A DNA stretch of 44,762 nt from contig DAOUFH010000147.1 in assembly GCA_034429955.1 (NCBI GenBank), positions 1 through 44,762 on the forward strand, read 5' to 3'. Position numbers and translations under genes: made by a program. This document shows positions 1 to 44,762 of the stretch, one piece after another. Every line of letters starts with the position of its first letter. Position 1 is the first letter of the stretch. Below the pieces are notes generated by a model. The model saw only the letters and a list, made by a program, of their open reading frames with translations, searched no databases and was not told the origin of the DNA. The stretch comes from Dehalococcoidales bacterium (GTDB lineage Bacteria; Chloroflexota; Dehalococcoidia; Dehalococcoidales; UBA3254).

Positions 1-716
1 AGAAACGGCAGTTGATTTCCATTTTCATCGGTACCCCAGTAATCGGGATTTCTGGTGGTTTTAAAAGCTGTATCCAATTCATAACTTGCAAATTTAAAAG
101 GGCCTGTTCCTACCGGGTTTTGCCGTACCCAATCCAACCCGTTTTTATCATAGGCTTCTTTAGAAATGATATATGCCGCAACACTGTTCGCGTCAAAACC
201 GTTCAGGGTTGAATTGGACCAGTAGTTAAGATTTACTTTTACTGAATATTCACTTATTACTTCCACTGATTTCCAATCGGCCCTGGCTTTTGCCGCGATA
301 GCATTATCCAGATTCCATTTAACAACATCGGCATTAAGCTCACTTCCATCATGAAATTTAATGTTTTTACGCAGATTTAAAGTTACAGAGCTATAATCCT
401 CGGCAACTTCATATGACTGTGTAATTGAAGGCAGCATTTCTCCGCTCATATTAAAAGTTATCAGCGGTTCTATACAAAGCGCAGGAATATTAATGGAAGC
501 GGCTCCCATTTCAGGAGGGTAACCGATAACACCTGAAGGTCCCGCAGTAAAAGCATAAATTAATGTTCCTCCATATTTACTGTTATTTGCACTCGTTGCG
601 GCCGTTGCAGATGATGTAGTGCCGGTTGATTTACTGGTTGTTGCAGAGTCTGTACAAGAACTCCCTATTAAGACAATTACTGAAATTACAATAAATAAAA
701 TGATGAAATTCTTCAT
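1..716 (-). CDS. ABC transporter substrate-binding lipoprotein, family 5 (peptide/nickel type), N-terminal part; runs off the window edge
   Basis: My own minus-strand translation starts at ATG 716: MKNFIILFIVISVIVLIGSSCTDS... This is a signal peptide plus a lipobox Cys. It continues ...KYGGTLIYAF...HDGSELNADVVKWNL...NPVGTGPFKF, typical of SBP_bac_5. It is absent from the ORF track because it is open at position 1. Confidence 0.75.
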   Translation of the reverse strand, partial: MKNFIILFIVISVIVLIGSSCTDSATTSKSTGTTSSATAATSANNSKYGGTLIYAFTAGPSGVIGYPPEMGAASINIPALCIEPLITFNMSGEMLPSITQSYEVAEDYSSVTLNLRKNIKFHDGSELNADVVKWNLDNAIAAKARADWKSVEVISEYSVKVNLNYWSNSTLNGFDANSVAAYIISKEAYDKNGLDWVRQNPVGTGPFKFASYELDTAFKTTRNPDYWGTDENGNQLPF

Positions 717-1082
717 AATTACCCCATCCTCAATGATTTATACAACTTCTACCAAATAACAGACTTAATCTTAAGTGAATAGCAAATCCTTGGTACTGGA
801 ATCACAATAATATTTGGTATTTTATTAACAATAGTCTTATAAGAGCAGCTTGTATGTCGTTTGGGTGACATTGTGATGAGGAATGTAGATATTAAAATAA
901 AAAAATATATTATGAGGGGATTAAGCGTTTTAAACTTAATGGACCTCTGAACAAGCAGTAATAAGACAGGTATATATAGAGTCAGAAGTTACAATTAAAT
1001 ATTTAGGATTTTCATTTTCCTTCTATATTGACAGAAGCAGCAAAAGGAAGGTTTAAATGAAGTAATATTTCCTACAAAGAAT

Positions 1083-1120
1083 AGTAGAACCGGACAACCG
1101 CAAGAGAGTCCGGTTCTACT
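1083..1120 (-). terminator. Hairpin downstream of the FIST operon (agtagaaccgga ... tccggttctact)
   Basis: A 12-bp perfect inverted repeat lies 57 nt past the FIST stop. On the minus strand it is followed by a moderately T-rich tail (attctttgtagg). Confidence 0.4.
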
Positions 1121-1176
1121 GTGTTGGGTCTGCCTGGAAAGTATTGGGCTAAACCAGCCCGGTGTGATTAATCTTC

Positions 1177-2271
1177 TTATTTCAGTACCAGCATCGTGGC
1201 GGTCTGGTTGATATGCCCGAGATAGGCTTCGCCATAGGTGGCAAAGCCTATAGAAGGTATATCCGTAAACAGCTTTCCGAACGCTTCTGTTTGTTTTGCG
1301 GCCTCCAGTTCCAGCGTTCTTAAAATACAGTTGAAATTGATTAGACCGGCCGCTCCTTTGGCCTTCTGCAGTGCCTGAGCTGTATCTTTAACAATATCTC
1401 CTGATTCCAGTAATGAGAGTTCTGTGCCTTTTTTGATATTACAATAGAAGACCATTTTGCCGTCTTTGATTTGCTGCGGGCTGCGTACATACGGTTCCCC
1501 GTCTACCATCAATCCCAGCGGATTTTTCATGAATTTGTCCCCGGCTTTATCCACGCTGACGCCGACTGCCCTGGCATAGGCCTCGGCTGCTCCGCTGCCG
1601 TTGAACTTGATCACCGTACGCGCGGCTTCATCCACTTCGTCCGCCTTTAACTTCCTGGGCAACTCTTTGAAACTCTGGGTTTTGATTATTTCATAACCGT
1701 GAGCCGGTTGCAGCAGCACCAGTACTGCCGCGTTGCTCCGGGCTTTACCTTCGGCAAAGACCAAAGTTTGTTTGAACTTGAGATCGTCGCCGGCTGAACC
1801 CCCTACGAATATCAGGTCGGTCAGGTTGCCCAGTCTGTCCATAACTCTTTCTTCGGCGCCGGAAAGACCGTCAAAAAGCACGATTCCTATATATTTCGAT
1901 ATATCCATCTGGGACACTTTTTGACCGAAAGGTTTTTCCAGTTGGGCCAGTGCTTTTGCAACATTGTCCTCGGTTTTGATTTTGTCTATCACCGCTACGG
2001 ACGCTTCTTTAACAGTTTCGCCGTCGATAACTTCAACTACTACGCTGTTTTTAAGCATATATCCTGAAACGATTTCTCCGGCGGTAGAGCAGCCTATGAC
2101 CCTGGCTCCGGGATAGGCTGTTTCCAGTCCCTTGCCTACCTTTTCCAGGTCATAGCTGGCGGAAGCGAAAAACACTACCAGTTTTCCCTGAATTTTGCCT
2201 GTACCCTTCTTTAATTCCGTTATTAAATCAGTCACTTCAGTCTTGTTTGAATACGCTACTTTAATACTCAT
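1177..2271 (-). CDS. FIST (N+C) domain sensory protein
   Basis: The 364-aa ORF is compatible with FIST_N/FIST_C architecture (..FFASASYD.., ..IGCSTAGEI.., ..FVGGSAGD.., ..GFATYGE..). No output domain is fused. Confidence 0.75.
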   Translation of the reverse strand: MSIKVAYSNKTEVTDLITELKKGTGKIQGKLVVFFASASYDLEKVGKGLETAYPGARVIGCSTAGEIVSGYMLKNSVVVEVIDGETVKEASVAVIDKIKTEDNVAKALAQLEKPFGQKVSQMDISKYIGIVLFDGLSGAEERVMDRLGNLTDLIFVGGSAGDDLKFKQTLVFAEGKARSNAAVLVLLQPAHGYEIIKTQSFKELPRKLKADEVDEAARTVIKFNGSGAAEAYARAVGVSVDKAGDKFMKNPLGLMVDGEPYVRSPQQIKDGKMVFYCNIKKGTELSLLESGDIVKDTAQALQKAKGAAGLINFNCILRTLELEAAKQTEAFGKLFTDIPSIGFATYGEAYLGHINQTATMLVLK

Positions 2272-2284
2272 TCTGTATCCTCTT

Positions 2285-2485
2285 TTATAACTTGATTCCC
2301 ATGCCTGCTGCGATTTTTTCCAGTTCAGCGATTGTCTCCGGATTATCTTCGCTGGTTGCAGTGTACTTGTCCGGATTGAATCCTTTTAATACCAGTTTGG
2401 TGCGAGTAGTATTACGGACGATCTCATTTCCTTTGGCCCGTTCTTCGACAATGTAATCGATCATTTTTTTTATTTTTCCAGCCAC
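2285..2485 (-). CDS. Small hypothetical protein, co-oriented and 14 nt upstream of the FIST gene
   Basis: The ORF ends 2285. The preferred start is GTG 2485, preceded by GAGGTG with a 7-nt spacer (alternative ATG at 2464). The longer 2599 start in the ORF track has no RBS. I do not recognise the family. Confidence 0.45.
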   Translation of the reverse strand: MAGKIKKMIDYIVEERAKGNEIVRNTTRTKLVLKGFNPDKYTATSEDNPETIAELEKIAAGMGIKL

Positions 2486-3235
2486 TGAATTACACCTCAA
2501 AAATTTTAAGTTCTTCAGGACTCCCGGGAGTTTAGTTGCTCTCCGTCTTGAGTCCGTAAAATTGCAGAAGATATTGATTAAGTTTTTTATAACCGGCAAA
2601 TATACTTTACGTTTTGCTCTCGCCGGTCAACTATGGCAGATATTTTGAAGAAGGCATTTCAGGCGGATCTTAGCTAATTCCCATATCTTACCTCCTTGTA
2701 CGTTATCCGGAGTGAAAGTCTGTTCCCATTTTAGGTTCCATGGCACGTCTGAACAACTTATAAATCACCCATTTTTTGTGCTAGTTTACCCACAAAAATC
2801 AGGATGCTTGGGGAGGTTATGGCAGAGAATAAGCCCTGGGCGCTGAAATCGAGATGATACTGGATGCGGAAGGTGAAAGGTCTTATAGATGGGTATATCT
2901 GTTATCCGTAAGAGGTATAGCCTTATCCGGTCTACAGGCAAGCTGTTGACAGACAGTTGTAACGGGGACCTATACTGACGGTCTTACTAATGAAAGCAGT
3001 GCTTTCGACCCCGCAAAACCCGATTTAATGGTCTTTGACCCAGAGGTTTTTGGGGGGGGCCGGAACTGATAACCAATTCGTCTTTCTCTTTCGAGGACTG
3101 AAGACTTAATGTTGCGTGATGCCTTAACTCGAAGTCATGATTTATGAGGAATAGCTATTAGGGTATTTAAGCAAGTTCTGAGGTTTTCCTGCACGAAACT
3201 AAAAGCTGATAGCTGATGTCTGAAAGCTGTTGAAG

Positions 3236-3312
3236 TGGTGCCCCTGGAGAGAGTCGAACTCTCGACACGCGGTTTAGGAAACCGCTGCTCTGTCCATCTG
3301 AGCTACAGGGGC
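3236..3312 (-). tRNA. tRNA-Arg (anticodon CCT), CCA encoded
   Basis: The reverse complement GCCCCTGTAGCTCAGATGGACAGAGCAGCGGTTTCCTAAACCGCGTGTCGAGAGTTCGACTCTCTCCAGGGGCACCA folds as a cloverleaf. The anticodon loop is TTCCTAA. Confidence 0.9.
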
Positions 3313-3350
3313 CTGTTTCAAAAGTTATTATACAGGAAGATGGGGGTTTT

Positions 3351-3380
3351 TGTCAGGTGGAGGAGGTGATGAGGTGAGTT
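3351..3380 (+). repeat. Partial copy of the tgtcagg(c)tggagg repeat head
   Basis: tgtcaggtggaggaggtgatgaggtgag compared with tgtcaggctggaggaggcgtcagcc at 43209. Confidence 0.3.
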
Positions 3381-3560
3381 ATTAGTTTCAGAATAGGGTG
3401 AGGCCTCCGCCATGACAACAAAAGAGAAGTTCTATTCTTTATCACTCTTAGTCGATAATATCACACGTTACAGTATTTGGTGCATTTCCCAATAAAGATA
3501 TGGTAAGCGATATTGGAACCCCTTTGAAGCTAATATTTCGAGCCAATTTTTAACCTCATG

Positions 3561-4319
3561 CTAATAGATGACTTTAATACCATAATTCTTAAGCTGTGGA
3601 ATATATGTATCGATTGAATCCGTATTCAAGGGATTGGCAGACAAACCGAGTTTTTTCCGATAATATTTAGTTGGTATATCTGTGAATCCTTTGTTCTCTA
3701 ACAACGGAGAAATGTCCAGAATCTGATTTTCCTCTAAAGAGAGGATTTCCAGACGGTAGAGTTTAGTCAGGGGAGAAATATCGCTGATATGGTTTCGTTG
3801 TATACCCAGGTTTTTAAGATTAGTGAGATTAGCCAATGCTGAAATATCGCTGATATCATTGCCATCAATAATAAGAGTCTCCAGATTGCTCAGTCCGGCT
3901 AAAGGAGAAACATCCCGGATGCTATTTTCGGCAAGGAGCAGCGACTGGAGTCTGGTCAGTTTGCTGAGCGGCGATAAGTCTTTGATTTGGTCTCCGACTA
4001 AACGGATTTCTTCCACATTGATACAATATTCCAACCCGGTCAGGTCGCTAATCGGGGATTGAGGAATCCCACCCGCTAATCCACCGGGATTATAAGTGAT
4101 ATCCAGCCTGGTAATACTCGCCATATCGCTGGCCCGGATATCCCGGCCGTGGATATCCAGGGTCTCCCGGATAGCGACTTGCAGAGTTGGGTCGGGTATA
4201 TTTACTGTCTCGTCTGCCATCGCAAAAACGGCTCTGGCGGTGCCGTAACCGAATCCGGCCGCTGAAATAATCGTAGACAATACCAGAAACGAGGTAATAA
4301 AAATTCTTTTTATTTTCAT
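3561..4319 (-). CDS. Secreted leucine-rich-repeat (internalin-like LRR) protein
   Basis: Start ATG 4319 follows GAGGTG. The N-terminal signal/TM is MKIKRIFITSFLVLSTIISAAG. It is followed by about 22-aa repeats of the form L..L..L.L..N.I.DISPL. Confidence 0.75.
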   Translation of the reverse strand: MKIKRIFITSFLVLSTIISAAGFGYGTARAVFAMADETVNIPDPTLQVAIRETLDIHGRDIRASDMASITRLDITYNPGGLAGGIPQSPISDLTGLEYCINVEEIRLVGDQIKDLSPLSKLTRLQSLLLAENSIRDVSPLAGLSNLETLIIDGNDISDISALANLTNLKNLGIQRNHISDISPLTKLYRLEILSLEENQILDISPLLENKGFTDIPTKYYRKKLGLSANPLNTDSIDTYIPQLKNYGIKVIY

Positions 4320-4863
4320 ATAAATCACCTCTAGTGGAATGCTCCTATTATTAAAATAGCTGCCGGATTTCATACCGGCATCCACTCCGGCACCCATTTG
4401 TTCTGATATGCTGTACCTAAAAATAGTTTATCGTGTTATTTAATCCATTTATAAGTATAATTTAAGCAATCTTTCAGGTTATTTGCTTGATTCTGGTATC
4501 TTGGCAATTACTTCGGTCAAACCATCCGGTTAAAGAAAAACCGGCAAGAATTTTACGATTATTCTGGATAGTATTTGGCCTTTTCCTTAAAACTGAGCTA
4601 TCGTGTCTGAGGCAGGATGATGAACGATAAACGGCTTCTTCTTTTCGTATTATGCACTCTTTAATTTTTACAATATTACTCTCAGCCTGCTAAGCTGCAA
4701 GATCAAAAGGTACTGGTATACCCCCAACCCCAAATTTGTTATAATGATAGGCGTCCGTTTCCGCCGGAGAATAACCAGTATTCCAATTCTTTGTCTGATT
4801 GGCAGTATTGGTATTTATTTGTAATATTGGTATTATTTAATATTTTTATAGGGGGATTATTCT

Positions 4864-5322
4864 ATGAAGGTTGTATTTCTGGAAGATGTGCCGAATGTAG
4901 CTAAAGCCGGTGACACCAAAGAGGTTACCGATGGATATGCCCGTAATTTTTTACTGCCTAAAAAACTGGCCGTAATCAGCCAGCCCGGCGTGATAACTAC
5001 CATTAAGAAGCTGATCGACGCCAAGGCCGAAGTTGAAAAGAACAAGAAACTGGCTGCTGAAATAGAAGGCAAGGAAGTCACCTTCAAGGTTAAAATGGGG
5101 GCCAAGGAACGCATGCACGGTTCGATTACCGCTGCCGATGTCTCTGCCGAATTGCAGAATGTCACCGGTCAGACTGTCGATAAGCGTAAGATCGATCTGG
5201 TTGAACCCATCAAGAGCCTGGGCAGCTATGACATAATGGTTAAACTGGGCAAGGGCATTGAACCCAAAATCAAGGTCAATGTCATCGAGAAAGAAGCTGA
5301 AGCTGAGGCTAAAGCCGAATAG
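4864..5322 (+). CDS. rplI: 50S ribosomal protein L9
   Basis: MKVVFLEDVPNVAKAGDTKEVTDGYARNFLLPKKLA is the canonical L9 N-terminus. The gene is adjacent to dnaB, as in many bacteria. Confidence 0.95.
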   Translation: MKVVFLEDVPNVAKAGDTKEVTDGYARNFLLPKKLAVISQPGVITTIKKLIDAKAEVEKNKKLAAEIEGKEVTFKVKMGAKERMHGSITAADVSAELQNVTGQTVDKRKIDLVEPIKSLGSYDIMVKLGKGIEPKIKVNVIEKEAEAEAKAE

Positions 5323-5325
5323 AGC

Positions 5326-5376
5326 GGCTCCCCCCTCCCGGATACTTCGGCCTCGCCGTTCGGGGCCTCCGGCAGG
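5326..5376 (-). repeat. Intergenic repeat, 'GAAG(C/T)ATCCGG' module (reverse orientation) just after rplI
   Basis: The reverse complement is cctgccggaggccccgaacggcgaggccgaagtatccgggaggggggagcc. Confidence 0.5.
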
Positions 5377-5485
5377 ACACACAAGTAGTGGAGAAAGGGT
5401 GAGTCAGATGGATGATGCCCGTCGGCTGTAAAATCCCCCTGGTATCAAAGTATCTGACAGCTATAAGCTAATTACGAGGTTATCA

Positions 5486-6883
5486 ATGGCCGATAGATTA
5501 CCGCCGCATGATATCGATGCAGAAGAGGCTACTCTGGGTTCTATTTTGCTGGATGGCGCGGCTATCAACAAGATAGAGAGCCTGATCTCGGCACTGGACT
5601 TTTACAGCGAGCGCAACCGCTGGATTTACGAGTCCTGCCTGGACCTGTACCAGCGCAGCGAGTCTATTAACCAGATTACGGTGGCGCAGGACCTGGCCCG
5701 TCTGGAGAAGCTGGAGAACTGCGGAGGGGCGGCTTTCCTGAGCCATCTGATCTCGGTCACACCTACCTCTCTGGATATCGAGTATTATGCCCGCATCGTC
5801 TACCGCCTGTCCATGATGCGTAAGCTGATTTCGGCCGCCGACCAGATAGCCAATATCGGCTACAAGGCCGACCCGGATATCGATGCCGGCATGGATAAAG
5901 CGGAGGACCTGCTTTACGGGTTGCGGCACGGCAAGAGCCCGCGCGATTTCGTGCATATCCGTAACATCCTGGACAAGTATTTCGAAGAGGAACCTCTGTC
6001 TGATGAGGAAGGGCCGCTTAAGCCCAGCGAAATGCCGCATGTGCCCAGCGGGTTCTTTGGTCTGGATGATTTCCTGGGCGGCTTTCAGCGTTCCGACCTG
6101 GTCATTGTGGCCGGACGTCCCAGCATGGGTAAGACCAGCCTGGCGCTCAATATCGCCCGCAATGCGGCGGTGGAACATAATGCCTGCGTGGCTATGTTCA
6201 GCCTGGAAATGTCCCGCGAATCGCTGGTGGAAAGGCTGATCGCCTCCGAAGCCCGCGTCAATTCACGTAAGATCCGTTTGAACAACGAGACCGCCGAGGA
6301 AGAGAAACGCATTCTGGACGCCATCGGCATTCTGTCCGAGGCGCCGATTTATATCGATGACTCACCTCAAATCAGGGTTATCGAGATGCGTTCCAAAGCT
6401 AAAAGGCTGCATTTTGAACGCAACATCAATATGATTATTATCGACCATCTGGGTCTTATCCAGGGCGACCAGCGCATCGATAACCGTGTGCAGGAGATCA
6501 GCTATATCACCCGTTCGCTGAAAGTGCTGGCACGCGAGATGAATGTACCGGTGCTGGTGGTCTCACAGTTGAGCCGTGCCTCGGAGTGGCGTTCTTCACA
6601 TAAACCGCAGCTTTCCGACCTGCGCGATTCAGGTTCAATCGAACAGGATGCCGATGTGGTCCTCTTCGTCTACCGCGATGAGTATTACTACCGCACTGAG
6701 GAAGATTGGCTGAAGGAACATCCCAACGAGGAATACCCGGTTGGCCTGGCGGATCTGATTGTCGCCAAACACCGCAACGGCCCGACCGGAGAGATCAAAC
6801 TGCGCTTTGAGTCTAACCTGGCCAAATTTGAGAATATGGCGGTCGATACCAGCGCTCCCGGCCCCGGGCCGAACCTTATATGA
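5486..6883 (+). CDS. dnaB: Replicative DNA helicase DnaB
   Basis: PPHDIDAEEATLGSILLD N-terminus, Walker A GRPSMGKTS, Walker B IIIDHLGLI, ..SQLSRA.. and ..RDSGSIEQDADVV... Length is 465 aa with no intein. Confidence 0.95.
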   Translation: MADRLPPHDIDAEEATLGSILLDGAAINKIESLISALDFYSERNRWIYESCLDLYQRSESINQITVAQDLARLEKLENCGGAAFLSHLISVTPTSLDIEYYARIVYRLSMMRKLISAADQIANIGYKADPDIDAGMDKAEDLLYGLRHGKSPRDFVHIRNILDKYFEEEPLSDEEGPLKPSEMPHVPSGFFGLDDFLGGFQRSDLVIVAGRPSMGKTSLALNIARNAAVEHNACVAMFSLEMSRESLVERLIASEARVNSRKIRLNNETAEEEKRILDAIGILSEAPIYIDDSPQIRVIEMRSKAKRLHFERNINMIIIDHLGLIQGDQRIDNRVQEISYITRSLKVLAREMNVPVLVVSQLSRASEWRSSHKPQLSDLRDSGSIEQDADVVLFVYRDEYYYRTEEDWLKEHPNEEYPVGLADLIVAKHRNGPTGEIKLRFESNLAKFENMAVDTSAPGPGPNLI

Positions 6884-7584
6884 GTGAATTCAACGGTTTT
6901 CCCGGTCGTTTGCAGTATACGCCGGTACCTAACCTGGTTTTCAGCTCGCTGGCGGCCGGCATCAGTGATATCGTTGAACTGAAAGTGCTGCTGCACGTAT
7001 TTGAAATAATTTATCCTAAAAAGGGCAATATCAGGTTTGTCACGGCCCAGGAAATGGCTACCCATCCCAGCGTGGTCAATGACCTGAAGGGCAAAAGCGC
7101 CGGTGAGATTGAGCAGGTTCTGAGCGCATTGAGTGCTAAGAATATACTGGCCGCCTGGCCGCTGAGCGGAGTGGAAGCCGCGGCTTATTTTATTAATAAC
7201 GAAGCCAACCGGAAGCTGATCGAGAGAATTCGCAGCGGTGAACTGAGCTTGCCGGAAATAAAAATAAGCAGTCCGTTGCCGGAACCGGTTGCCGCCCAGC
7301 CTGAAGATATTTTTACGCTGTATGAGCAGAACATCGGTCTGATTACACCTTTGATAGCCGATGAACTGAAAGAGGCTGCGCAGCACTATCCGGAAGGCTG
7401 GCTGAAAGAGGCTTTCAGGGAAGCGGTCAATCAAAACAAGCGCAACTGGAAATATATCTCCCGTATTCTGGAGCGCTGGGCAACCGAAGGGAAGAAAGAT
7501 GGAACATATCGGGGAAATCTTAAAACGTCTGCGGACCCGGACAAATATGTCCGGGGAAAATACGGACATATGGTCCAGCGATGA
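6880..7584 (+). CDS. DnaD/DnaB_2-domain replication initiation protein
   Basis: 4-bp ATGA overlap with dnaB. The C-terminal motif ..LYEQNIGLITPLIADELKEA...EAVNQNKRNWKYISRILERW.. is typical of the DnaD C-terminal domain. Confidence 0.7.
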   Translation: MSEFNGFPGRLQYTPVPNLVFSSLAAGISDIVELKVLLHVFEIIYPKKGNIRFVTAQEMATHPSVVNDLKGKSAGEIEQVLSALSAKNILAAWPLSGVEAAAYFINNEANRKLIERIRSGELSLPEIKISSPLPEPVAAQPEDIFTLYEQNIGLITPLIADELKEAAQHYPEGWLKEAFREAVNQNKRNWKYISRILERWATEGKKDGTYRGNLKTSADPDKYVRGKYGHMVQR

Positions 7585-8929
7585 AAAGCGGCCGGAATCC
7601 CTAGCTGATAAAGATTGTCCAATCTGCAAGGGGTCCGGCTTTGTCTATCCGCGTCTGCCTTCCGGTAAAGCCGACTACAGCCGGGCAGTGCCCTGCCGCT
7701 GTGTCAGAGAGGCTGGAGCCAGGCTGCAGGAGGACCGTCTTTTAAAATACAGCAATCTGGGTGCTCTGAGCGCCTGTACTTTTGAGAATATGACCCTCTC
7801 AGGGTTGAGCGGAGAGAGCCGCAAACAGGCCCTCTTCCAAAAGGCGGTTGAGGCCGCTAAAGAGTTCGCTGCCGATCCGCAGGGCTGGTTCGTACTGGTG
7901 GGCCCCAGCGGCAGCGGCAAGACTTATCTGGCTGCTGCGATCGCTAATGAGCGCATCAAGAACGGTTATCCGGTCTTTTTTCAGACCGTACCCGATTTAT
8001 TGGACCGTCTGCGCTCGGCCTATGCCCCGGACAGCGATATGCCCTATGATGATTTATTCGAGCGGGTCTGCAATGCCCAGTTCCTGGTGCTGGATGATCT
8101 GGGGGTTCAGTCGGCTACCGCCTGGGCCAGGGAGAAGCTGGACCAGCTTTTAAATCACCGCTTTATCCATGAACTGCCCACCGTTTTCACTACCGCCGTA
8201 CCGGTTGAGGCTCTGGAAGAAAGAATCCGTACCCGCCTGAGCAACCCGCGCCTGAGCCATATTTATATCATCGAAGAAAAGGCCTCGGCCTTACAGCAGT
8301 CCGGTTGGGGCCAGGGCTTTGAGTTGCAGAAGATGATGACCTTCAAGACCTTCGATGCCAAGCGGTTGAACCTGCCGCTGGAGCAACGTCAGAATCTGGG
8401 AGCGGCCTATCAGGTGGCTTTGCAGTATGCCGAATCACCCGAGGGTTGGCTGGTCTTTCAGGGGGTTAACGGCAGCGGCAAGACCCATCTGGCTGCGGCT
8501 ATCGTCAATTACCGCTATGAGGCCCGTAAACCGGCCACTTTCGTGGTGGTGCCGGAATTTCTGGACCATCTACGCAAGACCTTCAACCCTGAAAGTAGAG
8601 TATCTTACGACCAGCTGTTTGAAGCGGTCAAGACCGCTCCGCTGCTGGTGCTGGATGACTTCGGGGAGCAGTCCACTACACCCTGGGCGCAGGAGAAGCT
8701 TTACCAGGTCATCAACTACCGTTATAATGCCCGTCTGGCTACGGTCATCACCACCAGTAATTCACTGGACGAGATCGAATCGCGCATCGCTTCACGGCTG
8801 GTCGACCCGCGTCTCAGCATGGTTATCAATATCACTGCGCCTGACTACCGGGGAGATAATACCCAGAGTCCCGGCCCCCTTAAGAAGAACCTGCGTACAA
8901 CCAAAAAGCCCCGCTATAACGAAGCATAA
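7499..8929 (+). CDS. Tandem (duplicated) DnaC/IstB-like AAA+ helicase-loader protein with an N-terminal Cys4 zinc finger
   Basis: Zinc finger is CPICKGSG...CRC. There are two complete modules, each with Walker A (GPSGSGKTYLAAAI and GVNGSGKTHLAAAI) and Walker B (LVLDDLG and LVLDDFG). The start is uncertain (7499 with a purine-rich RBS, or 7547); both overlap the upstream gene. Confidence 0.8.
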   Translation: MEHIGEILKRLRTRTNMSGENTDIWSSDEKRPESLADKDCPICKGSGFVYPRLPSGKADYSRAVPCRCVREAGARLQEDRLLKYSNLGALSACTFENMTLSGLSGESRKQALFQKAVEAAKEFAADPQGWFVLVGPSGSGKTYLAAAIANERIKNGYPVFFQTVPDLLDRLRSAYAPDSDMPYDDLFERVCNAQFLVLDDLGVQSATAWAREKLDQLLNHRFIHELPTVFTTAVPVEALEERIRTRLSNPRLSHIYIIEEKASALQQSGWGQGFELQKMMTFKTFDAKRLNLPLEQRQNLGAAYQVALQYAESPEGWLVFQGVNGSGKTHLAAAIVNYRYEARKPATFVVVPEFLDHLRKTFNPESRVSYDQLFEAVKTAPLLVLDDFGEQSTTPWAQEKLYQVINYRYNARLATVITTSNSLDEIESRIASRLVDPRLSMVINITAPDYRGDNTQSPGPLKKNLRTTKKPRYNEA

Positions 8930-8947
8930 ACAGGCGGTTAAAAAACC

Positions 8948-8980
8948 AGTCCCTCCGGTATTTTGCCGGAGGGACTTTTA
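8948..8980. terminator. Bidirectional rho-independent terminator between convergent genes
   Basis: agtccctccgg-tattttg-ccggagggact is flanked by an A-run upstream and a T-run downstream. Confidence 0.65.
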
Positions 8981-9013
8981 GTAAGCTGAAGAATTTAAAA
9001 TCAGGCCGGAAAT

Positions 9014-10192
9014 TTACCAGCTTCTGATCTTCTTAATACGGGTCAAGGCTTCTTCGATCTGTTCCTTGCCCATGAAGAGGGTAGTCCTGAAATAGCCCCG
9101 GCCGTTCTGTCCGAAATATGAACCTGGCATGAAGGCCACATGGGCCTTGTCTATCATATAGTTCAATACGAAGTCCTCATCGCTGAAACCGGCCGGCACC
9201 TCAACCCAGAGATAGGGAGTAGCTTTGGGTATCTCAACCTTCATTCCCAGCTCATTCAGGCCTTTGACCAGCAGGTCGCGCCGTTCTTGTAGCTCTTTAA
9301 AATAGGCGCTCATCTCCTGCTTGACAGCCGGGTTGGTCAGGGCTTCTACGCCCACTCTCTGCTTGTACCATTCCACACCCTGGCTGAAGTAGCTGGAGAT
9401 CTTGAGATAGTGATTGATATTTTCCTCGCTGCTGACCAGCCAGCCCAGCCCGATACCGACGAAGTTGTAGTGCTTGGAAAGAGAGACCACTTCATAACCG
9501 TAGTCCAGCAGTCCGGGCACCTGGGTGATGGAGACCGGGCGGGTCTTGTCATCAAAGACATAATCTTTATAGGCTTTATCGAAGATGCCGCAGATGTTGG
9601 ACGCCTTCAGATTTTCTCCCAAACGGGTGTGATAGGCGAGGTCGGTCGTAGCGCCGGTAGGATTGTTGGGGTCGCAGAAATACAGGGCGGCGGTCTCTTG
9701 ATCTTTAAAATTGAACTCCGGCTGCCAGCCTCCCGCGGCCGAGGTCTTGACTCGCTCTATTTTATTGAAAGACAGCAAAGTGGCGGCTTCATAGGCCGGA
9801 TAGACCGGGTCGGGAATCTGGATTTTACCCTGTCCGCTGAACAGCCTGGCCAGATTGTGCAGAGCTTCCTTGGTCCAGGGCGTGACCACGATGTTTTCCG
9901 GTTTCAAGCTAACGCCGTATTTCTGTTGGTAGTCGCCTATAATAGCTTCAATCAACTCAGGGATGCCGCGCGATTGATGGGCGTCCACCGGATAGCCGTA
10001 GGTTGAGTTTTTCTCTTTAACGAATTTAGCCAGCAGTTCTTTAACGGTGGCTGGAGCTTCGACGTCCGGAATGCCTATGCGGGCATTGATGACCTTGATG
10101 CCGTCGCGCTGTTCAGCCTGGCGGGAGATCTTGCCGACTTTGGCAAAGGGATATTCGGGGATGTTTTGCAGTACCGGTGATATTTTTAGCAT
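9014..10192 (-). CDS. PLP-dependent aminotransferase, class I/II
   Basis: Start ATG 10192 follows AGGAG. The PLP-lysine motif is SLSKHYNFVGIGLGW. ..NPNNPTG.. is also present. Specific substrate is not assignable by eye. Confidence 0.8.
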   Translation of the reverse strand: MLKISPVLQNIPEYPFAKVGKISRQAEQRDGIKVINARIGIPDVEAPATVKELLAKFVKEKNSTYGYPVDAHQSRGIPELIEAIIGDYQQKYGVSLKPENIVVTPWTKEALHNLARLFSGQGKIQIPDPVYPAYEAATLLSFNKIERVKTSAAGGWQPEFNFKDQETAALYFCDPNNPTGATTDLAYHTRLGENLKASNICGIFDKAYKDYVFDDKTRPVSITQVPGLLDYGYEVVSLSKHYNFVGIGLGWLVSSEENINHYLKISSYFSQGVEWYKQRVGVEALTNPAVKQEMSAYFKELQERRDLLVKGLNELGMKVEIPKATPYLWVEVPAGFSDEDFVLNYMIDKAHVAFMPGSYFGQNGRGYFRTTLFMGKEQIEEALTRIKKIRSW

Positions 10193-10264
10193 TCGATATA
10201 CTCCTGAAAAGTGACTATGGAATCCATTATACAATACTTGGAAATATTACCAATAACTCAATAA

Positions 10265-10292
10265 GCTCTCAGCTCTCAGTTTTCAGTTGTCA
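10265..10292. repeat. Four tandem 7-mers (gctctca gctctca gttttca gttgtca)
   Basis: Read directly. It belongs to the cagct/tcagct word set that recurs in other intergenic regions (3210-3235, 5452-5465, 12047-12066, 32886-32900, 43165-43185). Confidence 0.6.
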
Positions 10293-10394
10293 GTTCCGGA
10301 CCCCGCCGGAGGATGAGACTGATTTTCTACCTTTTCTATAAGGAAGGATTAAGGATGGATTTTTAAGGCTGGCAGATAAAATCCCCCTTGTATT

Positions 10395-10414
10395 CCCCCT
10401 TTATTTAAAGGGGG
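10395..10414. repeat. CCCCCTTT-ATTT-AAAGGGGG hairpin module
   Basis: Perfect 8-bp stem. A closely related module (tattccccttatcaaaggggga) is at 12017-12039. The flanking aaaatccccctKgtat word also occurs at 5430-5446. Confidence 0.5.
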
Positions 10415-10468
10415 ATCAGCCGATAACAGGTGCAAGCTAAAAGCTATTATCTGTGTTATTATTCTTGC

Positions 10469-11752
10469 ATGGAACTCAATATTACCACCCTGCTGGAAAA
10501 AGCCGGGCAGGCGGCCGCCGGAGTTGACCGGGCGGTCGTGCGCAGCACGCTATTCACCCAAATTGCTGTCGGCTTTCTCGGGATAAACAAGCAGGCTGCT
10601 TACAGCGAGGCACTGGCCGAGGCTCTGAAAAATGCCGATGCCATCAAGTATCCTCACGAAAAGGCCCGGGCTTTAGGCAGTATAGCTGTCGTTCTGGCCC
10701 GCTCTGACCAGGCGGAAGAAGCCGGACGGCAATTCAACCGGGCGGTGCTGCTGGCCAGAGCGGCTGAGACGCCCGCCAATACTCTGGCGGCGCTTTACTA
10801 TCTGGCCTGCCGTTATATCGAAGTGCACTACCCTGACCGGGCTCTGCCCCTGATAGAAGAGTTATATCAGCTGGTTGCTGATCCTAAAAATGAAGCAGAT
10901 ACCGCCGCCGAGCTGGTTAATCTGGCGGAACTGCTGGATGACCTGGGTGAAAGAGATCAGGCTGTACGTTATTTAACCGAAGCTGAAAACCGGGCCGGAC
11001 AGCTGACTGATAAATGGTTCAAATTGGAGAGGCTGACGGATATTGCCGAAAGTCTGGCTACGCTGGGTTTGAATGAGCGTGCCGTCAGCTTGCTGCAGAA
11101 CAACCTGGAAAAGGTCGCAGATGTGGACAAATACAGCCGTCCCTATTTCCTGCTGCGTCTGGCTGAGATCTGCCTCAGTCTGCGATTGACCGAACAGGCT
11201 GTGGAAATCCTGAACGATCTGCCCAATCTGGTCAGTTCGGAAGGGACTCCTGCGGAAAAAGCCGGGGGCCTGATCGATATTGCAGAAATATTTATCCAGC
11301 TTGCGGATTTCCAGCGGGCGGCGGAATTGCTCAGCGGCGCTTTAACGATAACAGAATCGGTCAGCAATGTTAAAGAAAATATCGCCATCCGGATTGAGAT
11401 CGCACAGTGGCTGACCGCGGCCGGTCAATTTGAGAAGGCGGCTGACATCGCCGCCCGGGTTGATAAAGATAATGCTTCGCTGTCAGACCAGCGCCTGGCG
11501 ATTTTTAACTGGGGCAATCTGGCGGTGCTGTACAGCTATTTACATAATGATACGGGCGCCTTGCAGGCCGTCGAGCGGGTGCTGAAAATCACGGCGGAAA
11601 GCGGTACCAAAACCGCTGGCTTAAGTGCCGTCGGCAGTGAACTGGCTGAAGAGAGTGAGATTACGCTGGCTTTAAAGCTGGCGGAGGCCATCAGGGAACC
11701 GGAAGCCCGGGCGGCGCTTTTGATAGACATCGCTAATCACCTCGCGCAATAA
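10469..11752 (+). CDS. TPR-like helical-repeat protein
   Basis: Alanine/leucine-rich repeats of about 34-40 aa run throughout. The ATG at 10469 (MELNITTL) is preferred over the GTG at 10430. Confidence 0.55.
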   Translation: MELNITTLLEKAGQAAAGVDRAVVRSTLFTQIAVGFLGINKQAAYSEALAEALKNADAIKYPHEKARALGSIAVVLARSDQAEEAGRQFNRAVLLARAAETPANTLAALYYLACRYIEVHYPDRALPLIEELYQLVADPKNEADTAAELVNLAELLDDLGERDQAVRYLTEAENRAGQLTDKWFKLERLTDIAESLATLGLNERAVSLLQNNLEKVADVDKYSRPYFLLRLAEICLSLRLTEQAVEILNDLPNLVSSEGTPAEKAGGLIDIAEIFIQLADFQRAAELLSGALTITESVSNVKENIAIRIEIAQWLTAAGQFEKAADIAARVDKDNASLSDQRLAIFNWGNLAVLYSYLHNDTGALQAVERVLKITAESGTKTAGLSAVGSELAEESEITLALKLAEAIREPEARAALLIDIANHLAQ

Positions 11753-11924
11753 AGCCTTTGATACGCCGCTCCAGCACCGTGCGCTCCAGCATAACGGCAT
11801 GCTGGCACTTCAGGCATTTCAACCCGATATCGGCACCCAGGCGGGTAACTACCCAGGCGTTGCTCCCGCAGGGGTGGGCCTTCTTCAAACGCAGAATATC
11901 ACCCAGTTTGAGTTCAGTTGGCAT
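11733..11924 (-). CDS. DUF951-family small protein
   Basis: 63 aa. GDILRLKKAHPCGSNAWVVTRLGADIGLKCLKCQHAVMLER matches the DUF951 pattern with C..C pairs. Confidence 0.65.
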   Translation of the reverse strand: MPTELKLGDILRLKKAHPCGSNAWVVTRLGADIGLKCLKCQHAVMLERTVLERRIKGFIARGD

Positions 11925-12020
11925 AAGGTGTAGTTGTTAGTCTTTCGTTGTTCGCTATTCGTTTCGAGATCAGGCGTACAGGTCTGTCTGAAATAGAGGG
12001 AGGATAGTAATGAGAAATAT

Positions 12021-12039
12021 TCCCCTTATCAAAGGGGGA
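12021..12039. repeat. CCCCTT...AAGGGG hairpin module (second copy)
   Basis: See 10395-10414. Confidence 0.45.
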
Positions 12040-12070
12040 CAGTATTGCTGAAAGCTGTCAGCTTTTAGTA

Positions 12071-12109
12071 GCCCCTCTCCCCCGGATGCTTCAACCTCGC
12101 CTTTCGAAA
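12071..12109 (-). repeat. Intergenic repeat, 'GAAGCATCCGG' module (reverse orientation)
   Basis: The reverse complement tttcgaaaggcgaggttgaagcatccgggggagagggg aligns with 32931-32980, 37499-37548 and 43208-43254. Confidence 0.55.
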
Positions 12110-12196
12110 CTAGATACCAACAACGAAGAACCAAGAACTCCTTTCCTCTCTTATTGAATCACTGGTACTTATGTGTGGAATCGGTAGTATTGTTTA

Positions 12197-13009
12197 TTAT
12201 TTAGTGTCCCTCACCAGGTTGATCTCATCTCTCAAATGCCGGGCGTTCCGGCGGGCGGCTTCGGCGAAGTCCGAACCTCTGGAGGCGTAGAGTATCTGCC
12301 GGGATGAGTTGATGACCGCTTTGTCGCCGGAGACCCCGGCGCCGTTTTTGATGGTTGCGGCCACATCGCCCCCCTGTGCTCCAATACCGGGAATCAGGAA
12401 GGTCATATCGGGCAGCTTTTGCCGCACGGTCTTCAGCTCTTCCGGATAGGTGGCTCCCACCACCAGCCCGACATTGCCGTTTTTATTCCACTCGCTGGCT
12501 TTCTCCGCTACGACTTCATAAAGGGGTTTTATCCCCTGTGGAGTCCGGCAGGGTAGCGACTGAAAATCGGCAGCTCCGGTATTGGAAGTCCGGCACAGGA
12601 TAAAAACAGCTTTATCACTGAATTGCAGGAAGGGTTCAACCGAGTCCGATCCCAGATAGGGGTTAACGGTGGCGGCGTCAAAGCCGTAAATCTCGAAAAG
12701 AGCTTTGGCATAGGCTTTCGAGGTATTGCCGATGTCGCCCCGCTTGGCATCCGCAATGACCGGTATACCGGCGGGGATGATTTTCAGAGTTTTTTCCAGA
12801 GCTTGCATCCCCTCCTCGCCCAGCGCTTCATAAAAGGCCAGATTGGGTTTATAGCAGCAGACCAGGTCAGAGGTGGCTGCGATGATGGCTTTGTTGAAAT
12901 CTAGAACGCTGATTTTTTCCGGCATCAGTTGGGTATCGACATCCAGCCCCACGCAGACCAGGCTGCGATTTTTTTGCATGGCTGCCTGCAGCTTCTGGAA
13001 AAAATTCAT
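12197..13009 (-). CDS. pyrF: Orotidine 5'-phosphate decarboxylase, type 2
   Basis: ..LVCVGLDVD.., ..IADAKRGDIGNT.. and ..PGIGAQGG.. motifs. Confidence 0.9.
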   Translation of the reverse strand: MNFFQKLQAAMQKNRSLVCVGLDVDTQLMPEKISVLDFNKAIIAATSDLVCCYKPNLAFYEALGEEGMQALEKTLKIIPAGIPVIADAKRGDIGNTSKAYAKALFEIYGFDAATVNPYLGSDSVEPFLQFSDKAVFILCRTSNTGAADFQSLPCRTPQGIKPLYEVVAEKASEWNKNGNVGLVVGATYPEELKTVRQKLPDMTFLIPGIGAQGGDVAATIKNGAGVSGDKAVINSSRQILYASRGSDFAEAARRNARHLRDEINLVRDTK

Positions 13010-13225
13010 ATTCGCCTCCTATTAGAATCAGGTGCCTGCTGGCCAGGCCGGTCTTCCTTGAAATAATGCTACACGCTTACCGGTAGTATAATGCGGCTCT
13101 ATCCGTAATAAAAGACGGACGGCAGGTCAGATGTAATAATAACATATTAACCACCCGGGTGCTTCAAATGATAGAATTAATGAAGGTATCCTGCCGCGAT
13201 AATATGACAGCAAGGACTGTAACTT

Positions 13226-14554
13226 ATGAACTATACTGAGGCCATTAATTACGTTTATCAATTTACCAACTATGAAGCGGTGCCGCGTCCGCACGCCGAA
13301 GATAACTATGACTTGCGCAGAGTATTTGAAATTCTGGAACGCCTGGGCAATCCGCATTTGCAAGCCCGCTCGCTGCATATCACAGGCACCAACGGCAAGG
13401 GCAGCACAGCGGTGATGCTGGCCTCAGTGCTGACTGCAGCCGGATACCGCACCGGCCTGTATACTTCGCCTCACCTGATAACCTCGCGGGAACGTTTCAT
13501 GATCGACGGCCGGATGATTAGCGAAGAGGAACTGGCCGCTATCGTGACCCGGCTCAAACCGCATATCGAAGAGGTCAACCGTAAGGCCACCTACGGTAAG
13601 CTGACGGTTTTCGAGATATTGACAGTTCTGGCTTTTGCCTTTTTTGCCGAAAAGCAGGTGGAATTTCAGGTGATGGAAGTGGGTATGGGTGGCCGTTATG
13701 ACGCCACCAATGTGCTGAAACCCGAGATCTGCTTTTTAACCAGCATCAGCTACGACCACTGCGATATCCTGGGCGATACCTTAACCAAAATCGCCACGGA
13801 AAAATGCGGCATCATCAAACCCGGCTGTACCGTCATCTCACATCCGCAGGCTGACGAGGCGGCTGCGGTCATCCGGCAGGACTGCGCCGGGAAACAGGTG
13901 AAGCTTATCAAAGTGGGCGAGGATGTCACGCGGCGCAGTATCAGTTTTAACCATGACCGGCAGGAGATCTCCATCCGGGGGAGAATGGGCGAATATCAGG
14001 TGTCCATTCAATTGCTGGGACAATACCAGATGGACAATGCCGCCGCAGCTGTTGCCGGGCTGGAAGTATTAATGGAAAACGGCTGCCGGATTACTCCCGA
14101 AAATATCCGGCTGGGTCTGCGTTCTGCTGCTTTGCCCGGCCGTATGAACATCGTGCAACGTGATCCGGTTATCTTGATGGATGGAGGGCATAATCCGGGA
14201 GCGGCCCGCAATTTAAAGGAGGCTGTGCTGGAGTATTTCCCCTCTGCCAGGCGGATACTGGTGACGGGCATGGCAGCCGATAAAGATACGGCGGGTATAG
14301 CGGCCGAACTGGCGCCGATATTCGATACTGTGATAGTCACCCGCGCCCACAGCCAAAGAGCAGCCGGGACGGACTATCTGGCCTCTTTGTTTTCAAAATA
14401 CAGAGACAATGTGATCCTTTCGGCAGATGTAGCGCAAGCCCTGACAACAGCTTTACAACAGGCTGCTAAGGCTGACCTGATCGTGGTAACCGGGTCTCTT
14501 TACGTGGTCGGCGAGGCCAAGGAGTACCTGGAAGGGTACAAAGGCAACCATTAG
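13226..14554 (+). CDS. folC: Folylpolyglutamate synthase/dihydrofolate synthase
   Basis: HITGTNGKGST P-loop, ..EVGMGGRYDATN.., ..DGGHNP.. Mur-ligase family motifs. Length is 442 aa. Confidence 0.9.
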   Translation: MNYTEAINYVYQFTNYEAVPRPHAEDNYDLRRVFEILERLGNPHLQARSLHITGTNGKGSTAVMLASVLTAAGYRTGLYTSPHLITSRERFMIDGRMISEEELAAIVTRLKPHIEEVNRKATYGKLTVFEILTVLAFAFFAEKQVEFQVMEVGMGGRYDATNVLKPEICFLTSISYDHCDILGDTLTKIATEKCGIIKPGCTVISHPQADEAAAVIRQDCAGKQVKLIKVGEDVTRRSISFNHDRQEISIRGRMGEYQVSIQLLGQYQMDNAAAAVAGLEVLMENGCRITPENIRLGLRSAALPGRMNIVQRDPVILMDGGHNPGAARNLKEAVLEYFPSARRILVTGMAADKDTAGIAAELAPIFDTVIVTRAHSQRAAGTDYLASLFSKYRDNVILSADVAQALTTALQQAAKADLIVVTGSLYVVGEAKEYLEGYKGNH

Positions 14555-14651
14555 CCGTAAGCTCTTAAAGCATGGCCTAATAACCCTTACCGCAGGTCTG
14601 CCGCGGGCGAGAACATACTATCACCTGAAGTCAGTTCACAGGCGTCCGGCG

Positions 14652-14918
14652 CTAGGGTGCGCTGGTAACGTAAGGATTGCTCTGTACTTCTTTGGGCAGC
14701 ATGGTTCCGAGGATACGTTCCATGGCCATAGTATGTGAACACATCTTCCAGGTTTCGAAGAAGCTGCAGGTGCACTGCCACTTGCCGTCTTTTAAACTGG
14801 TGACGTAATCGTTGTGTTCGCCGTGAAAATTGACTTTAAATTCGGAGAAGGTAATTCTATCGGTCTCCTGAGCATAACGCTTGGCTTTCTCAATTTTACC
14901 TATCAAGCTTGACTGCAT
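14652..14918 (-). CDS. SWIM-type zinc-finger small protein
   Basis: CTCSFFETWKMCSH fits CxCx(n)CxH. A strong RBS GGGGAGGT lies 7 nt upstream of ATG 14918. Confidence 0.55.
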   Translation of the reverse strand: MQSSLIGKIEKAKRYAQETDRITFSEFKVNFHGEHNDYVTSLKDGKWQCTCSFFETWKMCSHTMAMERILGTMLPKEVQSNPYVTSAP

Positions 14919-14942
14919 CTTTTTACCTCCCCATATTAATTA

Positions 14943-14976
14943 AAAAGCACCACGCTGTTACTAGCGCAGTGCTTTT
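14943..14976 (-). terminator. Terminator-like hairpin plus T5 immediately upstream of the SWIM gene RBS
   Basis: On the minus strand, AAAAGCACtgCGCTagtaacAGCGtgGTGCTTTT is followed by Taattaat. No minus-strand gene lies upstream of it. Confidence 0.5.
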
Positions 14977-15189
14977 ACTTTCAGTTCTTGAATTTGGACT
15001 TCCATAGCGGTATGTACCCCTTCACTCAAGTACTTATAATTATAACTCAACCTGTCGTATATGTCCAATTGAAATCAGTCAATCCTGCAGTTTTTAAAAG
15101 CCTGAGGGAATAGTCGAAATCTGTAATTTTCACAATGAGAATCAGGTTGAAAATTAATCGTAAAAGGCGACTTTTTTCTTAATCGCATA

Positions 15190-15218
15190 TTGACCGATTT
15201 GGATGCTTGTTGTATGAT
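15190..15218 (+). promoter_or_regulatory. Sigma-70-like promoter for hppA (TTGACC-17-TATGAT)
   Basis: Read directly. It lies about 130 nt upstream of the hppA ATG. Confidence 0.45.
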
Positions 15219-15349
15219 AATGCTGGTTTTATGCGGCTGAATTACAACAGTTCGGTAAACATAACATCCGCAACTCCCGGCGAGTGGTGGATGTCCTGAC
15301 TAGAGCGGGTAAATCCAATAATAATAAAAGGAATAAATAAGGAGGGAAA

Positions 15350-17563
15350 ATGCCTGGTATTTTTTGGTTGGTCCCAGCAGCTTGCGTTGTGACGATCATC
15401 TTTGCCATCTGGCTGGTTATCAGCACTCTCAAGCGCAGCACGGGAACCCCGGAAATGAAGAAAGTAGGCGACATGATTTATGAAGGCGCCTGGGCTTTCT
15501 TGAAGCGGCAATACGGAACTATCGGTCTGATTTCCGTAATAGTCGCAATCATCATCTCAGTGGTTGTCGGTGTCCTGCATGGAGAGAAGGGACTCAACAT
15601 GTTTGATACCACAGTTACTATCACTGCCCTTGGTTTCGCCTGGAGGACGGGCGTGGCCTTCCTGGTAGGTGCAATCTGCTCCGGCGTAGCCGGATTTATC
15701 GGCATGATTATTGCCGTTAAATCCAATGTACGCTGTGCGGCTGCTTCCCAGAAGAGTTTGAACGAGGCTGTTCAGACCGCTCTGCGCGGTGCGGCTGTTC
15801 CCGGTTTCCTGATTGTTGTTTTAAGCCTGATTGGCGTTACTGTCATCTACTTCGCCTTTGGCGGACATTCTCACCCGGCGGTAGCCCCCCATTTAATTCT
15901 CGGCTTCGGTTTCGGAGCCAGCTTCGTGGCCCTGTTTGCCCAGCTTGGCGGCGGTATTTATACCAAAGCTGCCGATATGGGTGCCGACCTGGTGGGTAAA
16001 GTCGAAGCCGGTATTCCGGAAGACGACCCCCGTAATGCGGCCGTCATCGCCGACCTGGTCGGTGATAATGTAGGTGACTGCGCCGGCCGTGGTGCCGACC
16101 TGTTCGAATCAACAGCTGCCGAGAACATCGGTGCTATGGTACTGGGTATCGCATTGTATGTGGCTACCACTCAGGTGGAGTGGATTTTGTTCCCGCTGGT
16201 GGTCCGTGCATTCGGTCTTATCGCCAGCATGATCGGTATCCTCTGCGTACGTATTCGCGGTAATGAAAATCCTATGACCGCTTTGAACCGCGGCTATTTT
16301 GTCTCAGTGATAATCAGTGCCGTCGGTATGATTTTAACCGTGTGGCTAATGCTGGATTCAGCTCCCGGTGGTTGGGGCTGGTTAGCCGGTGCCGGCCTGG
16401 TCGGTATTGTAGCCTCCGTCGTGATTGTATTCGTGACTCAGTATTATACTGAAGGCAGATACCGCCCGGTTAAATCCATCGTGGAAGCCTCCAAGACCGG
16501 TCCTGCTACCAACATAGTAATGGGTGTGGCCGTAGGCTTCGAAAGCACTCTGCTGACATCTCTTATTATCGGCATCTCTTTGCTGGCTTCATACTGGATG
16601 GGCACTCAGGCTCTGGCTGGAGTTACCGGTCTGGCTCCCATGGCAGCCGGCGCTTTCGGTACTGCTATTGCCACTATGGGCATGCTGATGACCTGTGCCT
16701 TTGTTTTAACTGAAGATACCTTCGGTCCTATCACCGATAATGCCAACGGCGTTAATGAGTTCGCTCATGCCGGTCCTGAAGTCAGAAGAATTACTGACAG
16801 ACTGGACGCGGTCGGTAATACTACCAAAGCTTTGACCAAGGGTTATGCTATGGTTTCTGCCGGTCTGGCAGCCTTCCTGCTCTTCCAGGCTTATCTGGAG
16901 AGAGTCTCCGTTTTGCGTAACGTAGTAGACCCGGTTACCGGTCATATGCAGATCTTCGATTCAGTCAACCTGGTGCAGCCGGATGTGTTTGTCGGCGCTT
17001 TACTGGCCGCTATGCTGGTCTACTTCTTCTGCTCCCTGGCTATCCGTGCCGTCTCCAAGACTGCTACCAAAATTATTGAAGAGGTCCGCAGACAGTTCCA
17101 TGAGAAGCCCGGTATCATGCAGGGGACGGAAAAACCGGACTATGCCCGCGCTGTGGATATCACCGCCCGCGCTGCTCTGAGAGGCATGATTGCCCCCGGT
17201 CTGTTGCCTGTTCTGGCCCCCATCGTAATCGGTTTGATTTTCCGCTGGATTCCGGTCGAAGGCTATGATGCGGCTATGGTTGTGGCGGCTTTTTTGATGG
17301 TGGGTACCATCGGAGGTATTCTGATGGCTTCCTTTATGAACAACGGCGGTGGCGCCTGGGATAATGCCAAGAAGTATATCGAAGATAATCAGCTTAAAGA
17401 TGCTGACGGTAAAGTTCTGGGCAAAGGTTCCGAGGCTCACAAGGCCGCAGTGGTCGGCGATACCGTCGGCGACCCCTTCAAAGATACTGCGGGTCCTTCC
17501 GTTCACGTTCTGGTCAAATTGCTGGCTACTATTACCCTGGTTATGGCCCCCCTGTTCGTCTAG
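15350..17563 (+). CDS. hppA: Membrane-bound proton-translocating pyrophosphatase, K+-independent signature
   Basis: 737 aa and multi-TM. Motifs include GGGIYTKAADMGADLVGK, DNVGDCAGRGADLFES and DTVGDPFKDT. GNTTKA (Lys rather than Ala) is the published K+-independence determinant. Confidence 0.95.
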   Translation: MPGIFWLVPAACVVTIIFAIWLVISTLKRSTGTPEMKKVGDMIYEGAWAFLKRQYGTIGLISVIVAIIISVVVGVLHGEKGLNMFDTTVTITALGFAWRTGVAFLVGAICSGVAGFIGMIIAVKSNVRCAAASQKSLNEAVQTALRGAAVPGFLIVVLSLIGVTVIYFAFGGHSHPAVAPHLILGFGFGASFVALFAQLGGGIYTKAADMGADLVGKVEAGIPEDDPRNAAVIADLVGDNVGDCAGRGADLFESTAAENIGAMVLGIALYVATTQVEWILFPLVVRAFGLIASMIGILCVRIRGNENPMTALNRGYFVSVIISAVGMILTVWLMLDSAPGGWGWLAGAGLVGIVASVVIVFVTQYYTEGRYRPVKSIVEASKTGPATNIVMGVAVGFESTLLTSLIIGISLLASYWMGTQALAGVTGLAPMAAGAFGTAIATMGMLMTCAFVLTEDTFGPITDNANGVNEFAHAGPEVRRITDRLDAVGNTTKALTKGYAMVSAGLAAFLLFQAYLERVSVLRNVVDPVTGHMQIFDSVNLVQPDVFVGALLAAMLVYFFCSLAIRAVSKTATKIIEEVRRQFHEKPGIMQGTEKPDYARAVDITARAALRGMIAPGLLPVLAPIVIGLIFRWIPVEGYDAAMVVAAFLMVGTIGGILMASFMNNGGGAWDNAKKYIEDNQLKDADGKVLGKGSEAHKAAVVGDTVGDPFKDTAGPSVHVLVKLLATITLVMAPLFV

Positions 17564-17580
17564 AACGGTTAGTTAGACTA

Positions 17581-17614
17581 AAAAAGCCCTGCACAAAAGT
17601 GCAGGGCTTTTTGT
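17581..17614 (+). terminator. Rho-independent terminator of hppA
   Basis: agccctgcac-aaaa-gtgcagggct followed by tttttg. Confidence 0.85.
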
Positions 17615-17645
17615 TATAACTTATTTTAATAATTCGGGGGAAATA

Positions 17646-17677
17646 CCCGATATGAGTTAACTCATATCGGGCTTTTT
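17646..17677 (+). terminator. Second hairpin plus T-run
   Basis: cccgatatgag-ttaa-ctcatatcggg followed by cttttt. Confidence 0.5.
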
Positions 17678-17775
17678 CATTTGTAGCCGGACTGTTTTCA
17701 GGAATATTTCTTTTTGACACAAGAAATACAAAAGGATTCTGTATATTATTAATTAAAGAGACAAAGGAAGGGTCC

Positions 17776-18453
17776 ATGGATTACAAAATATTAATAGTCG
17801 AAGATGAACCAAAACTGCGTGAAGTATTATGTGATTACTTTAGCAGCAAGAGGGATAGCGCTTTTTCTGCCTCCAACGGAATCCAGGCCCTTGAACTTAT
17901 TGGAGAAAATGAGTTTGATGCCGTTTTACTGGATATTATGATGCCCGAACTGGATGGTTATACCGTCTGCAGGGCAGTGAGAAAACACAGCGAGGTGCCG
18001 ATAGTATTTTTAACAGCTCTTTCCGCTGAGGAAGACAAGTTGTACGGCTATGAACTGGGTGCGGATGATTATGTGACCAAACCGTTTTCCCTGTCTGTGC
18101 TTTACGCCAAAATAACGGCTTTGATTAAACGTAATCGCGGAAATATTCTCACTGATGGGAAAATCACTGTTGGAGGGATATCTATTGAGCCTTTATCTCA
18201 TAAAGTGTATCTGGATAAAAAGGAATTGGCTTTAACCCCCAAGGAATATGACCTGCTTTATTGCCTGATACGTAACAAGAATGTGGTTATGAGCAGGGAG
18301 CAGTTATTGGTGAAGTGCTGGGGCTACGATTATGAGGGCGATTCACGCGCTGTTGATACCCATATCAAACGCTTGAGAGAGAAACTGGGCGGCCATGCGG
18401 ACTGCATTAAAACAGTAATAAAAGCCGGTTATAAACTGGAGGAATCTAAATGA
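17776..18453 (+). CDS. OmpR/PhoB-family response regulator
   Basis: Receiver domain (..ILIVEDE.., ..LLDIMMP.., ..KPF..) plus a winged-helix domain (..LTPKEYDLL.., ..VDTHIKRLREKL..). Confidence 0.9.
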   Translation: MDYKILIVEDEPKLREVLCDYFSSKRDSAFSASNGIQALELIGENEFDAVLLDIMMPELDGYTVCRAVRKHSEVPIVFLTALSAEEDKLYGYELGADDYVTKPFSLSVLYAKITALIKRNRGNILTDGKITVGGISIEPLSHKVYLDKKELALTPKEYDLLYCLIRNKNVVMSREQLLVKCWGYDYEGDSRAVDTHIKRLREKLGGHADCIKTVIKAGYKLEESK

Positions 18454-20588
18454 AGAAAGCCAGAAAATTACGCTCTATAACGGCCATAACTCTATGGATT
18501 TATGTCTTCATGCTTATTCTCTGGCTGGCTTCAATGTTTTGTATCACCAATGCTGTGGCTCAAAACTATTATAGCGCTTTGCTGCAACAGAGTTATGATT
18601 TTTCAGAATATACAGCTATGGCCGGCCATCTGGACAATCTTTATGATAATAAGGAGATCAATGAGAAAAGTAAGACCGTACCCGGTTTTGTGGATTACTA
18701 TATGCTGGAAGCAATTAAGTCTGCCAACGGCACTTATTTGAATCAAAGCGGTCAGAGTAACAATGCTGTAAATGTGCTGCGAGGCGAATCGATTCCTCTG
18801 CAAACAGCTATAGTATTTTATGATAAAGACGGTAAGATTCTTCATCAGAGCGGCGATTTTGTTTACTTTAAATATGTCGGTGAGGATATCTGGCAGGCTG
18901 AAAAAGAAGAGTCTGAAACCAGCGGATACGGCTGGCTGGATTTGGGTGAAAAAAACAGAGAAAATGACCCCTATACTCTATTTAGGACTATGTATGGCGG
19001 TACCCGCAGTTTATATGATATACGAGCTTTGAAAATAACAGGGTTTCTGGATGGGGCTGAGATCAAACCTGTTAGTATGAGCTATGTGACTAAAACACTT
19101 ATTTATCAGGCTGTTGATAGTCTTCAAGACAGTGAAGATGGTGATACTCTTGTCACAGAAGATAGCGGTATTTTCAGCGTAATTTCAGATACTGATACGT
19201 CAAGTGTAAATTCATCCGAGGGTACATCTGAAACCTCTATTCAATATACCATCAGCAGTCTTGATCATGCCGGTCTGTTTGAATGGCAGCAGATGTTTGA
19301 TAATACGGCCGAGGTACAAAATCAGGATGAATTGATCACATTTTATGCACTCTATCCAGAGATCAATATTTATGATTCTGGTGGTAAAGTCGTATTATAT
19401 GGCCCTGAATATAAGAATTTGCTGACTGCTTTAAAGGACTTTGGTTATCCGCAATATTTGATTAACGGCTATTTGTATAATAGCTTGAAAAAAAATGAAC
19501 TCTCTGAAACAGTTCTATTCAGCTCCCGTACCTATAGGGACCTTTCAAATTACGACTATGATTCAGAGGATCCCATGCCTGATCCTGATTTTATTATGCT
19601 GACCGCTATTTCCAGTCATCCGCTGCATTCAGCTATGAGCCAATTGATATTAGTCTATCTGCAAACTTTATTGTTGGTAGTAATATCGGTTCTAATCCTA
19701 AAATTATTGATCGAGCGCAATTTGACCAAACCACTGGCCGAGGTTAATGCCGGCTTTGCCGATGATTGGTCTCTGGTCAGATATAAAGATGAAAAACCGT
19801 TGAAGTGGCGTGAGCCTTATGAACTTAACGATCACTATCATTCTACATTGGATAGATTGCGCATGGATAAAAATGAGATAACCCGTTTAAAAACAGCGCT
19901 GGATTATGCCGAAAAGGCTGAGCAAAACCGTCGTCAGATGACCTCCAATATCGCGCATGAGCTTAAAACACCGCTGGCTATTATCAGCGGTTACGCTGAA
20001 GGTTTGAAGGAACATATCGCGGATGATAAACGTGACCACTATCTTGAAGTTATTTTAACGGAGACAGAGCGTATGGATGCTATGGTTTTGGAGATGCTGG
20101 ATCTATCCCGTCTGGAGGCCGGTCAGGTTAAACTCGCGCGAGATGAATTCTCCCTGTCAAAATTGGTAAGTTCAGTATTTGATAAACTTGCTATTTCTGC
20201 ACAGGAAAAGAAGTTAAAGATTTCATTAGACTTTAAAACAGATGCTGTTATGCTGGCGGATGAAGCCAGAATTACACAAGTAGTCACTAATCTGGTGAAT
20301 AATGCTATTAAGTATACTCTGCCTGAGGGGAAAATAACGGTCAGGGTAGATAAAAACAGGGAAGGCTGCCGGTTCGCTATCGAAAATGAAAGCAGCCATT
20401 TTACCGCTGAACAACTGGCCAAAGTGTGGGATAGCTTTTATCGTACGGATAATTCACAGTCCGTAAAAGGAACCGGGCTTGGGTTGGCGATCGTCAGGAG
20501 TATAGTTGAACTGCACGGAGGAAGATGCAGTGTAAGAAATACCAATACAGGTGTTGAATTTGAATTTATAATTCCCGATTCTGTTTAA
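18450..20588 (+). CDS. Sensor histidine kinase with a large extracytoplasmic domain
   Basis: 4-bp overlap with the regulator gene. Two TM segments flank a roughly 370-aa domain. H-box SNIAHELKTPL, N-box NLVNNAIKYT, G-box GTGLGLAIV. Confidence 0.9.
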   Translation: MKKARKLRSITAITLWIYVFMLILWLASMFCITNAVAQNYYSALLQQSYDFSEYTAMAGHLDNLYDNKEINEKSKTVPGFVDYYMLEAIKSANGTYLNQSGQSNNAVNVLRGESIPLQTAIVFYDKDGKILHQSGDFVYFKYVGEDIWQAEKEESETSGYGWLDLGEKNRENDPYTLFRTMYGGTRSLYDIRALKITGFLDGAEIKPVSMSYVTKTLIYQAVDSLQDSEDGDTLVTEDSGIFSVISDTDTSSVNSSEGTSETSIQYTISSLDHAGLFEWQQMFDNTAEVQNQDELITFYALYPEINIYDSGGKVVLYGPEYKNLLTALKDFGYPQYLINGYLYNSLKKNELSETVLFSSRTYRDLSNYDYDSEDPMPDPDFIMLTAISSHPLHSAMSQLILVYLQTLLLVVISVLILKLLIERNLTKPLAEVNAGFADDWSLVRYKDEKPLKWREPYELNDHYHSTLDRLRMDKNEITRLKTALDYAEKAEQNRRQMTSNIAHELKTPLAIISGYAEGLKEHIADDKRDHYLEVILTETERMDAMVLEMLDLSRLEAGQVKLARDEFSLSKLVSSVFDKLAISAQEKKLKISLDFKTDAVMLADEARITQVVTNLVNNAIKYTLPEGKITVRVDKNREGCRFAIENESSHFTAEQLAKVWDSFYRTDNSQSVKGTGLGLAIVRSIVELHGGRCSVRNTNTGVEFEFIIPDSV

Positions 20589-20641
20589 CAATTTCATCTG
20601 ACGAAGCCTGATGAAAATTCCTTGTTATTAGTAAATGAAAT

Positions 20642-20683
20642 AATCCCTCGAGAGTTTAATCATCGAGGGATTATTATTTTTTC
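20642..20683. terminator. Bidirectional terminator between the kinase gene and argC
   Basis: aatccctcga-(11 nt)-tcgagggatt followed by attatttttt. Confidence 0.7.
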
Positions 20684-20703
20684 AATGACTGTATTTTGTG
20701 ATT

Positions 20704-21729
20704 TTAGGGATACATTCCCGGCATTGTCAGCCCGCAGTTCTCCGGCAGTCCCAGCATAATATTCATGTTCTGGATGCCTTGCCCGGCAGCGCCTTTGACC
20801 AGATTATCGATTACTGAAAGTGCGATCAATTTGTTAGTGCGGGAATCAATAGTCAGATAGATGTGGCAATAGTTGCTGCCCAGCACCTGTTTGGTGTGCG
20901 GCGGCTGGTCAACAATTTTAACAAAGGGTGAATCTGCATAAAACTCCGCATAGATATTACGGACAGCTTCTTTACCGGTTGTGTCATTCTTAAGATTGGC
21001 ATAACAAGTGCTTAATATACCGCGGTTCATCGGTATCAGGTGCGGCAGGAAGGTGACTTTGGGATTCCGTCCCTGGTTTAGCAGCCCCAGTTCCTGCACT
21101 ATTTCGGGCATCAGGCGGTGACCTTCCACGGAATAGGCGCAGACATCCTCATCCACTTCGCAGAAATGGCTGGTCAGCTTAAGGGTGCGGCCGGCTCCGG
21201 ATACGCCCGATTTGCTGTCCACGATGATGTCGTCTTCAATTATACCGGCTTGAACAGCCGGCGCCAGAGCCAGGATAGCTCCGGTGGAGTAACAGCCCGG
21301 ATTGGCTACCAGTTTGGCGGCGGCTATCTCTGTGCGGTGCAGTTCGGGAATGCCGTAAACGGCCTGAGCCAGCAGTCCGGTATCGGCGTGAACGTGTCCG
21401 TACCATTTCTGCCATTCGATGGGGTCCTTCAGCCGGAAATCACCGCTGATATCCACCACTTTCTTGCCGGCTTTGACCAGAGGGATTACTTCTGCGGCGC
21501 TTTCGCCGTGCGGCATGGCGGAAAAGACCAGATCGCAATCGCCCAGCTGAGAATCGATCGTCATATCCAGTCCGGCCAGGCTGGGAAAGACCTGCCCGAT
21601 TTTCTTGCCCGCAGCACTGCGCCCGGTTACAGACGTCAGCTGGACTTCGGGATGCTGGCTTAGAATACGGGCCAGTTCAATGCCGACATAGCCTGTCACA
21701 TTAATAATACCCACACCGGTCTTGCTCAT
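20704..21729 (-). CDS. argC: N-acetyl-gamma-glutamyl-phosphate reductase
   Basis: ..GVGIINVTGYVG.. Rossmann N-terminus and active-site ..NPGCYSTG.. Confidence 0.95.
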   Translation of the reverse strand: MSKTGVGIINVTGYVGIELARILSQHPEVQLTSVTGRSAAGKKIGQVFPSLAGLDMTIDSQLGDCDLVFSAMPHGESAAEVIPLVKAGKKVVDISGDFRLKDPIEWQKWYGHVHADTGLLAQAVYGIPELHRTEIAAAKLVANPGCYSTGAILALAPAVQAGIIEDDIIVDSKSGVSGAGRTLKLTSHFCEVDEDVCAYSVEGHRLMPEIVQELGLLNQGRNPKVTFLPHLIPMNRGILSTCYANLKNDTTGKEAVRNIYAEFYADSPFVKIVDQPPHTKQVLGSNYCHIYLTIDSRTNKLIALSVIDNLVKGAAGQGIQNMNIMLGLPENCGLTMPGMYP

Positions 21730-21866
21730 TTCTACGGACTCCTTGAATTTGATATCCTCATTTTAACACAATGAACAGGAGACCAGTGAGAGCGCCTACT
21801 ATACATTGATGAAAAATTTCAGAAAGGTTATATTGAATTAAGTCTATTCTGCTGTTGAGGTTATCA

Positions 21867-22874
21867 ATGACTGAAAGAACGAAAAAAGCAAAAACTATCA
21901 AGACCTCCAAAAGTCGTAAAACGTCTTCTAAAAAAGTAATCGGAAATTCAGTTGTCTTTGAATCGAATCTAAATCCTATAGAGTTTTATGTTTCTGAAAC
22001 TCAAACAAAATTCCAAACAGAAAAACCGTATACGGTTTTTTATGATGATCCTGATCATTCCGTGAGATTGATTCAGGGTGATTGTATCAAAATATTAAAT
22101 CAAGCTCGGACGGAATCAGTGGATATGATTTTTGCGGATCCGCCCTATTTTCTATCAAATGGTGGGATAACCTGTCATGCAGGGAAAATGGTATCGGTTA
22201 ATAAGGGGGAGTGGGATAAATCGAAAGGCACTCAGGAAAACCATGCTTTTATCATGGAGTGGTTAAAAGCTTGCAAACGTGTACTAAAGCCTAATGGGAC
22301 TATATGGGTTTCAGGAACAACGCATATCATATATTCGATTGGTTACGCTATGCAGGAATTGGATTTTAAGATTCTGAATGACATCGTCTGGTACAAGCGG
22401 AATGCGGCACCTAATCTTTCGTGTCGCTATTTCACTCATTCGACAGAGATTGTGTTATGGGCAGCTAAAGATAAAAATAGTCATCATTATTTCGATTATC
22501 CCAGTATGAAAGCGGAGAACAACGGGAAACAAATGAGAAATTTATGGGATATTGGGGAGATGGAGTCTGAAAAACAAACCGATAATGTATGGGAAATATC
22601 AACCCCCAAATCGGCTGAGAAAGTGTTCGGTAAACATCCAACTCAAAAACCTCTGGAATTATTGAGAAGAATTATCATAGCTTCAACTAAAGAAGGTGAT
22701 CTGGTACTGGATCCGTTTTGCGGCAGTTCGACAACAGGCGTTGAAGCGGTATTACTGAACAGAAAATATGTTGGCATGGACCTGGATGCCGAATATTTGG
22801 AGTTATCTAAAAAACGTTTGGAACAGGTAATCCAAAGATTATCATATCAAGTGAAGAAGGAATTGCCGGTTTAG
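21867..22874 (+). CDS. Beta-class N6-adenine (GATC) DNA methyltransferase, DpnA (M2.DpnII)-like
   Basis: SVDMIFADPPYFLSNGG...VSVNKGEWDK...LKPNGTIWVSGT...APNLSCRYFTHSTE...GKHPTQKP...DPFCGSSTTG is collinear with DpnA as I recall it. ATG 21867 follows GAGG. Confidence 0.88.
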   Translation: MTERTKKAKTIKTSKSRKTSSKKVIGNSVVFESNLNPIEFYVSETQTKFQTEKPYTVFYDDPDHSVRLIQGDCIKILNQARTESVDMIFADPPYFLSNGGITCHAGKMVSVNKGEWDKSKGTQENHAFIMEWLKACKRVLKPNGTIWVSGTTHIIYSIGYAMQELDFKILNDIVWYKRNAAPNLSCRYFTHSTEIVLWAAKDKNSHHYFDYPSMKAENNGKQMRNLWDIGEMESEKQTDNVWEISTPKSAEKVFGKHPTQKPLELLRRIIIASTKEGDLVLDPFCGSSTTGVEAVLLNRKYVGMDLDAEYLELSKKRLEQVIQRLSYQVKKELPV

Positions 22875-22890
22875 TTACAGGATAGATAAA

Positions 22891-23517
22891 TTGGAACGCA
22901 AAGAAGCACTGAAGAAAATTCAGCAGATTATTGGTCATGATCTGAGAATACTGGCCTGCCAGTATGAAATTACCGTCTTTAAGGAAGGGAAAAAGAATAA
23001 AGGCTGGGCGGGACATGTTATTGAAAGATATCTCGGTCTGCCTATGAATTCATCCAGATCGCCCAATTTTGGGTCTTGGGAATTAAAGACTATTTCGTTG
23101 AAACGTCTCTCCAACGGTATGTTTACTATTAAGGAAACTATGGCTATAACCATGATTGATGAATATCACGTTAGAAGAAATGATTTTGAACATAGTCACT
23201 TGTTAACAAAACTACAAAAACAAGTAATCGTAGCCAGAATCTGGAATAACCAACAGGAAAGCTCATCTGTTTTGTTCGGGGTAAAAGAATTTGATTTAAG
23301 TGATCCTGTTATATATAAACAAATTAAAGATGATTATGACTTGGTCAGGAACACCATAATTAATAACGGATACACAGCTTTATCCGGAAAAATGGGTGTA
23401 TTTATTCAACCGAGAACTAAAGGCCCGGGACATGGCAGTACATCAAGGGCCTTTTATGCAAGAACGTCGTTTCTTAAAAATTTACTGTTATTTGATACAG
23501 AATCCGCTACCTCTTAA
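22891..23517 (+). CDS. MutH/Sau3AI-family (GATC-specific PD-(D/E)XK) protein
   Basis: NKGWAGHVIERYLGL....SPNFGSWELKT parallels MutH KGWIGVLLEIWLGA...EQDFAALGVELKT. The size is MutH-like. The start is TTG. Confidence 0.7.
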   Translation: MERKEALKKIQQIIGHDLRILACQYEITVFKEGKKNKGWAGHVIERYLGLPMNSSRSPNFGSWELKTISLKRLSNGMFTIKETMAITMIDEYHVRRNDFEHSHLLTKLQKQVIVARIWNNQQESSSVLFGVKEFDLSDPVIYKQIKDDYDLVRNTIINNGYTALSGKMGVFIQPRTKGPGHGSTSRAFYARTSFLKNLLLFDTESATS

Positions 23518-23794
23518 GTAAATCTATTCGAGTATCTGCCTTATGCCATCCATAAGCATTTTTCTTCCTGAATAGTTCCAATCTCTGATATCTTGTTCAA
23601 TAAATAGCCACTTAATGATTTTCAGAACCAATGATATTACGCTTACCTACACCCATTTTCCAAAAGGTGCGGCTTCATAAGCTTTCGGGGGGCGGTTTCG
23701 GTGATTCTGGTATTGATACGAGAGAACCGTTATAGGGCTTCATCAAATGGCATAGGCAGAAAAGGCAGTTCTCTGATTGATTCAGGCTTTTTTC

Positions 23795-24199
23795 TCATAT
23801 CTTAACCCTTTTGAATACCTGTAATTCAATCGAACGAGGGATCTTACCGGTATTATTATAGTTTTCATAACCTCTGGGTGAAGTAAGTACAATTGAATCA
23901 TAGTCCATAGCAATAGCAATACGCATTATTTTAGCATCCAATGCGAAACGGTCTTTGACGCTTATATTTTGGCTGGATAGAGGTAAATTAAGGGTACGCA
24001 TAATGCTAGGTTCATCCCCGAACAAAGGATTTATGACGCTCACATCAAAGGGGATATCTATAGGTCTACCATAAAATTCAGCATCTCGATATGAGCTTGC
24101 GAAAAATACACCTCTAGCTTTTATTGCTTTTCGGTCTGGTAATGCGGTCCGCCACCATTTATGAGAATTGATATAGGATACAAGTTTTGCATTATTCAT
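23795..24199 (-). CDS. Hypothetical protein (134 aa), translationally coupled to the upstream zinc-ribbon ORF
   Basis: 8-nt ATGAATAA overlap with 24192-24629. I recognise no motif. Confidence 0.45.
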   Translation of the reverse strand: MNNAKLVSYINSHKWWRTALPDRKAIKARGVFFASSYRDAEFYGRPIDIPFDVSVINPLFGDEPSIMRTLNLPLSSQNISVKDRFALDAKIMRIAIAMDYDSIVLTSPRGYENYNNTGKIPRSIELQVFKRVKI

Positions 24200-24629
24200 T
24201 GGATATCAACCCCTTATAGGTTAATCTTCCAGTGCAATCGCATGGAGCATCGAAAGCCTGAGTCTTGGTAGCTTCTTTTAGTCGATGTTTCATAAACCAT
24301 GCGGTTTTCTGAGTGACACCGATATATTTCCCTAACTGGACTGAGGAAATCCCCTTTTTGTGAGTAGTAATGAGGTAAATAGCCATAAACCACTTTTGCA
24401 GGGTTATATGGCTATTTTCAAAAATTGTGCCAACCTTAATGCTGAATTTCTGTCTGCAATCACCGCATTTGTGAATCCGTTTATTTTTAAAATGATAAAT
24501 TCTGGTGCTACCACAATAAGGGCAAAACTGTTTCTCATGCCAGCGAACTTCGGTTAAGTAATCAATGTAAGATTGTTCATCGGGGAATCTTTTGAGCAAC
24601 TCAGCTAGAGATTCAAATTGGGGTAACAT
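24192..24629 (-). CDS. IS1595-family transposase N-terminal zinc-ribbon/HTH domain only (no DDE domain)
   Basis: ..RWHEKQFCPYCGSTR...HKCGDCRQKFSIKVGTIFENSHITLQKWFMAIYLI...ISSVQLGKYIGVTQKTAWFMKHRL.. matches the Zn_Tnp_IS1595 pattern. The ORF ends where the DDE core should begin. Confidence 0.7.
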   Translation of the reverse strand: MLPQFESLAELLKRFPDEQSYIDYLTEVRWHEKQFCPYCGSTRIYHFKNKRIHKCGDCRQKFSIKVGTIFENSHITLQKWFMAIYLITTHKKGISSVQLGKYIGVTQKTAWFMKHRLKEATKTQAFDAPCDCTGRLTYKGLISNE

Positions 24630-24805
24630 ACTTCATATTATTATTACAACAAGTGGGTCTGTCAAGTATATAATTACCAAAAATAATAGTATTTACATAT
24701 TCTGTGGTTTATACATGATATTGATAGCTGGATGAGCTTTCTTCTTTTTTGAGGTCATCCAAAATCGTACACTCCTAAAACTCATACTAGATATATAAGT
24801 TCTTG

Positions 24806-25717
24806 TTACTGTTGAATGATTTTTTCTAGAACTCCAGACCTCAACATATCTACATTGATAATATATTGAATGTATTCGGCTCCAACTTTTAGAGGGTTAT
24901 TCATAGATCTCCATCCTTGCCCATCTGTTAGCCAGACGAATTTCCACCCTGCGGAAGCTAAAACCTGACTCCTGTTTATATAAGAGGGTACAATCTCTGA
25001 AGGTTTTGATCCTGTACCTCCGAAAAAATTGACTTCAATATTAAGTCCCTTATTATCCTTAATAAGGAGGTTGTCTGCTATTTTTTCTTTTAGATCATTC
25101 GGAATATTTATTCCAAGATTTGCTTTTATATACTTAAATTTTTTCTGTTGAAATAATTGAATACTTGGATCTTCATTTATGATTTCATTTATTTTTTCCG
25201 TTACCATTTTTTCCAAGAAGAATCCACTTCGATTTTTCCGTGCATTAGAATCTAGCCCAACTTCCACACCTAACAAATAATCTAAAGGTGAATCCATAGA
25301 ACATAGTTCTTTTAATAAACCGGTTTTTTCTACAAATAATGTAATCTCTTCGATTTCGCTATTAGTGAAATTTTGTTTACTAAAATTGAAAACTTTGTAC
25401 TTGATACAGGGCTTGATTTTATCAAGGACCTGTATTAAGCCATCTCTGCAAGCTATAAGGATAGGAAATACCTTTACTACTTCTGGATATCTCTTAATTA
25501 ATTCCGAAAGATCTTTCTTGGGCGAATTACCCATTTTCAAACTGCTTAGCAGTGATAACTCATATTTGAATATATCTCGATTTTTGATTACCTTTTGCCA
25601 ATTTACGAAAAAATCATATGTGTGATTGGTGTCAATAAGAGAGTCACAAATTCTCTGACATAATTCTTCATCTGTATTAATATTTAAATATTTTTTGTAA
25701 AAACCTTTGTTTATCAT
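24806..25717 (-). CDS. Type II restriction endonuclease, DpnII/MboI family (GATC)
   Basis: ..YPEVVKVFPILIACRD.., GVEVGLDSNARKNRSG, EVNFFGGTGSKPSE and WLTDGQGW are collinear with DpnII (DpnB) as I recall it. Confidence 0.88.
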   Translation of the reverse strand: MINKGFYKKYLNINTDEELCQRICDSLIDTNHTYDFFVNWQKVIKNRDIFKYELSLLSSLKMGNSPKKDLSELIKRYPEVVKVFPILIACRDGLIQVLDKIKPCIKYKVFNFSKQNFTNSEIEEITLFVEKTGLLKELCSMDSPLDYLLGVEVGLDSNARKNRSGFFLEKMVTEKINEIINEDPSIQLFQQKKFKYIKANLGINIPNDLKEKIADNLLIKDNKGLNIEVNFFGGTGSKPSEIVPSYINRSQVLASAGWKFVWLTDGQGWRSMNNPLKVGAEYIQYIINVDMLRSGVLEKIIQQ

Positions 25718-25969
25718 AAAATATATCCTTTAAAATCAGTTGTACTGATTTTAATTTTATTAGCCGGTAATTACAAGCCTCATTAAGGATATTTATAATA
25801 GCATAACAGAGGTTAGATCTGTGAATCATCATAACTGTCATAAACTTCACATTGAAAAGCTAAAGGTGTAATATTGTGATAGTCCCCTCATGGATATTTT
25901 AGCTTTGGCTGAAGTATTTGTGAAACGTGAATACAGATTCAAAAATGCTGACAAGGAGCTTGGAGACAC

Positions 25970-28198
25970 ATGGAAAAAGGCAGAAAAGTAGTAAAAACTA
26001 CAGCCTGGTCACCAGGATGCGGTTCCCACGGCGGCTGCGGCTTCAAATTGGAAGTCCAGAATGGGAAAATCGTCAAGGTGGAAGGCGACGAGTGTCATCC
26101 CTGGAACCAGGGAAGAGTCTGTCCCAAAGGACTGGCTCTGACACAGTATCTCTATCATCCCGATAGAATCCGTCATCCCATGAAGAGAGTGGGAGCCCGC
26201 GGTGAAAACAAATGGGAGCAAATCACCTGGGAAGAAGCTTTCGATATTTGTGAGAAAAGATTAAAAGAAATCCGCGACAAATACGGCGCCGAATCCGTAA
26301 TCTTCGGCCAGGGTACCGGACGCGATATCGGCGGCCCTATCACCTATTTGTGTTTTGCTTACGGCAGCCCCAACTGGGTACAGATCGGTCTGGCCGGACA
26401 TTCCTGCTATACCCCCAGATTGGGCGCCATGTTCGCCACCAACGGCGATTACACTATGGCTGACTGCTCCCAATTCCTGGAGAAGCGTTACAAAGATCCC
26501 CAGTGGCAGAGACCCAATGTCATCATCAACTGGGCTCAGAATCCGGTCAACGGCTGTTTTGACGGCTTCTTCGGTCACTGGATTGTGGACTGCATGAAAC
26601 GCGGTTCCAAACTGATCGTTATCGACCCCAGAGTAACCTGGCTGGCTTCCCGGGCCGAGATTCACCTGCAGAACAGACCCGGCACCGACGGAGCCATCGC
26701 CATGGGTATGCTGAACGTTATCATCAACGAAGGCCTGTATGACAAAGAGTTCGTAGACAAGTGGTGCTACGGCTTCGATAAACTGAAAGAAAGAGTCCAG
26801 GAGTATCCTCCGGAAAAAATGGCTGCAGCCGCCTGGATTAAGACTGAAGACCTGGTTAAAGCGGCCCGTCTTTATGCCAGGAGCACTCCTTCCGCTATTC
26901 ACTGGGGCGTTCCCATTGACGGCAATCCCCAGGGTTCTGTGGTAGCTCAGGCTATCGCCCAGCTCTGGTCCATCACCGGTAATGTCGATGTGCCCGGCGG
27001 CAATGTTATCGCCCGCGGCGCTTACGGCGTGACTACCTATCCTTTCAGTTCCAAGGAAATCAGTGACCTCTATGGTGAGGAACTGGTTAAAAAGATGAAT
27101 GAAAAGAGAATCGGCTGCGACCGCTATCCCATGGTCAAAGGTTTCCGTGGCTGGGGTCAGCCCGATGTTCTTCTGGAGCAGCTCAAGACCGGCCAACCGT
27201 ACAAGATTCACGGCGCCTGGATTCAGACTTCCAATCCTATCGGCGGACAGGCCGGTGATCCCAGAGCCCATTATGAAGCCATGAAAGACCTGGATTTCGT
27301 CGTGGTGGTTGATACCTTCCTCAATCCCACCAGCGTAGGTCTGGCTGATATCTTCCTGCCGGCGGCTGCTCTGGGTGAAAAAGAGAGCTTCCGCAACTGG
27401 TGGTGGCCTCTGACCTCCATAGCCAAAGCGGTTGATTCAGGCGATACCAAGAGCGACTGGGAAATCAACCTGGAAATGGCCAAGAGACTGGCGACCAAAC
27501 CCACTCAGTTTGAAACTGTTAAAGATTTGATTAACGATAGATTGAAACCGGCCGGCATCACCTATGATGAGCTGTGCAAACGCGGCAGCTGGATTTGTCC
27601 CAAAGACGGTCCGACCGTTCCCTATCGCCGCTATGAAAGAGGTCTGCTCAGAGCCGACGGTAAACCCGGTTTCAATACACCCACCGGCAAAATCGAGCTT
27701 TACTCCACCCGTTATGAAGACTGGCAGCTGGATCCCCTGCCTTACTTCCAGGAAGCTTCCGAAAGCCCGGTTTCAACGCCCGAATTATGGGAAAAATATC
27801 CGCTTATCTTTGCCAGCGGACGCCGCATGCCGGTCTTCTTCCATTCCGAACACCGCATGATTCCCTGGCTGAGGGAGATCGTTCCGGACCCGGTAATTGA
27901 AATTAATCCGCAGACTGCCCAAGAATACGGCATCGTAGACGGCGAATGGGTTATTGCTGAAAATAACCATGGCAGCGCTAAATTCAAAGCTCAGATTACT
28001 CCTACCGCTCATCCCAAGATCGTCTCAGTCGGTCACGGCTGGTGGATTCCGGAAGCCAAACCGGAAAATCCCGGCCTGTTCGATAACTGGGAACATAACT
28101 GTAACCAGCTGGTACCGATGGGCACCCAGAGTAAATCAGGTTTTGGCGGCGGCGCCTATAAGACCAGCCTTTGCCGTCTGGTAAAAATTAAAAATTAA
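25970..28198 (+). CDS. Cytoplasmic Mo/W-bis-PGD (DMSO reductase superfamily) catalytic subunit, acetylene-hydratase-like clade
   Basis: There is no twin-arginine signal. The N-terminal Cys set is C17-x5-C23...C42...C51. Long collinear stretches match Pelobacter acetylene hydratase as I recall it (GMLNVIINEGLYDKEFVDKWCYGFDKLKERVQEYP; PTGKIELYS...DPLPYF; EYPLI..). Confidence 0.85.
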   Translation: MEKGRKVVKTTAWSPGCGSHGGCGFKLEVQNGKIVKVEGDECHPWNQGRVCPKGLALTQYLYHPDRIRHPMKRVGARGENKWEQITWEEAFDICEKRLKEIRDKYGAESVIFGQGTGRDIGGPITYLCFAYGSPNWVQIGLAGHSCYTPRLGAMFATNGDYTMADCSQFLEKRYKDPQWQRPNVIINWAQNPVNGCFDGFFGHWIVDCMKRGSKLIVIDPRVTWLASRAEIHLQNRPGTDGAIAMGMLNVIINEGLYDKEFVDKWCYGFDKLKERVQEYPPEKMAAAAWIKTEDLVKAARLYARSTPSAIHWGVPIDGNPQGSVVAQAIAQLWSITGNVDVPGGNVIARGAYGVTTYPFSSKEISDLYGEELVKKMNEKRIGCDRYPMVKGFRGWGQPDVLLEQLKTGQPYKIHGAWIQTSNPIGGQAGDPRAHYEAMKDLDFVVVVDTFLNPTSVGLADIFLPAAALGEKESFRNWWWPLTSIAKAVDSGDTKSDWEINLEMAKRLATKPTQFETVKDLINDRLKPAGITYDELCKRGSWICPKDGPTVPYRRYERGLLRADGKPGFNTPTGKIELYSTRYEDWQLDPLPYFQEASESPVSTPELWEKYPLIFASGRRMPVFFHSEHRMIPWLREIVPDPVIEINPQTAQEYGIVDGEWVIAENNHGSAKFKAQITPTAHPKIVSVGHGWWIPEAKPENPGLFDNWEHNCNQLVPMGTQSKSGFGGGAYKTSLCRLVKIKN

Positions 28199-28211
28199 GG
28201 AAGGAAGCAAG

Positions 28212-28544
28212 ATGCCGAAGAAAGCATTACTGATAGATTACCAATTTTGCACCGGCTGCCATTCCTGTGAGGTAGCCTGCAAGCAGGAGCACGGATATCC
28301 GGTCGGCAAGGGCGGCATTCATATGAATGAAATCATTACCACCCTGCCTGACGAGAGACTGCGGATCGACTATATTCCCTTCCCTACCGCGTATTGTGAC
28401 CTGTGCGCCGCCCGTACTCGCAAAGGCGAGCAGCCGGCCTGTGTCAAACATTGTCAGGCCCAGGTGATGGAATACGGTCTGGTGACCGACCTGGCTAAAA
28501 AGATGGACAAGAAATCGCACTGTGTAATGTTCACGCCCAGATAG
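28212..28544 (+). CDS. Small 4Fe-4S ferredoxin-type subunit (two cluster motifs)
   Basis: CTGCHSCEVAC plus CDLC...C...C. The gene starts 13 nt after the catalytic subunit stop. Confidence 0.8.
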   Translation: MPKKALLIDYQFCTGCHSCEVACKQEHGYPVGKGGIHMNEIITTLPDERLRIDYIPFPTAYCDLCAARTRKGEQPACVKHCQAQVMEYGLVTDLAKKMDKKSHCVMFTPR

Positions 28545-28581
28545 GGGTAAGAGTGAGTTTTAAGTTATAAGTTTAAAAGTG

Positions 28582-28616
28582 AGCAGGGAGCAATTATAAT
28601 TGCTCCCTGCTTTTTA
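28582..28616. terminator. Terminator after the Mo-enzyme operon
   Basis: agcagggagcaatt-at-aattgctccctgct followed by tttttat. Confidence 0.8.
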
Positions 28617-28629
28617 TAGCCTTACCTGA

Positions 28630-29541
28630 CTATTTGATGTTAATCTGGCGGACCGGCCGGGCTTCGATATAGCCGCGGTAGCCCATGGGGGCCAACTGGA
28701 AGCGCGGTCCGTCTTCATCGGCCCATTCGAAACCGTAGATACGCGGGTCGTACTTCTTCATCACTTCCCATAAATCCGAAATGGCCTGTTCGAATTTGGC
28801 GTCGTCATAAGGCTGTCCCTGGAAGACCATCATCTTGCAGGCCGGCAGGGTGATCAGGGTATAACCTTCCGGCACGGGGCCGTTATAATCTACAGGCATC
28901 TCTACTCCCTGGGCATAGCTCGATGTCCCGGGTTCCACCATATTCGGGGGCAGCCACATGCCGATGGGCTCATAGAGAGCGTCTTTAATCCGGCTGAGCT
29001 CATCCCAGACCTCGCAGCCGACTTCTTCGCAGTATTCAAAGTAATGAGTGGCCTTTTGGCCTCTTTTCAGAATTAGTTTACGCTGTGGCCGGTCTACCAC
29101 CTGGACAAAAACTGTATTGGTATTTGATTTCTGTGTCATTTCAAATTCTCCTTTTTGTTGCTTGAGGTAGTACCTGGAAGCCGGGACCGGCTGGAAGAGG
29201 CTGATAGCCGGCTGCTCTTTCAGGTAGCGGTAGGGACTGATGCCGAACTGGCGAGAGAAAGCCCTGGTAAAGCCTTCGTGCGATTCAAAGACGAAGTCGA
29301 AAGCTACGTCCACTACCCGGGTATACCCAGCTCGCAGCTTCAACGCTGCTCTGGTTAGCCTCAAAGTCCGGATGTATTCGAACGGGGTTTTACCGGTGAA
29401 CTCTTTAAATATCCTGGCAGCGTGCCAGGGAGAGTATCCGGCTGCTTGCGCAAGCATATACAGGCTGATTGGTTCAGTCAGATGCTTTTCGATGCAGTCC
29501 TGCATGCGTTGGACTGCCATAATTGTTTCCCAGCTTTCCAT
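28630..29541 (-). CDS. AraC/XylS-family regulator with a C-terminal GyrI-like effector-binding domain (Rob-like)
   Basis: The N-terminal double HTH is ..LAQAAGYSPWHAARIFKEFTGKTPFEYIRTLRL...GFESHEGFTRAFSRQFGISP... It is followed by a domain of about 170 aa. Confidence 0.85.
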   Translation of the reverse strand: MESWETIMAVQRMQDCIEKHLTEPISLYMLAQAAGYSPWHAARIFKEFTGKTPFEYIRTLRLTRAALKLRAGYTRVVDVAFDFVFESHEGFTRAFSRQFGISPYRYLKEQPAISLFQPVPASRYYLKQQKGEFEMTQKSNTNTVFVQVVDRPQRKLILKRGQKATHYFEYCEEVGCEVWDELSRIKDALYEPIGMWLPPNMVEPGTSSYAQGVEMPVDYNGPVPEGYTLITLPACKMMVFQGQPYDDAKFEQAISDLWEVMKKYDPRIYGFEWADEDGPRFQLAPMGYRGYIEARPVRQINIK

Positions 29542-29665
29542 AGGTATTTCCTCGTATTGTAAAGTATAGCATTAGGCCGGACGGGAAAACTTGACCGCCT
29601 TTGCTGTTTCCGGCAGCCACTGCCGGTCGGTAATCGGGCAACAGCTTAACCCGATTCAAAGCAAA

Positions 29666-29694
29666 TTGACCCTTCCCTGCAATTGGAATATAAT
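29666..29694 (+). promoter_or_regulatory. Consensus sigma-70 promoter upstream of purF (TTGACC-17-TATAAT)
   Basis: Read directly. It lies 42 nt upstream of the purF GTG. Confidence 0.55.
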
Positions 29695-29736
29695 TAATAT
29701 GTCACCTGAAATAGATTTAGTTACAGGCAGGTACAA

Positions 29737-31119
29737 GTGCACGAAGCTTGCGGCATCTTCGGAGTGTATGCCCCGGGTGAAGATGTAGCTCGTATCACCT
29801 TCTTCGCCTTGTTTGCTTTACAGCACCGTGGTCAGGAAAGCGCTGGAATAGCAACCTCCGATGGTAAAAAGATCACCAACTATGCCCGTATGGGTCTGGT
29901 ATCTCAGGTTTTCGATGAGGAAGCTCTGGGACAGCTCAACGGCAATATCGCCATAGGTCATAACCGCTACTCAACTACAGGTTCTTCCCGTGTTTGTAAC
30001 GCCCAGCCGATTGTAGTGGGACAGGGCGACGACATCATGGCTATCGCCCATAACGGCAATATTGTTAACTCCGCTCATTTATCCGACGAACTGGGAGAAA
30101 AGGGCTATACCTTTGACAGTTCGACGGATTCCGAAGTCATCGGCAAGCTTATTCACTCTGCTCCCGGCCAGGACTGGATCGAGAAAATCCGCTTTGCCAT
30201 GCACCGCATCAAAGGCGCCTACTGTCTGGTGATCATGACCAGAGACAAGCTGTTCGCCGTGCGCGACCCCATGGGTGTTCGTCCCCTGGTTCTGGGGCGG
30301 TTCAACGGTCACTGGGTGGTAGCCTCCGAGACCTGTGCCCTCGACCATATCGGTGCGCTTTTTGTCAGGGATATCGAACCCGGTGAGATCGTCATGATTG
30401 ATGCCGGAGGCGTCAAGAATACCCGGGTGATAATTGAAAAGAAGTCCACCTGCATTTTTGAATATATCTATTTTGCCCGTCCGGACAGCAATATCGACGG
30501 CCGGCTGGTCTACCAGACCCGTCTGGCTATGGGTGCGCAACTGGCTGAAGAGTATCCCGTAGAGGCTGATCTGGTGCTGGGTGTACCTGATTCAGCCACT
30601 ATTGCCGGAATAGGTTATGCTCAGGCTTCGGGTATTCCTCACGGTGAAGGTCTGGTCAAAAATCGTTACGTAGGCCGTACTTTTATTTCGCCCGACCAGC
30701 GCATGCGCGACCTGGGTGTCAAGATGAAATTCAATCCGCTGCCGGATATTCTGAAAGACAAACGGGTAGTGCTGGTGGACGACAGTATTGTGCGCGGCAC
30801 CACCACGCCCAAAGTTATTAATCTGCTGCGTAAAGCCGGAGCCAAAGAGGTGCATATGCGGGTTTGTGCTCCTCCGATTCGCTACCCCTGCTTCTTCGGG
30901 GTGGATATGGCTTCACGCTGGGAGCTGATTGCCGCTCAGAAGTCCATTGAAGAAGTCAGAAGATATATCGGAGCGGACTCTCTGGGTTTTATCAGCATCA
31001 AAGGCCTGGTCAAGGCCGTCAATCTGCCGGGTGATACTTTCTGCAAAGCCTGCTTTACCGGTGATTATCCTATCCCGGTGCAGCTTGAAATGGATAAACT
31101 GGCGCTGGAAAGTCATTAG
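29737..31119 (+). CDS. purF: Amidophosphoribosyltransferase
   Basis: N-terminal ..ACGIFGV.. (Ntn Cys), ..HNRYSTTG.., PRTase loop VVLVDDSIVRGTT and C-terminal Fe-S cysteines. Confidence 0.95.
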   Translation: MHEACGIFGVYAPGEDVARITFFALFALQHRGQESAGIATSDGKKITNYARMGLVSQVFDEEALGQLNGNIAIGHNRYSTTGSSRVCNAQPIVVGQGDDIMAIAHNGNIVNSAHLSDELGEKGYTFDSSTDSEVIGKLIHSAPGQDWIEKIRFAMHRIKGAYCLVIMTRDKLFAVRDPMGVRPLVLGRFNGHWVVASETCALDHIGALFVRDIEPGEIVMIDAGGVKNTRVIIEKKSTCIFEYIYFARPDSNIDGRLVYQTRLAMGAQLAEEYPVEADLVLGVPDSATIAGIGYAQASGIPHGEGLVKNRYVGRTFISPDQRMRDLGVKMKFNPLPDILKDKRVVLVDDSIVRGTTTPKVINLLRKAGAKEVHMRVCAPPIRYPCFFGVDMASRWELIAAQKSIEEVRRYIGADSLGFISIKGLVKAVNLPGDTFCKACFTGDYPIPVQLEMDKLALESH

Positions 31120-31234
31120 CAACCGACTGGCTTGCAGCCCGGCCAAGATCTTCGGCGGTATTCATCGGTCAAAAAGTCTGATAGCTGCCTGGTGTTTAAT
31201 TTGAACGCAGCGATTATTCCGGGAGACTTAAAAA

Positions 31235-32785
31235 ATGGCAAAACTACCTGAAATAGCCCAGGCGCTCATGAATCCTCAGATTTATCCTGACAAGACCTCG
31301 CGAGTCGAGTTGATGCAAACTCAGATGTCCTTTATCTTTATAACCGGTAAGTACGTCTATAAGCTTAAAAAACCGGTCAACCTGGGTTATCTGGACTACT
31401 CGACCATCGAAAAGCGTCGCTATTTCTGTAAACAGGAACTGGAACTGAATCGGCGGCTGTCTCCGGAAGCTTACCTGGGAGTGATACCCGTCACTGTCAA
31501 TAAAGATGAGTATACCCTGGGGGGCAAAGGTCAAATTGTGGACTATGCGGTCAAGATGCTTTATTTACCTCAGGAGTGTATGCTGAATGTCTTGCTGGAG
31601 CGGAATCAGGCTACGGAGGAGATGCTGGATAGAGTGGCCGCCAAAATGGCCGATTTTCACGCCAGAGCTGCCGCCACTTCTGAAATAGCCGCCTTCGGAC
31701 GGCCGGAAGCCGTTAAAATTAATACCGATGAAAATTTTGCCCAGACCGAAAAATATTTCAATTCCACCATTACGGCTGCCCAGTACCGTCAAATAAGGGA
31801 CTATACCAACGGCATACTGGAGGATAAAGCCGGTCTTTTTGAACAAAGAGCGGCCAGCGGACGTATCCGCGATTGTCACGGCGACCTGCATTCCCAGCAT
31901 GTCTGTTTTAACAAAGAGTTGACCATCTATGATTGCATAGAGTTCAATGACCGCTTCAGATATTGCGATGTGGCTTCCGAGATCGCTTTCCTGGCTATGG
32001 ACCTGGACCATTTCGGGCGGGCCGACCTGTCACATTCATTCGTGGAGAAGTATGTGCAGCTCAGCGGTGATAAGGGCCTTAACGAGCTGATCAAATTTTA
32101 TAAATGTTACCGGGCCTATGTGCGCGGTAAAGTGAGTAGTTTTAAATTTGATGATCCCTATATCTCCGATGAGGAGAGAAAACAGACCCGGGAGGCTGCC
32201 CGCAGCTATTTCGATCTGGCTCAATCTTATGTCTTGCGCAGACCTTTGCTTTTTGTGACAGTTGGTCTGACCGGCACCGGCAAGACTACGGTAGCCGGTG
32301 CGCTGGCCAGGAGATTGGGGTTAACGGTGCTCTCTTCGGATGTAATCCGCAAGAACCTGGCCGGAGTTCCTCTGACCGAACATCAGTACAGCGAGGTCGA
32401 TTCAGGGCTGTACAGTGCGGAAATGTCGCAGCGGACTTATGACAAAATGTTTGCAGAGGCTGAATTGCTGCTGGGACAAGGGCGTCACGTGATGCTGGAT
32501 GCCACTTTCTTGAAGTCGCAGGACCGCTTGAAGGCCCTGAAACTGGCGGAAAAATATCAGGCCGATTCGCGTATCGTAGAGACCTGCCTGGCTGAAGCCA
32601 GGGTCAAAGAGAGACTGGATCAGCGCACGCGGGGAAAGTCGGTTTCCGATGGACGCTGGGAGATCTATCTGCCGCAGAAACAAAAATTCGAACCGGTGGC
32701 AGAAGTTCCGGCGGAAAAGTATTTCAAAGTGGATACCGGCCTACCCCTTTTCGAGCAGATAAGCCGGATCAGCGAGTCGTTATAA
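31235..32785 (+). CDS. Bifunctional phosphotransferase (APH-like) / P-loop kinase (AAA_33-like) protein
   Basis: The N-terminal half has CHGDLHSQHVCF and ..DCIEFND... The C-terminal half has the Walker A GLTGTGKTT. Confidence 0.7.
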   Translation: MAKLPEIAQALMNPQIYPDKTSRVELMQTQMSFIFITGKYVYKLKKPVNLGYLDYSTIEKRRYFCKQELELNRRLSPEAYLGVIPVTVNKDEYTLGGKGQIVDYAVKMLYLPQECMLNVLLERNQATEEMLDRVAAKMADFHARAAATSEIAAFGRPEAVKINTDENFAQTEKYFNSTITAAQYRQIRDYTNGILEDKAGLFEQRAASGRIRDCHGDLHSQHVCFNKELTIYDCIEFNDRFRYCDVASEIAFLAMDLDHFGRADLSHSFVEKYVQLSGDKGLNELIKFYKCYRAYVRGKVSSFKFDDPYISDEERKQTREAARSYFDLAQSYVLRRPLLFVTVGLTGTGKTTVAGALARRLGLTVLSSDVIRKNLAGVPLTEHQYSEVDSGLYSAEMSQRTYDKMFAEAELLLGQGRHVMLDATFLKSQDRLKALKLAEKYQADSRIVETCLAEARVKERLDQRTRGKSVSDGRWEIYLPQKQKFEPVAEVPAEKYFKVDTGLPLFEQISRISESL

Positions 32786-32930
32786 ATATGCAATTCGAAA
32801 TAATAAAATCAAAATAAATGCTAATAGCCGAAATTCTAAAAAGCCGTCCAGCCGGAATGGATTCTTAGCTGTGAGATTCCTGAATCTCGACAGCTAAAGA
32901 CGAAGAACTAAAAAAGTCCTTCTCTCCCGC

Positions 32931-32980
32931 TGTCAGGCTGGAAGCCTCGATTGGCGAGGCTGAAGCATCCGGAGGTCGGG
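32931..32980 (+). repeat. Intergenic repeat, 'GAAGCATCCGG' module (reference copy)
   Basis: tgtcaggctggaagcctcgattggcgaggctgaagcatccggaggtcggg. It contains the hairpin gcctcg-attgg-cgaggc. Confidence 0.6.
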
Positions 32981-33076
32981 TGAACCTTGGAACCTATAAC
33001 TTGAATACCCTTCCCTTTTCCGGTAACATAAATCCGTTATTATTGAGATAGCCAAATAAACAGGAGGTAGTGCGGT

Positions 33077-33403
33077 ATGTCAGATAGTCCATTTATCAGT
33101 ATTATAGGGACCGCCTGTAAAGCTGAAGACGAAGATCGTTTTAACCGCTGGTATAACGAGGTACATGTTCCGTTGCTTATGAAGAACAGGCTGCTTAAAA
33201 AGGCCGTCCGTTATAAAGCTACTGCTGCCGATCCGGTCATGCCTACCTACCTGGCTGTATATGAGTACGACAGCGCAAAAGACTTTGAGACCTACAGCAA
33301 CAGCCCTGAATTCAAAGAGGCTATTGCCGAGATGGAGCAAAGCTGGGGAGATAATATAAAGATTGTTTCCCGCACCCAGTATAATATGCTGAAGCGCTGG
33401 TAG
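33077..33403 (+). CDS. Small dimeric alpha/beta-barrel-like protein (EthD/DUF4286-like), function unknown
   Basis: AGGAGG RBS. The family guess rests on size and the ..RFNRWYNEVHVP... pattern only. Confidence 0.4.
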   Translation: MSDSPFISIIGTACKAEDEDRFNRWYNEVHVPLLMKNRLLKKAVRYKATAADPVMPTYLAVYEYDSAKDFETYSNSPEFKEAIAEMEQSWGDNIKIVSRTQYNMLKRW

Positions 33404-33521
33404 TACGGGATTACGGCTGTCAGTCCGGCTGGAAGCAGCGACGGACGGGCGGCATTAACCCACCGAACGAGTACACGAACTTGATTTTAAGGGCGATTTA
33501 CCGTAAAATCAATAATGTCTT

Positions 33522-33597
33522 GGGCGCTTAGCTCAGCTGGTAGAGCACAGATCTGATAAGTCTGCGGTCAATGGTTCGATCCCATTAGCGCCCACCA
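33522..33597 (+). tRNA. tRNA-Ile (anticodon GAT), CCA encoded
   Basis: GGGCGCTTAGCTCAGCTGGTAGAGCACAGATCTGATAAGTCTGCGGTCAATGGTTCGATCCCATTAGCGCCCACCA folds as a cloverleaf. The anticodon loop is CTGATAA. Confidence 0.9.
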
Positions 33598-33604
33598 TTT
33601 CAGC
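33545..33604 (+). repeat. Direct repeat copy 1 (att-like; 3' two-thirds of tRNA-Ile plus 7 nt)
   Basis: 60 nt, identical to 34986-35045 except for 3 mismatches. All three mismatches fall in the T-arm of copy 2. Confidence 0.85.
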
Positions 33605-33860
33605 CCCTTTTCACAGCCGACTTCAGCTTCGATTTCCGCTATTAATTGCCAAATTATAATTATTAAGATTAACCTGAAACCTCAAAATTCCTTTTATTTT
33701 TGTCTCTTTTTACCTGATCCAATTTTTGAGGCATTATTAAAATTGCATGGTTGCACGGTAACCATGTAAAAAATATAATTTCACCAGTGAGAATATATGT
33801 AATTATTCTTAAGTGATGATTTTACTGCCTATTATTATCCTGGATGTACTAATCATTATT

Positions 33861-33905
33861 TTTGATGGTGTTGACGGGAATAATGTGTAATGTGACTATC
33901 ACTAG
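33861..33905 (+). pseudogene. Possible 3' remnant of a higB toxin gene
   Basis: Translation ..FDGVDGNNV*CDYH* resembles the HigB C-terminus (..F.F.dG.a..v.y.DYH) with an in-frame TAA. It ends 13 nt before the higA ATG. Confidence 0.3.
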
Positions 33906-33918
33906 GGAAGGAAAGAAT

Positions 33919-34206
33919 ATGTTGCCGGAAAATCGAGTGGCTGCCCATCCGGGTGAAATATTAAAAGAGGAATTTCTGAAGCCGGCTGGAATAACCCAGG
34001 TGACTTTTGCACAGCACATCGGAGTGCCCCTCCAAAGAGTGAATGAGATTATCCGGGGCAAACGCGGTATTACTCCGGAAACCGCCTGGCTTTTTTCTCA
34101 AGCACTCGGGACCACCCCGCAGTTCTGGATGAATTTACAAAACGCCTATGACTTGACCAGTAAGCGTCCGGAACGGATTGTTAGTCGTCTTATAAATGCC
34201 GGTTAA
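33919..34206 (+). CDS. higA: HigA-family antitoxin (Xre-type HTH)
   Basis: MLPENRVAAHPGEILKEEFLKPAGITQVTFAQHIGVPLQRVNEIIRGKRGITPETA is the classic HigA pattern. Confidence 0.85.
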   Translation: MLPENRVAAHPGEILKEEFLKPAGITQVTFAQHIGVPLQRVNEIIRGKRGITPETAWLFSQALGTTPQFWMNLQNAYDLTSKRPERIVSRLINAG

Positions 34207-34333
34207 TATTTGAATTTCGTAAAGATAAATTGAAAACCGGATACTGGCAATGGTTGAAACAGTAAAAATGTGAAAGCTGCGTTTGTTTTAATATATTGCT
34301 CAATATTGTTTGCAAAGAGGTGAATGTAAGCCT

Positions 34334-34966
34334 ATGAACGGTCCATCTCCTTTTGAAACACATCCCATGCAGGGGTTTCCCCAGGTCTGTTTTATTAAGA
34401 ACACTGTTTTTAATCCTCAAATCGTTATTGGTGACTATACCTATTACGATGATCCCGAAGATTCAGAACATTTTGAACGGAATGTTTTATATCTGTACCC
34501 ATTCCTGGGGGATAAGCTCATTATCGGTAAATTTTGCGCGATAGCTCGCAATGTAAAATTCATAATGAATGGGGCCAATCATAAACTAAATTGCATTTCT
34601 ACATATCCCTTCAGTATTTTCAGCAACGGCTGGGAAAAGGTGATACCCAGGAAAGAAGAGCTACCTTTCAAAGGTGATACTGTGATTGGAAATGATGTAT
34701 GGATTGGTTATGATTCGTTAATAATGCCGGGTGTAAAAATCGGGGATGGTGCTATCATCGCCGCGCGCTCCGTAGTGGTAAATGATATCGCTCCTTACAC
34801 TGTTGCAGGAGGTAACCCAGCCAGGGTCATTAGAATGCGTTTTCCGCCAGAAACAATAGAATTACTGCTTAAAATCAAATGGTGGGATTGGACTATTGAA
34901 AAAATAACCCGCAATTTGGAAATTATTACCTCCGCTGATGTACAAGCATTGCAAAAAGCCAAATAA
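34334..34966 (+). CDS. vat: Vat-family streptogramin A / xenobiotic O-acetyltransferase (hexapeptide repeat)
   Basis: ..KFIMNGANHKLNCISTYPF..FSNGWEK...KGDTVIGNDVWIGYDSLIMPGVKIGDGAIIAARSVVVNDIAPYTVAGGNPARVIRMRF...IKWWDW is collinear with Vat(D) as I recall it. ATG 34334 follows GAGGTG. Confidence 0.88.
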   Translation: MNGPSPFETHPMQGFPQVCFIKNTVFNPQIVIGDYTYYDDPEDSEHFERNVLYLYPFLGDKLIIGKFCAIARNVKFIMNGANHKLNCISTYPFSIFSNGWEKVIPRKEELPFKGDTVIGNDVWIGYDSLIMPGVKIGDGAIIAARSVVVNDIAPYTVAGGNPARVIRMRFPPETIELLLKIKWWDWTIEKITRNLEIITSADVQALQKAK

Positions 34967-34985
34967 CTGTTAAGCCGAACCTGGT

Positions 34986-35045
34986 GCACAGATCTGATAA
35001 GTCTGCGGTCAATGTTTCAATCTCATTAGCGCCCACCATTTCAGC
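34986..35045 (+). repeat. Direct repeat copy 2 (displaced tRNA-Ile 3' fragment)
   Basis: gcacagatctgataagtctgcggtcaatgTttcAatcTcattagcgcccaccatttcagc. There is no 5' half, so it is not a functional tRNA. Confidence 0.85.
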
Positions 35046-35084
35046 TTTTCATAAAAGCTTCTAATCTGCTTGTCTGTTATTGGG

Positions 35085-35807
35085 TTAATAATCAAACAGA
35101 TAATGAATCATTCTCTCTGGCTGCTCTACAAACTGCTTCATGATTTTATAATTTTCGCACTCCTTATATTTTACCCGCTGCAGACCGTCCTCTGATATTT
35201 GATAGATAACAGCGTCCGGATAAGACAGCAGTATTGGAGAGTGAGTTGCAATAATAAACTGAGAATTTTTTGCAACCAGCCGTTTCATTTCTGTCAGAAG
35301 TGTCATTTGTCTTGAGGGTGATAATGCAGCTTCCGGCTCATCCAATATATATAACCCATTGCCTCTAAAACGATTTTTAACCAGCGCCATAAAGCTTTCG
35401 CCATGAGACTGTTCGTGCAATGATTGCCCGCCATATCCGGCCAGGTCGATGCCTAACTCATCTACTTGCGTTGCTACATTATAAAAACTCTCAGCGCGTA
35501 AAAAGAAGCCGTCCTTCTCATGCGCGGATTTGGCAAGAGTCAAATACTTATGCAAATCTGAAGAGGTTTGATGGGTAGAAAAGGTGAAATTTTTCGAGCC
35601 GCCTTCTGAGTTAAATCCGGCGCAGATGGCAATTGCTTCAATAATGGTAGATTTACCGGTGCCATTTTCACCCACAAAGAAGGTAACGTCGCTGGTGAAA
35701 TCCAGACTTTCGGCTTTAAGCAGCCATTTTACTACAGGTAATTCAGCTAGATACGATTGCTCATCAAACTGCTTTATCTTAATTTGATTAATAAATAAGC
35801 GTTCCAA
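35085..35807 (-). CDS. Stand-alone ABC/SMC-like AAA ATPase (AAA_21/AAA_15-type)
   Basis: Walker A GENGTGKST, signature-like ..SHGES.., Walker B LYILDEPEAALS, H-loop ATHSP. The start is TTG. Confidence 0.7.
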   Translation of the reverse strand: MERLFINQIKIKQFDEQSYLAELPVVKWLLKAESLDFTSDVTFFVGENGTGKSTIIEAIAICAGFNSEGGSKNFTFSTHQTSSDLHKYLTLAKSAHEKDGFFLRAESFYNVATQVDELGIDLAGYGGQSLHEQSHGESFMALVKNRFRGNGLYILDEPEAALSPSRQMTLLTEMKRLVAKNSQFIIATHSPILLSYPDAVIYQISEDGLQRVKYKECENYKIMKQFVEQPERMIHYLFDY

Positions 35808-35976
35808 CTTCTTATCACCGGTATATAAGTGTTTTGTTTAATCTATAATATCAGATTTTGGATGGCAGGGTGTTGCCTAAAAAGGAGCCAGGATAGGTTA
35901 TCACGGTATCAAATTTACCATTTCAAAGCTAAATTTGAAGGGTTTGAGTAGCGTCCGCCATATTTGTACGAATAAG

Positions 35977-36008
35977 AAACCTTCAGTGAAACAACTGAAG
36001 GTTTTTTT
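35977..36008. terminator. Hairpin terminator downstream of the URO-D-like gene
   Basis: aaccttcag-(8 nt)-ctgaaggtt, with T7 on the plus side and tttcttatt on the minus side. Confidence 0.6.
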
Positions 36009-36040
36009 CAATTCATCGACTTTGAGGGGGCTATTATTAA

Positions 36041-37285
36041 CTAATACTTGCCGAATTCGCGGGTAGCTTCTACCCAGGCTTTAACCAGTTCAGGGCGGGA
36101 GCCTGACATCTCACCCACACCGGTACACATGATAAAGCCGCCACCTTTGCCTACCGTTTCGCATACTATTTTAGTGTGTTCCCGTACTTTCTCAATCGTG
36201 CCGGATACCAGAAGTGAATTCGGCATGCCGCCGATAATGCACATAATAGAACCGAGCATTTCTTTGACCTTGAAGATATCGCTGGTGTGGAACCAGCCGG
36301 CCGTTTTACCGGGGGGTAATTCAGCCAGATAACTCAGGCGTTTGTCCCAGTTGCCTTCATAAAAAATATAGGGGGTAATGTCATTTTCAATAAGCGTTAA
36401 AATGACCTTTTTGAGCTGAGGCCAATAGAACTTTTCAAATTGAGGCAGCGACATGAAGCCGTCTGAACCACGATGCAGCGGAATAAAACAGGTTTTAGTG
36501 CCAGTCGTACGGCGTATGTTGATGGCGTTTTTCAACTGCAACCGGGATACCTTTTCCTCAGCGGCCAGGAGCTGCTCCGGACGCCGGTAGAGATCGAGCA
36601 TAATCCCCCGCATCCCGCGTAAAGTATCAGACATGAAATCAAAGGGTGCGGTGACCTGCATCGAACTGACCACAAAACCTGAAGAAAAACCCAGGTCAGC
36701 CGTTCTCCGGATGTTCCGCGCCATTAGCGCGATATCTTCGGCGGCTGCCTGGGCAGCTTTAGCAAGGGTTTGAAAAGTCTCGGCAAGAGCAGGAATATTC
36801 AGTGTCCCCAGGCCTAAAACACTGTAGGAACCATTCAGAAAAAGGCCCAGGGGCTGTAATAACGACAATCCCTCCAGACCGGCGAACACACGCGGCAGAT
36901 AGACCCTCACCGCCCAATCAGCCGGGTCTTCGAGGAACTCGTCATAGTCCTCAGCTTGCATAAATTCTTTTTCATTGAATTGATATTCAGAGTTTGGACT
37001 GGAACCATGCCCCGGGAAAGTTGTCATGCGGTCACCCAGAAGCAGATGGGGTTTGGGGTCGGGCGGAAAAAGACCGAAGATAGCGTCCGGCTGAAACTCC
37101 ACGGCTGCCTTTTCCAGCAGTTCCTGGGCTTTTTCGGTATCATCGTGCAATTCCTGGCGGGATATCCCGCCAATGTCAGCCAGCATATAACTCATCGGCA
37201 GTATAATCGGGATGCAATCCGGTTGTCTTAGCTGGATGGCAGTCTGGATGCGGTTATCCCGTTCTAGAAACATCTTATCTGACAT
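36041..37285 (-). CDS. Uroporphyrinogen-decarboxylase (URO-D) superfamily protein, paralog 1
   Basis: 414 aa. It shares long motifs with 41706-43022 (EYQF.E.EFMQ..., YLPRV, FD..S..LRGM.G.M.D.YRRP..LL, IPL.RG...FMS..QF..FYWP.LKK, G.GGGFI). It lacks the HemE RQAGR N-terminal motif. Confidence 0.75.
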   Translation of the reverse strand: MSDKMFLERDNRIQTAIQLRQPDCIPIILPMSYMLADIGGISRQELHDDTEKAQELLEKAAVEFQPDAIFGLFPPDPKPHLLLGDRMTTFPGHGSSPNSEYQFNEKEFMQAEDYDEFLEDPADWAVRVYLPRVFAGLEGLSLLQPLGLFLNGSYSVLGLGTLNIPALAETFQTLAKAAQAAAEDIALMARNIRRTADLGFSSGFVVSSMQVTAPFDFMSDTLRGMRGIMLDLYRRPEQLLAAEEKVSRLQLKNAINIRRTTGTKTCFIPLHRGSDGFMSLPQFEKFYWPQLKKVILTLIENDITPYIFYEGNWDKRLSYLAELPPGKTAGWFHTSDIFKVKEMLGSIMCIIGGMPNSLLVSGTIEKVREHTKIVCETVGKGGGFIMCTGVGEMSGSRPELVKAWVEATREFGKY

Positions 37286-37498
37286 TTTGGACTTTCCTCA
37301 CTCGCAAAGATTTGCTTTCACGGCACCTTTGCCCGGCATTTATTACGCTCAAATTTTGAAATTTGAGTACATTGGTTATTTTGCGGTAATCACGGCGGAC
37401 GGAGGTTTACCCCCGGCAAGTCTCAGGTATTATTATGCAATGTTTTAAATATTACGTCTAATTAACTATTTAATAAGATAAGAGCTAGTATCTCACCG

Positions 37499-37548
37499 GT
37501 CAGGTTGGAAGCCTTGAAAGGCAAAGCTGGAACATCCGGTGGAGTGGT
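37499..37548 (+). repeat. Intergenic repeat, 'GAAGCATCCGG' module (diverged copy)
   Basis: ggtcaggttggaagccttgaaaggcaaagctggaacatccggtggagtgg. Confidence 0.5.
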
Positions 37549-37559
37549 GATCGCTATAG

Positions 37560-37778
37560 AAGCAGGCTATAACAATAACGAGAGAAACTAAAATACTCAC
37601 CATAGTAGAAAATTGTCAGACTAGTCAGGAAACACAGGAGATACTTGGCAATAGTATTACCCTTGAACAATTACGTTGCAGTATTAATGAGGTTAAAGAG
37701 GAAAAGACGATACCGCGGAAAGAGGCCAGAGACCAGATAGCGCATATTTATCTCCTCTCCTGGTCTTTGCCTTTATGA
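37560..37778 (+). pseudogene. Possible start-less Phd/YefM-type antitoxin remnant
   Basis: This open frame has no start codon: ..AITITRETKILTIVENCQTSQETQEILGNSITLEQLRCSINEVKEEKTIPRKEA... It resembles ..ItrnGkpvavlv..eeyesl.Etleil.dp.....l..s......g... Confidence 0.25.
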
Positions 37779-38079
37779 AAGTTTCCGGCTTGCTCAGAGA
37801 AGACGCGTGACTATGGAAAAAATATGTTAAGCAAGTCTGAAGTCTAGTTTGAACGTTCGACTGCTATATTTTACAATATAATCCGCCATTTTAACCTCCG
37901 GTACTACACGGTAGACAGCATTGACTAAACCTCTTTAAGCTTGTATCTTAAGAGACAAACCAGGTAAAATATGATACCTTCCCATATATTAGCCGGTTTT
38001 ATTACAGGACGGAATTCTTTAGTATGGGTAAATATAAAAAAATTCCCTTAAAGCATTGCGTATCTGAAATAACAAGCTG

Positions 38080-39477
38080 ATGAAGCATTTTGCAGATATA
38101 CAAAGCGAGCTTATTAAAGCTACTCGGACATGGGCTTTGGGAGACAGCACCGGACTTGCTCATGCTGCAGAATTACGCAATCAAGCAATTCGGCTTAACC
38201 AGATCCACTACCGGGAAAATATTCCACTGTACCGCAAGATAGCAGAGGAAGAGGGATTGGGAGCGGATGCTGACATTGCCACAATTAAGAAAAATCTCAT
38301 GTTTTCCTCCGATATATTTAAGAGCTACGAACAGTCCTGGTTGGACGACAACAATTTCAGCAGTATGTCGCAATGGCTCTCCAGTATCTACCACAGGCGT
38401 ATCGATACAGATGTATCCGGTGTCCAATCTATCGATGCCTGGATAGAATGTCTCGAAACAAGCGGTGTCCATGTGGTCTACAGTTCCGGCACGTCGGGTG
38501 CCTTTTCTTTTGTCCCTAGAGATAAAAAGAACTGGCAGCTATCCATGACGGCAAATAGTGCCTGCCTCTCCCCTCTTCTGGCCGGTCGGATAACCGGTGG
38601 ATTATCACAAAAAATCCTTGGATCAACTCTTAAACTAATGGCCCCGGATGTCTTTGACAAACTTGCTGCTAAAAAAATGCTGTCAGAATTCGATGCTGCC
38701 TTCCTGGGATTCCGCTCCGGCCGGATGGGCAATCAGGCTCTGATCGAGGAGTTATCCCAGCTCTTTCAGCGGCCTTATTTTCTCTATGATATAGGTCTGA
38801 GTGGTACCGCCTTGCGCGTTCTCAGACGGGGTGCCGGAACAGAACAGGAAAACCGGACTGTTGAAAAATTAAGGCGCGAACTGACAGACCGGAAAGACGC
38901 AAACTACTTGAAAATGATAGATAATATCCGGCATTCAACCAAAGAGGGGCAAAAGGTATTTATATTTGGCGCGCCTCATCAGTTCAAGGAACTGTGTGAA
39001 ATTATGGCAGCTTATAAGCTGCCTGTGTCTCTGAATAAAGGCAGCCTCGTACTCTTTGGCGGCGGTTGGAAATCATTTACAGGGGAGGCGATAAAACGGG
39101 AGACTTTAGTTAACAGGCTTACAGAGTCTTTAGATATATCACCCGATATGGTTTTGGAAGGTTATTCAATGACGGAAATTAATACCCTCATGCTGCGTTG
39201 TAAGCAGGGCTGTTTTCATATTCCGCCCATTATCGAACCGGCGGTCTTCGATGAAGAGATGAACTTAAGGGAAGGCAAAGACATAAAAGGTGCTTTCGGT
39301 TTCCTCGACCCTATGGCGGTTGCTTACCCTGGTTTCATTATCAGCAATGATTATGTTCATATGATAGAGGGAGTGTGCGCTTGCGGGCTTTCGGGTCCTG
39401 CGATAACAGAAATAGGACGTATATCAGGTAGTGAGATAAAGGGGTGCGGAGGTATTATGGGCTCCATACAGGCCTGA
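38080..39477 (+). CDS. LuxE-family acyl-protein synthetase-like adenylating enzyme
   Basis: YSSGTSGAFSF phosphate-binding loop. A single Cys in ..IKGCGGIMGSIQA lies 10 residues from the C-terminus. It is paired with a LuxC-like gene 12 nt downstream. Confidence 0.75.
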   Translation: MKHFADIQSELIKATRTWALGDSTGLAHAAELRNQAIRLNQIHYRENIPLYRKIAEEEGLGADADIATIKKNLMFSSDIFKSYEQSWLDDNNFSSMSQWLSSIYHRRIDTDVSGVQSIDAWIECLETSGVHVVYSSGTSGAFSFVPRDKKNWQLSMTANSACLSPLLAGRITGGLSQKILGSTLKLMAPDVFDKLAAKKMLSEFDAAFLGFRSGRMGNQALIEELSQLFQRPYFLYDIGLSGTALRVLRRGAGTEQENRTVEKLRRELTDRKDANYLKMIDNIRHSTKEGQKVFIFGAPHQFKELCEIMAAYKLPVSLNKGSLVLFGGGWKSFTGEAIKRETLVNRLTESLDISPDMVLEGYSMTEINTLMLRCKQGCFHIPPIIEPAVFDEEMNLREGKDIKGAFGFLDPMAVAYPGFIISNDYVHMIEGVCACGLSGPAITEIGRISGSEIKGCGGIMGSIQA

Positions 39478-39489
39478 GAGGAATCTGAT

Positions 39490-41076
39490 ATGGAAAGACA
39501 ATGTATTAGGTATAATTTATTAAACCTGGAAGGCGGCCTGGTCAGGGTGCCGTTTCTTATCAAGGGGAAGCTGTTAGTACCACCTGAAATCGGTAAGCAG
39601 GAAATCGAAAGTGCATTCAGCCAGGCTGACGAGACGATTACTTGCGTTAAACTGGCTGGGGGACAAGTCGTCCGTGAGCCTGTAATTGACCGCAAAACTA
39701 TGAAATATACAGGGGAATACCTCTACCTGGTCATGCCTTCAGTCTGCGGTTCAGCTCTCATCGAAACCGATACAGATAAGCTGGTACATGAACTTTATGC
39801 GTTATCTGTAGACAATATACTCGATTATCTGGCAGCCGTTTTATCCACCATAGAGGCCGGTAACCGGTTGATCTCGCAGATAAGTGAAATTAGCCGTCTG
39901 ACATCGGAATACCCGGACACTTTTCTGGATAACTGGTTTAACTCTTTTCAATTAACTTTCAGCCGTGAAGCGGCGCTCAAGATGATTGACACCGAGCTTT
40001 CCTTCGGAGAGAGGCCGGGCAGCGATTTTCTGAACGGATGGGTGGATATTCCCGCTTCAATATCACCCGGGTGCTTTCATATCTGCAATTTGTTCGCTAA
40101 AGGCATCAGCGATTCTGCCAAAGAAGTTAAGTATAGTATACGCGCTATGCCAACCAGGCAACTTCATATCACTGCCGGCAATACCCCGGATGTGCCACTG
40201 GTTTCTGCACTGCGTGCCGTGCTAACCAAGTCCGCCGCCGTAATCAAATTACCTTATGGCGCCTGCCTGACAGGAGCTTTATTTGCTTTAGCGGCAGTGG
40301 CTGCTGCTCCCAATCATCCTGTCACGAAAAATCTTTCTATGGTCTACTGGCAAGGGGGTGACGAGAGCGTAGAAAATACCCTTTTTAAGTCTAATGGGTT
40401 TGACCGGATTGTGGTCTGGGGCAGCCCGGAAACAGTCAGTGCGATAAAGTCCAAGGCGCTCGCCAGGGTTATTTGTCTCGACCCTCGCTATGGAGTTAGT
40501 CTGATAGGCAAGCAAGCTTTCTCCGGCAATATTGAAGAAACAGCAGCTAAAGCCTCACTGGATGTGATGCTTTATAACCAGAAGGCTTGCACTTCTTCTC
40601 TGGTGCACTATGTTGAAAGCACAGAGGAACAGGCCAACGAGTATGCACAGTCTCTATGTAATCTTTTAGGCAAGTGGGATAAAGAAATTCCTAACTTCGT
40701 ACAACCTTCTGCGATAGGACAAATCAAGCGTATGAGACGCGGGAGATATGCTAATGCCCGGTGGTATATAAATAAGGATTGCTCGTCCGGAGTAGTGGTG
40801 ATATCGGGGGAGTTTGATATCCTTAACCACCCGATGTGCCGGATAGTAGTGGTACGACCGGTAGCCAAACTGGAAGACTCTTTGAGGTATATGAACCGCT
40901 ATGTCTCGACTGTCGGTGTTTATCCTGAAGGCCGTAGACTGGAATTAAAAGACAGAATACTCGCCAAAGGTGTTTCCAGTGTATTCAGTCTCGGACAGTG
41001 CGATAGTGTCTATGCAGGGATGCCCCATGATGGGATGAGGATTTTAAGTGAACTGGTAGACTGGAAAAACAGTTGA
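39490..41076 (+). CDS. LuxC-family acyl-CoA/acyl-protein reductase-like (ALDH superfamily)
   Basis: LHITAGNTPDVPLVSALRAVLTKSAAVIKLP, APNHPVTKNLSMVYW, DRIVVWGS and YNQKACTSS (catalytic Cys) are collinear with Vibrio LuxC as I recall it. RBS is GAGAGGAA. Confidence 0.8.
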   Translation: MERQCIRYNLLNLEGGLVRVPFLIKGKLLVPPEIGKQEIESAFSQADETITCVKLAGGQVVREPVIDRKTMKYTGEYLYLVMPSVCGSALIETDTDKLVHELYALSVDNILDYLAAVLSTIEAGNRLISQISEISRLTSEYPDTFLDNWFNSFQLTFSREAALKMIDTELSFGERPGSDFLNGWVDIPASISPGCFHICNLFAKGISDSAKEVKYSIRAMPTRQLHITAGNTPDVPLVSALRAVLTKSAAVIKLPYGACLTGALFALAAVAAAPNHPVTKNLSMVYWQGGDESVENTLFKSNGFDRIVVWGSPETVSAIKSKALARVICLDPRYGVSLIGKQAFSGNIEETAAKASLDVMLYNQKACTSSLVHYVESTEEQANEYAQSLCNLLGKWDKEIPNFVQPSAIGQIKRMRRGRYANARWYINKDCSSGVVVISGEFDILNHPMCRIVVVRPVAKLEDSLRYMNRYVSTVGVYPEGRRLELKDRILAKGVSSVFSLGQCDSVYAGMPHDGMRILSELVDWKNS

Positions 41077-41268
41077 TGTAGTGACATAGTAGCGGATGAT
41101 AACGAAGCCCTGATTATCACTAGACCGGGAGGACGGGATGTGGTCATGATCTCCAAAGCCCGGTATTACAATATCATCAATATGGGCAACAAGGCTAACT
41201 GCGCATGGTTCCTGCCGGGTAAGAAGCAGGCGGAATCCGGTAAATTAAGAGAAGTTGCAATCGAGTGA
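41077..41268 (+). pseudogene. 5'-truncated Phd/YefM-family antitoxin gene
   Basis: The frame opens directly after the luxC-like TGA and has no start: ..VADDNEALIITRPGGRDVVMISKARYYNI...KQAESGKLREVAIE*. It has a 4-bp GTGA overlap with the toxin ORF. Confidence 0.5.
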
Positions 41269-41505
41269 TAAAACTTTTCACCGATACCGGGGGTGAAGAC
41301 TATACCTTCCGGCTTGAGAACGACTACAGAACACTCAAGAAAATCCACCGTTTGTTCAAATATATCGCCCATTCTTCTTTTGAAGCTTTGGGTAAACCTG
41401 AGCCGCTGAAATTACTGGTCGCGGCGTATCAACGAAACCGACAGGGTGTATAAGGTCGAGAAGGAAACCATCATCGTAATTGTCTGCAGAAGTCAGTATA
41501 AATAA
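41265..41505 (+). pseudogene. Frameshifted YoeB/Txe-family toxin gene
   Basis: MIKLFTDTGGEDY..LENDYRTLKKIHRLFKYIAHSSFEALGKPEPLK matches YoeB. After about nt 41425 the conserved C-terminus (..INETDRVYKVEKETIIVIVCRSQYK*) continues in the +1 frame. Confidence 0.7.
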
Positions 41506-41705
41506 TTAGTCTTTTGCTACTGGTTTTAAGAGACTCTTTTATCAGGCTTACTCTTAAAAATCCCCATATTCCGGCCTGGATTCAACTCTGAGTGTCAAAT
41601 TTTAAAGGTTCCAGCTTTAGGCGAGTCGCCGGGCGATACTGGCAGCCCGCCGCTTTATGCTATAATCTACGCATAAGATTTTAAAACCAGTCAGGAGGGC
41701 TAGCG

Positions 41706-43022
41706 ATGGATTTTCCGACTTCGGCAGAGCAATACAACCGGGAGAACCTTGAACTCAAAGCTCAGATTGAAAAACGGACAGGTAAAACCACTGAACAATT
41801 ATATGCGGAAAGGGAGAAACTGGTCAGAGACGCTATAGACCTGAAAGAACCCGAGAGGATCCCCTTTTCGGTTAATATCGATGCTCCGGCTTATTGCGGA
41901 GTCTCCAATTCAGCCGCTTATTATGACCCTCTGAGCTGGAAGGCTGCCATGCGCTGCATAACACTGGACCTTGAACCTGATATCGCCAATGCCGGTCTGC
42001 CCACTTCCGGTTCCGCCATGGAATTGCTGGACGTCAAGAACAAGCTGTGGCCGGGTGGAAATTTGCCTCCCAGTTACGAGTACCAGTTTGTCGAAGGTGA
42101 GTTTATGCAGGAAGATGAATATGACATGTTCATCTCCGATCCTACCGGCTTTATGCTGCGCCGTTATCTGCCCCGTGTTTACGGTGCGATGACACCGCTG
42201 GCCAAACTGCCGACATTGGATTCAATCTACCTGGGCTTCGAAGGCCTGAGCTCACTTTTCGCCAGTCCGGAGTTCGTGGAAATGGCGACCAGGGTGGCCG
42301 AGGCCGGCCGTAAAACCGCTGAATACCGCCAGGTCGTGGGAGATTCCTATGAAGAGCTGGCCCAGCTGGGTTTTCCCGGACTGGGTTCACCCAATGCGGT
42401 AGGTGTGGGCGGCGCGCCCTTCGATACCCTTTCCAGTTTCCTGCGGGGTATGAAAGGCTCGATGGTGGATATGTACCGCCGTCCGGCAAAACTGCTGCAA
42501 GCCTGCGAACTGATATTGGAACGCCGCATTGCCGTGGCTGAACCGGCCGATCCGAAACAAAGAGGGAATCCCAAGAGAATCGGTATTCCGCTCTGGCGCG
42601 GCGATAAAGCTTTTATGTCCGATGCCCAGTTTAAACGTTTCTACTGGCCGGGTTTGAAAAAAGCCCTGCAGGCCGATATCGATCTGGGTTTTGTGCCCAT
42701 GCCTTTCTTTGAGGCGGAGTTCGGCGACCGCCTGGAATGCCTGCTGGAACTGCCCAAAGGCAAAGTGCTGGCTTCGGTGGAGTATATGGATGCGGCGAAA
42801 GCCAGGGCAATCTTGAAGGGGCATGCCTGTGTGATGGTGCGTTGTCCTCCTCTTTCATCCAGGGTCTGGTCTCTGTCTGAGGTCGAGAGCTATGTCAAGG
42901 ATGTTATCGATAAGTACGGCCGGGGTGGAGGCTTTATACTCAATGTCCGGATTCCCGACAAAGGCACCCCGGCGGAGAAACAGGCTATGGTTAAGGCAAT
43001 CAGGGATTACGCGAGAAGATAG
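41706..43022 (+). CDS. Uroporphyrinogen-decarboxylase (URO-D) superfamily protein, paralog 2
   Basis: 438 aa with an AGGAGGG RBS. See 36041-37285 for the shared motifs. Confidence 0.75.
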   Translation: MDFPTSAEQYNRENLELKAQIEKRTGKTTEQLYAEREKLVRDAIDLKEPERIPFSVNIDAPAYCGVSNSAAYYDPLSWKAAMRCITLDLEPDIANAGLPTSGSAMELLDVKNKLWPGGNLPPSYEYQFVEGEFMQEDEYDMFISDPTGFMLRRYLPRVYGAMTPLAKLPTLDSIYLGFEGLSSLFASPEFVEMATRVAEAGRKTAEYRQVVGDSYEELAQLGFPGLGSPNAVGVGGAPFDTLSSFLRGMKGSMVDMYRRPAKLLQACELILERRIAVAEPADPKQRGNPKRIGIPLWRGDKAFMSDAQFKRFYWPGLKKALQADIDLGFVPMPFFEAEFGDRLECLLELPKGKVLASVEYMDAAKARAILKGHACVMVRCPPLSSRVWSLSEVESYVKDVIDKYGRGGGFILNVRIPDKGTPAEKQAMVKAIRDYARR

Positions 43023-43207
43023 CTACCGGTAATTAAATACGCAATGCGAAATAATAAATTCGAAGCAAATTCCAGGCTCGAAGCACTAAACCGATTCAAA
43101 TAACCGGAAGATATAAACCAACGTCATCGCGAACATCCTTCACTTCTGAAGCGATCGCATAGAATAGCTGACAGCACTCAGTCCTCAGAATGACAAGAAG
43201 CAGATGG

Positions 43208-43254
43208 TTGTCAGGCTGGAGGAGGCGTCAGCCGACGAAGCATCCGGGGTGGGG
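43208..43254 (+). repeat. Intergenic repeat, 'GAAGCATCCGG' module
   Basis: ttgtcaggctggaggaggcgtcagccgacgaagcatccggggtgggg. Confidence 0.55.
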
Positions 43255-43418
43255 ATTCACGAACGACGAAAAACGAATAACTAAATATGTACTATTGCCA
43301 AGCGGCCCGCTTTCTGCTATTCTTGTTTCAGATAACGGAAAACCGATTAAATATATGATAGTATACTGCCGACAGTCCTCTTCAATTGACCCCCATAGTG
43401 CCCCTGCGTGAGGTTGAT

Positions 43419-43961
43419 ATGTATCTTTGTCCCGATTGCATCAGCGTTGATGGCGGCTGCTGTTGTGATATCTTTACTGAGGACTGGAAAATTATACTGC
43501 TTCCTTCAGAAATCGAGCGTCTATCTACAATCAGCGGACTGCCCCAGTCCCGCTTTGTTAATGATGAGCCCCTGAGTAAATCTCAGCGGAAGCTTTATAC
43601 CACCGGCGGTGCGCTATATGATCCTCTCTGGGCGGAGTTGATGTCGCTTTGGCCCCGGCCGACCGGCATCAAACACCATTGTCCCTTTTTGATTGCCAAA
43701 GGCTGCATCCTGCCCTATCATGCCAAGCCTTTTATCTGTCAGGTCTTTCCTCTGGATTTCAGCATTACTTCCGGTCTGATCAGTGTGCCTGAGAATAGCC
43801 GCTGCGAAGTGGTACATCAGTTGAAAACGCTGGAAGGGATAGTGGCTTATTTCAAGGATGATTGTGGAGCCCTGCAGCAAGCTTTTGCTGAATATCGCCG
43901 GGAGTTTATCCAGCTCTTACAAGCGGTGAAAAATCACTGCATTGCAGCCCGTACGCTTTGA
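43419..43961 (+). CDS. YkgJ-family (UPF0153) cysteine-cluster protein
   Basis: MYLCPDCISVDGGCCC... plus ..HHCPFL..GCILPY..KPFICQVFP... ATG 43419 follows GAGG. Confidence 0.7.
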   Translation: MYLCPDCISVDGGCCCDIFTEDWKIILLPSEIERLSTISGLPQSRFVNDEPLSKSQRKLYTTGGALYDPLWAELMSLWPRPTGIKHHCPFLIAKGCILPYHAKPFICQVFPLDFSITSGLISVPENSRCEVVHQLKTLEGIVAYFKDDCGALQQAFAEYRREFIQLLQAVKNHCIAARTL

Positions 43962-44107
43962 TTTCCCCTTACAGGGAGCATTCAGTATTAATTTACCCTG
44001 CCAAAACCACTGCTCAATGTGGTACAATAAAAACTGTTTGCGAAATCTAATACAGTATAGGGAGGCTGAAGAGTCATTTCTTCGAAAAACATAAGCTGCT
44101 GGTCTGG

Positions 44108-44212
44108 TTAGTTTTCGTTGCTGCTGTACTGGTGGTAAGCCAAGACACGTTTCCACTGTCCTTTACTCTTTCCGGGATCGGGACTCTCAAAAAAGCTCTT
44201 TTTGAGTAGCAT
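44108..44212 (-). CDS. Possible 34-aa small ORF
   Basis: The ATG at 44212 is preceded by AGGAGGAGG with a spacer of about 11 nt. There is no other support. Confidence 0.2.
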   Translation of the reverse strand: MLLKKSFFESPDPGKSKGQWKRVLAYHQYSSNEN

Positions 44213-44381
44213 TGTGCCTGTTTCCTCCTCCTGACTCACCTCTGAGGCAGCTTGCCTGAAAAGGGATGCGGTGTATATCCGGTCAAAATATTTATCAGGA
44301 TAATAAGACAGCTTTTGTTTGTCAGTGGCCAAATCTGTATTTTCGCCGAAAACAGATAAGAAAGGAATACGACGAGCAATT

Positions 44382-44762
44382 ATGAAAGATTGGATAGCGA
44401 AGCGGGCTAAATATGTCTATCAGAGCTATCGGCGCTCAGAATTCGCCTTCGGTGTTTCGATTTCGATAGTGGTAGGACTGACCACCGGTCTGGGAGCGGT
44501 AGCTTTCCGCTGGTTGATAGGTTTCTTTCAAAATATCTTTTTTGATGGCGGCGCCAAAGCTTTCAGCTTCATGGGTCATTACTATGTTATCCTGCTGCCG
44601 GCTATCGGCGGTGTCCTTATCTGGTTATTGATCCGCTATACCAATTCAACTGAAGCCAAAGGACATGGAGTTCCGGAAGTAATGGCGGCGGTAGCCACCC
44701 GCGGAGGGCGTATCCGGGCCAGAATCGCCATGGTAAAAACGCTGGCTTCCTCGATCTGTATC
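44382..44762 (+). CDS. ClC-family chloride channel/antiporter, N-terminal part; runs off the window edge
   Basis: My own translation is MKDWIAKRAKYVY...GLTTGLGAVAFRWLI...AKGHGVPEVMAAV...VKTLASSICI. The GxGVPEV selectivity-filter region is present. Confidence 0.8.
   Translation, partial: MKDWIAKRAKYVYQSYRRSEFAFGVSISIVVGLTTGLGAVAFRWLIGFFQNIFFDGGAKAFSFMGHYYVILLPAIGGVLIWLLIRYTNSTEAKGHGVPEVMAAVATRGGRIRARIAMVKTLASSICI

Follow-up and report, generated by a model that had tools for sequence, protein, structure and literature searches.

Which reaction could be catalyzed by a cytoplasmic molybdenum or tungsten enzyme that resembles acetylene hydratase (AH), has atypically spaced N-terminal cysteines and is encoded next to a small ferredoxin? 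This question is raised by a locus of a Dehalococcoidales bacterium, found in a stretch of 44,762 nucleotides (contig DAOUFH010000147.1) referred to below as the window.

Organization of the Locus

The catalytic subunit, designated here as alpha (742 aa), is encoded at positions 25970..28198 of the forward strand. A Shine-Dalgarno sequence AAGGAG (25953..25958, forward strand), read from the sequence, lies 11 nt 5' of its start codon. The gene of the small subunit, beta (110 aa; 28212..28544, forward strand), follows after 13 nt, and a gene for an AraC-family regulator of 303 aa occupies positions 28630..29541 of the reverse strand. The coordinates and lengths of these three open reading frames agree with the first-pass annotation. 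In the window, alpha and beta are flanked by a restriction-modification island, the AraC gene and purF. Inspection of the neighbouring genes revealed no catabolic genes beside this alpha–beta copy and, as annotated earlier, no membrane-anchor gene nearby.

Domains, Cysteines and Metal Site of Alpha

Alpha comprises PF04879 (residues 21–63), PF00384 (66–505) and PF01568 (615–715), all over the Pfam cut-offs. This order (Molybdop_Fe4S4, Molybdopterin, Molydop_binding) fits the DMSO reductase (MopB) superfamily. No twin-arginine motif is present at the N-terminus of alpha, where the conserved core begins at W13; the earlier reading of a cytoplasmic enzyme without a Tat signal is supported, the enzyme being two-subunit.

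The cluster-binding region was initially described as containing cysteines 17, 23, 42 and 51. These positions are correct. C42, however, is shared by no more than 5 of the 78 family members; it does not qualify as a conserved ligand and was ruled out as the fourth ligand of FS0. The conserved FS0 cysteines of the alpha family are three, at positions 17 or 19, 23 and 51. With three cysteines only, FS0 of alpha may have a fourth ligand of another kind or be a [3Fe-4S] cluster, and its redox competence is putative.

In AH of Pelobacter (Syntrophotalea) acetylenicus (2e7z), FS0 is bound by four cysteines (C9, C12, C16 and C46). The position of AH Cys9 is occupied by Gly16 in alpha, and that of Asp13, the water-activating residue of AH, by His20; histidine is found here in 76 of 77 family members and in all 28 Cldh-like proteins (Cldh: catechol lignan dehydroxylase). 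Proper alignment thus upholds the earlier remark that no Asp stands next to a cluster cysteine: both the standard FS0 motif and the catalytic Asp of AH are truly absent from alpha. C146 (..AGHSC..) aligns with the tungsten ligand Cys141 of AH in pairwise BLAST and phmmer alignments, from which the equivalence is taken, the MAFFT multiple alignment having misplaced AH Cys141 against alpha. A cysteine occupies this position in 104 of 105 sequences, and the proposal that the Cys of ..AGHSCYTPR.. is a probable Mo/W ligand holds in these alignments. Active-site tryptophans are kept as well (W204, W312 and W478 of alpha, corresponding to W179, W293 and W472 of AH).

The signature W-[ST]-x-G-x-G-C-H-x-G-C ... 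EGD ... NQGR-x-C is common to the alpha family, Cldh and Dodh, the last two having the form W-[ST]-G-P-G-C-H-x-G-C ... EGD ... NQGR-L-C. Alpha itself reads W-S-P-G-C-G-S-H-G-G-C ... EGD ... NQGRVC, which is the Cldh/Dodh signature with the cysteine displaced by two places. In the Dehalococcoidales clade one cysteine is relocated from 19 to 17, and this change is coupled with R53 to K53. Judging from these motifs, the "atypical" cysteine pattern is the hallmark of a class of enzymes whose description dates from 2020 and no oddity of this gene, as alpha shares the N-terminal signature of Cldh and Dodh.

Closest Relatives of Alpha

Alpha (P0001) shares 42% identity over 737 aa (570 bits) with P0137, which is identical to Gordonibacter pamelaeae Cldh over the 79 N-terminal residues available from the alignment in PMC7028382. 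Identity to authentic AH is 32% (301 bits). The former value is near the 45% between Cldh and Dodh, and Cldh and AH share 26% (PMC7028382, supplementary file 2c). In a tree without Dodh, Gp Hcdh and Eadh1/2, with the two groups sampled by similarity to two different queries, the alpha family (34 rows) and the Cldh-like clade (28 rows), with SH-aLRT values of 98 and 99, are sister groups, and AH falls outside; as far as these sequences go, the sister relation could dissolve under denser sampling. Identity is 57–89% within the alpha clade and 40–49% between it and the Cldh-like clade.

The label "acetylene-hydratase-like" stands as far as collinearity is concerned and fails as a statement of nearest relationship: the nearest characterised relative of alpha is, by sequence identity, the Gordonibacter catechol lignan dehydroxylase. 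At 42% identity alpha does not cluster tightly with this characterised enzyme, and such a value fixes neither the substrate nor the direction of the reaction. The alpha family is rich in paralogs, with tandem copies at three loci (L063, L073 and L075), which makes it probable that its members differ in substrate.

The Gordonibacter-type catechol dehydroxylases (Cldh, Dodh, Gp Hcdh, Eadh1/2) have no Tat signal and consist of a catalytic subunit of 740–800 aa and a small 4Fe-4S protein (PMC7028382 (Maini Rekdal et al. 2020); PMC11585353; bioRxiv 2025.01.17.632430). Alpha resembles them in length, in lacking Tat and in having beta, 13 nt downstream, as its only partner, and likewise in the three-Cys N-terminal signature, the His after the first Cys and the retained metal-ligand Cys. 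It differs by its place in a separate, mostly environmental clade, by the Cys and Lys replacements mentioned above, and by the LuxR-type regulator or MFS transporter adjacent in the Gordonibacter type, neither of which was found adjoining alpha–beta among its neighbours in the window.

Within the DMSO reductase superfamily, the dehydroxylases of the Eggerthella lenta type (Dadh, Cadh, Hcdh) fall into the same wider AH/catechol-dehydroxylase branch as alpha. They are longer (~1000–1200 aa), carry a Tat signal, have a membrane anchor and a beta subunit with four clusters (PMC7028382), and retain all four cysteines of the canonical N-terminal motif (PMC7028382, supplementary file 6).

The Small Subunit and Its Pairing with Alpha

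Beta matches Fer4_11 and Fer4_2 in Pfam. Its cysteines form two motifs, C13-x2-C16-x2-C19-x3-C23 and C62-x2-C65-x11-C77-x3-C81, and all eight are invariant in 56 of 56 relatives. Beta matches residues 2–40 and 134–169 of 1h0h_B, which correspond to Cys groups I and IV of FdhB/PsrB-type subunits. Since it holds the first and the last Cys groups only, beta would bind two clusters, not the four of the DmsB/PsrB/FdhB type, as recognized earlier for this 110-aa two-cluster ferredoxin.

Loci from several phyla were compared, and in at least 51 of the 75 the beta gene lies directly 3' of alpha. A model of the alpha–beta complex scored 0.95, the best control 0.00; a score at this mark was obtained for 58 of 80 solved complexes and for 2 of 110 mismatched pairs. 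At least 91% of the contacts agree between runs, and the pLDDT of the partners is at least 91. In this predicted complex the first Cys motif of beta packs against loop 48–52 of alpha, which carries C51. The pass of the model may reflect likeness to the solved complexes FdhAB and PsrAB.

The conserved electron-transfer subunit bears on the possibility that alpha is a non-redox hydratase acting, like AH, on acetylene or another unsaturated compound. The two proteins share the fold, the domain order, collinearity over ~700 residues and cytoplasmic location, AH is the best solved-structure match of alpha (2e7z, E 8e-87), and the metal-ligand Cys is kept together with several active-site Trp. However, AH is a monomer without an electron-transfer partner and performs non-redox chemistry, Asp13 is replaced by an invariant His and Cys9 by Gly, and alpha is closer to Cldh than to AH. 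Hydratase activity is thus very improbable, and the redox chemistry favoured in the first-pass annotation is judged more likely. Membership of alpha in AH was ruled out on four features: Asp13, the four-Cys FS0, the stand-alone state and the closest relationship.

Probable Terminator and AraC-Family Regulator

A hairpin at 28582–28611, with a perfect 14-bp stem and a 2-nt loop, is followed by a T run and lies between beta and the regulator gene. Together they (28582..28615, no strand assigned) form a probable bidirectional intrinsic terminator; the hairpin was spotted by eye, the consensus terminator scan not having listed it (2-nt loop). The regulator gene, previously described as divergently placed, is in fact convergent (tail-to-tail) with the alpha–beta operon.

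In Pfam the regulator matches HTH_18 (E 2e-20) and HTH_AraC. For the GyrI-like domain the regulator's own sequence stays below threshold (E 0.04–0.11); among its homologs the domain is significant, with Cass2 matches in 5 of 25 and GyrI-like matches in 2 of 25. The AF2 model (pLDDT 91) matches Rob (1d5y_A, E 3e-12), STM3175 (E 3e-16) and GyrI-like domains. By homologs and predicted fold the protein is a Rob-like regulator with an N-terminal double HTH and a C-terminal GyrI-like/Cass2 effector-binding domain, and the domain composition suggested for it earlier is upheld.

It was further suggested that an organic ligand induces the operon. Control of alpha–beta by this regulator upon sensing such a ligand is consistent with the presence of the effector-binding domain and with a distance of 85 bp from the end of beta. 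It is doubtful all the same: the genes are convergent, a strong hairpin terminator separates them, and the promoter side of the regulator gene faces purF. Comparison lends the idea no support, as no homolog of the regulator was found near any of 80 related alpha–beta loci, and in a syntenic locus of 88% identity (L001) the 1124-bp segment with the regulator gene gives way to a spacer of 205 bp. The regulator adjoins the enzyme genes and is not demonstrably linked to them; a conserved link between the AraC gene and the operon was ruled out on the 0/80 count and the indel against L001.

Gene Neighbourhoods of Relatives and Genome Content

The 80 related loci contain an AthL/BthL-like pair in 17 cases, an SDR gene in 21, a thiolase gene in 22, a 3-hydroxyacyl-CoA dehydrogenase-family gene in 18 and a TRAP transporter in 13. 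Relatives with 57–64% identity to alpha adjoin pyrogallol-transhydroxylase-like genes and complete phloroglucinol-pathway clusters. In one genome (G122), whose AthL matches the crystallised Pelobacter acidigallici enzyme with 2050 bits over 875 aa, a 61.5%-identical alpha–beta pair lies between a cyclase gene and an AthL/BthL-like pair, which is followed by thiolase, 3-hydroxyacyl-CoA dehydrogenase, BKACE and SDR genes. Each of the four gene types of the phloroglucinol pathway, as defined in C. scatologenes (PMC10470551), is represented in this set; PGR and DPGC were assigned by Pfam family and gene order rather than by orthology with characterised proteins. A PDB search with the neighbouring SDR and cyclase gave generic SDR matches only for the former and none for the latter. 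The genome of the window itself contains a cyclase–BKACE–SDR cluster, ~9 AthL-like paralogs and 4–5 Cldh-like paralogs.

The AthL/BthL transhydroxylase (4v4c) is, like alpha–beta, a cytoplasmic two-subunit bis-MGD enzyme, with polyhydroxybenzenes as its substrates. In the 17 loci counted above, the genes of its homologs come directly after orthologs of the alpha–beta pair. It differs in being Ser-ligated and in belonging to another clade. AthL has no FS0, BthL is a protein of 274–295 aa with three clusters, and similarity to alpha is weak (28% over short stretches).

The transhydroxylase reportedly requires tetrahydroxybenzene as a cosubstrate. The cellular source of this cosubstrate is not known to have been explained.

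Alpha–beta could act in the oxidative direction, as a water-dependent phenol hydroxylase/dehydrogenase whose electrons leave via beta to a soluble acceptor; 1,2,3,5-tetrahydroxybenzene could, for example, be made from pyrogallol or phloroglucinol. This is compatible with the gene order in several phyla and in the P. acidigallici-type genome, where pyrogallol-transhydroxylase-like genes come immediately after the orthologs. In bis-MGD enzymes the direction of reaction is not fixed by sequence, and resorcinol hydroxylase provides a precedent within the superfamily (PMC10100899). This direction is nevertheless unlikely, as the characterised members of the nearest clade are all reductive dehydroxylases (PMC7028382, PMC11585353, bioRxiv 2025.01.17.632430), and the known anaerobic phenol hydroxylases RhL and PgtL are Ser-ligated and belong to a different clade (PMC10100899), whereas alpha has a Cys ligand.

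The same neighbourhoods speak against a reductase or oxidoreductase for a non-aromatic compound, be it an S- or N-oxide, an oxyanion of sulfur or arsenic or some other small molecule; in that case the polyphenol links of the relatives would have no bearing on the window copy. The window copy has no catabolic context, matches to the NCBIfam models of Fdh, PhsA and DmsA are sub-threshold only, and many alpha-family paralogs occur per genome, as this possibility would allow. It is quite unlikely in view of the 57–69% identity to orthologs that form part of phloroglucinol or transhydroxylase clusters, the single well-supported clade formed by the whole alpha family, and the lack of the membrane anchor or Tat export usual for respiratory oxyanion reductases.

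Proposed Reaction

From its sequence features, alpha–beta would be a soluble cytoplasmic reductive dehydroxylase of a polyhydroxylated aromatic compound, belonging to the Gordonibacter-type catechol dehydroxylase class (probability about 0.6). Family placement, subunit architecture and conserved ligands are read from the sequences, and the alpha–beta interface is predicted. We infer the direction of the reaction, the role of His20 and the aromatic class of the substrate, the last from the characterised relatives, the clusters of orthologs with 57–64% identity and the polyphenol-degrading gene content of the genome. The two genes would form an operon for a soluble heterodimeric bis-MGD molybdenum (or tungsten) enzyme. 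A low-potential donor could supply electrons to the two [4Fe-4S] clusters of beta, from which they would reach the Mo/W centre with its Cys146 ligand by way of FS0, the three-Cys cluster of alpha. At this centre the catechol-, pyrogallol- or gallate-type substrate would lose a hydroxyl in the form of water. A candidate for the proton donor is the invariant His20, which stands where AH has its water-activating Asp.

As a more speculative and rather improbable extension, the family could represent an unrecognised enzyme of anaerobic trihydroxybenzene metabolism, which makes or removes 1,2,3,5-tetrahydroxybenzene or dehydroxylates gallate, pyrogallol or tetrahydroxybenzene into the phloroglucinol pathway. 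This is suggested by the orthologs located directly upstream of a transhydroxylase paralog, in the P. acidigallici-type phloroglucinol cluster and in several other phyla.

Significance

For the window itself the outcome is chiefly a corrected annotation: by its sequence relationships, alpha–beta is an environmental branch of an already known enzyme class, not an acetylene hydratase. Gordonibacter-type dehydroxylases have so far been known only from gut Coriobacteriia and serve gut Gordonibacter to remove hydroxyl groups from plant phenols. The locus described here belongs to a much larger sister clade of sediment and soil anaerobes, which spans Dehalococcoidales, Desulfobacterota, Bacillota, Acidobacteriota and Proteobacteria. 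The three-Cys FS0 and the His-for-Asp exchange also make it possible to test how a scaffold of the AH type changes from hydration to reductive dehydroxylation or back. Because its orthologs occur inside transhydroxylase/phloroglucinol clusters, the alpha family is a candidate for a missing step in the anaerobic breakdown of tannins and polyphenols, a process that bears on carbon preservation in peat and sediments.

Organization of the locus

The gene of the catalytic subunit alpha (25970–28198, plus strand, 742 aa) is followed after 13 nt by that of its ferredoxin-like partner beta (28212–28544, plus strand, 110 aa), and a regulator gene (28630–29541, 303 aa) lies on the opposite strand; all three ORFs were found where the first-pass annotation had placed them. 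A Shine-Dalgarno sequence is present before each plus-strand gene, and the 3' ends of beta and of the minus-strand gene flank a 14-bp hairpin without mismatches and its T run (28582–28615). By these signals alpha and beta constitute a self-contained two-gene operon.

The locus is flanked upstream by a restriction-modification island of low GC content and downstream by purF. Encoded in the island (21855–25717, GC 34–38%), which stops 250 bp short of alpha, are an N6/N4 DNA methylase, a MutH/Sau3AI-like protein, an IS1595-type zinc-ribbon fragment and a DpnII-family endonuclease. When the window is compared by BLAST with the 88%-identical locus L001, similarity sets in 21 bp upstream of the start codon of alpha.

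Relationship of alpha to catechol dehydroxylases

All three MopB-family domains are present in alpha. Its best solved-structure match by sequence is acetylene hydratase (AH; 2e7z, E 8e-87), to which the first-pass annotation had likened it, but AH is not its closest relation. The AH reference, taken from a Desulfuromonadales genome and confirmed against 2e7z at 1718 bits, is 32% identical to alpha (301 bits), whereas P0137 shares 42% identity with it over 737 residues (570 bits). P0137 (799 aa) was retrieved with a 79-residue stretch of the Gordonibacter catechol dehydroxylase Cldh from the alignment in PMC7028382 and is identical over that stretch; the named source of its 97%-identical ortholog is Gordonibacter sp. 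28C. For comparison, Cldh is 45% identical to the dehydroxylase Dodh and 26% identical to AH (PMC7028382).

In a phylogeny of 65 proteins computed by maximum likelihood, whose two groups were collected with different queries and which leaves out Dodh, Gp Hcdh and Eadh1/2, the alpha family (34 rows) is sister to the Cldh-like clade (28 rows) with SH-aLRT values of 98 and 99. AH falls outside both clades, on a long branch. An AH-like hydratase function, for which the structural match would speak, is very improbable.

The N-terminal cysteine signature

The absence of a Tat signal from alpha is borne out: there is no twin-arginine motif, and the conserved core runs from W13 on. C146, in the ..AGHSC.. 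segment, aligns to the tungsten ligand Cys141 of AH, in agreement with its proposed role as metal ligand. Cys residues do occupy positions 17, 23, 42 and 51, and no Asp follows any cluster Cys. The Cys pattern described as atypical is real; comparison of 78 members shows it to be a family signature, not a peculiarity of alpha.

The family motif in these 78 members reads W13-S14-x-G16-x17-G18-x19-H20-G-G-C23-G ... E-G-D40 ... N-Q-G-R-x-C51. The same signature is found at the N-termini of Cldh (..MWSGPGCHEGC..) and Dodh (..VWTGPGCHNGC..), according to the published alignments (Maini Rekdal et al. 2020, PMC7028382). When the family is aligned to AH, Gly16 takes the position of AH Cys9 and His20 that of AH Asp13; residue 20 is His in 76 of 77 family members and in all 28 Cldh-like proteins. 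Just three Cys are conserved in the family, namely C23, C51 and one at 19 or 17. C42 was rejected as a conserved cluster ligand, since only 5 of the 78 sequences carry it. The cluster at the N-terminal Fe-S site (FS0) may be either [3Fe-4S] or [4Fe-4S], the latter with one ligand other than Cys.

Alpha falls in a subclade of nine rows, mostly from Dehalococcoidales (SH-aLRT 97), that has Cys at 17 and Ser at 19. The Cys shift is coupled to residue 53 (C17/K53, n = 34; C19/R53, n = 41; mixed, n = 2), and C17/S19 pairs with K53-G54 as x17/C19 does with R53. This coupled substitution suggests that the mobile Cys and the Lys or Arg after C51 could be in contact around FS0.

The beta subunit and its pairing with alpha

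The description of beta as a two-cluster ferredoxin is correct, its eight Cys being arranged in two motifs and each invariant among 56 relatives. It matches FdhB-type subunits only in their first and last Cys groups (1h0h_B residues 2–40 and 134–169) and is therefore a half-size, two-cluster version of them. The beta gene directly follows alpha in at least 51 of the 75 loci with enough downstream sequence, a figure that is too low, since antisense ORFs had been called in place of some betas. In three loci from alpha- and betaproteobacterial MAGs (L063, L073 and L075), two tandem alpha copies of 742–753 aa have one downstream beta in common, which suggests substrate diversification with a common electron-transfer subunit.

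A model of alpha and beta with three 4Fe-4S clusters scored 0.95 (best control 0.00). Of 80 solved complexes 58 attain this mark, as do 2 of 110 mismatched pairs; the calibration applies only approximately to our model, for which our own alignments and riding ligands were used. At least 91% of contacts agree between runs, and the partner pLDDT is at least 91. As alpha-beta complexes of this superfamily have been solved, the pass may mirror likeness to them. In the model, beta residues 12–25 and 79–84 (first cluster) face alpha residues 48–52 around C51, a predicted interface with the canonical FS0–FS1 geometry.

Gene context of related loci

More than 6800 proteins matched the alpha family search. 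Species-representative genomes yielded 267 stretches with alpha relatives, the best 80 of which are 57–89% identical and come from Dehalococcoidales, Desulfobacterota, Desulfuromonadales, Bacillota, Acidobacteriota, and Alpha- and Betaproteobacteria. Among the cultured organisms with orthologs are Propionivibrio dicarboxylicus DSM 5885 (L046) and the P. acidigallici-type strain of G122. Clustering of the neighbour genes and a subsequent Pfam scan revealed thiolases (22 of the 80 loci), SDR (21), 3-hydroxyacyl-CoA dehydrogenase-family proteins (18) and TRAP transporters (13). A pair of genes for 840-aa and 280-aa proteins occurs at 17 of the 80, usually directly downstream of alpha-beta and co-oriented; its large subunit matches pyrogallol hydroxytransferase (4v4c_A, E 1e-263).

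No P. acidigallici genome was available at the time of PMC10470551, according to that paper. In the P. acidigallici-type genome G122, the transhydroxylase large subunit AthL is all but identical to the P. acidigallici enzyme of known crystal structure, scoring 2050 bits over the full 875 residues of the latter. A second locus, L111 (G122:C1:673000-692000, 1882–17997), has its own AthL/BthL-like pair, distinct from the crystallised-type AthL. It encodes, in order, LysR, DUF3870, cyclase, alpha (749 aa, with 61.5% identity to ours), beta (112 aa), AthL-like, BthL-like, thiolase, cupin, 3-hydroxyacyl-CoA dehydrogenase, BKACE, SDR and TRAP. The phloroglucinol pathway of C. scatologenes (PMC10470551) comprises four enzyme families, all of them encoded in this locus: SDR, cyclase, 3-hydroxyacyl-CoA dehydrogenase and BKACE. 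By its gene content, L111 has the appearance of a complete cluster for the conversion of trihydroxybenzene to acetate, supplemented by two further molybdoenzymes.

The AraC-family regulator

The regulator is convergent with the alpha-beta operon, not divergent as had been claimed. Its HTH part gives a clear domain match, and its C-terminal half reaches no better than E 0.04–0.11 against Cass2 and GyrI-like domains. Among 25 full-length homologs, 5 match Cass2 (best E 2.5e-6) and 2 match GyrI-like. The AlphaFold2 model of the regulator (pLDDT 91) resembles STM3175 (E 3e-16) and Rob (E 3e-12) along the whole of each of these proteins, and the C-terminal half of the model matches the GyrI-like domains of SAV2435, EcmrR, BrlR and SbmC. 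The label "Rob-like" is therefore right.

A functional link to the operon is not supported. No regulator homolog lies within 6 kb of related alpha-beta genes at any of the 80 loci, and L001, with the same alpha-beta-purF order, has a 205-bp spacer in place of the 1124-bp segment bearing the regulator gene (28538–29661 versus L001 3447–3651, a lineage-specific insertion or deletion). Control of alpha-beta by this neighbour is doubtful, a matter separate from the function of the enzyme.

Probable aromatic metabolism in the source genome

The source genome (2.33 Mb, ~90% complete; an uncultured Dehalococcoidales by nearest relatives) has about nine AthL-like and four to five Cldh-like paralogs. 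AthL-like large subunits and the cyclase cluster are distributed over contigs C15, C35, C194, C168, C7, C38, C37, C242 and C178. On C15, two tandem AthL-like genes occur with a BthL-like gene, an SDR, a CoA-transferase and a URO-D-like gene; C178 carries a phloroglucinol-type cyclase-BKACE-SDR cluster. The Cldh-like paralog L106 (C161, 5610–8387, minus strand) has an 811-aa alpha, 50–55% identical to the one studied here, and its own 113-aa beta; the pair adjoins an Opp/Dpp-type ABC transporter and a CobW-like GTPase.

Two of the genome's URO-D-type (corrinoid methyltransferase-like) genes lie in the window (36041–37285, minus strand, and 41706–43022, plus strand), 7–13 kb downstream. Along with the dehydroxylase- and transhydroxylase-like genes outside the window, they would fit a methoxylated-aromatics lifestyle. 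AH-like and transhydroxylase genes were already recorded in sediment Chloroflexi, without substrate assignment (PMC3971608).

Proposed function and its significance

Because of the nearest characterised clade and the gene context of orthologs, alpha-beta is most likely (probability about 0.6) a soluble enzyme that reductively dehydroxylates a polyhydroxylated aromatic, a reading in which we infer both direction and substrate. Electrons would be delivered to alpha through beta, and His20 could be the proton donor. An oxidative hydroxylase role is unlikely; a non-aromatic substrate is slightly less likely again.

The enzyme class of the preferred dehydroxylase has been published since 2020, and alpha-beta is therefore an environmental member of it. 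Its local variation is minor, the shift of a Cys from 19 to 17, and it comes with a concrete candidate pathway hypothesis. The genes of the organism are those to be expected in a bacterium that degrades methoxylated and polyhydroxylated aromatics.

What the first reader, a model, noticed from the sequence alone, without database searches (positions are those of the whole stretch)
38080..41076. Stand-alone LuxE-like/LuxC-like carboxylate activation-reduction pair without luciferase or LuxD
Two same-strand ORFs, 12 nt apart, look like the synthetase and reductase subunits of the lux fatty-acid reductase. The first has the SSGTSG adenylation loop. The second has HITAGNTP..., ..NHPVTKNLSMVYW.. and the ALDH-type catalytic Cys in NQKACTSS. 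Nothing resembling luxA/B, luxD or a flavin reductase is in the window, and the surrounding gene content looks anaerobic. In established lux biology, LuxE adenylates a fatty acid and self-acylates, then LuxC reduces the acyl group to an aldehyde. Here the substrate and the fate of the aldehyde are unknown. Both proteins are longer than the Vibrio proteins (465 aa vs about 375 aa, and 528 aa vs about 480 aa).
Basis: partly seen in the sequence, partly recalled or inferred. Interest (0 to 1): 0.7.

Follow-up and report, generated by a model that had tools for sequence, protein, structure and literature searches.

The report
Non-luminous LuxE–LuxC acid-reductase gene pair
Two adjacent genes in an uncultured Dehalococcoidales chromosome encode a distant, longer version of the two enzymes that luminous bacteria use to turn a fatty acid into an aldehyde; the pair is a self-contained module found without any light-making genes in at least ten bacterial phyla, and its substrate and purpose are unknown.

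Summary
The interpretation also holds. Pfam assigns them only to LuxE and LuxC. Family profiles hit only the Photobacterium LuxE and LuxC chains (7XC6) in the whole PDB, with no PaaK and no generic ALDH. The LuxC-like model matches LuxC best.

All residues of the Lux acyl relay are invariant across 71-78 homologs. In the LuxE-like protein these are the P-loop, GGGWK331, R447 and K-G-C456 with a 9-residue tail. In the LuxC-like protein they are C367 and D514 (H513 in 68 of 78).

The two genes are adjacent and co-directional in 77 of 77 testable loci, and they co-evolve (r = 0.94). No third gene recurs, and the window has no luxAB, luxD or flavin reductase.

They are not Lux orthologs: they score far below the NCBIfam equivalog cut-offs. 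They form a small "long" subfamily with a distinctive LuxC N-terminus and extra invariant Cys/His in LuxE.

The most likely function is a stand-alone ATP/NAD(P)H-dependent carboxylic-acid (probably fatty-acid) reductase. Substrate and physiological role remain uncharacterised. I rate this a new variant of a known kind, of moderate interest.

The parts
38080..39477 (+). LuxE-like acyl-protein synthetase (465 aa), the adenylating subunit. It is a 'long' form, with about 90 extra residues, all in the N-terminal half.
   Evidence: ORF. Pfam LuxE 76.5 bits. Only PDB sequence relative is 7XC6_E. AF2 model pLDDT 87.4. Superfamily-level fold match to PaaK-type ANL enzymes.
38482..38499 (+). ANL P-loop SSGTSG (aa 135-140), for ATP binding and adenylation
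   Evidence: Coordinates. S135, S136 and G137 are invariant in 71/71 homologs; the other three positions are conserved in 67-70 of 71. It aligns to the SSGTSG of LuxE.
39058..39072 (+). GGGWK loop (aa 327-331). K331 corresponds to the catalytic Lys238 of LuxE.
   Evidence: G328, G329, W330 and K331 are 71/71; G327 is 68/71. The LuxE 234-GGGWK loop and the inactive K238A mutant are described in PMC9157457.
39199..39219 (+). C374...H380. Together with C433/C435 these are subfamily-specific invariant Cys/His residues, a candidate Cys3His metal site.
   Evidence: C374 71/71 and H380 70/71. C374 aligns to a non-Cys residue in canonical LuxE. The metal-site reading is inference only.
39376..39387 (+). 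CxCG motif (C433, C435), subfamily-specific and invariant
   Evidence: 71/71 for each Cys. Not present in 7XC6_E in the alignment.
39418..39420 (+). R447, equivalent to LuxE Arg355 (the hinge Arg that PMC9157457 equates with PaaK1 Arg326). The protein ends 18 residues later, so there is no ANL C-terminal subdomain.
   Evidence: R447 71/71. Aligned to the RR354-355 of LuxE. Role described in PMC9157457.
39439..39474 (+). C-terminal swinging arm: K454-G-C456 (acyl-acceptor Cys, equivalent to LuxE Cys364) plus a 9-residue tail
   Evidence: C456 and G455 71/71. The tail is exactly 9 aa in 70/71. The tail is also 9 aa in P. phosphoreum LuxE (Cys364 of 373).
39478..39489 (+). 12-nt intergenic spacer with a GAGG ribosome-binding site. 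The short spacer suggests the two genes are translationally coupled.
   Evidence: Spacers in homologous loci are mostly 9-19 nt, and the genes overlap by 4 nt in some loci.
39490..41076 (+). LuxC-like acyl-thioester reductase (528 aa), ALDH fold. Its N-terminal ~210 aa are subfamily-specific in sequence.
   Evidence: ORF. Pfam LuxC 150.4 bits. AF2 pLDDT 83.8. Best Foldseek hit is 7xc6_A at E 1.2e-24 with TMt 0.75, against about 1e-15 for generic ALDHs. The exhaustive HMMER search shows that only about 45 representatives align from residue ~1; the others align from ~215.
40165..40188 (+). HITAGNTP motif (aa 226-233) of the cofactor-binding domain, shared with LuxC HLLAGNVP
   Evidence: H226, G230, N231 and P233 are 78/78. 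Alignment.
40588..40590 (+). Catalytic Cys367, equivalent to LuxC Cys296
   Evidence: 78/78. Aligned to the Cys of QQAC in 7XC6_A. C296 role from PMC9157457.
41026..41031 (+). H513-D514, equivalent to LuxC His442/Asp443 (essential residues at the cleft entry)
   Evidence: D514 78/78; H513 68/78, otherwise Q. Alignment. Mutant data in PMC9157457.

Best explanation
The two genes encode a self-contained, two-subunit, LuxEC-type carboxylic-acid reductase that has nothing to do with light production.

Inferred mechanism, by homology with the Photobacterium LuxC-LuxE complex:
1. The LuxE-like subunit adenylates a carboxylic acid with ATP, using the P-loop SSGTSG, Lys331 of the GGGWK loop and Arg447.
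2. It moves the acyl group onto its own Cys456, which sits on a flexible C-terminal arm.
3. The arm swings into the LuxC-like subunit and hands the acyl group to Cys367.
4. NAD(P)H then reduces the thioester and a free aldehyde is released.

What is shown here:
- family membership of both proteins;
- conservation of every relay residue across phyla;
- obligate adjacency and co-evolution of the two genes;
- absence of any other obligate partner.

What is inferred: the chemistry, the complex formation and the cofactor.

The substrate is most probably a medium- or long-chain fatty or other lipid-type acid. The aldehyde would be passed on to non-dedicated host enzymes, for example reduced to an alcohol. 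This part is the weakest: about 50% given that the mechanism is right.
For: Family assignment:
- Pfam gives LuxE and LuxC only.
- Profile searches of the whole PDB hit only 7XC6_E (1.9e-22) and 7XC6_A (1.3e-26).
- LuxC is the best structural match over the full length, nine orders of magnitude in E-value ahead of generic ALDHs.

Relay residues, as defined experimentally in PMC9157457:
- LuxE-like: K331, R447 and C456 are invariant in 71/71. The tail after the Cys is 9 aa in 70/71, the same as in LuxE. The protein ends 18 aa after R447, so it lacks the ANL C-terminal subdomain, as LuxE does.
- LuxC-like: C367 and D514 are 78/78 and H513 is 68/78.
- No ALDH general-base Glu appears in the aligned stretch; the ELGG-type position reads L-D-P-R-Y-G. 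This fits a non-hydrolytic, reductive enzyme.

Coupling of the two genes:
- Adjacent and co-directional in 77/77 loci from Chloroflexota, Thermodesulfobacteriota, Spirochaetota, Acidobacteriota, Actinomycetota, Myxococcota, Planctomycetota, Nitrospirota and others.
- Spacers are short or the genes overlap.
- Pairwise identities of E and C correlate with r = 0.94 over 2278 pairs.

Autonomy:
- The pair stands alone in 32 of 71 loci.
- No Pfam family occurs in more than 5 of the 66 nearest same-strand neighbours.

Hints of a lipid-type substrate:
- Clade-limited neighbours are a 3beta-HSD/male-sterility-type reductase, an SDR, a tandem FabH-like KAS III, a B12-radical-SAM enzyme, a GT28 glycosyltransferase and a Zn-ADH in Acidobacteriota and Spirochaetia.
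- In Desulfatibacillum and relatives they are an OYE-type reductase and an acyl-CoA dehydrogenase.
- A more distant LuxC-family relative is fused to the same 3beta-HSD-type reductase.
Against: - No biochemical data exist for any member of this subfamily (literature searches).
- Four cleft-entry residues essential in P. phosphoreum LuxC are replaced: S166->V/I, F297->I/T, Q402->S/A, F436->V/A/M. The substrate pocket therefore differs.
- Only the C-terminal half of ORF1 matches the LuxE profile.
- Foldseek ranks PaaK-family structures first for the LuxE-like model. This is explained by only 118 of 373 LuxE residues being resolved in 7XC6.
- The salt-bridge partner LuxE-R354 is not conserved: G446 is G in 41 of 71 sequences.
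- In the window and in most Dehalococcoidales loci nothing nearby points to a fate for the aldehyde.
- The hetero-complex itself could not be modelled with the tools available.
Confidence: 0.75

Rival explanations
1. The acyl relay is the same, but the natural substrate is not a fatty acid. It could be an aromatic, isoprenoid or other specialised carboxylate, and the aldehyde would feed a specific pathway encoded elsewhere in the genome.
For: - Four substrate-cleft entry residues of LuxC are replaced.
- The subfamily carries extra invariant Cys/His in LuxE and a distinctive N-terminal ~210 aa in LuxC.
- The nearest structural relatives of the adenylating subunit are aryl-acid/phenylacetate ligases.
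- Around the Dehalococcoidales copies there is no lipid gene. One clade has a heliorhodopsin gene just downstream.
Against: - Where neighbours are informative they are lipid or acyl-CoA enzymes: FabH-like, SDR, 3beta-HSD-type reductase, acyl-CoA dehydrogenase, OYE.
- The replaced cleft residues are still mostly aliphatic (V/I, I/T, V/A/M).
- The heliorhodopsin linkage is confined to one clade and can be explained by shared synteny.
Confidence: 0.2
2. The two proteins do not form a Lux-type relay. ORF2 would act alone as an acyl-CoA/acyl-ACP reductase, like TabE. ORF1 would be an independent ligase or an acyl-transferring enzyme that modifies another protein or lipid.
For: - LuxC can reduce acyl-CoA on its own in vitro, and TabE is a stand-alone LuxC-like acyl-thioester reductase (bioRxiv 10.1101/2025.08.11.669332).
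- The LuxC-D335/LuxE-R354 salt bridge is not conserved.
Against: - Adjacency in 77/77 loci, near-perfect co-evolution, short spacers or overlaps, and an invariant acceptor Cys on a tail of fixed length are hard to explain without direct hand-over between the two proteins.
Confidence: 0.04
3. A catabolic pair: a PaaK-like CoA ligase plus an ordinary aldehyde dehydrogenase working in the oxidative direction.
For: The ANL N-domain fold resembles PaaK1/BT_0428, and the ALDH fold resembles Box-pathway and semialdehyde dehydrogenases at E~1e-15.
Against: - No Pfam AMP-binding or Aldedh hit at E<1.
- No PaaK or ALDH sequence hit in the PDB even at E<=10 with family profiles.
- No ANL C-terminal subdomain, which a CoA ligase needs for thioesterification.
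- No ALDH general-base Glu.
Confidence: 0.01

Closest known systems
LuxC-LuxE fatty acid reductase of luminous bacteria (Photobacterium phosphoreum complex, PDB 7XC6; PMC9157457)
   Same: - Same two Pfam families.
- Same catalytic set: P-loop, Lys in the GGGWK loop, hinge Arg, C-terminal K-G-C with a 9-residue tail, LuxC catalytic Cys and His-Asp.
- The adenylating subunit lacks the ANL C-terminal subdomain.
- LuxC is the best structural match.
   Different: - Only about 17% identity in the structural alignment for LuxC.
- Far below the ortholog cut-offs.
- Tight E->C bicistron instead of luxC-D-A-B-E.
- No LuxD acyl-transferase, luciferase or flavin reductase.
- LuxE-like is +92 aa, all N-terminal to residue 278, with extra invariant C374/C433/C435.
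- LuxC-like is 528 aa, about 40-50 aa longer than the Photobacterium protein, and its N-terminal ~210 aa do not align in sequence with other LuxCs.
- Four cleft-entry residues are changed.
- The host is a non-luminous Dehalococcoidales bacterium, an order whose cultured members are strict anaerobes (my own knowledge, not tested here).
LuxE/LuxC homologs annotated in flagellin glycosylation islands of Aeromonas and Enterobacteriaceae (PMC7874193, PMC4875605)
   Same: A LuxE + LuxC pair outside any lux operon in non-luminous bacteria, with a presumed lipid-modifying role and no biochemical characterisation.
   Different: Those pairs sit in a conserved island with ACP, 3-oxoacyl-ACP reductase, an AMP-dependent synthetase and glycosyltransferases. 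The present subfamily has no conserved partners. Sequence relationship to those proteins was not measured here.
Uncharacterised 'acyl-CoA reductase' + 'hypothetical protein' pairs on proteobacterial megaplasmids (Novosphingobium pentaromativorans pLA3, Paraburkholderia sprentiae pl1WSM5005)
   Same: LuxC-family reductase next to a 448-461-aa long-LuxE-like protein that shares the N-terminal extension and the P-loop.
   Different: - Gene order is C->E.
- 23-33% identity.
- The LuxC is shorter (~475-487 aa).
- The Paraburkholderia protein lacks the CxC motif at the aligned position.
- Contexts differ: MarR/TetR regulators, ADH, SDR, PaaI thioesterase.
Carboxylic acid reductases (CAR; A-PCP-R multidomain enzymes) and TabE-type stand-alone LuxC-like acyl-thioester reductases
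   Same: Same net chemistry: ATP activation of an acid, a thioester intermediate, NAD(P)H reduction to an aldehyde. TabE shares the LuxC/ALDH-like fold.
   Different: - CAR uses a phosphopantetheinyl carrier domain and an SDR-type reductase, whereas here a protein Cys on a C-terminal arm and an ALDH-fold reductase are used.
- TabE works without a LuxE partner and without ATP.

Membership tests
Pfam LuxE (PF04443), acyl-protein synthetase | Profile score above the gathering threshold, and better than competing ANL models | tested here: met
   76.5 bits vs cut-off 24.9, with no AMP-binding/PaaK hit at E<1. Only profile positions 195-386 of 391 are matched. The family profile hits only 7XC6_E in the PDB (1.9e-22).
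Pfam LuxE (PF04443), acyl-protein synthetase | Catalytic Lys in the GGGWK loop (Lys238) and Arg355 | tested here: met
   K331 and R447 are invariant in 71/71. They align to LuxE. Roles from PMC9157457.
Pfam LuxE (PF04443), acyl-protein synthetase | Acyl-acceptor Cys in a C-terminal K-G-C motif on a flexible tail, and no ANL C-terminal subdomain | tested here: met
   C456 is 71/71. The tail is 9 aa in 70/71, as in LuxE (C364 of 373). The protein ends 18 aa after the hinge Arg.
Pfam LuxE (PF04443), acyl-protein synthetase | ATP-dependent self-acylation activity | not testable with these tools
   Needs enzyme assays and mass spectrometry.
NCBIfam equivalog LuxE (NF052244) and LuxC (NF052251), i.e. 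true lux orthologs | Score above the equivalog cut-off | tested here: not met
   60.4 vs cut-off 550, and 116.7 vs cut-off 750.
Pfam LuxC (PF05893), acyl-thioester reductase of ALDH fold | Profile score above threshold and better than generic ALDH; LuxC is the closest structure | tested here: met
   150.4 bits vs cut-off 21, with no Aldedh hit at E<1. Foldseek best hit 7xc6_A at 1.2e-24 vs about 1e-15 for ALDHs. The profile hits only 7XC6_A in the PDB.
Pfam LuxC (PF05893), acyl-thioester reductase of ALDH fold | Catalytic Cys296 with His442/Asp443; no ALDH general-base Glu | tested here: met
   C367 78/78, D514 78/78, H513 68/78. The aligned ELGG position reads LDPRYG.
Pfam LuxC (PF05893), acyl-thioester reductase of ALDH fold | Conserved cleft-entry residues S166, F297, Q402 and F436 of the myristoyl-binding cleft | tested here: not met
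   Replaced by V/I235, I/T368, S/A473 and V/A/M507. This bears on substrate specificity, not on family membership.
Bacterial lux system (luxCDABE) | Luciferase luxA/luxB, acyl-transferase luxD and a flavin reductase in the same locus | tested here: not met
   None found in the 44.8-kb window. None found among recurrent neighbours in 80 related loci.
PaaK/F390-synthetase-type acyl-CoA ligases | ANL C-terminal subdomain carrying the A10 Lys; sequence-profile match | tested here: not met
   No Pfam or PDB-profile hit, and the protein ends just after motif A8. Only the N-domain fold is shared.
Known anti-phage defence systems (PADLOC) | Match to any defence-system protein model | tested here: not met
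   No hit for either protein. No relatives on viral contigs.

The most novel reading that the evidence does not exclude
The 'long' LuxEC pair is a horizontally spread, fully autonomous two-protein carboxylate reductase with its own subfamily-specific metal (Cys3His) site. It would act on an unusual, non-fatty-acid substrate and supply an aldehyde that its hosts cannot otherwise make. One example would be regenerating retinal for the heliorhodopsin gene that lies directly downstream in one Dehalococcoidales clade. Another would be making an aldehyde or alcohol building block for unusual membrane lipids in anaerobes.
Probability: 0.1. Interest if true: 0.7.

Novelty: new variant of a known kind. 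Interest (0 to 1): 0.4.

Why it matters
Carboxylic-acid reduction to aldehydes is valuable chemistry for biofuels, fragrances and alcohols. Only a few enzyme solutions are known: CAR, AOR and LuxCDE.

This analysis defines a compact two-gene LuxEC-type module that needs no LuxD. It keeps the whole acyl-relay machinery yet has a remodelled substrate entrance. It occurs in at least ten phyla, including cultured Desulfatibacillum alkenivorans, Leptospira perolatii and Nocardia, so its function is directly testable.

It also shows that database labels such as 'acyl-CoA reductase, GO: bioluminescence' and 'hypothetical protein' are misleading for these genes. Finally, it raises the question of what aldehyde a streamlined anaerobe such as a Dehalococcoidales bacterium needs. 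Without a substrate or a phenotype this remains a moderate, hypothesis-generating result.

Tried and rejected
1. **A conserved third gene.** All-vs-all clustering of every ORF in 80 loci found only clade-limited neighbours. A Pfam scan of the 66 nearest same-strand neighbours gave the same result.
2. **Defence-island hypothesis.** This was prompted by the neighbouring AAA_15/21 ATPase, the HTH gene, the YoeB remnant, and Shedu in L005. PADLOC gives no hit for the pair, and the neighbours are not conserved.
3. **Phage-borne gene.** No relative on IMG/VR contigs.
4. **Plasmid-borne.** Only 25-33% relatives from other subfamilies.
5. **tRNA-flanked island containing the pair.** The tRNA-Ile 3'-end repeat closes at 35038, upstream of the pair.
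6. **LuxC-LuxE 'Rosetta stone' fusions.** The 817-884-aa LuxC proteins are fused to a 3beta-HSD-type reductase, a P450, a PaaK-like domain or unassigned sequence, not to this LuxE type.
7. **Ether-lipid supply idea.** Several host groups make alkyl-glycerol lipids (from my own memory). No supporting gene linkage or literature was found, so I dropped it as a specific claim.
8. **Heliorhodopsin linkage.** It is seen only in 7 loci of one clade and was judged to be synteny.
9. **Regulatory RNA or promoter in the 794-nt upstream gap.** No Rfam hit, and promoter-like and terminator-like sites are no more frequent than in shuffled sequence.
10. **Literature on this subfamily.** None in the searchable library. 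One apparent 'LuxE + Dehalococcoidia' paper matched only the word 'Luxembourg'.
11. **Hetero-complex prediction and pocket geometry.** Not possible: the structure tool predicts single chains only and returns no coordinates.


Full report
**1. Observation**

The window carries two same-strand ORFs at exactly the stated coordinates: 38080-39477 (465 aa) and 39490-41076 (528 aa). They are separated by 12 nt that contain a GAGG ribosome-binding site 8 nt before the second ATG. All quoted motifs are present at the stated places: SSGTSG, HITAGNTP, NHPVTKNLSMVYW and NQKACTSS.

The pair is preceded by a 794-nt gene-free, AT-rich stretch. That stretch has no Rfam match and no promoter signal above chance. 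Downstream lies a decayed Phd/YefM-YoeB toxin-antitoxin remnant.

Pfam scans of the window's ORFs of at least 110 aa, apart from shorter ORFs nested inside longer ones, show ordinary chromosomal genes:
- ribosomal protein L9, DnaB, PyrF, a Mur ligase, H+-pyrophosphatase, Asd, PurF;
- two restriction-modification systems;
- a molybdopterin oxidoreductase.

There is no luciferase, LuxD or flavin reductase. The DnaB protein is 74-86% identical to proteins of Dehalococcoidales MAGs. The host is therefore an uncultured Dehalococcoidales (Chloroflexota) bacterium. The identical locus is found on 127-265-kb metagenome contigs.

**2. Family assignment**

- Pfam assigns ORF1 only to LuxE (76.5 bits, cut-off 24.9; C-terminal half of the profile only).
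- Pfam assigns ORF2 only to LuxC (150.4 bits, cut-off 21).
- No AMP-binding/PaaK or Aldedh match appears at E<1.
- NCBIfam's ortholog-level models are missed by a wide margin: 60 vs 550 and 117 vs 750. These are family members, not Lux orthologs.
- Against all PDB sequences, the single proteins hit only the two chains of the Photobacterium phosphoreum LuxC-LuxE complex, 7XC6.
- The family profiles, even at E<=10, hit the same two chains: LuxE at 1.9e-22, and LuxC at 1.3e-26 with only noise at E>=0.076 behind it.

AlphaFold2 models are confident, with pLDDT 83.8 for the LuxC-like protein and 87.4 for the LuxE-like protein. The LuxC-like model matches 7xc6_A best over its whole length (E 1.2e-24, TM 0.75). 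Generic ALDHs follow at about 1e-15.

The LuxE-like model matches PaaK-type ANL enzymes at TM about 0.5. The LuxE chain is not ranked because only 118 of its 373 residues are resolved in 7XC6.

**3. Mechanistic residues**

The cryo-EM paper (PMC9157457) defines the relay as follows:
- LuxE Lys238 in the GGGWK loop;
- LuxE Arg355;
- LuxE Cys364 in a flexible C-terminal TRxxKGCxLS tail;
- no ANL C-terminal subdomain in LuxE;
- LuxC Cys296, with His442/Asp443 at the cleft entry.

I aligned 71 LuxE-like and 78 LuxC-like sequences taken from loci in at least ten phyla. The results:
- The P-loop, GGGWK331, R447 and K/R454-G-C456 are conserved. S135, S136, G137, G328, G329, W330, K331, R447, G455 and C456 are 71/71.
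- The tail after the Cys is exactly 9 residues in 70/71, the same as in LuxE (Cys364 of 373).
- The protein ends 18 residues after the hinge Arg.
- In the LuxC-like protein C367 and D514 are 78/78 and H513 is 68/78.
- No ALDH general-base Glu is present at the aligned position.

The differences:
- Four cleft-entry residues essential in PpLuxC are replaced: S166->V/I, F297->I/T, Q402->S/A, F436->V/A/M.
- The LuxE-like protein has about 92 extra residues, all before residue 278.
- It carries subfamily-specific invariant C374, H380, C433 and C435. This could be a Cys3His metal site, but that is inference only.

**4. Distribution and context**

- The LuxC-like protein has more than 580 homologs in the 5.8-billion-protein collection. 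The best are 50-71% identical and 500-535 aa long, and the named ones come from Dehalococcoidales MAGs.
- The LuxE-like protein behaves the same way.
- An exhaustive HMMER search of 1.84 billion representatives finds 1258 relatives. Only about 45 align from residue ~1; the rest align only from ~215. The N-terminal ~210 residues therefore define a small 'long' subfamily.
- A scan of one genome per GTDB species confirmed 185 candidate stretches that encode a relative. The 80 best were fetched as loci. They span Dehalococcoidales, Anaerolineae, Smithella, Desulfatibacillum alkenivorans DSM 16219, Spirochaetia, Leptospira perolatii, Acidobacteriaceae, Pyrinomonadaceae, Nitrospirae, Nocardia, Mycobacterium, Archangium, Nannocystaceae, Gemmatales and Pirellulaceae.
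- By tblastn, a LuxE-like gene is adjacent on the same strand in 77 of 77 loci with flanking DNA: 75 upstream and 2 downstream.
- Spacers are mostly 9-19 nt, or the genes overlap by 4 nt.
- Pairwise identities of the two proteins correlate with r = 0.94.
- No third gene is conserved. The pair has no same-strand neighbour within 120 nt in 32 of 71 loci. No Pfam family occurs in more than 5 of the 66 nearest same-strand neighbours.

Clade-limited neighbours are lipid-type enzymes:
- In Acidobacteriota and Spirochaetia: a 3beta-HSD/'male-sterility' reductase, an SDR, a tandem FabH-like KAS III, a B12-radical-SAM enzyme, a GT28 and a Zn-ADH.
- In Desulfatibacillum and relatives: an OYE-type reductase and an acyl-CoA dehydrogenase.

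A more distant LuxC-family relative is fused to the same 3beta-HSD-type reductase. More distant LuxC + long-LuxE-like pairs, annotated 'acyl-CoA reductase' + 'hypothetical protein', occur on proteobacterial megaplasmids.

**5. Interpretation**

The most likely reading (confidence 0.75) is a self-contained LuxEC-type, ATP- and NAD(P)H-dependent carboxylic-acid reductase. It would work through the Cys456 -> Cys367 acyl relay and release an aldehyde.

Shown here: family membership, residue conservation, obligate pairing and autonomy. Inferred: the chemistry, the complex formation and the cofactor. A fatty or lipid-type acid is the best guess for the substrate (about 50%), from the clade-limited neighbours and the fusion. 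The remodelled cleft entrance leaves room for a different substrate (rival, 0.2).

A model in which the two proteins work independently is unlikely given their co-evolution (0.04). A PaaK-ligase + ALDH catabolic pair is effectively excluded (0.01). Defence, phage and island explanations found no support.

**6. Comparison with what is known, and novelty**

LuxE/LuxC homologs outside lux operons have been noticed before, for example in Aeromonas flagellin glycosylation islands (PMC7874193). A stand-alone LuxC-like reductase, TabE, has been characterised. The ALDH review treats LuxEC only as the bioluminescence enzyme (PMC12041015).

I found nothing on this long subfamily in the searchable literature. 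It is therefore a new variant of a known kind. The machinery is the same. The operon logic differs (tight E->C bicistron, no LuxD), the proteins are expanded, the pocket is remodelled and the role is unknown.

**7. Verdict**

Interest is moderate (0.4). The module is widespread, compact and experimentally tractable, but it does not overturn anything known, and its substrate and purpose are unresolved.

Noticed in passing
window 33522-35038: tRNA-Ile(GAT) at 33522-33597 is followed by a ~1.4-kb AT-rich islet. The islet carries an HTH_3 regulator (33862-34206) and a Vat-family streptogramin A O-acetyltransferase (34310-34966; NCBIfam Vat_ABCDEFH 317 bits, cut-off 300). It ends in a 22/25 copy of the tRNA 3' end at 35014-35038 (0 expected by chance). 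This looks like the remnant of an integrated element carrying a resistance-type gene in a Dehalococcoidales genome.
   Followed up: partly
window 41140-41453: Decayed type II toxin-antitoxin module directly downstream of the LuxC-like gene. It consists of a 42-aa Phd/YefM-like fragment (41140-41268) and a 62-aa truncated YoeB-like toxin (41265-41453; PF06769 in the JGI gene call).
   Followed up: partly
window 36041-37285 (-) and 41706-43022 (+): Two divergent paralogs (31% identity, E 3e-59) of a long URO-D/MtaA-CmuA-like family bracket the LuxEC pair. The second gets no Pfam or NCBIfam hit at all. Neither is conserved next to the pair in other genomes.
   Followed up: partly
window 35085-35807 (-): Short (240 aa) AAA_15/AAA_21 ATPase with best PADLOC matches to MADS3, AriA (PARIS), PtuA (Septu) and GajA ATPases. 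It is much shorter than those proteins and has no recognisable partner gene, so it may be a truncated defence ATPase.
   Followed up: partly
window 21855-25717: Low-GC segment (0.34-0.38, against about 0.5 around it) with two restriction-modification-like sets. One is an N6/N4 DNA methylase plus a MutH/Sau3AI-like nuclease (21855-23517). The other is a DpnII-family endonuclease (24806-25717) next to a small protein with an IS1595-type zinc ribbon and a weak DpnI-like match (24192-24629). Probably horizontally acquired.
   Followed up: no
L005, L010, L012, L016, L017, L062, L070 (downstream of LuxC, e.g. L012 7662-8423): In one Dehalococcoidales clade a heliorhodopsin gene lies on the same strand just after the LuxC-like gene (224 nt away in L012). 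A variable one-gene insertion slot sits between them in other members; in L005 it holds a Shedu SduA_C gene. The reductase makes an aldehyde and rhodopsins need the aldehyde retinal. However, the linkage is confined to this clade and may be plain synteny.
   Followed up: partly
window 39199-39219 and 39376-39387 (LuxE-like C374, H380, C433, C435): Three cysteines invariant in 71 homologs from at least ten phyla, plus a histidine present in 70 of them. The cysteines are absent from canonical LuxE. They may form a metal-binding site or provide extra relay thiols.
   Followed up: partly
P0298, P0320, P0384 (hits): LuxC-family proteins of 817-884 aa are natural fusions. The partners are a 3beta-HSD/epimerase/'male-sterility' reductase domain (P0298), a cytochrome P450 (P0320) and a PaaK-like adenylating domain (P0384). 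These suggest different downstream fates of the aldehyde, or different activation routes, in other branches of the family.
   Followed up: partly
L041 11682-21545; also L071 and L075 upstream, L085 downstream: In a MAG of unknown phylum the LuxEC pair is followed by a run of at least seven paralogous ~300-390-aa genes of a 4Fe-4S dicluster protein family. The same family lies near the pair in Desulfatibacillum and in a Syntrophobacteria MAG.
   Followed up: no
L086 5806-8590; L087 5650-8495: RefSeq annotates the LuxC-family genes on Novosphingobium and Paraburkholderia megaplasmids with 'GO: bioluminescence'. Their adjacent long-LuxE-like partners are annotated 'hypothetical protein'. This is a systematic annotation gap for non-lux LuxEC pairs.
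   Followed up: partly
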